In this document: positions 1-32,000 of the stretch, piece after piece
Layout of the letters: each line of letters starts with the position of its first letter
Position numbering within the stretch: position 1 is the first letter of the stretch
Assembly: GCA_965215505.1 (NCBI GenBank)
Contig: OZ244065.1
Location: forward strand, 5,403,218 to 5,435,217
Direction of reading: 5' to 3'
Length of the DNA: 32,000 nt
From: Capsulimonadaceae bacterium
GTDB taxonomy: Bacteria > Armatimonadota > Armatimonadia > Armatimonadales > Capsulimonadaceae
Made by a program: the position numbers and the translations under genes
Notes under the pieces: model-generated
Database searches by the model: none
What the model was told of the DNA's origin: nothing
The model's input: the letters and a program-made list of their open reading frames with translations, nothing else

Positions 1-2
1 AG

Positions 3-2045
3 GCGGCACGGATCGTCACCCTCGCCTGCGCCGACCTGCGCGGCGGCACGGGGCATGATGTGTTCGCCGAATATGACGGCACCCTGAACGCGCTGGTCGC
101 ATGGAACGCCTCCTCACCCGATTGGGTGCGGGTCGTCGGCTGCTCGGACGCGCCGGATAGCTACGAGACGACGCTCGACTACGGCAAGGTGGTTTCCAAT
201 TCCGACCCTGGCGCGCTGTCCGACAAGACCGACGCGCCGACCGACCCGCTGGGCCTCTTCCGGCACACGCGCGAGATCGGGCCGGGCCTGACCGCCCGCT
301 TCTACTACCGACTGTCGTTCGGGGTAGGGCGGGATGAGGCCCTCGCGAACTACCGCGCCTGTCCGGACGCCGACGAATCGCTGGCTCTGACGAAGGCACA
401 CTATGACGAAGCCTTGTGCCGGTCCGTCCTGCTGACGCCGAACCCGCAGGTCAACCGGGGCGTCCTGTGGGCCAAGGCCAACATGATGCGGACGCTGGCA
501 AAAGCGCAGAAGGGCTGGGCCTTCGTCAACGACCCCACCCGCAGCAACAACAGCGTCGGGCGGGACACGGCCTGGTTCGCCTTCGGCGGCGACTACCTCA
601 ACCCCGCCTTCGTCCGCGAGTCGCTGCTGGCCTATGTCCACAACCAGGAGGACAGCGGCAAGGTCGTTGAGTATTACGACATCCGCACCGGCAAGACCGC
701 CGACTACGACCTGAACGTCAACGACAACACGCCGCTGCTGGTCCTGGCCTTGTGGCACCACTACAACACGACTGGCGATGAAGGTTTCCTGAAGGAGATC
801 TACCCCGCCGCCGCCAAGGCCGTGCGCTACCTGCTTTCCCAGCGCAATGACAAGGGCCTGGTCTGGTGTACGGCGACCGGGACGTCCGACTGGGGCATCA
901 TCGGGTGGCGCAACGTCATCACGAACTACCGCATTTCGGGCGCGAGTACCGAGGTCAACTCGGAGTGCCATGCCGCCCTGCTGACCGCCTCGCACATGGC
1001 GCGCGTCCTGGACAAACACGACGAGAGCGCGGAGTTCGCCGGAGAAGCCGAGGCGCTGAAAACCGCTATCAACACGCACTTGAAGAACCCCGGCAACGGT
1101 CTGTACTACTTGAACATTGACGTAGATGGGTTCCCGCGCTCCAACGTCACCTCCGACCTCGTGTTCCCGGTCATGTTCGGCGTCGCCGACGAGCAGACGT
1201 CCGCCCAGATCATCGGCCGGCTGTCCGACGCCGACTTCTGGACCGAGGCCGGCATCCGCACCACCCCGCGCGATGCCGCCGATTACGACCCCGATGGCAG
1301 CAACAACGGACCCTACGGGCTTTTGGGCGGCGTCTGGCTCGGCTGCTCCTTCTGGTTCGCCTTCGCCGCCGCCCGCTACAACCCCGAGTTCATGGACCGG
1401 GCTTTGTCCGACTCGTTCCAGAACTTCTCCACCGACCCGCGCCGCAACAACACCGTGCCCGGCCAGTTCTCCGAATGGCTTCACGGCGAAACCCTGACCA
1501 ACTCGGGCATGATGCTCTCCCCCTGGGACCCCCCGCGCTACCTGTGGGCCGCCGTCGAGGGCGTCGGCGGCGTGGACCCCTCCGGCAACGGCGTGACGCT
1601 CAAGCCGCGGCTCTCCAACGACTGGAAGTGGCTGGGCCTCCAAAACCTGCCTTACCGGGGCAAGCGTCTGACCTACTTCGCCGTCCGCACGCCCAATCTG
1701 ACGCTCTACGCCAACTTCCACCCGCAGCAGCTAGAGCCGTGTCAGGCTTATGACGACGATATCAGCGACCAGGTCAAAGCCGGCCTCGACTCGGTCGTCT
1801 CCCTGGGCCTGCGCTCCGGCGACCGCCTGGCCCTGTTCGCCGGCAATACGAGCGAGCAGACCGTCAACACCTCCCTGCGCGTCGGCGTCCCCCTGTCCGG
1901 CGCGTACCGGGCGCGCGTCTACGAGAGCCTGCTGGGCGAGTGGGCCGACCACGGCCTGATCCCCGCCGACCAGCTCACGCGCGGCCATATTTTGAAGATC
2001 GAGCGCAAAGGCTTCACCGTGCTGGAACTGACGCAGGAGGTGTAG
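3..2045 (+). CDS. six-hairpin (alpha/alpha)6 glycoside hydrolase, amylo-alpha-1,6-glucosidase / glycogen-debranching-like (GDE_C-type); probably 5'-partial
   Basis: The ORF track starts at GTG 60, but the same frame is stop-free back to nt 3, so the N-terminus probably lies off-window. GDE_C-like motifs seen by eye: VGRDTAWFAFGGDY, NDNTPLLVLALWHHYNTTGD, STEVNSECHAAL, FWTEAGIRTTPRD..DYDP, GPYGLLGGVWLG. Stop TAG at 2043-2045. Confidence 0.75.
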   Translation, partial: AARIVTLACADLRGGTGHDVFAEYDGTLNALVAWNASSPDWVRVVGCSDAPDSYETTLDYGKVVSNSDPGALSDKTDAPTDPLGLFRHTREIGPGLTARFYYRLSFGVGRDEALANYRACPDADESLALTKAHYDEALCRSVLLTPNPQVNRGVLWAKANMMRTLAKAQKGWAFVNDPTRSNNSVGRDTAWFAFGGDYLNPAFVRESLLAYVHNQEDSGKVVEYYDIRTGKTADYDLNVNDNTPLLVLALWHHYNTTGDEGFLKEIYPAAAKAVRYLLSQRNDKGLVWCTATGTSDWGIIGWRNVITNYRISGASTEVNSECHAALLTASHMARVLDKHDESAEFAGEAEALKTAINTHLKNPGNGLYYLNIDVDGFPRSNVTSDLVFPVMFGVADEQTSAQIIGRLSDADFWTEAGIRTTPRDAADYDPDGSNNGPYGLLGGVWLGCSFWFAFAAARYNPEFMDRALSDSFQNFSTDPRRNNTVPGQFSEWLHGETLTNSGMMLSPWDPPRYLWAAVEGVGGVDPSGNGVTLKPRLSNDWKWLGLQNLPYRGKRLTYFAVRTPNLTLYANFHPQQLEPCQAYDDDISDQVKAGLDSVVSLGLRSGDRLALFAGNTSEQTVNTSLRVGVPLSGAYRARVYESLLGEWADHGLIPADQLTRGHILKIERKGFTVLELTQEV

Positions 2046-2128
2046 GGGCGCGGCAAGATAAGGAGGGCGCGGCAAGCAGCGCCCCTACATCCTGCCCCGT
2101 AGGGGCGAACCTTGTGTTCGCCCTTCTT
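2042..2128. repeat. two GTAG-headed palindromic (REP-like) units
   Basis: Unit 1 runs 2042-2088: GTAGGGGCGC...GCGCCCCTAC, a 10-bp stem whose GTAG head overlaps the TAG stop of the upstream gene. Unit 2 runs 2095-2128: ccccGTAGGGGCGAACcttgtGTTCGCCCttctt. Unit 2 is a 34/34 match to the reverse complement of 24602-24635. Confidence 0.85.
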
Positions 2129-2293
2129 TCTCCGTGTTCGCCCTCTCCCTCATGTCTGCCCCTCTGCCCTCGTTCATCCAGCTTTCCATGCCATGCCGGC
2201 AGGAATAGCCATGCCGGCAGGAATAGTCCCGTTGCGCGTGTAACTACCACCCATCTTTCTCCCGTACTGGAAGTCAATGAGGATCACCCAATC

Positions 2294-4426
2294 TTGAAAA
2301 ACCCAGCCCTCCTCGGCGCGCTCCTGGCCGCCGCCGTTTGCACGACCACAGGCCCCGGCGCGCGCGCGGAAACCCCGGTCAAGGCACCCGCCTCGCACGC
2401 CCCCTACGCCGCCCCGGTCGCCCCGATGGAGGCGCGCATCAGCGCCCTTCTCGGGAAGATGACGCAGGACGAGAAACTCAGCCTGCTGGCCTTCACCGGC
2501 CCCGCCGACGCGATGCACCTCAACACGCCGCCGGTGACGCGGCTGGGCATCCCCGCGCTGCGGACCTGTGACGCGCCCGAGGGCGTGCGCGAGGGGGTTT
2601 CCACGAGCTTCCCGATGGGGATCGTCATGGCCTCGACCTGGAACCCCGCCCTGATCGGGCAGGTCGGCGAAGCCATTGGGCAGGAGGCGAAGGCGAAGAA
2701 CCGGCAGGTGATCTACGGGCCGTGCGTCAACATCCACCGGACGCCGCAGAGTGGGCGTGACTACGAGAACTACAGCGAGGACCCGTTCCTGACCGCGCGC
2801 CTGGCCGTCGGCTACATCGAGGGGATGCAGAGCCAGGGGGTGGCGGCCTGCGTCAAGCACTTCGCCTGCAACAACCAGGAGACGCACCGGCACGACATTG
2901 ACGTCTTGGTGGACGAGCGCGCCCTGCACGAGATCTACCTACCCGCGTTTGAAGCCTCCATCAACGAGGCGCACGTCTGGACCCTGATGCCCGCCTTCAA
3001 CCACGTCAACGGACTGTGGATGGCCGAGAACAAGCCGCTGCTGACGGACCTGGTGAAGAACAAATGGGACTGGGACGGCCTGGTCATCTCGGACTGGGGC
3101 GCGGTCCACGAGACGACCCCCGCCGCGAACGCCGGGACCGACATCGAGATGCCCAAGCCGGAGCTTTTCACGCCCGAGGCGCTGGCCTACTCTTTGAAGA
3201 AAGGGGAGATCACGCAGGCCATCATTGACGACAAGGTACGCCGCATCCTGCGGACACTGGCCCGGACCGGCGCGCTGGACCCGTCGAAGCCCGTGGACGC
3301 CAAAGTGGTTGATAGCCCGTGGCACCGACTACTAGCCAAGAAGGTCGCCCAGCAAGGCATCACGCTGCTGAAGAACGAGGGCGGCCTGCTGCCGCTGGAC
3401 CGGACCAAGGTCAAATCCATCGCCGTCATCGGCCCGAACGGGGCCGACACGCAGCTCGGGGGCCGGTGGAGCGCCGACGTGGTGCCGTCCTATACCGTCA
3501 CCGTGCTGGACGGCATCAAGAAGGAACTGCCCGCCGGGGCCGCCGTCACCTCCGCCCAGGGCTGCCCGCGCACCAGCCCCGGCTCGGCTGACGCCCTGCG
3601 CGACGCGGTCGCGCTGGCCGCAAAGTCCGACGTCGCCGTCGTCGTGGTCGGCATGGACAAGGATTACGAGGGGGAGGAGCTGGACCCGCCGAGCCTGTAC
3701 CTGCCGGGCGACCAGGATAAGCTGATCCAGGCGGTCAGCGCCGTCAACAAGAACACCATCGTTGTCTTGAACAACGGCAGCCCGATCCTGATGGACAAAT
3801 GGATCGGGAAGGTGCCCGGCCTGGTCGAGGCGTGGTATGCGGGCCAGGAAACCGGGACGGCGGTGGCGGAGATCCTGTTCGGCGACGTCAACCCGTCCGG
3901 CAAGCTGCCGGACACCCTGGCCTCGCGGCGCGAGGACTATTCGGACTGGGGCAACTACCCCGGAAACGGCACCACCGTGAACTACGCCGAGGGCCTCTAC
4001 GTCGGCTACCGGCACTTCGACCGGGACAAGATCGCCCCCCTGTTCCCATTCGGCTTCGGCCTGTCCTACACCACCTTCGGCTACAGCGGCCTGGCCGTAC
4101 CGAAGACCGTGGCACACGGGCGGACGGCGACGGTGCGCGTGACGGTGCAGAACACTGGCAAGCGCGCGGGCGACGAAGTCGCGCAGCTCTACATCCGCCC
4201 CCTCGCCTCCGCCGTCGCCCGGCCCGTCCGGGAGCTGAAAGGCTTCGCCCGCGTCACGCTCCAGCCCGGCGAAAAGGCCGTCCTCTCGTTCCCGCTGGAC
4301 ACCCGCGCATTCTCTTACTGGGATACGACCGCGCACGCCTGGCGTGCGGACCCCGGCACTTACGCGGTCGAGGTCGGTTCCTCATCCCGCGACCTGCGGG
4401 CACAGGGGGTCGTGAAACTACAGTAG
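2294..4426 (+). CDS. secreted glycoside hydrolase family 3 beta-glucosidase-like enzyme with C-terminal FnIII-like domain
   Basis: GH3 hallmarks: KMTQDEKLSLL, RLGIPAL, GRDYENYSEDPFL, KHFACNNQE, nucleophile context GLVISDWGAV, and a C-terminal ELKGFARVTLQPGEK module. Start placed at the in-frame TTG at 2294, which gives the signal peptide MKNPALLGALLAAAVCTTTGPGARA. The ORF-track start at 1940 would read through a repeat-filled intergenic region. The start is less certain than the gene call. Confidence 0.88.
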   Translation: MKNPALLGALLAAAVCTTTGPGARAETPVKAPASHAPYAAPVAPMEARISALLGKMTQDEKLSLLAFTGPADAMHLNTPPVTRLGIPALRTCDAPEGVREGVSTSFPMGIVMASTWNPALIGQVGEAIGQEAKAKNRQVIYGPCVNIHRTPQSGRDYENYSEDPFLTARLAVGYIEGMQSQGVAACVKHFACNNQETHRHDIDVLVDERALHEIYLPAFEASINEAHVWTLMPAFNHVNGLWMAENKPLLTDLVKNKWDWDGLVISDWGAVHETTPAANAGTDIEMPKPELFTPEALAYSLKKGEITQAIIDDKVRRILRTLARTGALDPSKPVDAKVVDSPWHRLLAKKVAQQGITLLKNEGGLLPLDRTKVKSIAVIGPNGADTQLGGRWSADVVPSYTVTVLDGIKKELPAGAAVTSAQGCPRTSPGSADALRDAVALAAKSDVAVVVVGMDKDYEGEELDPPSLYLPGDQDKLIQAVSAVNKNTIVVLNNGSPILMDKWIGKVPGLVEAWYAGQETGTAVAEILFGDVNPSGKLPDTLASRREDYSDWGNYPGNGTTVNYAEGLYVGYRHFDRDKIAPLFPFGFGLSYTTFGYSGLAVPKTVAHGRTATVRVTVQNTGKRAGDEVAQLYIRPLASAVARPVRELKGFARVTLQPGEKAVLSFPLDTRAFSYWDTTAHAWRADPGTYAVEVGSSSRDLRAQGVVKLQ

Positions 4427-4461
4427 CGCCGGATGCTGAGGTTTCAGCGCGTGAGGAGGTT

Positions 4462-6942
4462 TCAGCGCGCGAGGCGGAGGATGGTATACGAGTTCGCCGG
4501 GAAGGCGTAAGCGAACTTCGTGCCCGCCGTCCTGATCACTGCCTCGCGCGTGCGGGTCGTCTCCAGGCCGTCGGGCGGGTTGACGGCCTGCGGGTCCCCT
4601 GCTAAAGTCCACGCCTGCGCCGACGCCCGGCACCCCGCAAACCCTGCCAGGGAGAGGACCGTCCGGCGAGGCGCGGCACCGGGATTGACGACACTGAGGG
4701 TTAGTGTCTTCCCGTCCCGGCTGCGTGTCGCGGTCACGTCCAGATCGCCCCCGCCCTCAACGCTGCTCTGCACAAGCAGGGGCAGGCTGTTCCGGGACGC
4801 CATCTGCTGTGCGTAGTAAGGCGGCATGGCCCAGACATGGTCCGGTGTAAAGAATATCTGCCCCTGGTCCCATCCGTTGTCATTCTGCCGCCACGGCTGC
4901 AAGCAGTTCGCCGGGCAGTCTGCCAAGACGAAGTCCCCATGCCTTCGCACCGCGTTCAGTACGGAAGCATGGCCGAGGGCGCGCTGCATGTCGTGCAGGC
5001 TGCCGTTCTCCTCGAAGATGACGGCGTGCATGGCTGTCCCAAGAACCCACTCCTCGAACCTGCGCTGCATCCGTGTCAACTGCTCGTCAACACCCGCCCC
5101 GGAGCGCACATCGTCCGCCCCGACATGGAGGTCCCAGCAGGCACATTCGCCGTTGATCGCCTTGAACACCTTTTCCACACTGGGCGAGTCCGGACGCCAC
5201 CAGGCCGCGCAGACCAGATTGAGGCGGGAGTCCCGCCCGTGCATCGCTCTGGCGAGCTGCATGAACCGGTCGCTGTAGTGAGCGTAAGCCGCCGGGTCGT
5301 CTCCTCCGAGGACTTCCTCGTTGCCGATCTCGATATAGCGTACATGGTAAGGACGCGGGTGTCCGCCGTCGGCGCGCTTCTTCCCCCATACGGTTGTGGC
5401 GGGGCCATTCACATAATCTACGAGGTCCGCCGCGTCCTGCGGCGTTTCTTCCGCGTTGATGGCGAACGCCGACTCGATGCGGCCCGCCTCGCAGAAGTTC
5501 AGGAAGTCCACGATGCCGAAGCCGTTGGTCGAATACGGATACCAATGTCCCGCATAAGGCGGACGCCGGTCTGGTCCGCCGACCATGTTCTTCCAGCGGT
5601 AGCCGGGTGCGTTGACCATCGTGCCGCCGTAGCGCAGGAACGTCACACCTCCCCGGACTAAAGCATCGGCAATATCTGCGCGGATCGGCAGGCCGTGAAA
5701 TCGCTCTGCCCCGACCCCCATCAGCACCGCCTGGTCGGCCCAAAGAGTTCCGGGGCGGTCGATCCAGACAGCAAAGCGTGCGCTCCTATCCGAAGCGTCC
5801 GATGTCAAGGTGAACGGATACTTCGCCCAATCACCTGTGATGTGGCGGAAGGCACGCGCCGCATAAGTCCTCTTCCCATCCGCGCTCTGCAAAGCGACGG
5901 TGACGGGGCCTTGCAGACCCCGGGCGCGGAAGTAAATTCGTCCCGCGAAGGTCTGCCCCTGTTTGACGGCGATCCCCCAGCGATTCAAGCCCCGGTTGGC
6001 GATTCCCGCCCGGCCCGTTCCAGGCCCATGCTGTATGCGTTGGCAGTACGCCCCGTTAAACGGGCGGCTGTCGTCATGCAGGAAGTTTGCCGCCGCACCC
6101 CCCGTCTGGATGGCGTCCCACCGGCCGCTGACGGAATAACCCGGCAGCGCCTGGAACGGACTTTGGATCACGGCCCGCCCGGTCTGGATGCGTATGTTCT
6201 GATAGCCGGCCTCCGCATTCCAGGTACGCAGGGCCATCCTGCCGGTGAGGATGGGAGCGTCCGTGTCAGTGAAGTCAATGGAAGGGAGGGTGCTGCCCCC
6301 CTCAAAGATGCGTACCCTCGGGCCTTCCAGGACGACCCGCAGGTGATGCCATCGGCCCGCCTCGATGCGCGCCGCCACCGACTCCAGCGGCCGCCAGTCC
6401 TGCCGGTGCTTGCCCAGGATGAGCTGCTGGCTGCTCGCGCTCAGGCTGACCTCGTACCCGGTGAAACTGTCCGCGCCGACGGCGGGGTGCTGGACGCGCA
6501 CGAGCAGCCCGGCATTCCCTCCTCCCGTCCCTGGCATCTCGATGTCGGCCTCGACGGTCCCGTCCGCAAAGTCCGGCCCGTCCCACACCAGCTTCCCACC
6601 CGGATCGGCGGCGACCCGGCAGGCCCGCCCGTCCGCCCGCCACGCGCCGCCGTATGCCGTCCAGCCCGCGAAATTCGTTGCCGCCGGTGGCTCCTCAAAA
6701 CCCTCCCCGAACAGCTTCTGGTCGTACAGGCCGCCATAGATCTCGTGATTGACGTCCTCGATGCATGAACCGTATAGCCAGGGGGTGACGTGGTTGATGA
6801 CGTGCCCGGCGTCTACCATGATGTGGGTTTCCTGGCATCGAGCGGGGGCAGGGACAGCAAGCGCGGCAAACGCCAGGGCCGCGAGGCAAAAAACTTTAAC
6901 TGCCCACTCCCCTGCCGCCTCCTGACACGCGCTCCCCCTCAT
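4462..6942 (-). CDS. secreted GH51-like (alpha-L-arabinofuranosidase-like, clan GH-A) glycoside hydrolase with inserted DUF1080/LamG-like lectin module
   Basis: Signal peptide (..VKVFCLAALAFAALAVPAPA). GH51-type N-terminus LYGSCIEDVNHEIYGGLYDQ. Lectin-like insert GWTAYGGAWRADG...GYEVSLS...WHHLRVVLEG. Catalytic core FLRYGGTMVN, YIEIGNEE, VIFEENGS. C-terminal beta-sandwich PPYYAQQMASR...LDVTATRSRDGKTLTLSVVN...NSYTILRL. ATG 6942 overlaps the upstream stop (ATGA) and has GGGAG about 6 nt upstream. Confidence 0.85.
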   Translation of the reverse strand: MRGSACQEAAGEWAVKVFCLAALAFAALAVPAPARCQETHIMVDAGHVINHVTPWLYGSCIEDVNHEIYGGLYDQKLFGEGFEEPPAATNFAGWTAYGGAWRADGRACRVAADPGGKLVWDGPDFADGTVEADIEMPGTGGGNAGLLVRVQHPAVGADSFTGYEVSLSASSQQLILGKHRQDWRPLESVAARIEAGRWHHLRVVLEGPRVRIFEGGSTLPSIDFTDTDAPILTGRMALRTWNAEAGYQNIRIQTGRAVIQSPFQALPGYSVSGRWDAIQTGGAAANFLHDDSRPFNGAYCQRIQHGPGTGRAGIANRGLNRWGIAVKQGQTFAGRIYFRARGLQGPVTVALQSADGKRTYAARAFRHITGDWAKYPFTLTSDASDRSARFAVWIDRPGTLWADQAVLMGVGAERFHGLPIRADIADALVRGGVTFLRYGGTMVNAPGYRWKNMVGGPDRRPPYAGHWYPYSTNGFGIVDFLNFCEAGRIESAFAINAEETPQDAADLVDYVNGPATTVWGKKRADGGHPRPYHVRYIEIGNEEVLGGDDPAAYAHYSDRFMQLARAMHGRDSRLNLVCAAWWRPDSPSVEKVFKAINGECACWDLHVGADDVRSGAGVDEQLTRMQRRFEEWVLGTAMHAVIFEENGSLHDMQRALGHASVLNAVRRHGDFVLADCPANCLQPWRQNDNGWDQGQIFFTPDHVWAMPPYYAQQMASRNSLPLLVQSSVEGGGDLDVTATRSRDGKTLTLSVVNPGAAPRRTVLSLAGFAGCRASAQAWTLAGDPQAVNPPDGLETTRTREAVIRTAGTKFAYAFPANSYTILRLAR

Positions 6943-8519
6943 GGTTCCGCTCCCTGCTGGAGATCATTCGGCTGCGCCCATGGGGCGGTCCGCAGAACGG
7001 CCCGCATGGCGTCCGGCGTCATGCCCAGCTTATCCGCATTGGTCACCACGTCGCCGAGGTCTACGCCGTACCAGTTACGCTTGTGCGGGTCGGCCAGCCC
7101 GGCGACGTTCAGGCAGGCGATCTCGTCCGCGACCTGGGCACTGAAGCCGGGCCCCGCCGCTCCCCGCCGGACCCGCGCTGCCGCACACCGCAGGTTAGGC
7201 CCAAATTCAGCGTGGCCGGAGGCCAGGAAGCGGGTAACGAGGTGGGGTCGTTCCAACCGCCGGGCCATCTCGCTGTAGCTGGCCGCCGCGAAGTAGAACT
7301 GCGACAGGGCGGCGAAGATGGGGAAACGCGGCATGGCCGCGTAGCAGGCCCCGATGAAGTCCGCCGTCGCGTCCGCCTCTTGCAGTGTCAGTGCGCCGTA
7401 CTCCGCAAGCCTCGTCCCTAGCGTCTCCGTGTCCCAAGTTTCCTCGAAAATGCGCCCCAGGCGCTCGACGCCAAGCAGGGTGAGTGGAATGCCGGTGCTG
7501 AACAGCGGGTCCACGAAGGCCGCCGCCGAGGGCAGCAGCGCCCAACCCGACCCGGCGGCGGTGGGCGCGCGGTATGCGATTCGGGGCGTGTGGGTGAAGG
7601 GCCGCATCGGCACGGCCTCGGCGAACTGCGCGCCAACGGACGGGAATCGTGCCAGGAATCGACACCAGGCTGGCTCGCCTTCCGCTAGGTTTAGCTCTGC
7701 CGCCAGCGCACCCGTGACGGCGATGCCCGCACTCGTGACACCCGTGTCAAAGCGCAGTATCCACATCCATCCGCCCTCAAAGACATGATGCACGGCGGCA
7801 TCGTCGGCGGGGTAGGGGGGCGTGTCTGGATGCGAGAACTCCGGCATCGTGTCGCACCGCCGGACGCCGGCGAAGTGGGAGTAGAGGCTCTGCGTGGCCG
7901 GGTATTCGGCGAAGCCGGCTTCGGGCAGGCCGAGCGCCCTGCTCAGAAACCCGCGTGGCCCCGTCGCATCTATGACCAGCCGCGTCCGCACGGCGAACGC
8001 CTCCCCGGCTCGCTCCCCGGCCACCGTCGCCGTGCCGTCGCCGTGCCACACGGGCGCTGTCAGCGTCACCCCGTCCCAATACTCCGCCCCGACGCCGACC
8101 GCCTCACCCACCAGGAACTCATCCACATCGGCCCGCAGCCAGTGCGTGTCCGCCGCCTCATCGTGCGGGCTGGCCGCGACCATGAGCTGGTCGCTCCGGT
8201 CCGGCGTAGCCCGAAATGCCTGCCCCTGCTCGTGGTGGAAATAAGTAAAACCGCGCTTCAGCCCACAGCCGACATGTGGGTAGGCGCGCTGCCACGGCCC
8301 ATACGCGGACAGCGGCAGCAGGCGGGGGAGGTCATAGCGCGTGGCGAGCTGTTCCAGAAGCAGGTTCGCGAGCGGGGAAGTAGACTCGCCGATGGCGAAG
8401 CGCGGGTGTTTGCCCTTTTCGAGCAGTAGCACGGACAGGCCGATGCGGCGGGCGACCATCGCCAATAGCGAGCCGCCGTAGCCGGAGCCGATGATCGTCA
8501 GGTCATAGTCGGTGTTCAT
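6939..8519 (-). CDS. FAD-dependent oxidoreductase of the flavin-dependent halogenase / geranylgeranyl-reductase-like superfamily
   Basis: N-terminal dinucleotide fold DLTIIGSGYGGSLLA..LLLEKGKHPRFAIGEST.P, as in PltA/CmlS-type halogenases. Partial WxWxIP-type motif EGGWMWILRF. Lies 13 nt downstream of the radical SAM stop. Confidence 0.8.
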   Translation of the reverse strand: MNTDYDLTIIGSGYGGSLLAMVARRIGLSVLLLEKGKHPRFAIGESTSPLANLLLEQLATRYDLPRLLPLSAYGPWQRAYPHVGCGLKRGFTYFHHEQGQAFRATPDRSDQLMVAASPHDEAADTHWLRADVDEFLVGEAVGVGAEYWDGVTLTAPVWHGDGTATVAGERAGEAFAVRTRLVIDATGPRGFLSRALGLPEAGFAEYPATQSLYSHFAGVRRCDTMPEFSHPDTPPYPADDAAVHHVFEGGWMWILRFDTGVTSAGIAVTGALAAELNLAEGEPAWCRFLARFPSVGAQFAEAVPMRPFTHTPRIAYRAPTAAGSGWALLPSAAAFVDPLFSTGIPLTLLGVERLGRIFEETWDTETLGTRLAEYGALTLQEADATADFIGACYAAMPRFPIFAALSQFYFAAASYSEMARRLERPHLVTRFLASGHAEFGPNLRCAAARVRRGAAGPGFSAQVADEIACLNVAGLADPHKRNWYGVDLGDVVTNADKLGMTPDAMRAVLRTAPWAQPNDLQQGAEP

Positions 8520-8532
8520 GGCGCGCGCCGTT

Positions 8533-9573
8533 CTAATTAAGCCTTCGTACAGAAGGGCGGGGGCCCTCCCCTACGCCGCCCGTGTAGGGGCGCGATTCAT
8601 CGCGCCCTCTTGTCTCATCTTCCGCCTGTTCACACTCCGCGCATACCACCAGCGGTGGCACCTGCTGCGTCCGGTTCATCCCGGCCAGCCGCGCCGCGCG
8701 GGCTGGGGAGCAGGCGCAGGTGTAAAACTTCTCGATGTCCCACAGGTCGGCGAAGACGCAGCCCCGTTTTAGCCCAAGGCCGTATTCCTGCACCGCTTCC
8801 AGCGAGGGCAGGGTCGGCGGGGAGTAGTCGCCCGAGGCGGCCAGCGCCTCCATCGCGCCGTTCCCGGCCCGTGTCGGGATGACGCAGCAGACGGACGCGC
8901 CGCCTTCAAAGGCAGCGTCGAGGGAGCGTTTGGCCCAAATGATGCCCTCGGCTTCGGTCAGGAACGGGGGGCGCAGGAGCAGGAAGACGCGCAGGGCGAT
9001 GTCATTATCGGCAAGGAAGGCCGCCGCGCGCTCAAAGTCCGCGACGGTGAACCGCTTGTTCAGCCGGGCCAGGACGTCCGGGTGAACCGTTTCCAGGCCG
9101 ACGGCGACTTCCAGACGCGCGGCCAGCAGATCACGGAAGCGCAGGCAGTGGTCGCCCAGCAGGGCGGGATGGCACTCGACGACCACGCGCTCGAAGCCGC
9201 GCACGGCCTCGGCGATCTCGGCGTAGTCTTCGGGCGGGACGGCCTGCGGGTCGAAGAAGCTGCCCGCGTTGTAGAGCTTGACCTGCCGCGCAGGCGGCAG
9301 CCGGTCGAGCGCATAACGGATTTGCGCGGCGATGGCCCCGCTCGGGACGCGGGTGTCCAGCGTGTTCTGCCATAGATCGCACATCAGGCACCGGTACGGG
9401 CACTCGCGGTTCGTCAGGAAGACCGTCGCCGTCGGGATGGTTCCCCCCAAAGGCCCCGCCTCCTCCTCCCACAAGAAGGCGTAGGAACGCATCGGGTCGA
9501 GCGCGTTCTTCGGGCCGCGCCTCCCAACAATCCAGCGGGTGCGCTCGCTCGGGGAGGCAGGATAGGCGGTCAT
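8533..9573 (-). CDS. radical SAM enzyme (Elp3-like / TIGR01210-RaSEA-like by eye)
   Basis: CxxxCxxC cluster motif in FLTNRECPYRCLMCDLW. KLYNAGSFFDPQAVPPED resembles the SGSFLD motif of the TIGR01210-type group. Start moved to ATG 9573, which forms an ATGA overlap with the upstream AsnB-like stop. The ORF-track start at 9705 would overlap that gene by 136 nt. The C-terminal tail (..RGRDESRPYTGGVGEG..) is translated from a REP-like repeat. Confidence 0.85.
   Translation of the reverse strand: MTAYPASPSERTRWIVGRRGPKNALDPMRSYAFLWEEEAGPLGGTIPTATVFLTNRECPYRCLMCDLWQNTLDTRVPSGAIAAQIRYALDRLPPARQVKLYNAGSFFDPQAVPPEDYAEIAEAVRGFERVVVECHPALLGDHCLRFRDLLAARLEVAVGLETVHPDVLARLNKRFTVADFERAAAFLADNDIALRVFLLLRPPFLTEAEGIIWAKRSLDAAFEGGASVCCVIPTRAGNGAMEALAASGDYSPPTLPSLEAVQEYGLGLKRGCVFADLWDIEKFYTCACSPARAARLAGMNRTQQVPPLVVCAECEQAEDETRGRDESRPYTGGVGEGPRPSVRRLN
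8568..8607. repeat. GTAG-headed palindromic (REP-like) unit
   Basis: CCCCTAC(8568-8574)...GTAGGGGCGCGAttcaTCGCGCCC (8584-8607). Overlaps the 3' end of the radical SAM ORF. Confidence 0.7.
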
Positions 9574-10982
9574 CGGGCGACGGGGAACGGGCGCGACAGG
9601 TCGTTGCCGGAGAAGCGCTCGCCGGCCGGGTCCCATGCTTCGCGCAGGCGGTCCTGCCACTGGCGCAGGAAGACCGACCGGCACCACGCCTTGCTGACGC
9701 GCCACTTGCGGTAGGTGTCGCCGCCTGCCCCGTTTACGTCCCCGCCGACGCCGTCCTGGAACCGGCGCTTGGGCGGGGTGGGCATTGTGATCCCGGTCAC
9801 GGCTAAGACGCCTGCACGGACGATGTCGGCCTTCAAAGTGTACAGCCGCTCGACGCTGCCGTCTAATATCTCCTCGAAGGGAATAGCGAGCGAGGCGGCC
9901 AGGGCCGCCCGGTCGGTGTAGGGGGAGAAAGCATCAAAGCCGAAGTGCTGCCCCGGCGCGTAGGTGCGGACGTAGGAGCGCGACAGGCCGCCCGAGTAGG
10001 TCAGGCTGTGCTTGATGGCGTCCACGCCCCAGCCCTCCTGGTACAGCAAGGGGTTCCGCAGGACGCTGGACAGGGTCAGATCGGAGTCCTCCAGCGGGTA
10101 GTCCTTCAGGTTTTCGTCGCCGCCGTCGCCGTCGAGCAGGTACTTCATCGCCGGGTAGCGGTCGCGGATGCCGCGCAGGAGGCACAGGGCGACGGCGGCG
10201 CACTCGACATCTAAGGGATGGTAGTCCTCGATGACTTGGATGGCTTCTTCCATGTCAACTGACTCGGCACTTGCCTTGACGACTTCCCACTGGCCCGCCA
10301 GCCCCAGTTCACGCACGATGCCTTCGGCCTGGGCGGCGTCCTGGCCGCCGCCGAGGTCCAGGGTGAAGCCGCGGACCATGTCCGGGTCACGGCCCATCAG
10401 CGTCAGGGCGTGGCGGGCCAGCAGGAAGACCGAAGTGCTGTCCACGCCGCCCGAAAAGGCCAGCCCGATCGGCTCGCCCTCGGGGATCGTGCCGAGCCAG
10501 CGCGTCAAGGCTTCCAGGGCCGCCGCGACGTAGGCCGCGCCCAGGGCTTCCACGTCGGCGGGACCCGTGCCGATGGCGGGGTGGAAGAACCGGTGGTAGC
10601 GCGGGGCCGGGTCGGGGCAGCCGATCTGGTCTATCTCGATCAGGTAGTGGGCGGGCACCATGCGCGTGTAGAGCGGGTCGAACTGCCACCCGATCTTCTC
10701 CGAGCGGCACCACTCGAACAGCGAGTCGATGCGGTCCGAGGCGATCAGGAACGGCCCGTGGAACATCTTGGCGACGAAGTAGCGCAGGGGGGCGCCGACC
10801 GTGCGCGCCATCCGCACCGTCTGCCCGTCGCGGGCCGTGGCCGCGAAATGTCCCTGCGCCCGGCCCAAAGTCTCTACATCGCCCGCCCGCACCGCCTCAG
10901 TCAACTGCGTCGGCGTCAAGGCCGGCATCGCGGACTGCTGTGGGCCGACCAGGTCCACCAAACGCTCCACACCTAATAACAT
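9570..10982 (-). CDS. asparagine synthetase B-like ATP-pyrophosphatase (adenylating) enzyme lacking the N-terminal Cys glutaminase nucleophile (beta-lactam-synthetase/lasso-cyclase-like architecture)
   Basis: PP-loop LAFSGGVDSTSVF and AsnB-like LLDGDGGDENLKDY. The N-terminus is MLLGVERL.., not the MCG.. start of glutaminase-active AsnB. A degenerate Ntn-like segment follows (GHFAATARDGQTVRMARTVGAPLRYF..IASDRIDSL). GGAG lies about 10 nt upstream of ATG 10982. Confidence 0.85.
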   Translation of the reverse strand: MLLGVERLVDLVGPQQSAMPALTPTQLTEAVRAGDVETLGRAQGHFAATARDGQTVRMARTVGAPLRYFVAKMFHGPFLIASDRIDSLFEWCRSEKIGWQFDPLYTRMVPAHYLIEIDQIGCPDPAPRYHRFFHPAIGTGPADVEALGAAYVAAALEALTRWLGTIPEGEPIGLAFSGGVDSTSVFLLARHALTLMGRDPDMVRGFTLDLGGGQDAAQAEGIVRELGLAGQWEVVKASAESVDMEEAIQVIEDYHPLDVECAAVALCLLRGIRDRYPAMKYLLDGDGGDENLKDYPLEDSDLTLSSVLRNPLLYQEGWGVDAIKHSLTYSGGLSRSYVRTYAPGQHFGFDAFSPYTDRAALAASLAIPFEEILDGSVERLYTLKADIVRAGVLAVTGITMPTPPKRRFQDGVGGDVNGAGGDTYRKWRVSKAWCRSVFLRQWQDRLREAWDPAGERFSGNDLSRPFPVAR

Positions 10983-11023
10983 TGGAAGGTCTCCATCCTA
11001 ACGGGACGATAATGATAGGCTTG

Positions 11024-11052
11024 ATTATACCTGCACGGACCGGCTATTTGAC
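11024..11052 (-). promoter_or_regulatory. promoter candidate for the AsnB-like/rSAM/flavoprotein/GH51 operon
   Basis: Minus-strand TATAAT (plus-strand attata at 11024-11029), about 42 nt upstream of ATG 10982. The -35 is weak: GTCAAA at 17-nt spacing (11047-11052). Confidence 0.3.
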
Positions 11053-11065
11053 CGACGATGCGGGC

Positions 11066-11386
11066 CTAGACGGTCAGCCCGGCCAGCGGGTTCCCACCAG
11101 CGGTGGGCGGGGCAACCGCTGTGACGCTGTCGGAGTCCTGGCTGATGCGCCCAATCGCCGCCACCGTCTTGTTCAGTGACGCGCCCGCAATGGGCGGGGC
11201 CGCGCCCGGCGGCAGCGGCATCTTTTCCGCCGCCACTGTCAGCGCGACCTCCCCCTCGGGTGGCCTGACGGCGGCCAGCGCGGCGGCGAGTGTGAGCGGC
11301 TTGACGGGTGCAGCCTCCTGGGCCGGGGCCGCCAGTGGGAGGAAGGCCAGGACCGGCAGCAAGGGGGCGAAGCGGGCAAGGGCCAT
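11066..11386 (-). CDS. small (106 aa) Ala/Pro-rich secreted protein, unknown function
   Basis: ATG 11386 is preceded by a perfect AGGAGG 7 nt upstream; this SD overlaps the TAA stop of the cyclase gene (ttAGGAGGtcttccATG). Signal-peptide-like MALARFAPLLPVLAFLPLAAPAQE. The composition is low-complexity and I recognise no family. The longer ORF-track version (start 11533) overlaps the cyclase gene. Confidence 0.5.
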   Translation of the reverse strand: MALARFAPLLPVLAFLPLAAPAQEAAPVKPLTLAAALAAVRPPEGEVALTVAAEKMPLPPGAAPPIAGASLNKTVAAIGRISQDSDSVTAVAPPTAGGNPLAGLTV

Positions 11387-11396
11387 GGAAGACCTC

Positions 11397-13337
11397 CTAA
11401 GAAGCGGGCGGCGCTTGGAACCGGCGCACATGATAGGTGGGCAGGCTGCCGAAGTCGCGGGCCAGGTCGAGCGTGCCGATGTACTCGCAGGCGAAGGCGG
11501 GCCGCCACTCCCGCCCCGCCTGTCGGGCCTCATGGGCGGCGGCCTGCTGCTCCGCCGTCAGCAGGGCGGCGAACTGCTCCGAGGCGTAGATGTTGCCCGG
11601 AACCGTGACCGGCTCGATGCGGGCCGCCCGGTTGACGTGCGAGCCGTAGTAGTTGAGCGCGCCGGTGATCGGGTCTATCCCCTCGAAGACCGGCCCGGCG
11701 TGCAGGCCGATGCGGATGCTCATCTCGCGCGGCAGGCCGTACTCGGCCCAGTCGGTGTCGCAGACGACCTCCTGGAGCGCCAGGGCGTATTCGGCCAGCC
11801 GGGTGGCGTCGTCCATCAGGACGAAGATGGCGTCCCCCCAGGTGTTGACGAACCCGTCCGTCGGCGGCAGGCTCCCCGCCACGCGCTCCAGGAAGCTGAA
11901 CATGAAGGCCGGCATCCGGTCCTCCTGGAGCTGGCTGTAGCCGACCACGTCGGCGAAAAGCAGCGTCTTGACCTGACGGCGGATCGCGGCTTCGGTGCGC
12001 GGGGCGTGTGGCTGCGGAAGGTGCGGGGCGGGCGTGACGCCGGGCTGAGACGGGGGGCCGAGCGGGATGACGCGGCGGCGGGCTGGGTCGGGCCAGCCCG
12101 CCACCAGGTCGGCCGTCCCGCCTGCCAATGCGCTCTCCCGGCCGTCCCAGACCGCCAGCAGGACGGGGGCGGCCCCCAGCGGCTGGGCGGCCAGCGTCGC
12201 GTACCCGAGCAGCATCCGGCCCATCCAGGCGAAGAGGCTGTCATCGCCCTGCACCGACTCTTCACTGAGGTACTTGACCGAGGCGGCCCGCCCCAGCGCC
12301 GCCTCGAAACGGGCGACCCACTGCGGGCCGGCATAGCGGACGCTGGCGTCGAGGAAATCAGCCGGGGAATAGGGCAGCACGAGATGGACCTCGGCACCGC
12401 GCGCCTGCATCGCCTCGATGAACAGCAGGTCCGACCCGCAGGCCGCCGAGCAGTAGCCGATCCGGGCGTCCGTCTCCTCCAGGTGCCGGACGATCTCGGC
12501 CCGCACGGCCTCTTCCTGGGACTCGGGGAATCGCGGGACGGCTCGGCCCGGTCGGTCCAGCATGTGGCCGACGAACACCAGTACGGCGGGAGGCGTCATC
12601 ATCTGAAGGAGCGGGTCGGGGACGGGGAACCCGTGGGCGGCCAGGAGTTGGAGCTGCCGGCGGGAGGCGGCGACGGCCCCGTAGCGCCGCCCCGCCAGCG
12701 AGGCGGCGCGCGCGTAAGCCGCCTGCGCTTCCGCCCCCCGGCCGAGCAGCAGGAATGCCTCGCCGCGCGTCGCCCAATGCCAGTACCGGTCGGCTTCGGA
12801 ACCGGGAGCGGCCTGCCCGGTGGCCTCCAGCACCGACCCGGCGAGCCGAGCCGCCTGCGCCCGGTCGCCGACGATCCAGGACAGCGTCGCGGCATTGATG
12901 CCGGTCCAGGAGCCGCCCGACGCCTCGAACCCGCGCCCGTAGGCGTCGCGGGCGCATCGGGCGTCCTCCACCCGCCCCGAACGACGCCACACGTCCTTGT
13001 AGACGCGGGCGATCAGCCCCAGCGTCTCCTCGTCCGCCTCCGCCCCATGGCGCAGGGGCACGCTGTCCCTCCGCATCGGCGCGGGGTAGAGGTCTTCCAG
13101 AACGCCCTGGGCCTCCGCCAGTGCGCCCGCGCGCAGCAGGGCCAGGGCGGTCGCCTGACGCAGCCGCGCGCTGTCCGGGAACCGGCGCAGCGCCTTCTGC
13201 GCCAGGTCGTGCGCCCTAAACGTCTGGCCCTGGTCGAGCATCGTCCGGACCGCCGCCTCGGCCTCCGCCTGGGAAGAAGGAAAGTCGGGCGGCTGCGGCG
13301 AACGGGGATCTAGCGACTGGCTGGGAAGTAAAGGCAT
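11397..13337 (-). CDS. multidomain signalling protein: DUF4071-type (MAP3K TRAFs-binding-like) TPR region + SLOG/LOG-like Rossmannoid module + class III nucleotidyl cyclase domain
   Basis: N-terminal region: EETLGLIARVYKDVWRR and GFEASGGSWTGINAATLSWI, which are DUF4071 signatures as I remember them. Middle region: VLVFVGHMLD..GYCSAACGSDLLFIEA..EVHLVLPY..LLAVWDG..LAGGTADLV. C-terminal region is the class III cyclase: VKTLLFADVVGYSQL, NTWGDAIFVL, IRIGLHAGPV, YYGSHVNRAARIE. Start moved to ATG 13337 (GGAG 6-7 nt upstream), because the 13338-13799 extension overlaps the RyR gene on the other strand. Confidence 0.9.
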   Translation of the reverse strand: MPLLPSQSLDPRSPQPPDFPSSQAEAEAAVRTMLDQGQTFRAHDLAQKALRRFPDSARLRQATALALLRAGALAEAQGVLEDLYPAPMRRDSVPLRHGAEADEETLGLIARVYKDVWRRSGRVEDARCARDAYGRGFEASGGSWTGINAATLSWIVGDRAQAARLAGSVLEATGQAAPGSEADRYWHWATRGEAFLLLGRGAEAQAAYARAASLAGRRYGAVAASRRQLQLLAAHGFPVPDPLLQMMTPPAVLVFVGHMLDRPGRAVPRFPESQEEAVRAEIVRHLEETDARIGYCSAACGSDLLFIEAMQARGAEVHLVLPYSPADFLDASVRYAGPQWVARFEAALGRAASVKYLSEESVQGDDSLFAWMGRMLLGYATLAAQPLGAAPVLLAVWDGRESALAGGTADLVAGWPDPARRRVIPLGPPSQPGVTPAPHLPQPHAPRTEAAIRRQVKTLLFADVVGYSQLQEDRMPAFMFSFLERVAGSLPPTDGFVNTWGDAIFVLMDDATRLAEYALALQEVVCDTDWAEYGLPREMSIRIGLHAGPVFEGIDPITGALNYYGSHVNRAARIEPVTVPGNIYASEQFAALLTAEQQAAAHEARQAGREWRPAFACEYIGTLDLARDFGSLPTYHVRRFQAPPAS

Positions 13338-13376
13338 TCGGTTCTCCGCGCCCGCGAGAATGAGTACAGCAATAGT

Positions 13377-13715
13377 ATGACTGCAAGACCGGAAAAACGC
13401 AAGGCCGCTTTCTCCAAGGCAGCACAGTATGTGCCGGCCCCGCGCGACACCTCCGCCGTCCACCTCACCGCCGAGATGAGCGCCCTGACGGAAGACCTGG
13501 CGAAGAACACGCACGAAGTCTGGGCGGCCCAGCGCATGGCCGAGGGCTGGCGCTACGGGCCGTGCCGGGATGAGGAGCGCATGGAACACCCCGGACTCGT
13601 CCCCTACGAGGACCTGCCCGACTCGGAGAAGGAGTACGACCGCAGCACCGCCCTGGAGACCCTGCGGCTGATCCTCGCCCTGGGCTACAGCATCTGCCGC
13701 GCCGACCCCCCGTGA
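13377..13715 (+). CDS. RyR (ryanodine-receptor repeat) domain protein, 112 aa
   Basis: Close by-eye match to the bacterial RyR domain pattern: LTEDLAKNTHEVWAAQRMAEGWRYGPCRDEERMEHPGLVPYEDLPDSEKEYDRSTALETLRLILALGYSI. There is no clear SD at ATG 13377, so an internal start (MSALTEDL) is possible. Confidence 0.85.
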   Translation: MTARPEKRKAAFSKAAQYVPAPRDTSAVHLTAEMSALTEDLAKNTHEVWAAQRMAEGWRYGPCRDEERMEHPGLVPYEDLPDSEKEYDRSTALETLRLILALGYSICRADPP

Positions 13716-13741
13716 TACCCCCAGGATGAACGCCTGGGCGT

Positions 13742-13781
13742 GAAACATGTCACACCCGGTGCGATGTTTCTGCTGTATAAT
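13742..13781 (+). promoter_or_regulatory. -10 element (TATAAT) with an adjacent 7-bp inverted repeat, upstream of the heme/HAMP sensor gene
   Basis: Perfect TATAAT at 13776-13781, 24 nt before ATG 13805. GAAACAT (13742-13748) and ATGTTTC (13764-13770) form an inverted repeat covering the -35 region. No TTGACA-like -35 is present. Confidence 0.4.
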
Positions 13782-13804
13782 GTACCGGAAGAGAAACACA
13801 TCCC

Positions 13805-14683
13805 ATGAACATCCTCGCCAAGTTCAACCTGATGATGGTGACCGTCTTCACGCTCGGGCTGATCGCCGTGTGCCTAGTGACGAACTCGCTGCTCGAAGGC
13901 AACGCCCAGCAGCAGGTCGTGGACAACGCGCGCATCATGATGGAGACCGCCCTCGCGATGCGCCAGTACACCAGCAAGCAGATCAAGCCGCTGCTCGACG
14001 GCCAGAACGTACACGGGTTCCTGCCGCAGACCGTGCCCGCCTATGCGGCCACGCAGGGATTTAATGCATTACGCGAGAAGTACCCCCAGTACACCTACAA
14101 AGAGGCGACGCTCGACCCAACCAACGTCCTGCAAGACAAGGCGACGGACTGGGAGGCGGACGTCGTCAGCCAGTTCAAAAACCAGGGGGAGACCAAGGAG
14201 ATCATCGGCATCCGGCAGAGCGCGACCGGTCCGTCGCTCTACCTGAGCCACCCCATTCGGATCACCGACGCCGCCTGCCTGACCTGCCACAGCACGCCGG
14301 CCGTCGCCCCCGCCTCCATGATCCAGAAGTACGGGCCGGACCACGGGTTCAACTGGCACCAGGGCGACGTGGTCGGGGCGCAGATCGTCTCGGTCCCGAT
14401 GTCGCTGCCCGAGGCCATGGCCCGGCGAGCCTTTCTGGCCGTACTCGGGTCGCTCGTCGCCGCCTTCGCCGTCACCCTGCTCCTGCTCAACGTCATGCTG
14501 ACCCTGCTCGTCATCCGCCCGGTCACACGACTCGCGCGGGTCGCCGACCAGATCAGCCAGGGGAGCCGCGAGGTGGAGGACCTCCCGGTCCGGGGGCATG
14601 ACGAGATCGCCGGGCTGGCCGTGTCCTTCAACCGGATGCAGCGCTCACTCAAGAAGGCCATGACGATGCTGGATGAGGTGTAG
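13805..14683 (+). CDS. membrane sensor: TM - extracytoplasmic DUF3365/Tll0287-like c-type heme domain (CxxCH) - TM - HAMP, with no output domain
   Basis: TM1 is MMVTVFTLGLIAVCLV. DUF3365-like TALAMRQYTSKQIKPLL..FLPQTVPAYAAT. Heme-c motif C-L-T-C-H encoded at 14276-14290. TM2 is FLAVLGSLVAAFAVTLLLLNVMLTLLV. HAMP is IRPVTRLARVADQIS..DEIAGLAVSFNRMQRSL. The protein ends about 10 residues after the HAMP domain. Confidence 0.9.
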   Translation: MNILAKFNLMMVTVFTLGLIAVCLVTNSLLEGNAQQQVVDNARIMMETALAMRQYTSKQIKPLLDGQNVHGFLPQTVPAYAATQGFNALREKYPQYTYKEATLDPTNVLQDKATDWEADVVSQFKNQGETKEIIGIRQSATGPSLYLSHPIRITDAACLTCHSTPAVAPASMIQKYGPDHGFNWHQGDVVGAQIVSVPMSLPEAMARRAFLAVLGSLVAAFAVTLLLLNVMLTLLVIRPVTRLARVADQISQGSREVEDLPVRGHDEIAGLAVSFNRMQRSLKKAMTMLDEV

Positions 14684-14691
14684 GGGGGAAG

Positions 14692-15615
14692 ATGACGCAC
14701 CACGACGTTTTCATCAGCTACTCGACGCTCGACAAGCCGATCTCCGATGCCGTCTGCGCGGCCCTGGAAGGTCAAGGCATCCGGTGCTGGGTGGCCCCGC
14801 GCGACATCACGCCCGGCCAGGACTGGAGCGACGCCATCATTGACGCCATCGCGGACTGCCGCGTCTGCCTCCTGATCCTGTCCACAGCCTCCAATCAGTC
14901 GGACCAGGTCAAGCGGGAGGTGCAGAACGCGGTGAGCGAGGCGAAGCCCATCCTACCGTTCCGCATCGAGGATGTCGCCCTGTCCAAGCACATGCGCTAC
15001 TTCATCGGCACGCCGCACTGGCTGGACGCCCTGACGCCGCCGATGGAGCGCCACCTCCAGAGGATGGTGGAGACGGTGTCCGGATTGATCGCCGCGCTCG
15101 ACGACAAGGCGGGCGAGGCCGAACCGCCCCCCGCCCTGCCGCGCGCCTGTTTCCTCTGGGATGATGCGCGCCTCGCCCGCATCGAGGCCGAATTGCGCCA
15201 GTTCGTGGGGCCGCTGGGCCGCACCCTGGTCGCGGAAGCGGCGGTCGCTGCGAACGGCTACGAAGACCTGGGCCGCCGCCTGGCGGAACACATCCTGTCC
15301 GAACGGGAGCGCGCGACCTTCCTTGCCCGGTGTCAGGCCCTGACGCCCGCCGCCCCACCGCCCGCGTCTCGCCCGGCCCCGGACGCTGAGGTCATCAGCC
15401 CCGAGGCCGTCGCCGCCGCCGAGAAGGCGCTGGCACATTACGTCGGCCCGCTGGCCCGAACGCTGGCGAAACGGGCGGCGCGCACGGCGGCGGGGCCGGC
15501 CGAGTTCTACCGCCTGCTGGCGGATGAACTCCCCGCGCCCGCCGAGAAGGCCGCGTTTCTGGCTCAGTTCCAGGGCGGCAGGGGCGGCGGGGCGGCGGGC
15601 CGGGCGAACAGGTAG
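14692..15615 (+). CDS. TIR-domain protein with two C-terminal ~58-aa tandem repeats
   Basis: TIR_2-type N-terminus DVFISYSTLDKPISDAVCAALEGQGIRCWVAPRDITPGQDWSDAIIDAI..CLLILS..SNQSDQVKREVQNA, with a candidate catalytic Glu at residue 76. Repeats at aa 158-215 and 236-294 (nt 15163-15336 and 15397-15573) share L..(F/Y)VGPL.RTL...A...A.......LA......E...FLA..Q. ATG 14692 lies 8 nt after the sensor stop and has a GGGGGAAG SD. Confidence 0.9.
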   Translation: MTHHDVFISYSTLDKPISDAVCAALEGQGIRCWVAPRDITPGQDWSDAIIDAIADCRVCLLILSTASNQSDQVKREVQNAVSEAKPILPFRIEDVALSKHMRYFIGTPHWLDALTPPMERHLQRMVETVSGLIAALDDKAGEAEPPPALPRACFLWDDARLARIEAELRQFVGPLGRTLVAEAAVAANGYEDLGRRLAEHILSERERATFLARCQALTPAAPPPASRPAPDAEVISPEAVAAAEKALAHYVGPLARTLAKRAARTAAGPAEFYRLLADELPAPAEKAAFLAQFQGGRGGGAAGRANR

Positions 15616-16793
15616 CCCTGCACGAAGTCCGCGCCGTTCGCCTTCGCCCATTCCCATTCTTCGCGGCGCTCGATGCCTTCCGCGACCGTTTTCAGCCCAA
15701 GCCCCTGCGCGGTTTCGAGCAGCTTCCGGGCGACCAGCGCCTTGTCCTTCTCACGGTCCACGCAGTCGAGTAGGGCGCGATCTATCTTGACATAATCCGG
15801 GCGTAGTTCCAACAAAGCAGACAGCGAGGAGTAGCCTGCCCCCACGTCGTCGAGCGCGACACCGAAGCCGTTGTCGCGGTAGTACCCCACAATCCTCTGC
15901 ATCAGTGCCATTTCGGGTAGGTGTTCGCTCTCGATGATCTCGAACACGATGCGCCCACGCTCCAGCCCCAGCTCGTCCACCATGCGGACCGTGCTGTTGA
16001 GACACGAGTGGGGCGAGTAGATCGCATTGGGCGTGAAATTAATGAATGTCTTAGCGGGGAGCCTGTGCTTCGCCGCCGAAACGACGGCCGACCGGCGGGC
16101 GGCGAGGTCGAGCTGGAAGAGCAGGCCCGCCCCGTCCGCCAGGTCGAGCATCAGGCCGGGCGAAACCGCACTCCCCTCGACCTCGGCCCGCATCAGGCAC
16201 TCATGCCCGTGCAGGATGGAAGGGTCCGTACAGTCCAGGATCGGCTGGAAGACCGAATACAGCCGCCCGCCGCGCAGGATGTCCAGCAGCCATTCGCTGC
16301 GTGCCTTGGCGGCGAAGTCGGGCAGCGAGTCGATCTCAAAGCGGTCGCCCCACTGTGGCAGCAGGCCGTCGGGCTGGAAGTGGGCGCGCGCGTCGCGCTG
16401 CTCGGTGGAAGAGAGCCTGGCTATGATCGGGGCCAGCAGCGGCGCGAGGCTTCCGCCCCCGACGCGGACGCGGATCGTCCCCTCCTGCTCCTGGTGGTCC
16501 CAGCGCGACTGGGTCAGAAACTCCAATATCTTGCCGAGCGAGTAGGTGTGAGGCAGACGTATTTCCAGGGTCCCCGGCCCCCGCAAGGGCGTGGGCAGCA
16601 CCTCGCACCTTTGGCAGCCCGGCGCCCCTTCGGGGACGTCTTCCTCATTGGGCAGCGTCATCCCATGATAAACGCCCTCGAGTGCGTCCGCCTTCAACAG
16701 CTCCTCGGCGGGAGTGGTCGGTATGGCCGTCGGCACAGGGCCGTGCGTGTAAATGATCTTGTCCGCGTTCTTCCGATCGGGCATCTCGCCCAT
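15564..16793 (-). CDS. EAL-domain cyclic-di-GMP phosphodiesterase with ~170-aa N-terminal region of unknown function
   Basis: EAL-domain signatures: FQPILD, ECLMR (EALxR position), FINFTPN, FEIIESE, ALDDVGAGYSSL, KIDR, VAEGIE, FVQGYLFARP. The 3' end overlaps the TIR gene's 3' end by 52 nt. Confidence 0.9.
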   Translation of the reverse strand: MGEMPDRKNADKIIYTHGPVPTAIPTTPAEELLKADALEGVYHGMTLPNEEDVPEGAPGCQRCEVLPTPLRGPGTLEIRLPHTYSLGKILEFLTQSRWDHQEQEGTIRVRVGGGSLAPLLAPIIARLSSTEQRDARAHFQPDGLLPQWGDRFEIDSLPDFAAKARSEWLLDILRGGRLYSVFQPILDCTDPSILHGHECLMRAEVEGSAVSPGLMLDLADGAGLLFQLDLAARRSAVVSAAKHRLPAKTFINFTPNAIYSPHSCLNSTVRMVDELGLERGRIVFEIIESEHLPEMALMQRIVGYYRDNGFGVALDDVGAGYSSLSALLELRPDYVKIDRALLDCVDREKDKALVARKLLETAQGLGLKTVAEGIERREEWEWAKANGADFVQGYLFARPAAPPPLPPWN

Positions 16794-16878
16794 AATTTCG
16801 CACCCTTTTCCCTTCCTACGTCGGCCCTTCTACCCGTGAGAGCGCTTACGGTAAACATCCCGCCGGAGGTGCGGTGGG

Positions 16879-16907
16879 TTGAGTTTATGCCGGTTTTCTG
16901 ATATACT
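16879..16907 (+). promoter_or_regulatory. sigma70-like promoter candidate for the M42/GH43/S41/GH39 operon
   Basis: TTGAGT (16879-16884), a 17-nt spacer, then TATACT (16902-16907). GAGAGGA SD and ATG 16937 lie downstream. Confidence 0.45.
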
Positions 16908-16936
16908 GAGGTTCTGGACTGAGAGGAATATGATCT

Positions 16937-17986
16937 ATGCCCATCAACTTTGACCTGCTGAAGCGGTTATGTGAGACGCCCGGCGTCCCCAGCCGCGAAG
17001 ACCGGGTGCGCGACCTGGTGATCGAGGAGCTGCGGCCCCTGACCGACGAGATCAGCGTGGACACCATGGGCAGCGTCATCGCCGTCAAGAAGGGGGCGGG
17101 CGGGCCGCGCGTGATGCTGGCCGCCCACACCGACGAGATCGGGTTCCTGGTCAAGTTCGTGGAGGAAAAGGGCTTCCTGCGCGTGCAGCCGGTCGGCGGC
17201 TGGGACCCGCGCACGATGGTCGCCCAGCGCGTCCACGTCCACGGCTTCGGCGGCCAGACGCTGTTGGGGACCCTGATGCCCGCCGCCAAGCCCATCCACC
17301 TGCTGACGGCCGACGAGCTGAACAAGCCGCCCAAGATCGAGGAGTTCTTTGTGGACCTGGGCCTGCCAGGCGCGCAGGTCAAGGAACTCGTGGAGGTTGG
17401 CGACATGGTGACGATGGCCCGCACGACCGAGCGGGTGGGGGACATGGTAGTCAGTAAGTCTCTGGACGACCGCCTGAGCGTCTTTATCATGATCGAGGCG
17501 CTGCGGGCGGTCGGCCCGCACTCCGCCGAGATCATCGCGGTCGCCACGACCCAGGAAGAAGTCGGCCTGCGCGGGGCGACGACGGCCGCCTACGCCTTGC
17601 AGCCCGACATCGGGATCGCCCTCGATGTCACCCTCGCCAATGATTTCCCCGGCGTGATGGACTACGACCAGGTGACCAGGCTGGGTAAGGGCTGCGCGCT
17701 CAAGATCATGGATTCGTCCATGCTCAGTCACCCCAAGCTAGTCCGCCACTTCCGCGACCTTGCCGAGAAGAACGACATCCCCTACCAACTGGAGATCCTG
17801 GCGCGCGGCGGCACCGACGGCGGGGCGATGCAGCGGTCGCGGGCGGGTATCCCCACCTTCACCCTGTCCACGCCGACCCGCTACATCCACACCGTCAATG
17901 AGATGGCCCACACCGCCGACATCGAGGGGGCGATCGCCCTGCTCGCTCGCTACCTGGAAGACGCGCACACGCGGGACTATCGCTGA
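16937..17986 (+). CDS. M42 family metallopeptidase (glutamyl aminopeptidase / 'endoglucanase M'-type)
   Basis: LLKRLCETPGVPSREDRVRDLV, MLAAHTDEIGFLVK..GFLRVQPVGGWDPR, SKSLDDRLSVF, TQEEVGLRGA, TPTRYIHT. Confidence 0.9.
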   Translation: MPINFDLLKRLCETPGVPSREDRVRDLVIEELRPLTDEISVDTMGSVIAVKKGAGGPRVMLAAHTDEIGFLVKFVEEKGFLRVQPVGGWDPRTMVAQRVHVHGFGGQTLLGTLMPAAKPIHLLTADELNKPPKIEEFFVDLGLPGAQVKELVEVGDMVTMARTTERVGDMVVSKSLDDRLSVFIMIEALRAVGPHSAEIIAVATTQEEVGLRGATTAAYALQPDIGIALDVTLANDFPGVMDYDQVTRLGKGCALKIMDSSMLSHPKLVRHFRDLAEKNDIPYQLEILARGGTDGGAMQRSRAGIPTFTLSTPTRYIHTVNEMAHTADIEGAIALLARYLEDAHTRDYR

Positions 17987-17989
17987 CCC

Positions 17990-18955
17990 ATGCCGCTCGC
18001 CCACACCAACCCGGTCTGGCCCGGCTACCTCGCCGACCCTTTCGTCCTGAGATACTCGGGCGAGTACTACGCTTACGGCACCGGCAGCGACGGCGGGGAT
18101 CTCCTTCAGCCGGACGGCAACGTCTTCCCCGTCCTGCATTCCACTGATCTCGTGCGGTGGGAGCAGGTCGGGGGCGCGCTCCATCCGCTGCCGGGTGCCG
18201 AGGCGTACTGGGCGCCCGAGGTCGCCGCGCGGGATGGGCGCTTCTACCTCTACTATTCGGCGGCGGGCGGAGACACGGACGACACCCACCGCCTGCGCGT
18301 CGCCGTGGCGGACCACCCCGCCGGCCCGTTCACCGACTCGGGTCGCCTGCTCCTGCCCGATGAGGGTTTCACGATAGATGCCCACCCGTTCCAGGACCCC
18401 CAGGACGGACGCTGGTATATCTTCTTCGCCAAGGACTTCTTCGACGCCCGCGTCGGCACCGCCCTCGCCGCCGTGCCGCTGGCCGACGACATGCTCTCGG
18501 CATCGGGGCCGGTGACGACCATCCTGCGCCCCTCCGCCGACTGGCAGATCCACGCCCGCGACCGCGAGATTTACGGCCGGACGTGGGACGCCTGGCACAC
18601 CGTCGAGGGCGCGTTCGTCGTCTTCTATGAGGGCCTCTACTATTTGTTCTACAGCGGAGGCGCGTGGCACACCTCCGAGTACGGCGTCGGCTACGCCGTC
18701 GCTGACTCCGTCCTGGGGCCGTACCGCGAGCCGGAAGCCGGGCCGGTCGTCCTGCGCGGCGTGCCGGATCATGTGCTGGGGCCGGGCCACAATTCGGTCG
18801 TCCTCGGCCCCGACGACCGGACGCCGTTCCTCGCCTATCATGCCTGGGACTTGGACCAAACGGCCCGCCGCCTGTGCCTGGACCCGCTGGTCTGGACGGC
18901 GGACGGCCCGCGCTGCGCGGGGCCGACTTGGACTGAGCAGGTGATCAACCTTTGA
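17990..18955 (+). CDS. glycoside hydrolase family 43-like (five-bladed beta-propeller)
   Basis: NPVWPGYLADPFVLRYSGEYYAYGT, YWAPEVAARDGRFYLYYSA, TIDAHPFQDPQDGRWYIFFA, VEGAFVVFYEGLYYLFYSGG, GPGHNSVV. The start lies 3 nt after the M42 stop. Confidence 0.88.
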   Translation: MPLAHTNPVWPGYLADPFVLRYSGEYYAYGTGSDGGDLLQPDGNVFPVLHSTDLVRWEQVGGALHPLPGAEAYWAPEVAARDGRFYLYYSAAGGDTDDTHRLRVAVADHPAGPFTDSGRLLLPDEGFTIDAHPFQDPQDGRWYIFFAKDFFDARVGTALAAVPLADDMLSASGPVTTILRPSADWQIHARDREIYGRTWDAWHTVEGAFVVFYEGLYYLFYSGGAWHTSEYGVGYAVADSVLGPYREPEAGPVVLRGVPDHVLGPGHNSVVLGPDDRTPFLAYHAWDLDQTARRLCLDPLVWTADGPRCAGPTWTEQVINL

Positions 18956-20160
18956 GTGAAAAAGACAACGTCAGCCCTGCCGCCGTGCTGGATGCGCTCT
19001 GGGCGGTCCTGAAGGATAATTACCCCGCCTTCGAGTTCGTCGTCGGGGCCACTGGGGATGCCTGGCGTGACGAGTTCCACGCCCGCCTCGCCGATGTGTC
19101 TTGCCTGCCGGACGCTTACCCGATCTTGGAGGAACTGGTCAACCGCTTCCACGACTACCACACGCAGCTTCACTGGCCGGACAAGCCTTTGTGCTACACG
19201 CCGATGGGTATTCGGCTGGGCTGGGTCGAAGGGGCAGTCGCCGTCACCCACGCCCTGACCCCCGCCGCGCTCCTGACGCCGGGTGACGTGCTGCTGACGG
19301 TTGACGGGGAAGACGCTGACCACCTCTATCGGCAGCGTCTCGCCGTCGCGCGGGGCGCGACACGGTACGCCCGCCAGTCCTGGGCCTGCGACAGCCTCCT
19401 GGAAGGCGATGCTGGAACGACGGTCAATGTCCGCGTCCGGCGCGGCGGCGAGACGCTGGAACTGGAATGCGCCCGCGCCATGCCGTCGCCGCGCGAGTCG
19501 CTCGCCTTTCTCATGCCCTCTGGCCTGCCCATCGAGGCGCGGCATGAGGCCGCTGATGTCGGCTGCATCCGCGTCCCGAGCTGGTCGGTTTCGGACGAGG
19601 CCGACCTGCTGGCCCGCTTCGATGCGGCCCTGGAAGAGTTCCGCGACCTGCCCTTCCTACTCATTGACGTGCGGGACAACCGGGGCGGCTCGGATGCCCT
19701 GGCCGACCAGGCGACGGGCCGGTTTCTCCGCGCCCCCATCGTCAGCAGCATCAGCTTCCACCGTGAGGCGGGCACGAACCGCTACGAGAAGACGGTCGAG
19801 GTCGCCCACGCGCGCGGCCCGTGGCGCTATCCAGGCCGGGTCGCCGTGCTGACCAATGAAGATTGTGCAAGCGCCTGTGAACACTTCGTCAGCGGGATGC
19901 GTGCCTCGGGCGCGGCCCTTCTAGTCGGGCGGCCCACGACGGGCGCGTGCGGATGGAGCAAGCGGGTTCCGCTGCCGGGCGGGGCGGCCCTCCGCTGCTC
20001 TTTGACCATCCCATTTCATGGCGCAGAGCCGTCGCCGCTGCACGGCATCGAGCCGGACCTGCTGGTCCTGCCGACCCTCGCCGCCCTCCGCGCCGGGCGC
20101 GATGTGGTGATCGAGCAGGCCGTCGCCGCCCTGCGCTCAGGAAGATCGGAGACAGAATGA
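18952..20160 (+). CDS. S41 family (C-terminal-processing/tricorn-core-like) peptidase-like protein with PDZ-like segment
   Basis: LLIDVRDNRGGSDALAD, VAVLTNEDCASACEHFVSG (the S41 Ser region), PDZ-like LTPGDVLLTVDGEDADHL. TTG start 18952 overlaps the GH43 stop (TTGA). Its own stop overlaps the next ATG (ATGA). Confidence 0.8.
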   Translation: MSEKDNVSPAAVLDALWAVLKDNYPAFEFVVGATGDAWRDEFHARLADVSCLPDAYPILEELVNRFHDYHTQLHWPDKPLCYTPMGIRLGWVEGAVAVTHALTPAALLTPGDVLLTVDGEDADHLYRQRLAVARGATRYARQSWACDSLLEGDAGTTVNVRVRRGGETLELECARAMPSPRESLAFLMPSGLPIEARHEAADVGCIRVPSWSVSDEADLLARFDAALEEFRDLPFLLIDVRDNRGGSDALADQATGRFLRAPIVSSISFHREAGTNRYEKTVEVAHARGPWRYPGRVAVLTNEDCASACEHFVSGMRASGAALLVGRPTTGACGWSKRVPLPGGAALRCSLTIPFHGAEPSPLHGIEPDLLVLPTLAALRAGRDVVIEQAVAALRSGRSETE

Positions 20161-21860
20161 TGAACGAGTTTTCGCGCCGCGAGATGCTGCGCCTGATCGG
20201 AGCGATGATGGCCCTTTCACCCGAGTTGCGCCTGGAAGCCGCCCCCACTACTGAGCCTTTCCCCGTCACCATCGGCATAGACGCGGGCAGGCCGCAAGGG
20301 CAGCTTAAGCCGATCTGGCGGTTCTTCGGCGGCGACGAGCCGAACTACTCTTATGCCAAGAACGGCGAGACGCTGCTGGCGCATCTTGGTCAGATGGACC
20401 CGCACCACGTCTACTTCCGGACCCACAACCTTCTGACGACCGGTGACGGTACGCCCGCCCTGAAGTGGGGGTCTACCAACGCCTATACCGAGGACGCGCA
20501 GGGCAACCCCGTCTACGACTGGACGATCACGGACCGCATCTTTGAGGCAGGCCTGGCGCGCGGTGTCAAGCCCTACGTCCAGCTCGGGTTCATGCCCGAA
20601 GCCATGTCCACCAAGCCCCTCCCATACCAGCACCACTGGACGCCGCACGCGCGCTATGAGGAAATCTACACCGGCTGGGCCTATCCGCCAAAGGACTACG
20701 CCAAGTGGGGCGAGCTGGCCTACCAGTGGACCAAGCACTGCGTTGGGAAGTGGGGGCGGGCCGAAGTCGAGACGTGGTACTGGGAAGTCTGGAACGAGCC
20801 GAACATCGGCTACTGGCAGGGGACGGCCGAAGACTACTTCAAGCTCTACGACTACGCCGTGGCCGGCGTCCGCCGCGCCCTGCCGACTGCCCGCGTCGGT
20901 GGGCCGGAGGTGGCGGGCGGGCCGGGCGGGGACTTCCTGCGCCGGTTCCTGGAACACTGCGCGCGCGGCGTCAACGCGGTTACCGGGCAGACCGGCTCGC
21001 CGCTGGACTTCCTCTCGTTCCACGCCAAAGGGGCACCCAAGTTCGTGGACGATCACGTCCGCATGGGCATTTCTAATCAGCTCAACGACATTGACGCGGC
21101 CTGCGCGGTCATCGCGCGCTTCCCCGAGTTCAAAGACAAGCCCATCGTTATCGGCGAGTCCGACCCAGACGGCTGCGCCGCCTGCCAGGGGCCTCAACTC
21201 GGCTACCGCAATGGCACCCTGTACGCCTCCTACACGGCGGCGACGTTTGCCCGGAAGCAGGAGATCGCCGACAAGCACGGCGTCAATCTGGAGGGCGCGG
21301 TGACCTGGGCCTTCGAATTCGAAGACCAGCCCCTCTTCGCCGGGTTCCGCCAGCTCGCGAGCGGCGGCCTGGACCTGCCGGTCCTGAGCGTCTTCCGCAT
21401 GCTCAACAAGATGCACGGGCGGCGATTGCAGGTCTCAAGCACGTCCGATGCGGGCACCGACGCCATTCGAAAGAGCGGCGTCCGCGCCGCGCCGGACGTG
21501 TCCGCCCTGGCCGCGCTGGACGCCAAGACAGTAACCGCGCTGGTCTGGCACTACCACGACGACGACATCCCCGGCCCGGACGCCGCCGTCGCCTTGACCC
21601 TCAGCGGTCTGCCCCACACCGGGCCGGCGACGCTGACGCAGTTCCGCATTGACGACGCCCACTCCAACGCTTTCACGGCCTGGAAGGCGATGGGATCGCC
21701 TGCGACGCCGACGCCGGATCAATACAAGGCGCTGGAAAAGGCCGGCCTGCTCGCGCGTTTCGCGGCACCGGAGAAGGTGCATGTGGCGGGCGGGGTGCTG
21801 GCAACGCAGTTGACACTGTCTCGGCAGTCGGTCGCGCTCCTCGTCCTGGAATGGGCGTAA
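20157..21860 (+). CDS. GH39-like (clan GH-A, beta-xylosidase-like) glycoside hydrolase with Tat-like signal
   Basis: Start at ATG 20157 (ATGA overlap) gives MMNEFSRREMLRLIGAMMALSP. GH39-like VKPYVQLGFMPEAMS, WYWEVWNEPNIGYW, FLSFHAKG, PIVIGESDPDG. The ORF-track start at 19947 lies inside the S41 gene. Confidence 0.85.
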   Translation: MMNEFSRREMLRLIGAMMALSPELRLEAAPTTEPFPVTIGIDAGRPQGQLKPIWRFFGGDEPNYSYAKNGETLLAHLGQMDPHHVYFRTHNLLTTGDGTPALKWGSTNAYTEDAQGNPVYDWTITDRIFEAGLARGVKPYVQLGFMPEAMSTKPLPYQHHWTPHARYEEIYTGWAYPPKDYAKWGELAYQWTKHCVGKWGRAEVETWYWEVWNEPNIGYWQGTAEDYFKLYDYAVAGVRRALPTARVGGPEVAGGPGGDFLRRFLEHCARGVNAVTGQTGSPLDFLSFHAKGAPKFVDDHVRMGISNQLNDIDAACAVIARFPEFKDKPIVIGESDPDGCAACQGPQLGYRNGTLYASYTAATFARKQEIADKHGVNLEGAVTWAFEFEDQPLFAGFRQLASGGLDLPVLSVFRMLNKMHGRRLQVSSTSDAGTDAIRKSGVRAAPDVSALAALDAKTVTALVWHYHDDDIPGPDAAVALTLSGLPHTGPATLTQFRIDDAHSNAFTAWKAMGSPATPTPDQYKALEKAGLLARFAAPEKVHVAGGVLATQLTLSRQSVALLVLEWA

Positions 21861-22023
21861 AGTCATGCGTCCCGTCTGTGCGGGCGCGTCCCGCCTGGCC
21901 CTTCACGCGCGTCTCTCCCAACCACTTCGGGCAGCCCGTCGCGCCGCCCTGCGTCTTCGTGCAGGACGCCCCGCTGGGCGTTGAGGTCGTGGCACCGTTT
22001 TCAATAAGCAAGGGGGCAGAGTA

Positions 22024-22680
22024 TTGGACGAAAATGGGAGTGGGGCGGCGGACGAAGTCTCCACGGGATGGACCGCGACTGACGGCCTCGTGACCGGCAT
22101 GCTGTCGTCGGATGCCTCCACGCGCGAGGGGGAGTGGGCGGAAGCCCTTACCGGGGAGAAACTGGAGAGGAAGTTCCAGGCCGCCTGGCAGTTGTTTCAG
22201 AGCGTCGAGGCGCAGGTGCAGGTGGCAGACCGTAAGGTGCAGGCGATCTTCGCGGCGAACACGCTGCTGGTCGCTGCCGTTTCCTTCCAGAATCAGGGCA
22301 TCATGCCGGCCCATGCCCACAACCTCAGCCTGTCGGCGGCGGTGGGTCTGGCCGCGCGCCTCCTCCTGCTGGCCTGCATCTGCGCCTCCTACCTTTCCGC
22401 CATTGTGGCCCTCTTCCCCCGCCTGCGCCCCGTAAAGACACGAACGCACTCGCTGCTCTTCTTCGGGGACATCGCCGCCCTGCCGGGGGCGGAGTTTGCG
22501 GAAACCTTCCTGGCGATGACGACGGCGGACAAGGTCCGGCAGGTCCTGCGTCAGACCCACGACGTCTCCCGCGTGGTCGCGGAGAAGTACAAGTGGACGC
22601 GCCGCTCCGGGACCGCCCTCGTCTTGTCTCTCCTGCTGTGGATCGTCGTCCAGGCCGTCACCATCCTCGCCGGGGCTTGA
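22024..22680 (+). CDS. membrane protein resembling the DUF5706 / Pycsar-effector transmembrane (PycTM-type) family
   Basis: The pattern VADRKVQAIFAANTLLVAAVSF ... LSAIVALFPRLRP....HSLLFFGDIA....EF......T....RQVLRQTHDVSRVVAEKYKWTRRSGTALVLSLLLWIV matches my memory of DUF5706 (aD.Ka...; PR......lfFgdI; K..W.r). About 3 predicted TM helices. TTG 22024 has AAGGGGG about 7 nt upstream. Confidence 0.7.
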   Translation: MDENGSGAADEVSTGWTATDGLVTGMLSSDASTREGEWAEALTGEKLERKFQAAWQLFQSVEAQVQVADRKVQAIFAANTLLVAAVSFQNQGIMPAHAHNLSLSAAVGLAARLLLLACICASYLSAIVALFPRLRPVKTRTHSLLFFGDIAALPGAEFAETFLAMTTADKVRQVLRQTHDVSRVVAEKYKWTRRSGTALVLSLLLWIVVQAVTILAGA

Positions 22681-22722
22681 CGGGCGGGTGCCCGACGTGA
22701 GTGGAGGGACGGCGGCTTTGCC

Positions 22723-23553
22723 CTATTCTTTCCCGCCGCTGAACTTGGCCCCCTCGACGATGTAGCGCTGCATGACCAGGAAGACCAGGACGAGCGGCAG
22801 GACGCCGACGGCGGCGGCGGCGAAGAGCTGGGCGAGGTTCAAAGTCTGCGAGCTGAGGAAGGTGGACAGCACGATCTGGACGGTCCACGCCGACGGGTCC
22901 TGGCCGATGACCAGGGGCCACAGGAACGAGTTCCAGCTCCCGATGAAGGTCAGGACGCCCAGGGCCACCAAGATAGAGGTGGAGTTCGGCAGCAGCAGAC
23001 GCCAGTAGACGCCGAAGTAGCCCAGGCCGTCCAAGCGGCCCGCCTCCTCGATCTCGGTGGGGAAGCGCAAATAGAACTGTCGGAACAGGAAGATGGAGAA
23101 GGCGGAGAACAGGCCCGGCGCGATGATGCCCCAGCGCGTGTTCACGCCGCCCAGGTAGGCGGTGACGGCGAAGGTCGGCACGAACGTCACGGCGCTCGGG
23201 ATCATCAGCGTCGCCAGGATGGCGGAGAAGACGACGCCGCGCCCGCGTGCGGGGATGCGCGCCAAGGCGTACCCGGCCATGGAGGAGAAGAGCATCTGCA
23301 AGACAAGCGTGACGACCGCGATGACGGCCGAGTTCACCAGCCCGGTCAGCATCGGGGCCGTCGGGTCCACAAATAGTTTGGCGAAGTTGCCCCACTGCGG
23401 CGCGGCGGGCAGCCAGGCCCAGTGCGGCGAGGTGATCTGGTCGTCGGTCATCAGCGCGTTGCGGACGATCAGATAGAACGGGACCAGGAACACCACGGCC
23501 AACAAGAACAAGAGGACATAGCGTGGGGCTTCGGCCAGGGAACGGGGCTTCAT
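22723..23553 (-). CDS. carbohydrate ABC transporter permease (CUT1, MalG-like)
   Basis: Six-TM profile. EAA motif EIEEAGRLDGLGYFGVYWRLLLP. Confidence 0.9.
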   Translation of the reverse strand: MKPRSLAEAPRYVLLFLLAVVFLVPFYLIVRNALMTDDQITSPHWAWLPAAPQWGNFAKLFVDPTAPMLTGLVNSAVIAVVTLVLQMLFSSMAGYALARIPARGRGVVFSAILATLMIPSAVTFVPTFAVTAYLGGVNTRWGIIAPGLFSAFSIFLFRQFYLRFPTEIEEAGRLDGLGYFGVYWRLLLPNSTSILVALGVLTFIGSWNSFLWPLVIGQDPSAWTVQIVLSTFLSSQTLNLAQLFAAAAVGVLPLVLVFLVMQRYIVEGAKFSGGKE

Positions 23554-23563
23554 AGGGTGCCTC

Positions 23564-24550
23564 TCACTTGTTCGACTCGCCGAACCCGAACACGCGCCCC
23601 TGCACTAATGTGATGGCGACGATCAGCGCGGTCAGGATGAAGCCGCCCGCCGCGCCGCGCCCGAAATCCTGGCTGCTCAGGGCCAGCGTGTACAGGTAGA
23701 CGAGCGGCGGGCGGGCCAATGAGGCGTTGCCGACGGACGACCCCGAGCCGCCCAGGATGTTGTAGAACTCGTCGAACGCCTGGAAGGCCGCGATGAGGTT
23801 CAGCAGCAGGACCGAAACCGATGTGGCGCGCAGTTGGGGCAGGGTGATGTGGCGCAGGACCGGCCAGCCCGAACTCGCGCCGTCCACGGCGGCGGCCTCG
23901 TAGAGCGACTTCGGGATCTCCTGCAAGCCCGCCAGGAAGATGATCATGAAGAACCCCACCTGGAGCCACAGTCGCACCGTCACCAGCACGAGCCAGTACC
24001 ACGGCGGGTGGGCCGTCCCGATCCAGGCGATGGCAGGGACTCCGAACAGGCCGAGCAGGTGGTTGGCGAAGCCGAACGGCAGGCCGTTGAAGAGGCTGAT
24101 GCGCCAGATGAGCGACGCGACGACGTAGGAGACGGCGGAGGGGATGAAGAAAACGGTCCGGAAGAACGACTTGCCCCAGCCGACGCGATGGACCAGCAGG
24201 GCCAACCCTAGGGAGATGGCGAACGTCAGCGGCACGATGAACAGGGCGAACAGGACGGCCGTCACCAGTGACTTGAGGAATGCCTCATCGGTCAAGAGGT
24301 CGGTGTAGTTCCGCAGGCCGATGAAGTGCTGCGGGTGGATCGTGTTCTGGGCGCGCGACAGGCTCAGGAGGAAGCCCCAAACGATCGGCACGACCGTGAA
24401 CATGAGCAGGCCGATCAGGGCGGGGGCCATGAATCCCCAGAAGGCCAGCGTCGCCGACCGGTCGCCCGTCGGCCTGCGCCTCGGCGCGGGCGGTCGCCGG
24501 AGGGCCGTCACCGCCGCCGATGGCTGTCTTGGGTCTTCGTTGAGGGTCAT
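23564..24550 (-). CDS. carbohydrate ABC transporter permease (CUT1, MalF-like)
   Basis: ATLAFWGFMAPALIGLLMFTVVPI. EAA motif LYEAAAVDGASSGWPVLRHITLPQL. Confidence 0.9.
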   Translation of the reverse strand: MTLNEDPRQPSAAVTALRRPPAPRRRPTGDRSATLAFWGFMAPALIGLLMFTVVPIVWGFLLSLSRAQNTIHPQHFIGLRNYTDLLTDEAFLKSLVTAVLFALFIVPLTFAISLGLALLVHRVGWGKSFFRTVFFIPSAVSYVVASLIWRISLFNGLPFGFANHLLGLFGVPAIAWIGTAHPPWYWLVLVTVRLWLQVGFFMIIFLAGLQEIPKSLYEAAAVDGASSGWPVLRHITLPQLRATSVSVLLLNLIAAFQAFDEFYNILGGSGSSVGNASLARPPLVYLYTLALSSQDFGRGAAGGFILTALIVAITLVQGRVFGFGESNK

Positions 24551-24601
24551 GTTGAGTCATCCGCAGGCTCGCTGCGTCAGAAAGAAGGGGCAGACACGTC
24601 T

Positions 24602-24676
24602 AAGAAGGGCGAACACAAGGTTCGCCCCTACGGGGATGAAGATGCCATATCGTAGGGCCAAACCTTGTGTTCGCCC
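24602..24676. repeat. inverted doublet of REP-like units (REPIN/BIME-like)
   Basis: 24607-24631 is GGGCGAACacaagGTTCGCCCCTAC. 24652-24676 is GTAGGGCCAAACcttgtGTTCGCCC. The two lie in opposite orientation with 2 mismatches, inside the 177-nt gap between the SBP and permease genes. Confidence 0.85.
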
Positions 24677-24727
24677 TTTTGCCCGCCCTTTTGCCCGTAC
24701 ATTCGCCCGCATCCACTAATCGCTCCC

Positions 24728-25996
24728 TCATTCCAAAGCCCGCCGCAGTTCCCGCTCGCACTTCTCGGCGGCGGCCTGGACCTCGGCGGCGGCGGGGCGG
24801 CCTTGCTTCAGGATGTTCGTCATGGCGTCGGTCAGGGCCGTGCCCATGGCGGCGTTCCAGGTGGTCGGCAGGATCTGGCCGTAGGCGGCGAGGTCGGCGA
24901 CCGCCAGGGCCGGGACCGGGGCGTGGAGCGCGGTCGCCGTCCGGGCGACGCTCTCCCGCGGCGGGACGTGGAAGCCGTAGGACAGGCACCAGTCCTGCTG
25001 GAGACGCTTGTTCTCGACCCAAAGCCACCGGACGTAGTTCTTGGCCTCCGCCACCTGCGGCCCCTGCGCGTTGACCATCGCCGACCAGCCGCCCAGGAAG
25101 GTCGCGGGCCGACCGGCAGCATCGAGCGCGGGCCAGGCCATGCCGCCCACGTCGTCGCCCAATGCCTTCTTGATGGCCGGGTACGACCACAGGCCCCCCC
25201 ACTGCATGGCGGCCAATCCCTGCGTCAAGGCGGACGGGTCCCACCAGTCCGTCGGTGCCCCGATCAGCAACGACCCAGACTCGTTCAGCTCGCGCACCTT
25301 CTCGTAGGCGAGGGCCGTGCGCGGGGTGTTGAAGACGATCATATTATCTACAAGGAAGTCGCAGCCCGCCGACCAGGGGGCGATGCTGATGAGCGCATAC
25401 ACGCCGCCGTCGTTGCCGACGAACAGGCCCTTGCGGCTGCCTGTGGAGAGCTTCTTTGATGCCCGGATCAGCTCGTCCATCGTCTGCGGTGGCCCCAGCC
25501 CGGCGGCCCGCAGGAGGCTGGGGCGGTAGTAGAGGATGCCCGCGTCGTCGAGCATCTTGACGCCGTAGACTTTGCCGCCGACGCTGTTCATCGCCAGGTC
25601 ACGCGCGGGGAAGTCGCGGCGCACGCCCGGCGGGAACAGGTCGTCCAGCGCGGCCACCTGGCCCGCCTCCACCATCGCCACCGTCAGCGAGCTGCTCTCA
25701 AAGATGTCTGGCCCGCCCCGAGTCAGCAGCGCGGTCGAGAGCTTCGTGCCGTAGTCGCCCGGCACCCAGACGACCTGGATGCCGATGTCCGGGTGCAGCC
25801 TCATGTACTCGTCGGCATACCGCTGGACCGCCTGCTGCGTCCCCTCCTCGCCGTACTGGTGGTACCACTGGGTCAGCGTGACGCGCTTGCCGGGCATCGC
25901 CGGCCGGCCGCACCCGGCCAGCAGCGCGGCGGCACCGGCACCCGCTGCCGTCAGGAACTCGCGGCGGCTGCCTTGCCATAGCGGAAACGCGTTCAT
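24728..25996 (-). CDS. ABC transporter extracellular sugar-binding lipoprotein (SBP family 1), Tat/lipobox signal
   Basis: SRREFLTAAGAGAAALLAGC signal. SBP_bac_1-like body (VTLTQWYHQY, VVWVPGDYGTKL, GKVYGVKM). Confidence 0.9.
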   Translation of the reverse strand: MNAFPLWQGSRREFLTAAGAGAAALLAGCGRPAMPGKRVTLTQWYHQYGEEGTQQAVQRYADEYMRLHPDIGIQVVWVPGDYGTKLSTALLTRGGPDIFESSSLTVAMVEAGQVAALDDLFPPGVRRDFPARDLAMNSVGGKVYGVKMLDDAGILYYRPSLLRAAGLGPPQTMDELIRASKKLSTGSRKGLFVGNDGGVYALISIAPWSAGCDFLVDNMIVFNTPRTALAYEKVRELNESGSLLIGAPTDWWDPSALTQGLAAMQWGGLWSYPAIKKALGDDVGGMAWPALDAAGRPATFLGGWSAMVNAQGPQVAEAKNYVRWLWVENKRLQQDWCLSYGFHVPPRESVARTATALHAPVPALAVADLAAYGQILPTTWNAAMGTALTDAMTNILKQGRPAAAEVQAAAEKCERELRRALE

Positions 25997-26025
25997 GCTC
26001 CTTTAGTTCGAGAGGCGCACTGATA

Positions 26026-26048
26026 TTTCCTCCCACCCAGGGAGGAAA
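26026..26048. promoter_or_regulatory. perfect 9-bp inverted repeat in the divergent control region of the two ABC operons
   Basis: TTTCCTCCC-accca-GGGAGGAAA, lying between ATG 25996 (-) and ATG 26082 (+). Confidence 0.4.
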
Positions 26049-26081
26049 CTATTCTAAGGACGTTGAATGTAAGACAAGCGT

Positions 26082-27398
26082 ATGCCACCCATGAAACATT
26101 CCCCTATCATTACCACTTTATCGTTACTGGCCGCCCTCTGGCTAGCGTTTGTCTGCGCTGGCTGCTCCCATCCACCCACCGAGCGCGGCGTGGACAAGGA
26201 CGCGCAGGGCCGCATCGTCCTGAACTACTGGAACGGGTTCACCGGGCCGGACGGCAAGACGATGACGGCGATGGTCGAAAAGTTCCAGCAGGAGAACCCG
26301 GACATCCAGGTCAAGATGCAGCTCATCCCGTGGGGGACGTACTACAACAAGCTGACCCTGGCCCTGGCCTACGGCGGGGCACCCGACGTGTTCATCTGTC
26401 AGGCGCATCGGATGCCCGAGTTCGCCTCGTTCGACACGCTGCTCCCACTCAAGAGCCTGTACGACTCGTCCCAGCCGCCACTGACCGCGTCGCAGTTCGC
26501 CAAGGCGCCCTGGCAGTCCTCGTTCTACAAGGGGGTCCAATACGGGCTGCCGCTGGACGTCTGGCCGATGGGGATGTACTACAACGTCAAGCTGTTCAAA
26601 GCGGCGGGCATCGTGGATGCCCAGGGGAACGCCCTGCCGCCGCGCACCTGGGAGGAGTTCCTGAAGGACGCCAAGAAGCTGACCAAGGACACGACGGGCC
26701 GGGGCCGGCCCGACCAATGGGGCTTCGTCGTCACCAACCAGGAGACGATCTTCCTGGCGATGACCGACCAGTTCGGCGGCGACATCCTCACGCCCGACGG
26801 TCGCCGCGGCAACCTGTCCTCGCCCGCCTGCATCGCCGCCATAAGCCGGATGCACGACCTGATCTACAAATACCATGTCGCCCCGCGCCCCGAGGGCATC
26901 GACTCCTGGCTCGCGCTCCAGCAGGGGAAGGTGGCGATGGGGCTGGAAGGGATCTACATGCTGTCCTCGCTCCAGGAGCAGAAGACTCAGGACTTTGCGG
27001 GTGCGCCGATCCCGCAGTTCGGGCCCGACACGGCCACCTGGGGCGGCTCGCACCTGCTCTGCCAGCCGCGCGGGCTGTCCGAGGAGCGGTCCAAGGCGGC
27101 CTGGCGGCTGATGCGCTATTTGTCCGACCACAGCCTGACCTGGGCGGCGGGCGGGCAGGTGCCCGCCCGCGAGGACATAGAGAAGTCGGCGCAGTTCCAG
27201 GCGCTGCCGGTGCAGGCGCAGTTCGCGCGGCAGCTCCCTTATGTGCATTACGCGCCCCTCGTGCCCTCCGACAACTCGCTGTTCCAGTTCGTGGACCCGG
27301 CCGTGGAGGCCGTGCTGCTGAACCTGCAAACCCCGGAAGCCGCCATGCGTGACGCCGACCGGCGCATCAATCAAACGCTGGAAAGGGAGCGTCAATGA
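26082..27398 (+). CDS. ABC transporter extracellular sugar-binding lipoprotein (SBP family 1)
   Basis: Lipobox LAFVCAGCS. IVLNYWNGFTGPDGKTM, IPWGTYYNKLTLA, GVQYGLPLD. An alternative ATG at 26091 is possible. Confidence 0.9.
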   Translation: MPPMKHSPIITTLSLLAALWLAFVCAGCSHPPTERGVDKDAQGRIVLNYWNGFTGPDGKTMTAMVEKFQQENPDIQVKMQLIPWGTYYNKLTLALAYGGAPDVFICQAHRMPEFASFDTLLPLKSLYDSSQPPLTASQFAKAPWQSSFYKGVQYGLPLDVWPMGMYYNVKLFKAAGIVDAQGNALPPRTWEEFLKDAKKLTKDTTGRGRPDQWGFVVTNQETIFLAMTDQFGGDILTPDGRRGNLSSPACIAAISRMHDLIYKYHVAPRPEGIDSWLALQQGKVAMGLEGIYMLSSLQEQKTQDFAGAPIPQFGPDTATWGGSHLLCQPRGLSEERSKAAWRLMRYLSDHSLTWAAGGQVPAREDIEKSAQFQALPVQAQFARQLPYVHYAPLVPSDNSLFQFVDPAVEAVLLNLQTPEAAMRDADRRINQTLERERQ

Positions 27399-28381
27399 GC
27401 ATCCCCATCGCCTCTCCCATCACCGTCCCCGTCACGCCCCACGCGCGGGCGGGCACGAGGACACGGCCCCAGCGCGCAGATACGGCCGTCGGCCTGCTGT
27501 TCGCCCTGCCGCACCTGGTCCTGTTCACCGTGTTCCTGCTGGCCCCGACCGTGTACGGCTTCTGGATCTCGCTGCACCACTGGCACATCCTGGCGAAGAC
27601 GCACCCCTTCATCGGCCTGGGCAACTACGGGCAGGTCTTCTCCGACGACATCTTCTGGATGGCCCTACGGAACACCGTGTATTTCGTGGTCCTGGTCGTC
27701 CCCGCCGGCAACCTGGTGTCCCTGCTGCTCGCGCTGGGGCTGGTCTCTTTGCGGCGGTTCCAGACGTTTTACAAGATCGTTTTCTACCTGCCGGTCATCA
27801 TCTCCATCGCCGTCGTCGCGACGCTCTGGCAGTGGCTCTACAACACGGACATCGGCCTGCTGAACCTCTACCTGGAGAGCGTCGTGGGCGGCCTACGGCA
27901 CCTGGGCCTGCCCCTGCCGCCGTTCGCCCCGATCCCCTGGCTGTCTAGCCCCGCCAACGTCATGCCCTCGGTCGCCCTGCTGTCGGTCTGGTGGGGCGCG
28001 GGCGGCAACATGATCCTGTACCTGGCCGGCCTGAACAACATCCCGGACGACTACCAGGAGGCGGCGCAGATAGACGGGGCGGGCGCGTGGCAGCGTTTCA
28101 AAGCCATCACCTGGCCGCTGCTGAAGCCGACCACTCTTTTTTGCCTGGTCTTCTCCGTCCTCGGCGCGTTCCAGGTCTTCGGCCAGACCTATGTGCTGTA
28201 CGGCGGCGGGTCGGGGCCGGGCCGGGCGGGGCTGACATTAGCCCTGTACATGTTCCAGCAGGGGTTCGGCGAGTACCAGATCGGCTACGGCACTGCGGTC
28301 GCGTATGTGCTGTTCGCCATCGTCCTGCTGCTGACCCTGGTTCAGTTCCGCGTCCTGGCCCTGGGCGGCCAGAAAAACTAA
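27395..28381 (+). CDS. carbohydrate ABC transporter permease (CUT1, MalF-like)
   Basis: ATGA overlap with the SBP stop. EAA motif YQEAAQIDGAGAWQRFKAITWPLL. Confidence 0.9.
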   Translation: MSIPIASPITVPVTPHARAGTRTRPQRADTAVGLLFALPHLVLFTVFLLAPTVYGFWISLHHWHILAKTHPFIGLGNYGQVFSDDIFWMALRNTVYFVVLVVPAGNLVSLLLALGLVSLRRFQTFYKIVFYLPVIISIAVVATLWQWLYNTDIGLLNLYLESVVGGLRHLGLPLPPFAPIPWLSSPANVMPSVALLSVWWGAGGNMILYLAGLNNIPDDYQEAAQIDGAGAWQRFKAITWPLLKPTTLFCLVFSVLGAFQVFGQTYVLYGGGSGPGRAGLTLALYMFQQGFGEYQIGYGTAVAYVLFAIVLLLTLVQFRVLALGGQKN

Positions 28382-28391
28382 GGGGAAACTC

Positions 28392-29234
28392 ATGGATACG
28401 ATACGACGCGGGCAGTGGGGCCTGCACGCCCTCATGCTCATCGCCGCTTTCCTGTTCGCCGCGCCGCTGCTGTGGATGCTTTCGACGGCCTTGAAGTCGC
28501 CCGAAGACATCATCAACGGCCTGGGAACGGCGCGGTGGCTGCCGCACCCCGCGACCCTGGAGAACTTCAGTAATGTGCTGGCGAAGACCGAGGAGTTCCC
28601 CATCTGGCGCTGGACCGGCAACAGCCTGCTGATCTCGCTGGCCGTGACCCTTCTTGTGCTTGTCGTGGACTCGCTGGCGGCGTATTCCTACGCCCGCCTG
28701 CGCTGGCCGGGCCGCGACCGCCTGTTCGGCGTCCTGGTGGCGACCATGCTGGTGCCGGGCCAGGTGCTTCTCATCCCCATGTACCTGATCATCCGGGGGC
28801 TGGGGTGGTTCGACACCTATTGGGCCTTGATCGTCCCCGCCGGGGCTAGCGCGTTCGGCGTCTTCCTGCTGCGGCAGTTCTTCCTGACGATCCCCAGTGA
28901 GCTGGAGGATGCCGCCCGCATGGACGGCTGCGGGCCGCTCGGCATCTTCTGGAATGTCATTTTGCCGCTGTCCAAGCCCGCCCTCGCGACCCTGGGCATC
29001 TTCACGTTCATGGGGACCTGGAACGCCTTCGAAGGGCCGCTCATCTTCACCGACAGCAACGAGATGCGGACCCTGCCCATCGGCATCACCATCTTCCAGG
29101 GGCACTACAGCGCCGAGTACGGCCCGATGATGGCCGCCGCCGCCCTCGCCGCCATTCCGGTGACATTGGCCTTCCTGCTGCTGCAAAAGCAGATCATCAA
29201 GGGCATCTCGCTGACGGGTCTGGCCGGGCGGTAG
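28392..29234 (+). CDS. carbohydrate ABC transporter permease (CUT1, MalG-like)
   Basis: EAA motif LEDAARMDGCGPLGIFWNVILPLS. C-terminal LLLQKQIIKGI. Confidence 0.9.
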   Translation: MDTIRRGQWGLHALMLIAAFLFAAPLLWMLSTALKSPEDIINGLGTARWLPHPATLENFSNVLAKTEEFPIWRWTGNSLLISLAVTLLVLVVDSLAAYSYARLRWPGRDRLFGVLVATMLVPGQVLLIPMYLIIRGLGWFDTYWALIVPAGASAFGVFLLRQFFLTIPSELEDAARMDGCGPLGIFWNVILPLSKPALATLGIFTFMGTWNAFEGPLIFTDSNEMRTLPIGITIFQGHYSAEYGPMMAAAALAAIPVTLAFLLLQKQIIKGISLTGLAGR

Positions 29235-29267
29235 AACACAGACTGCTTCCCTAAAGGGCAGACAGGC

Positions 29268-29660
29268 ATGGCACAAACGCGGATCAACACGCAGGACTCT
29301 CGATTAACGCTGACCGTCATGCGCGCACCGTCACTGCTCGGCAAGGCCTTGGACCTCTTCTCCCATGATGAACAGGCAGGCAGCGTCTTTGTCTTCGACC
29401 GCAGCGACGACTCGCTCCGGCGTAACGGCAAGGCGCTCTGCGCGCTCAGTCAATTCCAGTCGGCGCGCATTGACAAATGGCTGGGCATGGAACCGGGCGG
29501 CGACCCGTCCGGCAGCCGCTACGGCCTCTCCCTGCTGCTGGTGGATGGCCGAAAGATCACACTCGCCGAGGCGTTTCAGGGGGAGAGTCTGGAGGAGATG
29601 AACCGGGTGGCCGATGCCGTTTCGCGGTATACCAACGTCCGCGTTCATCGGGAGGAATGA
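29268..29660 (+). CDS. hypothetical cytoplasmic protein (130 aa)
   Basis: Non-repetitive, balanced amino-acid composition, unlike the GC-artefact ORFs. Its stop overlaps the next ATG (ATGA). No family recognised. Confidence 0.55.
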   Translation: MAQTRINTQDSRLTLTVMRAPSLLGKALDLFSHDEQAGSVFVFDRSDDSLRRNGKALCALSQFQSARIDKWLGMEPGGDPSGSRYGLSLLLVDGRKITLAEAFQGESLEEMNRVADAVSRYTNVRVHREE

Positions 29661-30103
29661 AAATCCTGTCATGCACATTGGTGTTGATAGGCCTGTGCTT
29701 CATCCTCGGCCCTAGCTTCGGGCAGGACGGAGCGCATCACAGGTCTGCGCGTCCTGCCGCCCACGCGCGGCTTGCCGGGACCTACACGCGCGTCAAGCGC
29801 TATGGGGATGAGAGCCGGAGCGCGATCCTCGCCATAAAGCAGAGCAACCCCGGCACTGTCAGGTTCGATCTGACGGCGCTCTGGTGGCCGGTAGGACGGA
29901 GCGATTCGCCGCATAACGGGGAGATCAAGGCGACGGTTCCGCTGCATGATCATATCGCGGTCTACAAGAATGGTGACTACCGCCTGACGTTAAAGTTTCG
30001 AGCGCGCACCGTTGTGGTGACGGAGAGCGGCAGCAACCCCGATTTCGGCGTGGGTGTCAGCGCGGCAGGAACCTACCGGCGCACGAAAAGGGTATCTCGC
30101 TGA
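29657..30103 (+). CDS. hypothetical secreted protein (148 aa)
   Basis: ATG 29657 has a GGGAGGA SD. Signal peptide MKILSCTLVLIGLCFILGPSFGQ. No family recognised. The ORF-track start at 29477 overlaps the previous gene. Confidence 0.6.
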   Translation: MKILSCTLVLIGLCFILGPSFGQDGAHHRSARPAAHARLAGTYTRVKRYGDESRSAILAIKQSNPGTVRFDLTALWWPVGRSDSPHNGEIKATVPLHDHIAVYKNGDYRLTLKFRARTVVVTESGSNPDFGVGVSAAGTYRRTKRVSR

Positions 30104-30167
30104 AGGACCTGGTTGGACGATAGGAGAGGGCGCGGTCAGGAGCAGGGATGAGGAGGGTCGGGACAAG

Positions 30168-30226
30168 CCCTACCCCTACCCCTACGGTTGCGGGGCGTCC
30201 GGGTAGGGGCGGGGTTTACCCCGCCC
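30168..30226. repeat. (CCCTAC)x3 followed by a GTAG-headed hairpin; likely bidirectional terminator between convergent genes
   Basis: Three tandem CCCTAC hexamers at 30168-30185. GTAGGGGCGGGGtttaCCCCGCCC at 30203-30226, followed by TTTCC. Sits between the stop at 30103 (+) and the stop at 30237 (-). Confidence 0.7.
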
Positions 30227-30236
30227 TTTCCGCCGT

Positions 30237-30962
30237 TTACCACGGAACAATGCCATCCTCGTCGAAGTAGCCGCCTGTCGGACCATCGGCGGGCAGCGTG
30301 GCGAGGCGCACGGCGGCGGTCGCGCCCTGTTCGACCGTGCGCGGGCCGCTGTTCTGGTTCAGGTCTGTGGCCGTGTAGCCGGGGTCGGCGGCGTTCACCT
30401 TGATGGGCGTGTCCTGTAGCTCCGCAGCAAAGATCACGGTCATCATGTTCAGGGCGGCCTTGGAGGAGTTATAAGCCAGCGGCTTGACGCCTGCATATTG
30501 CCCGTTGGGATCGCTGTTCTGGGTGAGCGATCCCAGCCCGCTGGAGTGGTTGACGATGCGGCCCGCCTCGGACTTCTTCAGCAGCGGCAGGAACGCCTTG
30601 GTCACGGCGAAGACGCCGAAGACGTTGGTTTCGTAGGTGCGGCGCAGGGTGTCCATATCAAGGGCGCTCGCCGGGCCGCCGTCTAGGGCGATGCCGGCGT
30701 TGTTGACCAGCACGTCCAGCCTGCCGTGGTTGGCCTCGATCTGATGCGCGGCGGCCTCAATGCTGGCCGCGTCAGTCACGTCAAGGCGGACCGCGTGCGC
30801 GTCCGCCCCGCCCGCCGTAAGCTCGGCCGCCGCCTCTTCGCCGCGCCCCAGGTCACGCGCCCCAATCAAGACGGTCATGCCTTGCGCCCCGAGCTGCCGG
30901 GCGATCTCCTTGCCGATGCCTTTGTTCGCGCCTGTGATGAGGGCGATCTTCTTTTCTGCCAT
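30237..30962 (-). CDS. classical short-chain dehydrogenase/reductase (SDR)
   Basis: ALITGANKGIGKEIA (TGxxxGIG), NNAG, S...Y..SK catalytic pattern (HSSGLGS..YNSSKAAL). GGAG SD upstream. Confidence 0.9.
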   Translation of the reverse strand: MAEKKIALITGANKGIGKEIARQLGAQGMTVLIGARDLGRGEEAAAELTAGGADAHAVRLDVTDAASIEAAAHQIEANHGRLDVLVNNAGIALDGGPASALDMDTLRRTYETNVFGVFAVTKAFLPLLKKSEAGRIVNHSSGLGSLTQNSDPNGQYAGVKPLAYNSSKAALNMMTVIFAAELQDTPIKVNAADPGYTATDLNQNSGPRTVEQGATAAVRLATLPADGPTGGYFDEDGIVPW

Positions 30963-31074
30963 TGTGTCGGTTCTCCTTCTTGTTCGGCCAATTCCACAAA
31001 CAGTATGGCACGAGGCGGAGCAGGCCGTCAGTCAAGTTTTTGCCCCGGTCAATCAGATTCCTGCTCTCTTCCGC

Positions 31075-31932
31075 CTACAACGACATCCGGCGGCGGAACG
31101 CGGTAGGGGAGAGGCCGGTCGCCCGCTTGAAGTGCCCCGCGAGGTGGCTCTGCTGGGCAAACCCAACCTGCCCGGCCACCTGTCCGACCGAAAGGCCGTT
31201 TCGGCGCAGCAGGCGTTTGGCGGCCTCGACGCGGCACCCGATGACGAACTGATGGGGCGTACCGCCCGTCGCCCGCTTCCAGAGCCGGGCGAAGTGGAAC
31301 GGGCTGATGTTCACAACGCCCGCGATCTCGGCCAGGGTGAGAGGGGAGGTGAGGTTTTCGCGCACATACTCACCGACCCGCCGAATCTCGCCGTCTGACA
31401 GGCCGTGTCCCGGCAACGGAGTCTGAGGGGAGCGGCCGTATTGCCGCAGCAGGTGCGCGGCGAGCGCCGTCGAAAGGCTTTCCGCGAACAGCGAGCCGTT
31501 GCCGCCGCCCGTCTCCGCTTCTGCTCTGAGTGCCAGACCCAGGTGCAGGAGGCGTGGGTCCGCCGCCCCGAAACTGTTGACGAGTTCGGGCGTCTCCCCG
31601 CCGGCCTGCCCGGCGACCCGGCGGAGGAGGCCGGGCGGAATCAGGATCTTCAGGGCATCGGCGGGGGTCTCCCAGCGCCAGCGACTCGGCTGACCCGCCG
31701 GCATGAACAGCACATCGCCGGGAGGCTGCTGCCGCAAGAGCGCCTTGCCGCCCCGCTCCTGCCAGAGCGCAGAGGGTGCCCCGAGATTAATGTAGACGAA
31801 GTGCTGCTCCAGAGGCGGGAAATCGCCCTCGGCGGGGTCTTTGTGTTCGGAGGTGAGTGTCAGGCCGTCTAGGACGATCTCCGATAATATCTTCAAGCCT
31901 TGCACCATGCGTGGATTGTACCCCCGTCGCAC
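31075..31932 (-). CDS. AraC family transcriptional regulator (cupin-like N-terminus + HTH_18)
   Basis: C-terminal LTLAEIAGVVNISPFHFARLWKRATGGTPHQFVIGCRVEAAKRLL...SVGQVAGQVGFAQQSHLAGHFKRATGLSPTAFRR. The start is ambiguous between GTG 31932 and ATG 31908. Confidence 0.88.
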   Translation of the reverse strand: MRRGYNPRMVQGLKILSEIVLDGLTLTSEHKDPAEGDFPPLEQHFVYINLGAPSALWQERGGKALLRQQPPGDVLFMPAGQPSRWRWETPADALKILIPPGLLRRVAGQAGGETPELVNSFGAADPRLLHLGLALRAEAETGGGNGSLFAESLSTALAAHLLRQYGRSPQTPLPGHGLSDGEIRRVGEYVRENLTSPLTLAEIAGVVNISPFHFARLWKRATGGTPHQFVIGCRVEAAKRLLRRNGLSVGQVAGQVGFAQQSHLAGHFKRATGLSPTAFRRRMSL

Positions 31933-31935
31933 GAG

Positions 31936-31967
31936 AAAAGCCCCGCCCTGAATTGGGCGGGGCTTTT
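31936..31967. terminator. rho-independent-type terminator hairpin
   Basis: AAAAGCCCCGCCC-tgaatt-GGGCGGGGCTTTT is a perfect 13-bp stem with A/T tracts on both sides. It lies just upstream of the AraC gene. It probably terminates a minus-strand gene ending off or near the right edge (possible TAG at 31982-31984). Confidence 0.8.
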
Positions 31968-32000
31968 CACATTGTGACAGACTACAGCGTGAAGGTGCCG

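Follow-up and report, generated by a model that had tools for sequence, protein, structure and literature searches.

The window analysed here, a 32,000-nucleotide stretch of contig OZ244065.1 from a Capsulimonadaceae bacterium, carries four minus-strand genes at positions 4462-10982. Read along that strand, they encode an AsnB-like ligase (9570-10982; 470 aa), a radical SAM (rSAM) enzyme (8533-9573; 346 aa counted from the ATG at 9573), a flavoprotein of the halogenase family (6939-8519; 526 aa) and a GH51-like protein (4462-6942; 826 aa counted from the upstream ATG). This layout, given in a preliminary description of the locus, was confirmed in the open reading frames, and direct reading of the sequence confirmed the junctions: an ATGA stop/start overlap of the ligase and rSAM genes at 9570-9573 (cccgATGAccgc), a second at 6939-6942 between the halogenase and GH51-like genes ('ccATGAggggg'), which is real only if the upstream ATG is used, a spacer of 13 nt (8520-8532) from the rSAM stop to the halogenase ATG, and an internal GGGAG 9-13 nt upstream of the GH51-like ATG. 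The diagnostic motifs noted earlier were likewise all found in the translations, namely SGGVDS and the missing N-terminal Cys in the ligase, CPYRCLMC in the rSAM enzyme, and HPRFAIGES and GGWMWILRF in the flavoprotein.

Comparison with related loci bears on the gene starts. The longest rSAM reading frame opens at a GTG at 9705; because the homologues are about 320 aa long and alignments begin at residues 1-4 of the 346-aa version, the data support a start at the ATG at 9573. Since the 4-nt overlap of ligase stop and rSAM start is the commonest junction of these two genes, occurring in at least 25 of 71 related loci, we take it to reflect more than chance. The halogenase/GH51-like junction sequence is identical in a public contig that is 98% identical to the window (L092), in which the deposited GH51-like call starts 41 codons downstream, giving a 785-aa protein and a 119-nt gap. 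We favour the upstream ATG as the putative start because it is the sole in-frame start that takes in a signal-peptide-like stretch, VKVFCLAALAFAALAVPAPA. The length of the 13-nt spacer depends on the rSAM tail, which is not conserved, has pLDDT below 50 at residues 335-346 of the AlphaFold2 (AF2) model and differs from that of L092 by indels of 17 nt and 1 nt.

Upstream of the ligase gene, the minus-strand region 10983-11065 contains, by eye, a TATAAT hexamer (11024-11029) and, some 10 nt ahead of the ATG, a GGAG; transcription of the unit probably starts here in the window strain. A consensus promoter scan made no call in this region because a good -35 hexamer is absent, and an Rfam search found no riboswitch for the three enzyme genes. 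Immediately beyond, at 11066-11377 on the same strand, lies the remnant of a truncated secreted-protein gene, 103 codons of a gene for about 900 aa, without a Pfam match and 77-82% identical to the N-termini of a 901-aa protein of L092 and an 890-aa protein of another relative, L091. Close relatives carry an intact gene for this ~900-aa secreted protein upstream of the ligase, and alignment with L092 shows that the segment corresponding to its positions 4111-6482, about 2.4 kb, is missing from the window.

The ligase has its SGGVDS PP-loop at residues 177-182, in the synthetase domain, behind a degenerate N-terminal Ntn-type domain in which residue 2 is Leu instead of Cys. The Cys2 nucleophile was found in none of 18 diverse aligned family members, which agrees with the earlier reading of the protein as glutaminase-less. 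Pfam Asn_synthase matches with 47.7 bits, over residues 170-304 only, and TIGR01536 gives 40.5 bits (cut-off 267); annotation pipelines label the protein plainly 'asparagine synthase'. The best structural match of its AF2 model (pLDDT 80.7) is beta-lactam synthetase (1mc1/1jgt; E 5e-12, TM 0.56), followed by AsnB, CarA and TsnB9 (1ct9, 1q15 and 7ylz, in that order). Like beta-lactam synthetase, carbapenam synthetase, TsnB9, the peptide enzymes PesC, TsrC and ScdTA, and lasso cyclases, the window ligase combines a dead N-domain and an adenylating PP-loop domain in a two-domain AsnB fold, and the chemistry of such glutaminase-less homologues, formation of an acyl-adenylate and then of an amide or lactam, would be expected of it too. 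It differs from them in that structural alignments reach 12-19% identity, its N-domain is shorter (~135 aa), and its family forms a compact sequence cluster of its own (599 clusters at 50% identity), apart from the beta-lactam synthetase-type homologues; the gene also stands outside any clavulanate, carbapenem, thiopeptide or lasso context (B protein, recognition element, precursor).

The flavoprotein contains GxGxxG, HPRFAIGES, K88, W251xW253xLR and FVDPLFSTG, and matches Pfam Trp_halogenase with 51 bits (cut-off 21). Its PDB matches include PltM (6bzt, 6.7e-47) and the tetracycline 7-halogenase (7xgb, 1.1e-45), with E ~1e-46 for PltM/CtcP over residues 4-359. The halogenase Lys at issue in the preliminary description emerges from the alignment: K88 coincides with the Lys of PltM 'CGIKLGF', which we take to be the catalytic Lys of PltM, and K88, like W251 and W253, is unchanged in every one of the 52 family members compared. 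We classify the flavoprotein as a member of the PltM/CtcP-type flavin-dependent halogenase family, with GxGxxG, FxDPxFSxG, the position of the catalytic Lys and the two Trp of the WxWxIP region all kept. The family motif, however, is WxWxL(R/Q/K) rather than the canonical WxWxIP, with the final two positions replaced; some 170 residues at the C-terminus bear no relation to PltM, and the window cluster lacks pyoluteorin or tetracycline pathway genes and a flavin reductase.

The rSAM enzyme has a conserved core of ~315 of its 346 aa, with the CxxxCxxC motif at C58/C62/C65 and a C-terminal CxC...CxxC, the Cys residues being invariant in the family; its AF2 model (pLDDT 91.3) resembles the radical SAM barrels of Elp3, MiaB/MtaB and PFL-AE. 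TIGR01210 (RaSEA) is the best match for all 44 family members examined, but the window protein scores 104 bits, under half of the cut-off of 212. The second-best family, TIGR01212 (MnmL/YtqA/YhcC), is matched by 13 of the 44, weakly (best E 7e-07). The window enzyme is related to both families but lies outside them; JGI labels some members of its family 'archaeosine synthase beta-subunit'. RaSEA converts preQ0-Lys to the amidine, and MnmL/YhcC converts cmnm5U to nm5U, both by radical N-dealkylation. RaSEA is active only in complex with its nitrogen-attaching partner, whose donor is lysine and not NH4+, Asn or Gln (PMC11298593), and MnmL/YhcC strips the carboxymethyl group from cmnm5s2U (bioRxiv 10.64898/2026.05.18.725915). 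The window resembles ArcS-RaSEA in pairing an rSAM enzyme of the same sequence neighbourhood with an enzyme expected to attach a nitrogen-bearing group; in ArcS-RaSEA the rSAM protein trims the lysine donor and the two work as an obligate complex, and in the window the partner is glutaminase-less and its gene is translationally coupled to the rSAM gene. The window partner, in contrast, is an AsnB-fold ATP-dependent ligase, whereas ArcS is TGT-like. ArcS-RaSEA belongs to Euryarchaeota, whereas the hosts of the window type are bacterial, with preQ0/TGT genes absent nearby, and the window protein, whose family has its own Cys-rich C-terminus, leaves the final 75 positions of the RaSEA model unmatched. 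The chemistry of MnmL, radical C-N cleavage that removes an amino-acid-derived carboxymethyl group, is carried out on tRNA, without a ligase or halogenase partner.

A scan in which each species was represented by one genome confirmed at least 568 stretches encoding ligase relatives. Among the best 80 of these loci, 7 of which are cut by a contig end, 59 (59 of the 73 uncut) encode ligase, rSAM enzyme and halogenase in this order on a single strand, the ligase-rSAM pair occurs without the halogenase in 6, and the ligase has neither partner nearby in 8. The hosts of the trio span at least four phyla (Acidobacteriota, Verrucomicrobiota, Armatimonadota and Planctomycetota), across which identity to the window proteins is 49-72% for the ligase, mostly 50-70% for the rSAM enzyme and mostly 44-65% for the halogenase. 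The trio is a true conserved unit, in keeping with the compact cassette proposed in the preliminary description. Its distribution is patchy, covering less than 1% of species representatives, and it has probably spread by horizontal transfer among soil bacteria of the four phyla. Searches returned no precursor peptide, defence-system match or curated family for the trio, no conserved small ORF within 700 nt on either side, no scaffold-forming enzyme (PKS, NRPS, prenyltransferase), substrate or product near the cassette, and no paper on the trio in the literature. The cassette looks uncharacterised.

The GH51-like gene does not share this conservation. Its product combines a putative signal peptide, a DUF1080/3-keto-disaccharide-hydrolase-like domain, a GH51 catalytic region (IGNEE) and an arabinofuranosidase C-terminal domain, and matches CBM4/9 weakly; Pfam 3keto-disac_hyd, ASD1_dom and Alpha-L-AF_C are all above their cut-offs, and NCBIfam ArfA, at 88.6, is below its cut-off of 625. 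Such a gene is missing from the vicinity of the trio in all of the 80 best species-representative loci, and from beside it in the relatives L001, L084, L086 and L091; it was seen there only in L092. What follows the trio instead is a convergent GH3 gene abutting the halogenase stop in a relative with a 93%-identical ligase, an unrelated 966-aa protein at 90%, a convergent GH2 gene at 82% and a convergent FG-GAP gene in Capsulimonas corticalis (77%). Other glycoside-hydrolase genes (GH3, MGH1-like, GH43, GH39) surround the GH51-like gene, and we read it as a strain-specific passenger from a glycoside-hydrolase-rich region rather than a cassette partner. Of the earlier interpretation, then, the compact three-enzyme cassette stands, and a conserved role of the GH51-like protein as its substrate or partner is not supported.

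Several accounts of the trio can be weighed against these data. That three unrelated housekeeping enzymes are neighbours by chance is hardly credible: each comes from a large, functionally diverse superfamily, and the 'asparagine synthase' label would fit, but order and orientation persist across several phyla with stop and start codons overlapping, and the ligase, without the Cys that glutamine-dependent asparagine synthesis requires, falls far below the AsnB equivalog cut-off. The co-occurrence data (59 of the 80 best loci) effectively refute this account. Very unlikely is a reading along the lines of the preliminary description, in which the trio modifies a peptide or a protein after translation, for instance the GH51-like or another adjacent secreted protein, by RiPP-like or protein-derived-cofactor chemistry. 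Peptides are indeed substrates of some AsnB-like enzymes, among them lasso cyclases, TsrC and ScdTA, which amidate C-termini, and PesC, which forms a nitrile (PMC13060819); NCBIfam gives the flavoprotein a weak match (47.5 bits) to QhpG, listed there as a flavin-dependent monooxygenase; and large secreted proteins often flank the trio, GH51-like here, ~900-aa in close relatives and CRTAC1-like elsewhere. Yet no flanking protein is kept across lineages, the GH51-like one being limited to the window strain lineage, and in the window the ~900-aa gene is deleted with the trio still intact. The 700 nt on either side of the trio contain no conserved small ORF, Pfam and NCBIfam reveal no leader-peptide-recognition, peptidase or SPASM domain in the three enzymes, and the flanking proteins inspected carry Sec/lipoprotein-type N-termini and would leave unfolded, whereas the enzymes are cytoplasmic.

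Modification of an RNA nucleoside by the ligase-rSAM pair, as a bacterial analogue of ArcS-RaSEA or MnmE/G-MnmL in which the rSAM enzyme trims an amino acid attached to a nucleobase side-chain carboxylate that the PP-loop ATPase has activated, is quite unlikely. It draws on the nearest characterised rSAM families and the structural matches Elp3 and MiaB/MtaB, all of which act on tRNA, on the frequency of PP-loop ATPases among RNA-modification enzymes, on the genomes that have the pair alone and on the JGI label. We know of no AsnB-fold enzyme that modifies RNA, however, and a PltM/CtcP-type halogenase with a catalytic Lys, linked to the pair in 59 of 73 uncut loci, would be unprecedented there; the neighbourhoods inspected contained no TGT or other tRNA-modification genes, and the patchy distribution with high cross-phylum identity fits an accessory, horizontally transferred trait better than a function in the translation apparatus. 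Rather unlikely, finally, is that the cassette belongs to a larger envelope/transport module, for salvage or catabolism of an imported compound or for supplying a molecule to secreted beta-propeller proteins, of which the window strain would retain the cytoplasmic enzymes only. The partners in many Acidobacteriota, Verrucomicrobiota and Planctomycetota would be CRTAC1-like FG-GAP/UnbV_ASPIC proteins, a 288-aa RnfD/NqrB-like membrane protein and an SsuA-type ABC importer. Among 83 loci searched, 48-50 have CRTAC1-like genes no more than 7 kb from the trio, 34 have the membrane protein nearby, and 20-24 have the ABC ATPase and an SsuA-like binding protein; measured against the references, cross-phylum identity is ~58-84% for one CRTAC1-like orthologue group and 57-90% for the membrane protein. 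In the Blastocatellia loci L010, L011 and L013 trio and module genes are co-directional with short or overlapping junctions, and module genes are nearby in Capsulimonas L001 as well. Against this, none occur in the 32-kb window or in Chthonomonas-type loci, where the trio is intact, and their position and orientation relative to it vary; FG-GAP/UnbV proteins are so numerous in these phyla that some adjacency is expected by chance, and the sulfonate-type importer has no evident chemical link to the three enzymes.

Most likely, the cassette makes or tailors a small molecule. More specifically, we tentatively propose, with a probability of roughly 0.4, a self-contained trio that forms a ligase adduct, N-dealkylates it by the rSAM enzyme and optionally halogenates the small molecule, the GH51-like protein being a passenger. 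The ligase would adenylate a substrate carboxylate at the PP-loop site and join it to an amine that comes from an amino acid as nitrogen donor or is part of the substrate itself, yielding an N-substituted amide or a lactam. The rSAM enzyme would then abstract a hydrogen adjacent to the coupled nitrogen, and cleavage or rearrangement of the adduct would unmask a primary amide or amine; N-dealkylation is proposed because RaSEA and MnmL/YhcC, two characterised relatives, both perform it. With FADH2, O2 and halide, the halogenase may, via Lys88, halogenate an electron-rich aromatic ring, a late step that we regard as optional because some genomes have the ligase-rSAM pair alone.

Several observations weigh against this small-molecule proposal. 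The N-dealkylation is an analogy from families that exclude the window rSAM enzyme (104 versus 212 bits) and whose substrates are tRNA, free ammonia could serve as the nitrogen donor and make the rSAM step needless, and the halogenase departs from WxWxIP. The CRTAC1-like, membrane-protein and SsuA-type importer neighbourhood of other phyla is left unexplained, 8 of the 80 best loci have a ligase alone, and no substrate, product or scaffold enzyme marks the surroundings of the cassette. A logic analogue is provided by PylB-PylC-PylD, an rSAM enzyme, an ATP-dependent amide ligase and an oxidoreductase that build pyrrolysine from primary amino acids. PylC, however, is of the ATP-grasp type and PylD is a dehydrogenase that depends on NAD, and homology is not implied; the likeness is that of a three-enzyme set producing a specialised molecule without a scaffold synthase.

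The cassette comprises three minus-strand genes (~4 kb) encoding an AsnB-like ligase (9570-10982, 470 aa), a radical SAM enzyme (rSAM; 8533-9573, 346 aa) and a flavoprotein of the halogenase family (6939-8519, 526 aa), followed in the window by a fourth ORF on the same strand, for a GH51-like protein (4462-6942, 826 aa). The junctions are as the preliminary description had them: the ligase and rSAM genes overlap in an ATGA at 9570-9573, a 13-nt spacer precedes the flavoprotein ATG, and a second ATGA, at 6939-6942 with GGGAG 9-13 nt upstream, joins the halogenase and GH51-like genes; all the motifs quoted there were likewise recovered in the translations of the four ORFs. The rSAM start was placed at the ATG at 9573, not at the upstream GTG at 9705, because homologues, at ~320 aa, begin to align at residues 1-4 of the 346-aa version.

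The three enzymes, treated as one cassette in the preliminary description, do co-occur elsewhere. With a 9-sequence ligase alignment as the query and one genome per GTDB species, at least 568 stretches were found to encode ligase relatives. Among the best 80 of these at least 568 loci, classed by gene arrangement, 59 carry ligase, rSAM and halogenase on the same strand and in the same order; 6 carry the ligase-rSAM pair only, 8 the ligase alone, and 7 are cut by a contig end. Judged by record titles, these 80 loci come from ~44 Acidobacteriota, 13 Armatimonadota (including Abditibacteriaceae), 11 Verrucomicrobiota and 3 Planctomycetota, the rest being a few MAGs with another or no phylum label. 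Across phyla, the ligases are 49-72% identical to the window protein, most rSAMs 50-70% and most halogenases 44-65%, and the commonest ligase/rSAM junction is a 4-nt stop/start overlap. The shared order, the high cross-phylum identity and this common overlap mark the trio as a conserved functional unit, with the ligase-rSAM pair at its core and the halogenase as a frequent third member.

Loci with the ligase alone reveal no consistent other partner, the neighbours including a SASA esterase, restriction-modification genes, an SDR/epimerase and a GFO/IDH/MocA oxidoreductase. Two apparent gene fusions were dismissed: P0201 (761 aa), ostensibly a ligase-rSAM fusion, is a frameshifted read-through, and a 945-aa ORF at the related locus L080 is a halogenase ORF extended too far, in a frame different from that of the rSAM. 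PADLOC returned no defence-system match for the three enzymes, and a tblastn search of PLSDB plasmids with the ligase gave no match.

The ligase is related to asparagine synthetases and departs from them at the site of glutamine hydrolysis. Residue 2 is Leu, and the Cys2 nucleophile of the class II glutaminase domain is present in none of 18 diverse family members. The protein scores 40.5 bits against the AsnB equivalog TIGR01536 (cut-off 267.1), over residues 170-295 only, so that a glutamine-dependent asparagine synthetase is recognizable neither by Cys2 nor by the equivalog score. The Pfam Asn_synthase profile PF00733 is matched at 47.7 (cut-off 21), through the central part of the model alone, and in the SGGxDS PP-loop G178, G179 and D181 never vary, and S177 and S182 hardly vary, among the 18 diverse members. 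In a Foldseek search with the AlphaFold model (pLDDT 80.7), the best match was beta-lactam synthetase (1mc1, E 5e-12, TM 0.56, ~470 columns), followed by AsnB, carbapenam synthetase and TsnB9. The ligase is thus predicted, from motif, profile and model, to be a PP-loop adenylating enzyme with the two-domain AsnB/beta-lactam-synthetase fold. Being unable to hydrolyse glutamine, it must therefore use ammonia or an amine as the nucleophile. Clavulanate or carbapenem pathway genes were found neither in the window nor in ~90 related loci. The family is compact, since only 599 related clusters were detected among the 1.8 billion cluster representatives searched, and no curated NCBIfam family was found for it.

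The rSAM carries a CxxxCxxC motif, with C58, C62 and C65 invariant in 44 sequences, and a conserved C-terminal CxC...CxxC. Its score against Pfam PF04055 (24.1) is slightly under the cut-off of 29.5; the barrel of the AlphaFold model (pLDDT 91.3) resembles Elp3, MiaB, PFL-AE and LipA. The cluster motif and the modelled partial TIM-barrel fold place it, by prediction, in the radical SAM superfamily. RaSEA (TIGR01210) is the best match of all 44 family members, at about half the cut-off score, the window protein reaching 104 bits (cut-off 212) over model positions 2-238 of 313; none of the 44 attains the equivalog cut-off. MnmL/YtqA is also matched by 13 of the 44. Whereas the partner of RaSEA is ArcS, with a preQ0-tRNA substrate, the rSAM described here adjoins an AsnB-like protein.

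The flavoprotein is, by sequence, clearly related to the halogenases PltM (6.7e-47) and CtcP (1.1e-45), and scores 51 bits against PF04820 (cut-off 21). In the GxGxxG motif, G11 and G13 occur in every one of the 51 members that have a residue there, and G16 in 49. The alignment check for the halogenase lysine, proposed in the preliminary description, gave a positive result: K88 aligns with the Lys of the PltM 'CGIKLGF' motif, which we take to be the catalytic Lys of PltM, and is retained, like both motif Trp residues, in all 52 family members. The canonical WxWxIP motif, in contrast, reads WxWxL(R/Q/K) in the trio family, with Pro in 2 of the 52 members. No curated NCBIfam family was found for this halogenase clade.

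The fourth gene stands apart from the trio. Its product begins with a signal-peptide-like segment and carries a DUF1080-type domain, a weak match to CBM4/9 and, as predicted from profile matches, the catalytic and C-terminal domains of GH51 alpha-L-arabinofuranosidases (ASD1_dom, 48.1 against a cut-off of 22.2; Alpha-L-AF_C, 45.4 against 27), with the GNE motif within 'EIGNEEV'; the score against the ArfA equivalog is 88.6, with the cut-off of 625 unreached. A GH51-like gene lies near the trio in none of the best 80 loci. At closer relatives of the window, the halogenase gene is followed by a convergent GH3 gene 3 nt away (L091, ligase 93% identical), by a gene for an unrelated 966-aa protein (L084, 90%), by a convergent GH2 gene (L086, 82%) or, in Capsulimonas corticalis (L001, 77%), by a convergent FG-GAP gene. 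At L092 alone of the relatives compared, a locus with 98% nucleotide identity to the window, the GH51-like gene follows, with an identical junction. The coupling to a glycosidase, singled out as unusual in the preliminary description, is thus strain-specific and probably incidental, and the GH51-like gene is a passenger that belongs with the glycoside-hydrolase set of the window. The ATGA overlap at its start stands as sequence; however, the public call at L092 (10773-13130) places the start 41 codons downstream, dropping the signal-like N-terminus and abolishing the overlap, exactly the kind of reassignment named beforehand as a refuting outcome. We favour the upstream ATG, since no other in-frame start takes in the hydrophobic signal-like stretch. 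In practice, this corrects the first reading: expression constructs and hypotheses should omit the glycosidase.

What the trio makes may be approached through the relatives of the rSAM. RaSEA turns preQ0-Lys into the archaeosine amidine and is active only in complex with ArcS, whose nitrogen donor is lysine, not NH4+, Asn or Gln (PMC11298593); MnmL/YhcC strips the carboxymethyl group of cmnm5s2U (bioRxiv 10.64898/2026.05.18.725915). Both characterised relatives therefore perform radical N-dealkylation of an amino-acid-derived substituent. By analogy, the ligase would adenylate a carboxylate and join it to an amine donor, the coupled rSAM would then cleave or rearrange the adduct, and a PltM/CtcP-type halogenase could, as an optional tailoring step, put a halogen on an aromatic ring. 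The lack of a scaffold synthase near the trio suggests that the substrate is drawn from primary metabolism. The ligase-rSAM pair might be a bacterial small-molecule counterpart of ArcS-RaSEA, in which an amino acid (lysine, glycine) serves as an ammonia surrogate and its skeleton is removed by radical C-N cleavage, yielding, with the halogenase, a hitherto undetected halogenated amide, either a metabolite or a cofactor-like molecule, spread widely among soil Acidobacteriota, Verrucomicrobiota, Armatimonadota and Planctomycetota; we give this tentative reading a probability of roughly 0.12.

Alternative roles have to be weighed against this small-molecule reading. The same kinship with RaSEA and MnmL could instead point to RNA modification, which we hold to be quite improbable; a TGT or ArcS-like gene is absent from every trio locus examined. 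The trio could also work within the neighbourhood that it shares in other phyla, where it sits amid secreted CRTAC1-like FG-GAP/UnbV_ASPIC proteins (one with N-terminal TPR repeats), a 288-aa RnfD/NqrB-like membrane protein and an SsuA-type ABC transporter; in Blastocatellia, the trio and the CRTAC1-like, membrane-protein and transporter genes form one co-directional string. None of the CRTAC1-like, RnfD/NqrB-like or SsuA-type genes occurs in the window, and we consider a role tied to this neighbourhood unlikely.

Modification of a protein or peptide appears very improbable. The AsnB-like enzymes PesC, TsrC and ScdTA do act on peptides (PMC13060819), but nothing in the evidence assembled here points to a peptide substrate for the trio. 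No ORF of 18-130 aa in the 700 nt upstream of the ligase or downstream of the last cassette gene is conserved as a precursor across the 80 loci; neighbours scanned for a lasso cyclase context contain no transglutaminase-like or PqqD-like domain; and the combination of a precursor gene with a recognition or leader-processing element, by which a RiPP cluster is recognized, was not found within the flanks and domain scans. The only small-ORF clusters flanking the trio that looked conserved are alternative-frame translations of a convergent CRTAC1-like gene.

Searches of the literature (enzyme combinations, TIGR01210, ASPIC/UnbV with rSAM, halogenase with Acidobacteria) and of curated family libraries found no description of the trio. 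The cassette is a small tailoring or biosynthetic operon that joins known superfamilies in a widely conserved combination not described before, with fixed order and frequent translational coupling in hundreds of species of soil-dominating phyla that are among the hardest to culture. Were the ligase-rSAM pair to work as proposed, the strategy of installing nitrogen by attaching an amino acid and trimming it radically would for the first time be seen outside tRNA, and this would account for an AsnB homologue managing without glutaminase; an active halogenase would mean that soil bacteria make a common organohalogen that has been overlooked. The question is directly testable because the cassette is small and present in cultured strains, namely Capsulimonas corticalis and Acidobacterium sp. 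S8, with the pair alone in Singulisphaera sp. PoT.

A distant ligase clade proved uninformative as a clue to the trio, since the gene stands alone beside a TrmB regulator. Homologue searches yielded 16 such proteins, one annotated as from the candidate phyla radiation (Kerfeldbacteria), and a metagenome scan added one weak locus. In the three contexts examined (L088, L089 and the Kerfeldbacteria MAG locus L090), the ligase relatives are ~30-35% identical to the window protein, rSAM and halogenase genes are lacking, and each ligase gene adjoins a divergently transcribed TrmB-family regulator.

The CRTAC1-like surroundings of the trio were observed at L010, L011, L013, L015, L027-L074 and other related loci of Acidobacteriota, Verrucomicrobiota and Planctomycetota. 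The CRTAC1-like set comprises two short orthologue groups of ~600 aa and the TPR-bearing form of ~1150 aa, and several proteins of these islands are ~57-90% identical to reference proteins across phyla.

The window, with a G+C content of ~67%, is rich in glycoside hydrolases and sugar transporters. Two stretches (60-4426 and 16937-29234) encode an MGH1-like hydrolase, GH3, GH43 and GH39 proteins, S41 and M42 peptidases and two binding-protein-dependent sugar-type ABC transporters. Glycoside hydrolases (GH2, rhamnosidase, GH39, GH43, GH106) likewise border the trio loci of other Armatimonadota, and these flanks may simply reflect hydrolase-rich genomes. Scans for promoters and terminators gave a yield no higher than chance, and Rfam returned no riboswitch or other RNA match over the whole window. 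The 3' tail of the rSAM ORF (8533-8625, minus strand) is not conserved, differing from that of L092 by 17-nt and 1-nt indels (protein 346 versus 339 aa), and contains two G+C-rich hairpins, including the palindrome GGGCGCGA-TGAA-TCGCGCCC; their fold energy does not differ significantly from that of shuffled sequences (z = -1.3).

Upstream of the ligase, a 103-codon secreted ORF (11066-11377, minus strand) was rejected as a candidate precursor: it is what remains, at the N-terminal end, of a gene for a ~900-aa secreted protein, which is intact in L092 (3826-6531) and L091 (5267-7939) and has lost ~2.4 kb in the window relative to L092. This protein is lineage-specific, and its versions in the close relatives have no Pfam match even at E 0.1; at L084, a homologue 35-39% identical is encoded downstream of the halogenase. 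Between the trio and the M42 peptidase, GH43 and GH39 genes lies a block of signalling genes (11397-16793), present in L091 and L092 and absent in L084, where the trio directly adjoins the M42 gene. Its members include a TPR-S and adenylate/guanylate cyclase protein, a Tll0287-like/HAMP protein, an EAL phosphodiesterase, a TIR-domain protein with weak PADLOC TIR matches, and a 112-aa ORF (13377-13715) with RyR-domain counterparts in L091 and L092.

What the first reader, a model, noticed from the sequence alone, without database searches (positions are those of the whole stretch)
11397..13337. Triple-module cyclase (DUF4071-type TPR + SLOG/LOG-like + class III cyclase) whose base-specifying positions look non-canonical
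Seen in the sequence:
- The N-terminal region carries the signatures I associate with DUF4071 / MAP3K-TRAFs-binding-like TPR domains (LGLIARVYKDVW, GINAATL).
- The central module has a Rossmannoid beta-alpha pattern and a GGT.DLV element reminiscent of the LOG/SLOG PGGxGTxxE motif.
- The C-terminal class III cyclase keeps both metal Asp residues (FADVVGYS, WGDAIF) and the transition-state Asn/Arg (HVNRAARIE).
- By eye, the position of the purine-specifying Lys (canonical K-T-x-G-D) reads N-T-W-G-D.
- By eye, the second specificity position (canonical D/C before G..VN) reads N in LNYYGSHVN.

Established knowledge:
- Lys/Asp specify ATP and Glu/Cys specify GTP in class III cyclases.
- Pycsar pyrimidine cyclases belong to this same fold.
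- DUF4071 and SLOG modules were highlighted in comparative-genomic work on nucleotide-centric conflict systems, and DUF4071 is often fused to TIR.

Inference: this is a regulated cyclase that may make something other than cAMP or cGMP.
Basis: partly seen in the sequence, partly recalled or inferred. Interest (0 to 1): 0.75.

Follow-up and report, generated by a model that had tools for sequence, protein, structure and literature searches.

The report
TIR-linked, sensor-gated nucleotide cyclase
This gene encodes a three-part enzyme (a sensor-type TPR domain, a nucleotide-binding SLOG fold and a cyclic-nucleotide synthase with an unusual base pocket) whose only recurring gene neighbours are TIR immune-signalling enzymes and a ryanodine-receptor-type domain, so it probably converts a TIR-made signal into a cyclic-nucleotide signal, a relay I found described in no paper I could read.

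Summary
Window 11397-13337 (minus strand) encodes a 646-aa protein with three domains:
- TPR-S/MAP3K_TRAF_bd, by Pfam.
- A central domain with no Pfam hit. Its confident AlphaFold model matches YpsA, DprA and LOG, so it is a SLOG fold. It carries the YpsA-clade GxD motif.
- A class III cyclase with both metal Asp residues and the transition-state Asn/Arg.

HMM alignments to solved cyclases put Asn498 at the Lys/Glu position and Asn562 at the Asp/Cys position. This is a family trait: N498 in 80/84 sequences, N562 in 79/84, and Trp500 in all 84.

The family is large (over 2,000 50%-identity clusters) and spans many phyla.

- TIR genes with an intact catalytic Glu are the only recurrent neighbours, in about 20 of 80 loci and often 12-43 bp downstream.
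- A RyR repeat is fused or adjacent in 14 of 80 loci.
- The window carries a cassette conserved in relatives: cyclase, divergent from RyR, Tll0287-HAMP and TIR-DUF8082.

Best reading (about 0.5): a Thoeris-like relay. A TIR-made NAD-derived ligand binds TPR-S/SLOG and switches on the cyclase.

The product is undetermined. "Not cAMP/cGMP" is possible but unproven. I rate it a new variant of a known kind.

The parts
11397..13337 (-). Complete gene for the 646-aa TPR-S / SLOG / class III cyclase protein (ATG at 13337, stop at 11397-11399)
   Evidence: ORF. Identical 646-aa protein P0001 and 380 homologues. AlphaFold2 full-length model with pLDDT 90.9 and pTM 0.92.
12633..13274 (-). N-terminal all-helical TPR-S domain (aa ~22-235), ASK1/MAP3K5-like
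   Evidence: Pfam PF20308 at 3.4e-18 and PF13281 at 1.5e-6. The family profile hits ASK1 structures 5ulm and 8qgy at E 8e-6 and 3e-5. Helices 23-234 in the model.
12048..12599 (-). Central YpsA-like SLOG (Rossmannoid) domain, aa ~247-430. It carries G257-H258, G301-x-D303, E308, W340, R343 and G406-G407-T408.
   Evidence: No Pfam hit. Model pLDDT 92. Foldseek top hits are YpsA, DprA, LOG and MoCo carrier. Conservation counts. The GxD/E motif defines the YpsA clade (PMC6459960).
11418..11987 (-). C-terminal class III nucleotidyl cyclase domain, aa ~451-640. Metal Asp463 and Asp502; transition-state Asn569 and Arg573; base-pocket Asn498, Trp500 and Asn562.
   Evidence: Pfam PF00211 at 3.9e-12. 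Alignments to PDB cyclases. Foldseek top hits are CyaB, RhGC, Rv1900c and CyaC. Conservation; coordinates.
11844..11846 (-). Codon of Asn498, at the position of the purine-specifying Lys (adenylyl cyclases) or Glu (guanylyl cyclases)
   Evidence: Asn in 80 of 84 family members and Glu in 4.
11652..11654 (-). Codon of Asn562, at the position of the second specificity residue (Asp in adenylyl cyclases, Cys in guanylyl cyclases)
   Evidence: Asn in 79 of 84 family members.
13377..13715 (+). Divergently transcribed 112-aa protein made of a single RyR repeat. It is a partner of the cyclase protein and is fused to its N-terminus in other lineages.
   Evidence: Pfam RyR at 1.7e-33. PDB hits: 3nrt at 1.4e-27 and the RyR1/2 repeats. 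A RyR domain is fused or adjacent in 14 of 80 related loci and fused in P0098, P0102, P0111 and P0238.
13805..14683 (+). Membrane protein with a Tll0287-like (haem-c CLTCH motif) periplasmic sensor domain and a HAMP domain, but no output domain. A lineage-specific member of the cassette.
   Evidence: Pfam PF11845 at 2.9e-39 and HAMP at 1.1e-11. CXXCH at aa 158. Conserved next to RyR and TIR in L041, L081 and L082.
14692..15615 (+). TIR-domain protein (TIR_2 plus a C-terminal DUF8082), 8 bp downstream of the HAMP gene. The predicted generator of the NAD-derived signal.
   Evidence: Pfam TIR_2 at 1.4e-22. DUF8082 in the precomputed annotation of its orthologues. The catalytic Glu is kept in this and all 18 partner TIRs aligned.

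Best explanation
The gene encodes a soluble, ligand-gated class III nucleotidyl cyclase. It is the receiver of a TIR-generated signal, in a Thoeris-like two-component arrangement whose output is a second, cyclic-mononucleotide messenger.

Proposed steps:
1. The neighbouring TIR protein has an intact catalytic Glu. In this lineage it sits in one operon with a periplasmic haem-type sensor/HAMP protein and a RyR-repeat protein. On activation it converts NAD+ into an ADP-ribose-derived nucleotide.
2. That ligand is bound by the TPR-S and/or the YpsA-like SLOG domain of the cyclase protein.
3. Binding releases a compact autoinhibited monomer, so the C-terminal domains can form the head-to-tail dimer that class III cyclases need.
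4. The dimer makes a 3',5'-cNMP.

The identity of the cNMP is open because the base pocket is Asn/Asn plus an invariant Trp. The cNMP either acts on an unlinked receptor, or its overproduction and the accompanying NTP consumption is itself the effector action.

Shown here: the domain identities, catalytic competence at the residue level, the non-canonical pocket, and the recurrent linkage to TIR and RyR.

Inferred: the direction of signalling, the ligand, the gating mechanism, the product and the biological role.
For: Domain architecture and catalytic residues:
- Domains established.
- D463, D502 and R573 are invariant and N569 is kept in 73 of 84 sequences.

The SLOG pocket is the most conserved part of the protein:
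- D303, F306, E308, L321, P322, W340 and R343 are invariant.
- G257, H258, D261, G301 and G406 are kept in at least 78 of 84 sequences, and G407 in 76.
- This pattern is expected of a specific small-molecule site.

Gene neighbourhood:
- Among the immediate neighbours of 80 homologous loci from many phyla, the only recurrent family is TIR. It occurs in 16 of 75 downstream genes (10 also match ThsB_TIR) and in 4 of 72 upstream genes.
- Other associated hits are 5 FGE-sulfatase, 2 DUF4062 and 1 LSDAT_prok SLOG.
- Most TIR genes lie 12-43 bp downstream on the same strand.
- The TIR partners come in at least four different architectures and all keep the catalytic Glu.
- TIR and RyR links are spread over many deep branches of one half of the family tree.
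- The four-gene cassette is the only thing conserved between the window, L081 (86% identical), L082 (67%) and L041 (62%).
- A stand-alone homologue of the SLOG domain (BLASTP 5e-18) sits about 150 bp downstream of a TIR-nSTAND1-WD40 gene on a Rhizobium plasmid.

Literature:
- In type I Thoeris a SLOG domain binds TIR-made 3'cADPR and activates the fused effector.
- In type VIII Thoeris the effector ThsI carries the TPR domain that Burroughs and Aravind predicted to sense TIR signals, and it responds to canonical cADPR (10.64898/2025.12.03.692087).
- TIR-Tpr and YpsA-Tpr assemblies are catalogued in 10.1101/2023.05.26.542521.

No cNMP-binding domain was found by Pfam on the window TIR partner. 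This argues that the nucleotide-sensing domains, and hence the receiving end, are on the cyclase protein (precomputed annotations).
Against: - About three quarters of the 80 loci have no TIR gene within 5 kb. A whole alphaproteobacterial clade (Magnetospirillum, Holosporales) has neither TIR nor RyR nearby. The family may therefore also work without TIR.
- The window is not a recognisable defence island. The flanks are glycoside hydrolases, peptidases and ABC transporters.
- The cyclase and most cassette proteins give no or only weak PADLOC hits.
- No family member was found in phage genomes.
- No cNMP receptor is conserved in the neighbourhood, so the output is unexplained.
- Nothing here shows ligand binding, dimerisation or activity.
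- The 2020 paper that defined TPR-S could not be read. I could not check whether it assigns another role.
Confidence: 0.5

Rival explanations
1. It is a housekeeping signalling adenylyl cyclase. The TPR-S domain mediates protein-protein contacts and the SLOG domain senses a metabolic nucleotide (NAD, ADPR or a nucleotide pool). The product is cAMP for ordinary physiology. The TIR link is a speciality of some lineages, not the core function.
For: - Most loci (about 60 of 80) lack a nearby TIR, and a large alphaproteobacterial clade lacks both TIR and RyR.
- Neighbours include histidine kinases, response regulators, MCPs, STAS and GAF-PP2C signalling genes.
- In this window the cassette contains a classical periplasmic sensor/HAMP protein, and an EAL gene lies next to it.
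- The flanks are metabolic genes.
- The best sequence and structure matches are ordinary adenylyl and guanylyl cyclases.
- From my own knowledge, non-canonical specificity pairs occur in true adenylyl cyclases (Rv0386, Rv1900c).
Against: - TIR is the only neighbour family that recurs across phyla. It recurs with different architectures and with operon-like spacing.
- TPR-S and SLOG are both domains tied to TIR and NAD-derived signalling in the literature.
- A stand-alone copy of the same SLOG domain follows a TIR-STAND-WD40 gene.
Confidence: 0.22
2. The order is reversed, as in Pycsar and Pucsar. The TPR-S/SLOG-cyclase is the sensor and makes a cNMP that activates the neighbouring TIR as an NAD+-depleting effector.
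For: - Cyclase-plus-TIR gene pairs with exactly this logic exist. In PucsarTIR and PycTIR, cGMP, cCMP or cUMP activates a TIR NADase (10.64898/2026.08.12.744502).
- There is a weak PADLOC PycC hit.
- TPR arrays can act as protein sensors.
- A PycTM-type effector gene lies 8.7 kb away in this window.
Against: - Pycsar and Pucsar TIR effectors carry a cNMP-binding domain. The TIR partners here show only TIR plus DUF8082, a Lys/Arg-rich tail or FGE-sulfatase, with no cNMP-binding domain.
- FGE-sulfatase and variable accessory domains on the TIR protein look like the sensor side, as in ThsB.
- The nucleotide-binding folds (SLOG, TPR-S) are on the cyclase.
- The PycTM gene is not linked to the family in L082 or in any of 80 loci.
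Confidence: 0.12
3. The central SLOG domain is an enzyme rather than a sensor, for example a LOG-like N-glycosidase or a nucleotide-processing activity. The protein would then be bifunctional, processing one nucleotide and cyclising another.
For: - Many invariant polar residues lie in the SLOG pocket (H258, D261, D303, E308, R343, D398, T408, D/E410).
- LOG-family members of the same fold are phosphoribohydrolases. SLOG proteins are predicted to be either sensors or nucleotide-processing enzymes (PMC6459960).
- In the related BcTpr system the domain fused to the TPR is itself a glycosidase that makes a cADPR isomer (10.1101/2023.05.26.542521).
Against: - The closest structural relatives are YpsA and DprA, which are binding proteins, not LOG enzymes.
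- The LOG PGGxGTxxE motif is only approximated (AGGTADLV).
- No Pfam LOG or Lysine_decarbox hit.
Confidence: 0.1

Closest known systems
Type I Thoeris effector ThsA (SIR2-SLOG) with ThsB (TIR)
   Same: - A TIR gene lies next to a gene whose product has a SLOG-fold domain fused to an enzymatic output domain.
- In Thoeris the SLOG binds the TIR-made 3'cADPR and switches on the fused enzyme.
- Ten of 16 downstream TIR neighbours match Pfam ThsB_TIR.
   Different: - The output is a class III cyclase instead of a SIR2 NADase.
- The SLOG is YpsA-like and matches none of the Pfam SLOG models.
- An extra TPR-S domain and a RyR partner are present.
- PADLOC ThsB matches are weak.
- No defence phenotype is known.
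Type VIII Thoeris (ThsI) and BcTir/BcTpr: TIR plus TPR-S-containing effectors (the Tpr-centred systems of Burroughs and Aravind 2020)
   Same: - The same kind of sensor TPR (Pfam TPR-S/MAP3K_TRAF_bd), genomically coupled to TIR.
- ThsI responds to canonical cADPR.
- YpsA-Tpr and LSDAT-Tpr assemblies are listed among the known variants.
   Different: - Those effectors carry a nucleoside-hydrolase/glycosidase domain ('CMP hydrolase').
- None of the papers I could read mentions a cyclase output or a RyR domain.
- I could not align the ThsI or BcTpr sequences directly.
Pycsar / Pucsar antiphage cyclases (PycC, PucC)
   Same: - The class III cyclase fold and the same two-metal chemistry.
- Base-pocket residues that depart from the Lys/Asp or Glu/Cys rule.
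- Genomic pairing of a cyclase with a TIR protein.
   Different: - PycC and PucC are mostly stand-alone cyclases whose partners carry cNMP-binding domains. Here the cyclase carries large N-terminal sensor domains and the TIR lacks a cNMP-binding domain.
- The PADLOC PycC score is only 21 bits.
- The pocket residues differ. BcPycC uses Tyr50/Asp94/Arg97 and PfPucC uses Glu118/Lys195. This family uses Asn498/Trp500/Asn562.
Mycobacterial class III adenylyl cyclases with non-canonical substrate-defining residues (Rv0386 Gln/Asn, Rv1900c Asn/Asp)
   Same: - The class III fold with the Lys and/or Asp replaced by amide residues.
- Rv1900c (1ybt, 1ybu) is among the structural hits.
   Different: - Their residue pairs and activities are from my own knowledge, not verified here.
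- None has the Asn/Asn pair plus the invariant Trp, nor the TPR-S/SLOG modules.
ASK1 (MAP3K5) central regulatory TPR region
   Same: - The family profile matches ASK1 structures 5ulm and 8qgy over the TPR-S region.
- One bacterial relative (P0222) even has a Ser/Thr kinase domain N-terminal to TPR-S, as ASK1 does.
   Different: - ASK1 has no SLOG or cyclase domain.
- The bacterial protein has no kinase domain.
- Sequence similarity is remote (E about 1e-5 with a profile).
YpsA (Bacillus subtilis, PDB 2nx2), founding member of a SLOG clade
   Same: - Best structural match of the central domain (Foldseek E 2e-6).
- Shares the GxD/E motif and the aromatic or His residue in the first loop.
   Different: - YpsA is a stand-alone cell-division-linked protein.
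- Sequence identity is only about 15%.
- The central domain is not detected by Pfam DUF1273.

Membership tests
Class III nucleotidyl cyclase (Pfam Guanylate_cyc) | Sequence match to the family model above the curated threshold, and the cyclase fold | tested here: met
   PF00211 at 46.6 bits against a cut-off of 21.9. Foldseek top hits are all class III cyclases, with TM 0.7-0.79 on the target.
Class III nucleotidyl cyclase (Pfam Guanylate_cyc) | Two metal-binding Asp residues and the transition-state Asn/Arg pair | tested here: met
   D463, D502, N569 and R573 align to the canonical positions. D463, D502 and R573 are invariant and N569 is kept in 73 of 84 family members.
Class III nucleotidyl cyclase (Pfam Guanylate_cyc) | Canonical purine-specifying pair (Lys/Asp for ATP or Glu/Cys for GTP) | tested here: not met
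   N498 and N562 occupy these positions in pairwise and profile alignments. They are conserved in 80 and 79 of 84 members. This feature defines substrate classes, not membership of the fold family.
Class III nucleotidyl cyclase (Pfam Guanylate_cyc) | Dimerisation to form the active site; cyclase activity | not testable with these tools
   Only a monomer could be modelled. No ligand or multimer modelling is available.
SLOG superfamily, YpsA-like clade | The SLOG-type Rossmannoid fold | tested here: met
   The domain model (pLDDT 92.2) has as top Foldseek hits YpsA 2nx2 (2e-6), DprA 5mll/4ljk/3uqz, LOG-family 1rcu/1weh, MoCo carrier 2iz7 and ShosA 8zva.
SLOG superfamily, YpsA-like clade | The GxD/E signature of the YpsA clade, and a Gly-rich loop after a late strand | tested here: met
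   G301 (83/84), x, D303 (84/84). G406-G407-T408 in 80, 76 and 71 of 84. Motif definition from PMC6459960.
SLOG superfamily, YpsA-like clade | Match to a curated SLOG sequence model (Pfam DUF1273/YpsA, LOG, DprA, LSDAT, STALD and others) | tested here: not met
   No Pfam family at E<=10 for aa 225-428. Membership therefore rests on structure and motifs only.
SLOG superfamily, YpsA-like clade | Binding of a nucleotide-derived ligand | not testable with these tools
   Needs binding assays or co-structures.
TPR-S (Pfam PF20308) sensor TPR of TIR-linked systems | Sequence match above the curated threshold | tested here: met
   66.5 bits against a cut-off of 27.6. PF13281 at 27.9 bits against 24.1.
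TPR-S (Pfam PF20308) sensor TPR of TIR-linked systems | Genomic association with TIR-domain genes | tested here: met
   TIR_2 in 16 of 75 downstream and 4 of 72 upstream neighbours, and no other recurrent family. TIR lies within the conserved cassette of the window.
Thoeris-type defence system | A TIR protein with a catalytic Glu, encoded next to an effector that has a signal-binding domain | tested here: met
   The Glu is conserved in the window TIR and in 18 partner TIRs. The effector candidate has SLOG and TPR-S domains.
Thoeris-type defence system | TIR and effector match established Thoeris models, or lie in defence islands | tested here: inconclusive
   Pfam ThsB_TIR matches in 10 of 16 neighbours at E<=1e-4, but PADLOC ThsB hits are weak, at 4e-7 or worse. 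The cyclase has no Thoeris model hit. The window flanks are metabolic genes.
Thoeris-type defence system | Protection against phage; TIR-made signal activates the effector | not testable with these tools
   Needs experiments.
Pycsar / Pucsar | Cyclase belongs to the PycC/PucC clade | tested here: inconclusive
   PADLOC PycC at E 3.6e-5 and 21 bits over aa 454-602. It scores better against generic cyclases. No phylogeny with PycC sequences could be made.
Pycsar / Pucsar | Adjacent effector with a cNMP-binding domain (CNBD-TIR or a 3TM PycTM) | tested here: not met
   The TIR partner has no cNMP-binding domain by Pfam. A PycTM-like gene exists 8.7 kb away. It is absent near the cyclase in L082 and in 80 related loci.

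The most novel reading that the evidence does not exclude
The cassette is a bacterial counterpart of two animal signalling axes at once: SARM1/TIR-1 to ASK1, and cADPR to the ryanodine receptor. In this reading both the ASK1-type TPR-S domain and the RyR repeat respond to a TIR-made cADPR-like nucleotide. Together with the SLOG domain they gate a cyclase that emits a second messenger, possibly a non-purine cNMP made in the Asn/Trp/Asn pocket. That would be a two-tier nucleotide relay, NAD-derived signal to cNMP. It would also give the RyR repeat a ligand-linked function for the first time.
Probability: 0.12. Interest if true: 0.85.

Novelty: new variant of a known kind. Interest (0 to 1): 0.6.

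Why it matters
TIR signalling systems studied so far end in a killing effector: an NADase, a pore, a nucleotide hydrolase or a caspase. A cyclase as the receiver would mean that one second messenger (an NAD-derived nucleotide) is converted into another (a cNMP). That would be a signalling cascade of a kind not yet shown in bacterial immunity or physiology.

The family is large and widespread. It has a fully conserved, non-canonical base pocket (Asn/Trp/Asn), so its product would extend the known rules of substrate choice in class III cyclases.

The recurrent fusion with a RyR repeat and an ASK1-type TPR, next to TIR, offers a simple bacterial system for two questions:
- What do RyR repeats and the ASK1 regulatory TPR bind?
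- How did the animal TIR/cADPR/RyR and TIR/ASK1 connections arise?

If instead it is an ordinary regulated adenylyl cyclase, the finding is of modest interest. It would still define a new ligand-sensing module for cyclases.

Tried and rejected
- Pfam and NCBIfam on the central module gave no hit, even at E<=10. The fold had to be obtained from a structure model.
- Foldseek with the full-length model returned only cyclases and TPR-plus-Rossmann glycosyltransferases (OGT, SPY). It was uninformative for the middle domain, so I made a domain-only model.
- The exact-sequence contig look-up failed for the window protein and for P0001. I used close homologues instead.
- Pycsar membership rests on a marginal PADLOC hit only, and the effector criterion is not met. 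I did not file the protein under Pycsar.
- I considered that the orphan PycTM gene 8.7 kb away is the receptor for the cyclase's product. The linkage is seen only in a near-identical relative (L081), not in L082 or in 80 other loci. I kept it as a note only.
- I considered the EAL gene, and the Asn-synthase/radical-SAM/halogenase genes downstream, as part of the system. They are not conserved with the cassette in L082.
- Phage genomes gave no homologue. Plasmids gave only partial matches. One of those led to the stand-alone SLOG next to TIR-STAND.
- Literature:
  - Burroughs & Aravind 2020 (J Bacteriol), Burroughs et al. 2015 (NAR) and Sinha et al. 2005 (EMBO J) are not held.
  - The Actinobacteria cyclase survey is held only in part.
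  - So the original definition of TPR-S, and the published data on Rv0386 and Rv1900c, rest on my memory or on secondary citations.
  - Searches for a paper combining TPR-S or SLOG with a cyclase or RyR found none.


Full report
**1. The observation**

The minus-strand ORF ending at 11397 is listed mechanically as 800 aa, starting from a GTG at 13799. That extension overlaps a well-supported plus-strand gene. The database protein identical to the window product (P0001) is 646 aa, and close homologues are 617-657 aa.

All quoted motifs are present at the expected residues.

Pfam gives three above-threshold matches:
- TPR-S (PF20308), aa 43-153, E 3.4e-18.
- MAP3K_TRAF_bd (PF13281, the former DUF4071), E 1.5e-6.
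- Guanylate_cyc (PF00211), aa 458-598, E 3.9e-12.

An AlphaFold2 model built on 84 homologues is confident throughout (pLDDT 90.9, pTM 0.92). It shows an all-helical N-terminal part (aa 23-234), an alternating beta/alpha middle part (aa 251-425) and a cyclase fold.

**2. The central module**

No Pfam or NCBIfam model matches it, even at E<=10. A domain-only model (aa 236-445, pLDDT 92.2) was compared with the PDB.

- The best match is B. subtilis YpsA (2nx2, E 2e-6, TM 0.63 on the target).
- It is followed by DprA from three species, the LOG-family proteins TM1055 and TT1887, the Chlamydomonas MoCo carrier and ShosA.
- These are exactly the families that make up the SLOG superfamily.
- The YpsA-clade signature GxD/E (PMC6459960) is present as G301-S-D303, and D303 is invariant.

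The SLOG call is therefore supported by fold and motif, although not by any curated sequence model.

The pocket residues of this domain are the most conserved in the whole protein. D303, F306, E308, L321, P322, W340 and R343 are invariant.

A phmmer scan of 1.84 billion representative proteins finds 3,486 clusters with this domain, 2,006 of them at E<=1e-10. Among the top 150 hits it is almost always followed by a cyclase. Variants:
- Ser/Thr kinase + TPR-S + SLOG + cyclase.
- RyR + TPR-S + SLOG.
- An added HATPase_c_2 domain.
- SLOG + cyclase without a detectable TPR-S.

**3. The cyclase and its base pocket**

Pairwise and profile HMM alignments to solved class III cyclases agree.

- D463 and D502 are the two metal ligands. 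N569 and R573 are the transition-state pair.
- N498 lies four residues before D502. That is where mycobacterial Cya has the ATP-specifying Lys and guanylyl cyclases have Glu.
- N562 lies seven residues before N569. That is where adenylyl cyclases have Asp and guanylyl cyclases have Cys.
- So a rigorous alignment does not restore a canonical pair.

Across 84 homologues (37-85% identical to the window protein) the counts are as follows:

| Residue | Conservation |
|---|---|
| N498 | Asn in 80, Glu in 4 |
| N562 | Asn in 79 |
| W500 | 84 of 84; canonical cyclases have Ile or Val here |
| H567 | 80 of 84; canonical cyclases have Asp in 'GDxVN' |

This is a family signature, not a quirk of one sequence.

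It does not tell us the product. Asn can pair with several bases. The Pycsar and Pucsar cyclases use other residues: BcPycC uses Tyr50/Asp94/Arg97 and PfPucC uses Glu118/Lys195. The PADLOC PycC match is marginal (21 bits). From my own knowledge, adenylyl cyclases with amide residues at these positions exist (Rv0386, Rv1900c). The latter is among the structural hits.

**4. Surroundings**

Divergent from the cyclase, 39 bp away, an operon encodes three proteins:
- A 112-aa single RyR repeat (Pfam 1.7e-33). It is about as similar to the repeats of animal RyR1/2 as to the solved Bacteroides domain 3nrt.
- A membrane protein with a Tll0287-like domain carrying a CLTCH haem-c motif, plus HAMP, but no output domain.
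- Eight bases further on, a TIR protein with a C-terminal DUF8082.

The TIR keeps the catalytic Glu.

Comparison of relatives:
- A relative at 86% identity (L081) is syntenic over the whole window.
- A relative at 67% from another genome (L082) shares only these four genes.
- The 62% relative in a Capsulimonadaceae MAG (L041) has the same RyR, Tll0287-HAMP and TIR genes.

The four-gene cassette is therefore the conserved unit. The EAL gene, the Asn-synthase-like, radical-SAM and halogenase-like genes, and the glycoside hydrolases are not part of it.

**5. The family at large**

A scan of one genome per species found at least 567 loci in Armatimonadota, Spirochaetota, Alpha-, Beta-, Gamma- and Deltaproteobacteria, Cyanobacteria, Verrucomicrobiota, Acidobacteriota, Bacteroidota and others.

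I scanned the immediate neighbours of 80 loci against Pfam.
- Downstream: TIR_2 in 16 of 75 (10 also ThsB_TIR) and FGE-sulfatase in 5. Three other families occurred twice each and the rest once.
- Upstream: TIR_2 in 4 of 72, DUF4062 in 2, one LSDAT_prok SLOG, and some two-component genes.
- Most TIR genes start 12-43 bp after the cyclase stop codon, on the same strand.
- They come in at least four architectures: a Lys/Arg-rich tail + TIR, TIR + FGE-sulfatase, TIR + DUF8082, and TIR at the start of a 1,672-aa protein. All keep the catalytic Glu.
- A RyR domain is fused to the N-terminus, or encoded next to the gene, in 14 of 80 loci and in several database proteins.

On a neighbour-joining tree, the TIR and RyR links are scattered over many deep branches of one half of the family. 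They are absent from an alphaproteobacterial clade.

On a Rhizobium leguminosarum plasmid, a stand-alone homologue of the SLOG domain (BLASTP 5e-18, same motifs) follows a TIR-nSTAND1-WD40 gene. So this SLOG clade is tied to TIR even without the TPR-S and cyclase domains.

**6. Mechanism**

Established knowledge from the papers I could read:
- In type I Thoeris, a TIR makes 3'cADPR, which binds the SLOG domain of ThsA and turns on its SIR2 domain.
- In type VIII Thoeris, the effector ThsI combines a nucleotide-hydrolase domain with the TPR that Burroughs and Aravind predicted to take part in TIR signalling. ThsI is triggered by canonical cADPR.
- TIR-Tpr, YpsA-Tpr and LSDAT-Tpr assemblies are known variants.

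The window protein unites both candidate receptor modules (TPR-S and a YpsA-like SLOG) with a catalytically intact cyclase. Its partner TIRs carry variable accessory domains typical of the sensing side and no cNMP-binding domain.

I therefore propose this order: TIR, then an NAD-derived ligand, then TPR-S/SLOG, then the cyclase, then a cNMP. Ligand binding would relieve a closed monomer so that the cyclase domains can dimerise. I put confidence in this at about 0.5.

In this lineage the input to the TIR may come through the haem-type periplasmic sensor/HAMP protein. That would make it an environmental rather than a phage-triggered pathway. This is inference only.

The fate of the cNMP is unknown. 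No receptor is conserved nearby. Either an unlinked receptor reads it, or a burst of cNMP with NTP drain is itself the effect.

**7. Rivals**

- An ordinary regulated adenylyl cyclase whose TIR link is lineage-specific (0.22). Supported by the TIR-less majority of loci and the non-defence flanks.
- The reverse, Pycsar/Pucsar-like order in which the cNMP activates the TIR (0.12). Weakened by the lack of a cNMP-binding domain on the TIR proteins.
- An enzymatic rather than sensory SLOG (0.10).

The question of the product is orthogonal to these. I give about 0.2 to a main product other than cAMP or cGMP.

**8. Novelty**

Each domain is known. The TIR/TPR-S logic was predicted in 2020 and has since been demonstrated for other effectors.

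I found no paper describing a class III cyclase as the output of such a system, nor the RyR association, nor the Asn/Trp/Asn pocket. However, the defining 2020 paper could not be read.

I therefore rate it a new variant of a known kind, with interest 0.6.

Noticed in passing
window 22024-22680 (+): An orphan Pycsar-type transmembrane effector gene: Pfam PycTM at 2.8e-16, PADLOC PycTM at 2.8e-22, and CBASS 2TM effector models. No cyclase gene lies next to it; GH39 is upstream and an ABC permease is downstream. The only cyclase in the window is the TPR-S/SLOG cyclase 8.7 kb away. The arrangement is kept in the 86%-identical relative L081, but not in L082 or in 80 other loci.
   Followed up: partly
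window 13805-14683 (+): A membrane protein with a Tll0287-like periplasmic domain (CLTCH haem-c motif at aa 158) and a HAMP domain that ends without any output domain. It is translationally close (8 bp) to the TIR gene, and is conserved with it in L041, L081 and L082. A HAMP-only sensor feeding a TIR enzyme would be unusual.
   Followed up: partly
window 14692-15615 (+), C-terminal half (aa ~150-307): The TIR protein's C-terminal region consists of two similar Ala-rich helical segments of about 55 aa ('FVGPLGRTLV...' and 'YVGPLARTLA...'). It is annotated in orthologues as DUF8082, of unknown function. The gene's 3' end overlaps the convergent EAL gene (15564-16793) by about 50 bp.
   Followed up: no
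P0222 (925 aa): A family member with a Ser/Thr protein kinase domain N-terminal to TPR-S, SLOG and cyclase. This is the kinase-plus-TPR-S arrangement of animal ASK1/MAP3K5, here in a bacterial protein.
   Followed up: no
L083 (Rhizobium leguminosarum plasmid pRL31b3), 1460-5881 and 6031-6558: A TIR-nSTAND1-WD40 protein (1,473 aa) is followed, after about 150 bp, by a stand-alone homologue of the window's SLOG domain, annotated as a hypothetical protein. A second TIR gene and an IS110 transposase lie nearby. It looks like an NLR-type immune locus with a SLOG partner.
   Followed up: partly
window 6939-10982 (-): Directly downstream of the cyclase lies a run of three genes: Asn-synthase-like (9570-10982), radical-SAM-like (8533-9705, below the Pfam threshold) and Trp-halogenase/FAD-type (6939-8519). 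They may form a small biosynthetic cluster. In L081 an extra 917-aa gene without Pfam hits sits between the cyclase and the Asn-synthase gene.
   Followed up: no
L084 (Caballeronia plasmid pSBC2-4), 59-1792 and 3770-6924: A more distant TPR-S/cyclase family member overlaps by 4 bp an upstream 463-aa gene without Pfam hits. A DUF4231-containing protein is encoded 3.4 kb upstream on the other strand; I recall DUF4231 as a SLATT-type domain but did not check this.
   Followed up: no
L056, L057, L067, L070 (Opitutia), genes directly downstream of the cyclase: The TIR partners in this clade are about 490-500 aa. FGE-sulfatase domains were found in five downstream neighbours, which fits TIR + FGE-sulfatase fusions. 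FGE-sulfatase domains are used as ligand sensors in other conflict systems.
   Followed up: no

Follow-up and report, generated by a model that had tools for sequence, protein, structure and literature searches.

An output-less heme receptor encoded beside a TIR protein with a kinase-type docking module: a putative four-gene signalling module

What does a membrane sensor that stops just after its HAMP domain signal to, when the gene directly behind it encodes a TIR-domain protein? The question is raised by positions 13377-15615 of the 32,000-nucleotide stretch of DNA analysed here (the window). An initial annotation, made from the sequence alone, described three same-strand genes for a RyR-domain protein, a heme-c/HAMP sensor and a TIR protein with two repeats of unnamed family, and proposed that the TIR protein supplies the missing sensor output in trans, through its repeats. 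The three ORFs were confirmed and public gene calls on an identical contig give the same products; the domains, the CLTCH motif, the 8-nt spacer, Glu76 and the two repeats all held, as did a sensor stop about ten residues past HAMP (HAMP ends at aa 283 of 292 by Pfam boundaries, and nine residues therefore remain). A system of three genes proved too small, since a divergent gene for a TPR-S/SLOG/cyclase protein belongs to the module (Table 1). In our reading, four genes would form one signalling module, the TPR-S/SLOG/cyclase gene on the minus strand followed on the plus strand by those for RyR, a Cache_heme-HAMP (CHH) receptor and a TIR protein with two DUF8082 repeats, each part being already known from elsewhere. 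On balance, we lean towards a pathway in which heme-ligand sensing acts on a docked TIR protein whose NAD-derived signal is received by the RyR and TPR-S/SLOG-cyclase proteins, with activities and binding inferred and no biochemistry behind them, whether for heme attachment, NO binding, HAMP-TIR binding, NAD+ turnover or signal binding. An "immune-type" TIR pathway would then seem to be plugged into an environmental sensor, because an output-less sensor is paired with a TIR protein bearing a kinase-type docking module, and because the neighbouring genes resemble receivers of a TIR-made, NAD-derived signal.

Table 1. Coordinates of the module features, numbered from the first letter of the window
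Feature	Position	Strand	Remarks
TPR-S/SLOG-fold/class III cyclase gene	11397..13337	-	646-aa protein; divergent neighbour outside 13377-15615
RyR-domain gene	13377..13715	+	112 aa; stand-alone; without hydrophobic segment
Intergenic spacer, RyR to sensor	13716..13804	+	89 nt; TATAAT at 13776-13781 (direct sequence reading)
CHH receptor (Cache_heme-HAMP) gene	13805..14683	+	292 aa; no output domain
CLTCH c-type heme attachment motif	14276..14290	+	Sensor residues 158-162
HAMP domain of sensor	14498..14653	+	Pfam, aa 232-283; proposed DUF8082 docking surface
Sensor-TIR spacer GGGGGAAG	14684..14691	+	8 nt, Shine-Dalgarno-like
TIR domain	14692..15111	+	aa 1-140 of 307-aa protein (ORF 14692-15615); Glu76 codon 14917-14919
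DUF8082 repeat 1	15163..15339	+	aa 158-216, helical bundle
VGPLGRTLVAEAAV recognition-helix motif, repeat 1	15205-15246	+	aa 172-185
DUF8082 repeat 2	15400..15582	+	aa 237-297, helical bundle
VGPLARTLAKRAAR motif, repeat 2	15442-15483	+	aa 251-264

The sensor displays all the features of the CHH family, i.e., a CXXCH-bearing Cache_heme domain, two flanking transmembrane segments, a C-terminal HAMP and no output. Its periplasmic heme domain is a Tll0287-like domain (PF11845, aa 33-198; Pfam 2.9e-39) bracketed by hydrophobic segments at aa ~6-30 (TM1) and ~209-238 (TM2), and the HAMP is recognised at 1.1e-11. C158, C161 and H162 of the CLTCH motif are invariant in an alignment of 20 homologues. 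The family comprises more than 5,600 homologues. In a set of 120 of these, nearly all combine the Tll0287-like plus HAMP architecture, without output domain, with a length of ~291 aa (289-304, with three at 300-353), and they share an end point, with identities of 53-95%; the sensor GC3 of 0.92 is of coding type. The Cache_heme domain and the CHH family have been defined recently (PMC12889525 and 10.64898/2026.05.25.727664), and current classification places the heme domain among NO-binding Cache domains, not PAS-like ones. The receptor architecture is thereby shown, while the identity of its ligand is inferred from the characterised Pseudomonas azotoformans homologue. 

Which partner the receptor would use is indicated by the repeats of the neighbouring protein. 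In P. azotoformans, a Ser/Thr kinase binds the HAMP of its CHH receptor with nanomolar affinity through a C-terminal dyad (10.64898/2026.05.25.727664), and cryo-EM at 3.47 A shows this module docked on the HAMP (bioRxiv 10.64898/2026.05.25.727664, May 2026). The tandem repeats of the TIR protein, left unnamed in the initial annotation, are DUF8082 / PF26309 in precomputed Pfam annotation, and an HMM derived exclusively from the repeat units of kinases encoded next to CHH receptors gives the TIR protein 103 bits over two domains (best of 200 shuffles, 5.8 bits). The published kinase motifs IGPLARFLVRKSLN / IGPIARIVVSRALR (10.64898/2026.05.25.727664) have counterparts in VGPLGRTLVAEAAV / VGPLARTLAKRAAR, and the AF2 model places the repeats in two helical bundles joined by disordered linkers. 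The repeats of the window TIR protein are thus homologous to the HAMP-recognition dyad of the kinase.

A repeat-bearing neighbour is present at 63/82 CHH loci, in most cases co-oriented with the sensor gene and 5-60 nt behind it, with enzyme heads assigned as Pkinase (48), cyclase (9) and TIR (4), while the best 150 representatives of 1,171 matches carry 41 Pkinase, 13 cyclase, 10 TIR, one CHAT and one SulP-STAS head. When only loci reached via the TIR protein, and not via the sensor, are counted, the sensor adjoins 12/13 TIR+repeat loci. Two sensor clades conserve the CHH-TIR adjacency, which occurs in either gene order and among unrelated flanks. Spacing is similarly tight in relatives (1 nt in loci L001 and L002, 11 nt in L085); in the window, the sensor stop TAG (14681-14683) is followed by GGGGGAAG and the TIR ATG at 14692. 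Many HAMP positions (P239, A247, D248, S251, G253, G264, D266, E267, L271, F275, R277, M278, S281 and L282) are invariant across TIR-paired and kinase-paired sensors. Coupling in trans through the repeats is strongly supported, because the dyad module docks a kinase on a CHH HAMP and the neighbour carries this module at 63 of the 82 loci. The TIR protein is therefore probably docked on HAMP via DUF8082; homology and conserved adjacency are shown, and binding is inferred by analogy with the kinase complex. The DUF8082 dyad would represent a common plug with interchangeable enzyme heads, namely kinase, cyclase, TIR and rarely others.

The head of this protein is a TIR_2 domain (aa 6-114; Pfam 1.4e-22), and its best Foldseek matches are all TIR domains. 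In alignment, the helix-C Glu of the solved TIR 6wt6 has its counterpart in Glu76, and R75, E76 and the stretch flanking them are invariant among 26 TIR-DUF8082 relatives, down to 41% identity; E76 is invariant in a second alignment too. The helix-C Glu expected of NAD+-cleaving TIRs is thus present, activity on NAD+ being inferred. All tested ADPR-cyclising TIRs have an aromatic residue at Glu-4 (10.1101/2022.05.07.491051), giving the WxxxE motif, which the window TIR does not have: its Glu-4 residue is Gln72 (QxxxE), as in 92/103 scored relatives. Since this QxxxE clade is without the Glu-4 aromatic, the product may be plain ADPR, something new, or nothing.

The RyR domain (PF02026, aa 18-106; Pfam 1.7e-33) matches repeat 1 of the animal RyR2 R12 region at 72 bits. 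RyR-domain proteins bind or cleave 2'/3'cADPR, and the ligand and catalytic residues of RyDEP are H75, W78, H100 and D117 (PMC13232231); H46, W49, H71 and D88 of the window protein match them by spacing only, without formal alignment. RyR domains occur in 14/90 TIR-containing loci versus 0/77 CHH loci without TIR (p = 1e-4), with the caveat that the TIR loci are shorter than the CHH loci compared. They are found stand-alone or fused to K+ channels, PAS-HisKA or TPR-S/SLOG/cyclase proteins: a stand-alone RyR adjoins TIR or sensor in L001, L003, L083 and L087, the last keeping the RyR-TIR adjacency even without the sensor, and a K+ channel with RCK and RyR adjoins TIR in sister loci L004, L083, L086, L102 and L142. 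It is possible that the RyR protein is a binder, hydrolase or sensor subunit for a TIR-derived ADPR-type signal, an activity that remains inferred. The gap behind this gene does carry the TATAAT initially annotated, which might be an internal promoter for the sensor-TIR pair; the evidence is weak and not statistically distinctive, as the window holds two TATAAT against 0.68 expected, 18/100 shuffles reach two, and a promoter scan identified no -35 partner for this one.

The divergent protein combines TPR-S (aa ~35-145; Pfam 3.4e-18) with a Guanylate_cyc / class III cyclase domain (aa ~450-590; Pfam 3.8e-12). Its middle domain (aa ~245-425) has no match to Pfam or PDB by sequence. The AF2 model of this domain (pLDDT 89.9) has YpsA 2nx2 as top Foldseek match (E 9e-7, probability 1.0), followed by DprA, TM1055, ShosA, LOG and MoCo carrier protein at TM-scores of about 0.4-0.5. 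A SLOG fold of the YpsA/DprA/LOG type is thus predicted from the model, with a modest TM-score (~0.5), and ligand binding is inferred. By inspection, the cyclase catalytic residues are present, with D463 and D502 for the two metal-binding Asp and N569 and R573 for the transition-state pair, while in VNTWGDA an Asn, nearly invariant in the family, takes the place of the substrate-specifying Lys. The nucleotide made cannot be assigned, because the specificity position is neither Lys (adenylate cyclase) nor Glu (guanylate cyclase).

In L001, L002 and L003, where flanks differ, this gene again adjoins the sensor in divergent orientation, and as a neighbour it is conserved only in one Armatimonadota-like clade (the window and L001-L003). 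In sister lineages, the CHH-TIR pair is joined instead to a RyR-bearing K+ channel and SLOG/SLATT-like membrane proteins, SLOG heading SLATT-like proteins adjoining CHH-TIR in L083, L004, L086, L139 and L091. SLOG of the window type is found only in TIR loci (9/90 versus 0/77 CHH loci without TIR, p = 0.004), and the single-repeat CHH-TIR loci L085, L108 and L163 have no recognisable RyR, SLOG or SLATT neighbour. In homologues P0342, P0351 and L164, an N-terminal RyR is fused to TPR-S/SLOG/cyclase, and these genes adjoin TIR genes. The RyR and cyclase genes of the window correspond to these single fused proteins. In known systems, a TPR domain has been named as the part of ThsI, the Thoeris VIII effector, that presumably senses cADPR, and SLATT as the type VII effector (10.64898/2025.12.03.692087). 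The TPR-S/SLOG/cyclase protein is a possible receiver and output of the TIR signal, a role that is inferred.

The proposed pathway would operate in four steps. A receptor with c-type heme in its periplasmic Cache_heme domain would sense a heme ligand, by analogy with the P. azotoformans homologue most likely NO, possibly another ligand or a redox change, and the induced change would pass via TM2 to the cytoplasmic, output-less HAMP. The two DUF8082 bundles would hold the TIR protein on the HAMP dimer, one per HAMP subunit. The state of the receptor would then control TIR activity; here the arguments for and against weigh equally, and no evidence exists that the sensor gates TIR catalysis. TIR NADase sites require two or more TIR domains. 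The likeliest route would be a ligand-dependent change in TIR pairing across neighbouring receptors, because such a site needs at least two TIRs and the dyad gives one per receptor dimer. The authors of the kinase system consider that the receptor probably alters the accessibility of HAMP as a substrate, and not kinase activity (10.64898/2026.05.25.727664); this logic is not transferable to a TIR and counts against a receptor-controlled one. Finally, the TIR would convert NAD+ into an ADPR-type messenger of unknown structure, which the RyR protein would bind or hydrolyse, as reset or buffer or as a detachable sensor subunit, and which the TPR-S and SLOG protein would read, the cyclase then making a cyclic nucleotide as second-tier output. 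That the messenger is read by these two proteins could equally prove right or wrong, being inferred from gene linkage and published biochemistry on homologous domains.

Set against these results, the central proposal of the initial annotation, a sensor output supplied in trans by the TIR protein, is supported, with binding inferred. It survived the checks proposed with it: the sensor-TIR adjacency is conserved, the catalytic Glu stands in alignment, and the sensor is not a truncated pseudogene. The claim of an undescribed system held in part, as trans-output was published for kinases in 2026 and only the TIR head is undescribed. The PAS-like assignment of the heme domain failed, nothing shows the proposed gating of TIR catalysis, and the suggestion of a defence role is unsupported by genomic context.

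We read the module as physiological signal transduction, which appears likelier than phage defence. Its neighbours encode glycoside hydrolases, peptidases and ABC transporters (ribosomal genes in L002), and no defence genes flank it in the window, L001-L004 or L083-L087. PADLOC gives no match for the sensor and only weak, generic ones for the TIR (SAVED_TIR 6e-7, ThsB 7e-4); the RyR protein matches only Cas4c, below threshold (E 0.052), and the cyclase weakly matches PycC (3.5e-5). Pycsar, defined by PycC beside PycTM or PycTIR, was considered and rejected: the PycC match is weak, and a PycTM-like gene, at a distance of 6.4 kb, has no counterpart in related loci.

Among alternative explanations, an unlikely one is that only the CHH-TIR pair is a functional unit, the docked TIR being a simple NADase which, when triggered by the sensor, would reduce NAD+ locally or yield ADPR, with RyR and cyclase as independent neighbours. 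In its favour, the presence of QxxxE where cyclising TIRs have WxxxE points to an NADase without cyclising activity, several CHH-TIR loci are without RyR, SLOG and SLATT neighbours, and the cyclase neighbour is limited to one clade. Against it, the enrichment of RyR (p = 1e-4) and of SLOG of this type (p = 0.004) is confined to TIR loci, fusions of RyR, TPR-S, SLOG and cyclase lie beside unrelated TIR genes, and L087 retains the RyR-TIR adjacency in the absence of the sensor.

A system for phage defence or abortive infection working on Thoeris principles is also unlikely. In it, the membrane sensor would respond to a disturbance of envelope or redox state linked to infection, the TIR would make an immune signal or deplete NAD+, RyR would prevent self-activation, and the TPR-S/SLOG protein would be a killing or arrest effector. 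TIR together with TPR, SLOG and SLATT is indeed the parts list of Thoeris I, VII and VIII, close relatives carry the module at different genomic places, and the weak PADLOC matches (SAVED_TIR, ThsB, PycC) and the PycTM-like gene point the same way. However, no inspected locus has a defence-island context, PycTM is absent from related loci, and PADLOC offers no sensor match and only a sub-threshold one for RyR. Moreover, by far the most partners of the sensor family are ordinary Ser/Thr kinases and cyclases, its characterised member is an NO sensor (10.64898/2026.05.25.727664), and the outputs seen (a cyclase, K+ channels and proteins with PAS-HisKA) are those usual in physiological signalling.

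Very unlikely is a TIR acting as a non-catalytic adaptor that recruits another TIR or partner to the receptor, as in animal TLR adaptors: MAL and MyD88 are among its top structural neighbours and the cyclisation Trp is missing, but R75, E76 and their long flanking stretch are invariant down to 41% identity, the window cluster has no second TIR gene, and the linkage to the nucleotide-sensor domains RyR, SLOG and TPR-S is difficult to account for unless a small molecule is produced. That the sensor derives by decay from a longer kinase or cyclase, with accidental adjacency, rests solely on the general rule that HAMP normally precedes an output domain, and is all but excluded by thousands of output-less homologues of uniform length and end point at 53-95% identity, by the coding-type GC3 and by the conserved partner gene.

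Returning to the preferred reading of a four-gene signalling module, the closest known system is CHH-STPK of P. azotoformans (Deshpande et al., 10.64898/2026.05.25.727664), which has the same receptor (TM, CXXCH c-heme Cache, TM, HAMP, stop), a partner likewise encoded by the adjacent gene, and in that partner the same C-terminal pair of helical bundles, each of ~50-60 aa, with a recognition helix of GPxAxxLV type and with long flexible linkers between the parts. In contrast, the window partner has a TIR_2 head and no kinase domain, whereas the published one is a PknB-like kinase phosphorylating HAMP; control logic must therefore differ, because a kinase can use HAMP as substrate and a TIR cannot. 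The window also has RyR and TPR-S/SLOG/cyclase genes instead of a PP2C phosphatase, and its lineage is Armatimonadota-like, the published one proteobacterial. TIR is not mentioned in 10.64898/2026.05.25.727664 or PMC12889525, and no description of trans-coupling between a CHH receptor and a TIR head was found in the literature searched. What is undescribed here is the TIR head on the CHH docking module, the trans-output principle itself having been published for kinases.

Thoeris systems combine TIR with ThsI (TPR and CMP-hydrolase) in type VIII, with the SLATT protein ThsH in type VII and with SLOG-containing ThsA in type I (10.64898/2025.12.03.692087). As in these, a TIR with conserved catalytic Glu is encoded near a TPR-S, SLOG and/or SLATT-type protein, and the gene arrangement is met, with the TPR-S and SLOG-fold protein encoded divergently upstream, only the RyR gene standing between it and the sensor-TIR pair; the likeness of TPR-S to the ThsI TPR is one of domain type only, without direct homology comparison. 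The window differs in its input, a transmembrane heme receptor holding the TIR via a docking module where the Thoeris TIR protein senses phage, in its output, a nucleotide cyclase (K+ channels in sister loci) and not a killing effector, in its flanks, which lack defence genes in the loci inspected, and in its QxxxE TIR.

The phage protein RyDEP (PMC13232231) is likewise a small, stand-alone RyR of R12 type, tied genetically to TIR signalling, and its His/Trp/His/Asp recur in the window protein at equal spacing, though without formal alignment. The window RyR differs in being chromosomal and in the same module as the TIR, from which we presume a role within the pathway, as reset, buffer or sensor, and not in counter-defence, its activity being inferred. 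A further likeness is with animal Ca2+ release through cADPR and the ryanodine receptor, where an NAD-derived messenger and a RyR-repeat domain on a cation channel recall the sister loci; direct binding of cADPR to animal RyR R12 is, to our knowledge, unproven, and the window RyR is stand-alone, the bacterial channels are of K+ type and the messenger is unidentified. Finally, as in H-NOX and NosP systems, a heme gas sensor without enzymatic domain would control an enzyme encoded next door; those sensors are cytoplasmic and carry heme b, while that of the window would be c-type and periplasmic, signalling across the membrane to a TIR enzyme.

The three plus-strand open reading frames recognised in the initial annotation hold with matching coordinates and lengths, and Pfam supports their assignment as a RyR-domain protein, a Tll0287-like + HAMP sensor with a CLTCH site, and a TIR-domain protein. 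Their GC3 of 0.87-0.92 is typical of coding sequence, and a public contig encoding identical sensor and TIR proteins carries the same gene calls. The heme domain of the sensor is bracketed by two hydrophobic segments, and direct reading places the spacer GGGGGAAG between the TAG stop codon of the sensor and the ATG of the TIR gene. The TATAAT pointed out before the sensor gene is present, but shows no excess over chance and lacks a -35 partner, and its reading as a promoter was dropped on these grounds.

Positions of genes and sequence features in the window and in the compared loci (L-numbers)
Feature	Locus	Position (nt)	Strand	Details
RyR-domain protein, 112 aa	window	13377-13715	+	Pfam RyR, 1.7e-33
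TATAAT	window	13776-13781		
Sensor, 292 aa	window	13805-14683	+	Pfam Tll0287-like, 2.9e-39, and HAMP, 1.1e-11; 9 residues left after HAMP
CLTCH, sensor residues 158-162	window	14276-14290	+	Cys, Cys and His invariant across homologues
TIR protein, 307 aa	window	14692-15615	+	Pfam TIR_2, 1.4e-22
QxxxE motif, TIR residues 72-76	window	14905-14919	+	
TPR-S + middle domain + class III cyclase, 646 aa	window	11397-13337	-	divergent; start 39 nt from RyR start
EAL gene	window	15564-16793	-	3' end overlaps that of the TIR gene by 52 nt (15564-15615)
Trp-halogenase-like FAD enzyme, radical SAM protein, asparagine-synthase-like protein	window	6939-10982	-	three successive genes; last two ORFs overlap at 9570-9705
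PycTM-like protein, 218 aa	window	22024-22680	+	PF18967, 2.8e-16
K+ channel (Ion_trans_2 + TrkA_N/RCK) + C-terminal RyR	L004	4272-6098		
Same	L083	9089-10891		
Same	L086	9019-10827		
Same	L102	2652-4517	-	
Same	L142	2501-4414	-	
Same	L142	595-2280	-	
PAS_4 + HisKA + RyR, ~385 aa	L095	5763-6929		adjoins QxxxE-clade TIR gene
Same	L104	670-1803		adjoins QxxxE-clade TIR gene
Same	L125	3633-4799		adjoins QxxxE-clade TIR gene
SLOG + SLATT-like protein	L083	10938-13043		
Same	L004	6178-8346		
Same	L086	~10884-13058		
Same	L139	2450-4330	-	
Same	L091	3-1856		
SLATT_1-like protein	L165	1246-2280		directly upstream of sensor
PhyH-family dioxygenase	L001	9798-10532		
Same	L136	2373-3233		
Same	L139	5940-6779		
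PGDYG-domain protein	L085	7686-8195		
RyR adjoining TIR-DUF8082	L087	6636-7867		no CHH gene within 7 kb

The sensor matches more than 5,600 database proteins. Its 120 best homologues (53-95% identity, many phyla) contain Tll0287-like and HAMP domains without any other domain and are nearly all about 291 aa long (289-304; three of 300-353), the HAMP region ranking among the best-conserved parts. Such length-uniform, output-less homologues and the conserved HAMP rule out a truncated pseudogene of a longer kinase or cyclase, a possibility initially left open, and the sensor is an intact family member. The nearest named relatives belong to Armatimonadota (Capsulimonadaceae, 68%; Abditibacterium, 58%). 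Two 2026 preprints (PMC12889525; 10.64898/2026.05.25.727664) renamed the heme domain Cache_heme and the architecture the Cache_heme-HAMP (CHH) receptor, and report a P. azotoformans member that binds NO.

A scan with the sensor alignment, taking one genome per species, gave 80 loci. Of 82 loci, 63 contain a match to the last 157 residues of the window TIR protein, almost always in a same-strand gene starting 5-60 nt downstream of the sensor; by Pfam, these 63 neighbours are 48 protein kinases, 9 class III cyclases, 4 TIR proteins and others with repeats only. A profile built from the kinase repeats alone scores the window TIR protein at 103 bits over two domains; among 200 shuffles the highest score is 5.8 bits. 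The repeat region, searched exhaustively against 1.84 billion representative proteins, returned 1,171 of them, and the heads among the best 150 are kinase (41), cyclase (13), TIR (10), CHAT protease (1) and SulP-STAS (1), the rest being short or repeat-only. The module is DUF8082, a helical repeat of ~58 aa, in newer Pfam annotation; a Pfam search of the repeats and of the cyclase middle domain up to E = 10, in a release without PF26309, gave no matches. In the AF2 model of the TIR protein, the TIR domain is followed by bundles 1 and 2, each preceded by a disordered linker; with the kinase-repeat profile, this model establishes as real the two C-terminal repeats initially described without a family name. 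Foldseek with this model matched the helical bundles to no solved structure in an April 2026 copy, apparently lacking the CHH-kinase cryo-EM entry.

According to a May 2026 preprint (10.64898/2026.05.25.727664), the kinase dyad, i.e., two C-terminal DUF8082 copies, binds the CHH receptor at nanomolar affinity, each HAMP subunit being contacted by one helical bundle via helices IGPLARFLVRKSLN and IGPIARIVVSRALR, and heme-bound NO increases phosphorylation of a HAMP threonine by the kinase. The window recognition helices are VGPLGRTLVAEAAV (aa 172-185) and VGPLARTLAKRAAR (aa 251-264). The initial annotation proposed that the missing output of the sensor is supplied in trans by the TIR protein through its repeats; this is strongly supported because of homology to the solved kinase complex, the binding itself being inferred and not shown. 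DUF8082 is further carried by one CHAT-protease protein, one SulP-STAS transporter and two ~1,600-aa proteins (representatives P0379-P0525), and the docking module may therefore recruit further heads. TIR-DUF8082 proteins exist as dyad (~300 aa) and single-repeat (~220-230 aa) forms, seen among entries P0138, P0158, P0163, P0176, P0183, P0207, P0219 and P0232 of the TIR-DUF8082 alignment A3 and at L061 2642-3322. These forms imply different TIR-to-receptor stoichiometries: judged from sequence alone, a dyad would provide one TIR per receptor dimer and the single-repeat form could place two.

The 120 best matches include about sixty 90%-identity clusters of TIR + DUF8082 proteins, and loci of these proteins were gathered through the TIR protein, independently of the sensor. 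The adjacency of sensor and TIR first noted in the window is conserved, in both gene orders and between unrelated flanks. The order is RyR, TIR, sensor in L083 and TIR, sensor in L086 (both Abditibacteriota), and sensor, TIR in Massilia (L085); sensor also adjoins TIR in metagenome contigs L101, L108, L131, L136, L139, L141, L151, L163 and L165. Flanks are wholly different, with ribosomal proteins in L002, isoamylase in L083 and IMP dehydrogenase in L085. Among the TIR + DUF8082 loci examined, only L087 lacks an adjoining sensor; alaS beside its RyR-TIR pair is broken into several ORFs, so the assembly there may be error-prone. On a neighbour-joining tree, TIR-paired sensors form two clades, one of Armatimonadota with the dyad and the other with a single repeat, and cyclase-paired sensors also group together. 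Since sensors cluster by partner, partner type is stable over long periods. In three CHH-TIR loci of different lineages, the gene immediately after the TIR gene encodes a PhyH-family dioxygenase, its place being taken in Massilia by a PGDYG-domain protein.

Glu76 of the window TIR falls on the helix-C Glu when aligned to a solved TIR, and does not vary within the family; this candidate catalytic residue hence holds in alignment, catalysis remaining an inference. The residue four positions before it is Gln, not Trp, in 92 of 103 relatives. The clade motif is S-x-Q-[VI]-[KR]-R-E (relatives P0121-P0240), as opposed to the WxxxE of other enzymatic TIRs, and this QxxxE clade is large, including fusions with FHA, TPR, FGE-sulfatase and beta-propeller domains. 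A metagenome scan with the TIR alignment yielded mostly other TIR fusions, kept as a control set. All cyclising TIRs tested have an aromatic residue four before the Glu (10.1101/2022.05.07.491051), and, given Gln at that position, the product of the window TIR is possibly not a cADPR isomer. The clade is biochemically unexplored, so the product may be new.

The TPR-S/middle domain/cyclase gene recurs at the corresponding position in L001, L002 and L003, all else around it differing. The AF2 model of the middle domain (pLDDT 89.9) has YpsA, DprA, LOG-family proteins, ShosA and MoCo carrier as best structural matches, and the domain is predicted from this model to belong to the SLOG superfamily; a PDB sequence search with it gave noise only. 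Single chains joining RyR, TPR-S, SLOG and cyclase (proteins P0342, P0351, P0338 and one in L164) amount to a fusion of the window's two divergent genes. These RyR-cyclase fusions adjoin TIR genes unrelated to CHH (TIR-SnoaL in L168, TIR-TPR in L170), a TIR gene also adjoining the fusion in L164. The RyR profile matches 14 of 90 TIR-containing loci versus none of 77 CHH loci without TIR (p = 1e-4), and a profile of the window-type SLOG, built on SLOG columns alone with the cyclase domain excluded, 9 of 90 versus none of 77 (p = 0.004), the TIR-free loci being nearly three times longer. By linkage, fusions and enrichment, the divergent gene likely belongs to the module, and the three-gene extent initially proposed held only in part.

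RyR occurs near TIR genes in four forms: alone, on K+ channel-RCK proteins, on PAS-HisKA proteins and on the cyclase protein. The K+ channel-RyR genes lie one or two genes from TIR genes, in three loci beside a CHH-TIR pair. No HATPase domain was detected in the PAS_4 + HisKA + RyR proteins (L095, L104, L125). Proteins of ~600-720 aa with an N-terminal SLOG of the window-cyclase type and weak SLATT/DUF4231 matches stand beside CHH-TIR pairs or TIR genes. RyR, SLOG and SLATT neighbours are missing at some single-repeat CHH-TIR loci.

The window RyR protein matches repeat 1 of the RyR2 R12 region with a score of 72 bits. Phage RyDEP RyR-domain proteins, described as homologous to R12 of animal RyRs, bind (sponges) or cleave (glycosidases) 2'cADPR and 3'cADPR by means of His75 and Asp117, Trp78 and His100 holding the ligand (PMC13232231). 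Window His46, Trp49, His71 and Asp88 are spaced identically to RyDEP His75, Trp78, His100 and Asp117, a comparison of spacing without formal alignment. Canonical cADPR is the signal of Thoeris VII, with a SLATT protein as effector, and of Thoeris VIII, whose effector contains a TPR; for the Thoeris TPR, a role in TIR signalling predicted by Burroughs and Aravind is cited there (10.64898/2025.12.03.692087). The source of TPR-S, Burroughs and Aravind 2020 (J Bacteriol), reportedly predicts that the TPR scaffold recognises NAD+-derived signals, and Pfam names the domain 'Tetratricopeptide Repeats-Sensor'. The role of TPR-S is thus inferred from the Pfam name, that citing sentence and the abstract of the 2020 paper. 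SLOG domains are established as sensors of TIR products (ThsA).

The convergent EAL gene, whose product has a 160-aa N-terminal region without assigned domain, was excluded from the module, being absent from L001-L003 and found only in a near-identical contig. The three genes starting with the Trp-halogenase-like enzyme could perhaps form a small biosynthetic cluster. The PycTM-like gene (Pycsar membrane effector) was rejected as a conserved partner, being gone from related loci. Its distance to the TPR-S/SLOG/cyclase gene is 6.4 kb; the cyclase encoded there carries Asn in the position of the substrate-specifying Lys and matches PycC of PADLOC weakly; a PycTM-cyclase link is conceivable.

That the module is a defence system appears unlikely. 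No locus inspected has the look of a defence island around the module, the usual partners of the sensor family are ordinary kinases and cyclases, and the outputs seen (cyclase, K+ channels, histidine-kinase-like proteins) are those of physiological signalling. In PADLOC the sensor has no match and RyR a sub-threshold one, and membership was dropped, resting on weak generic TIR and PycC matches alone.

The favoured reading is a signalling module in which architectures, homologies, adjacencies, fusions and enrichment statistics are shown and every binding and catalytic step is inferred. A heme ligand, probably NO, would act on the periplasmic Cache_heme domain and the signal would cross to HAMP, on which the DUF8082 dyad would hold the TIR pre-docked; the receptor state would set whether docked TIRs pair into active assemblies. 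The TIR would turn NAD+ into an ADPR-type messenger, read or reset by the RyR protein and the TPR-S/SLOG domains, and the cyclase would then emit a cyclic nucleotide. A bolder reading, held as somewhat less likely than not, is that environmental bacteria run a non-immune TIR second-messenger pathway, in which a heme/NO transmembrane receptor physically holds the TIR and its product is read by RyR-repeat, SLOG and TPR-S domains driving cyclases, K+ channels, PAS-HisKA proteins and SLATT pores. If so, TIR signalling would be a general signal-transduction currency beyond immunity, and the pathway would be the bacterial equivalent, perhaps even the ancestor, of the disputed connection in animals between NAD-derived messengers and RyR channels. 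In L004, L083, L086, L102 and L142, a RyR-repeat cation channel is paired with a TIR in bacteria.

TIR is unmentioned in both CHH papers (PMC12889525; 10.64898/2026.05.25.727664), and the Thoeris survey (10.64898/2025.12.03.692087) makes no mention of RyR domains, HAMP or DUF3365, 'ryanodine' being used for the animal cADPR channel only. The literature searched yielded no account of a transmembrane sensor with a TIR enzyme docked on it, and none of cellular RyR-domain proteins that belong with TIR genes as integral partners. If correct, this would be the first case found in which a defined transmembrane small-molecule sensor is wired directly to a TIR enzyme, and of high interest to the fields of TIR signalling, HAMP receptors and RyR repeats. 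The DUF8082 dyad would be a general plug connecting one receptor family to kinases, cyclases or TIR enzymes, a modular rule for output-less HAMP receptors. What activates bacterial TIRs is in most cases not known, and CHH-TIR would therefore offer a switch (NO or redox) that can be controlled when studying it. RyR-repeat domains, including those on K+ channels, would be tied to TIR signalling in cellular genomes, and whether RyR repeats bind NAD-derived messengers, a long-standing question, could then be tested in a simple bacterial system. The CHH-kinase system differs in that HAMP is itself the substrate of the kinase, and it provides no model for TIR switching. Each part of the module has a precedent from 2025-2026: the docking of kinases to CHH receptors, the binding of cADPR isomers by RyR domains, and the TPR and SLATT effectors of TIR signals.
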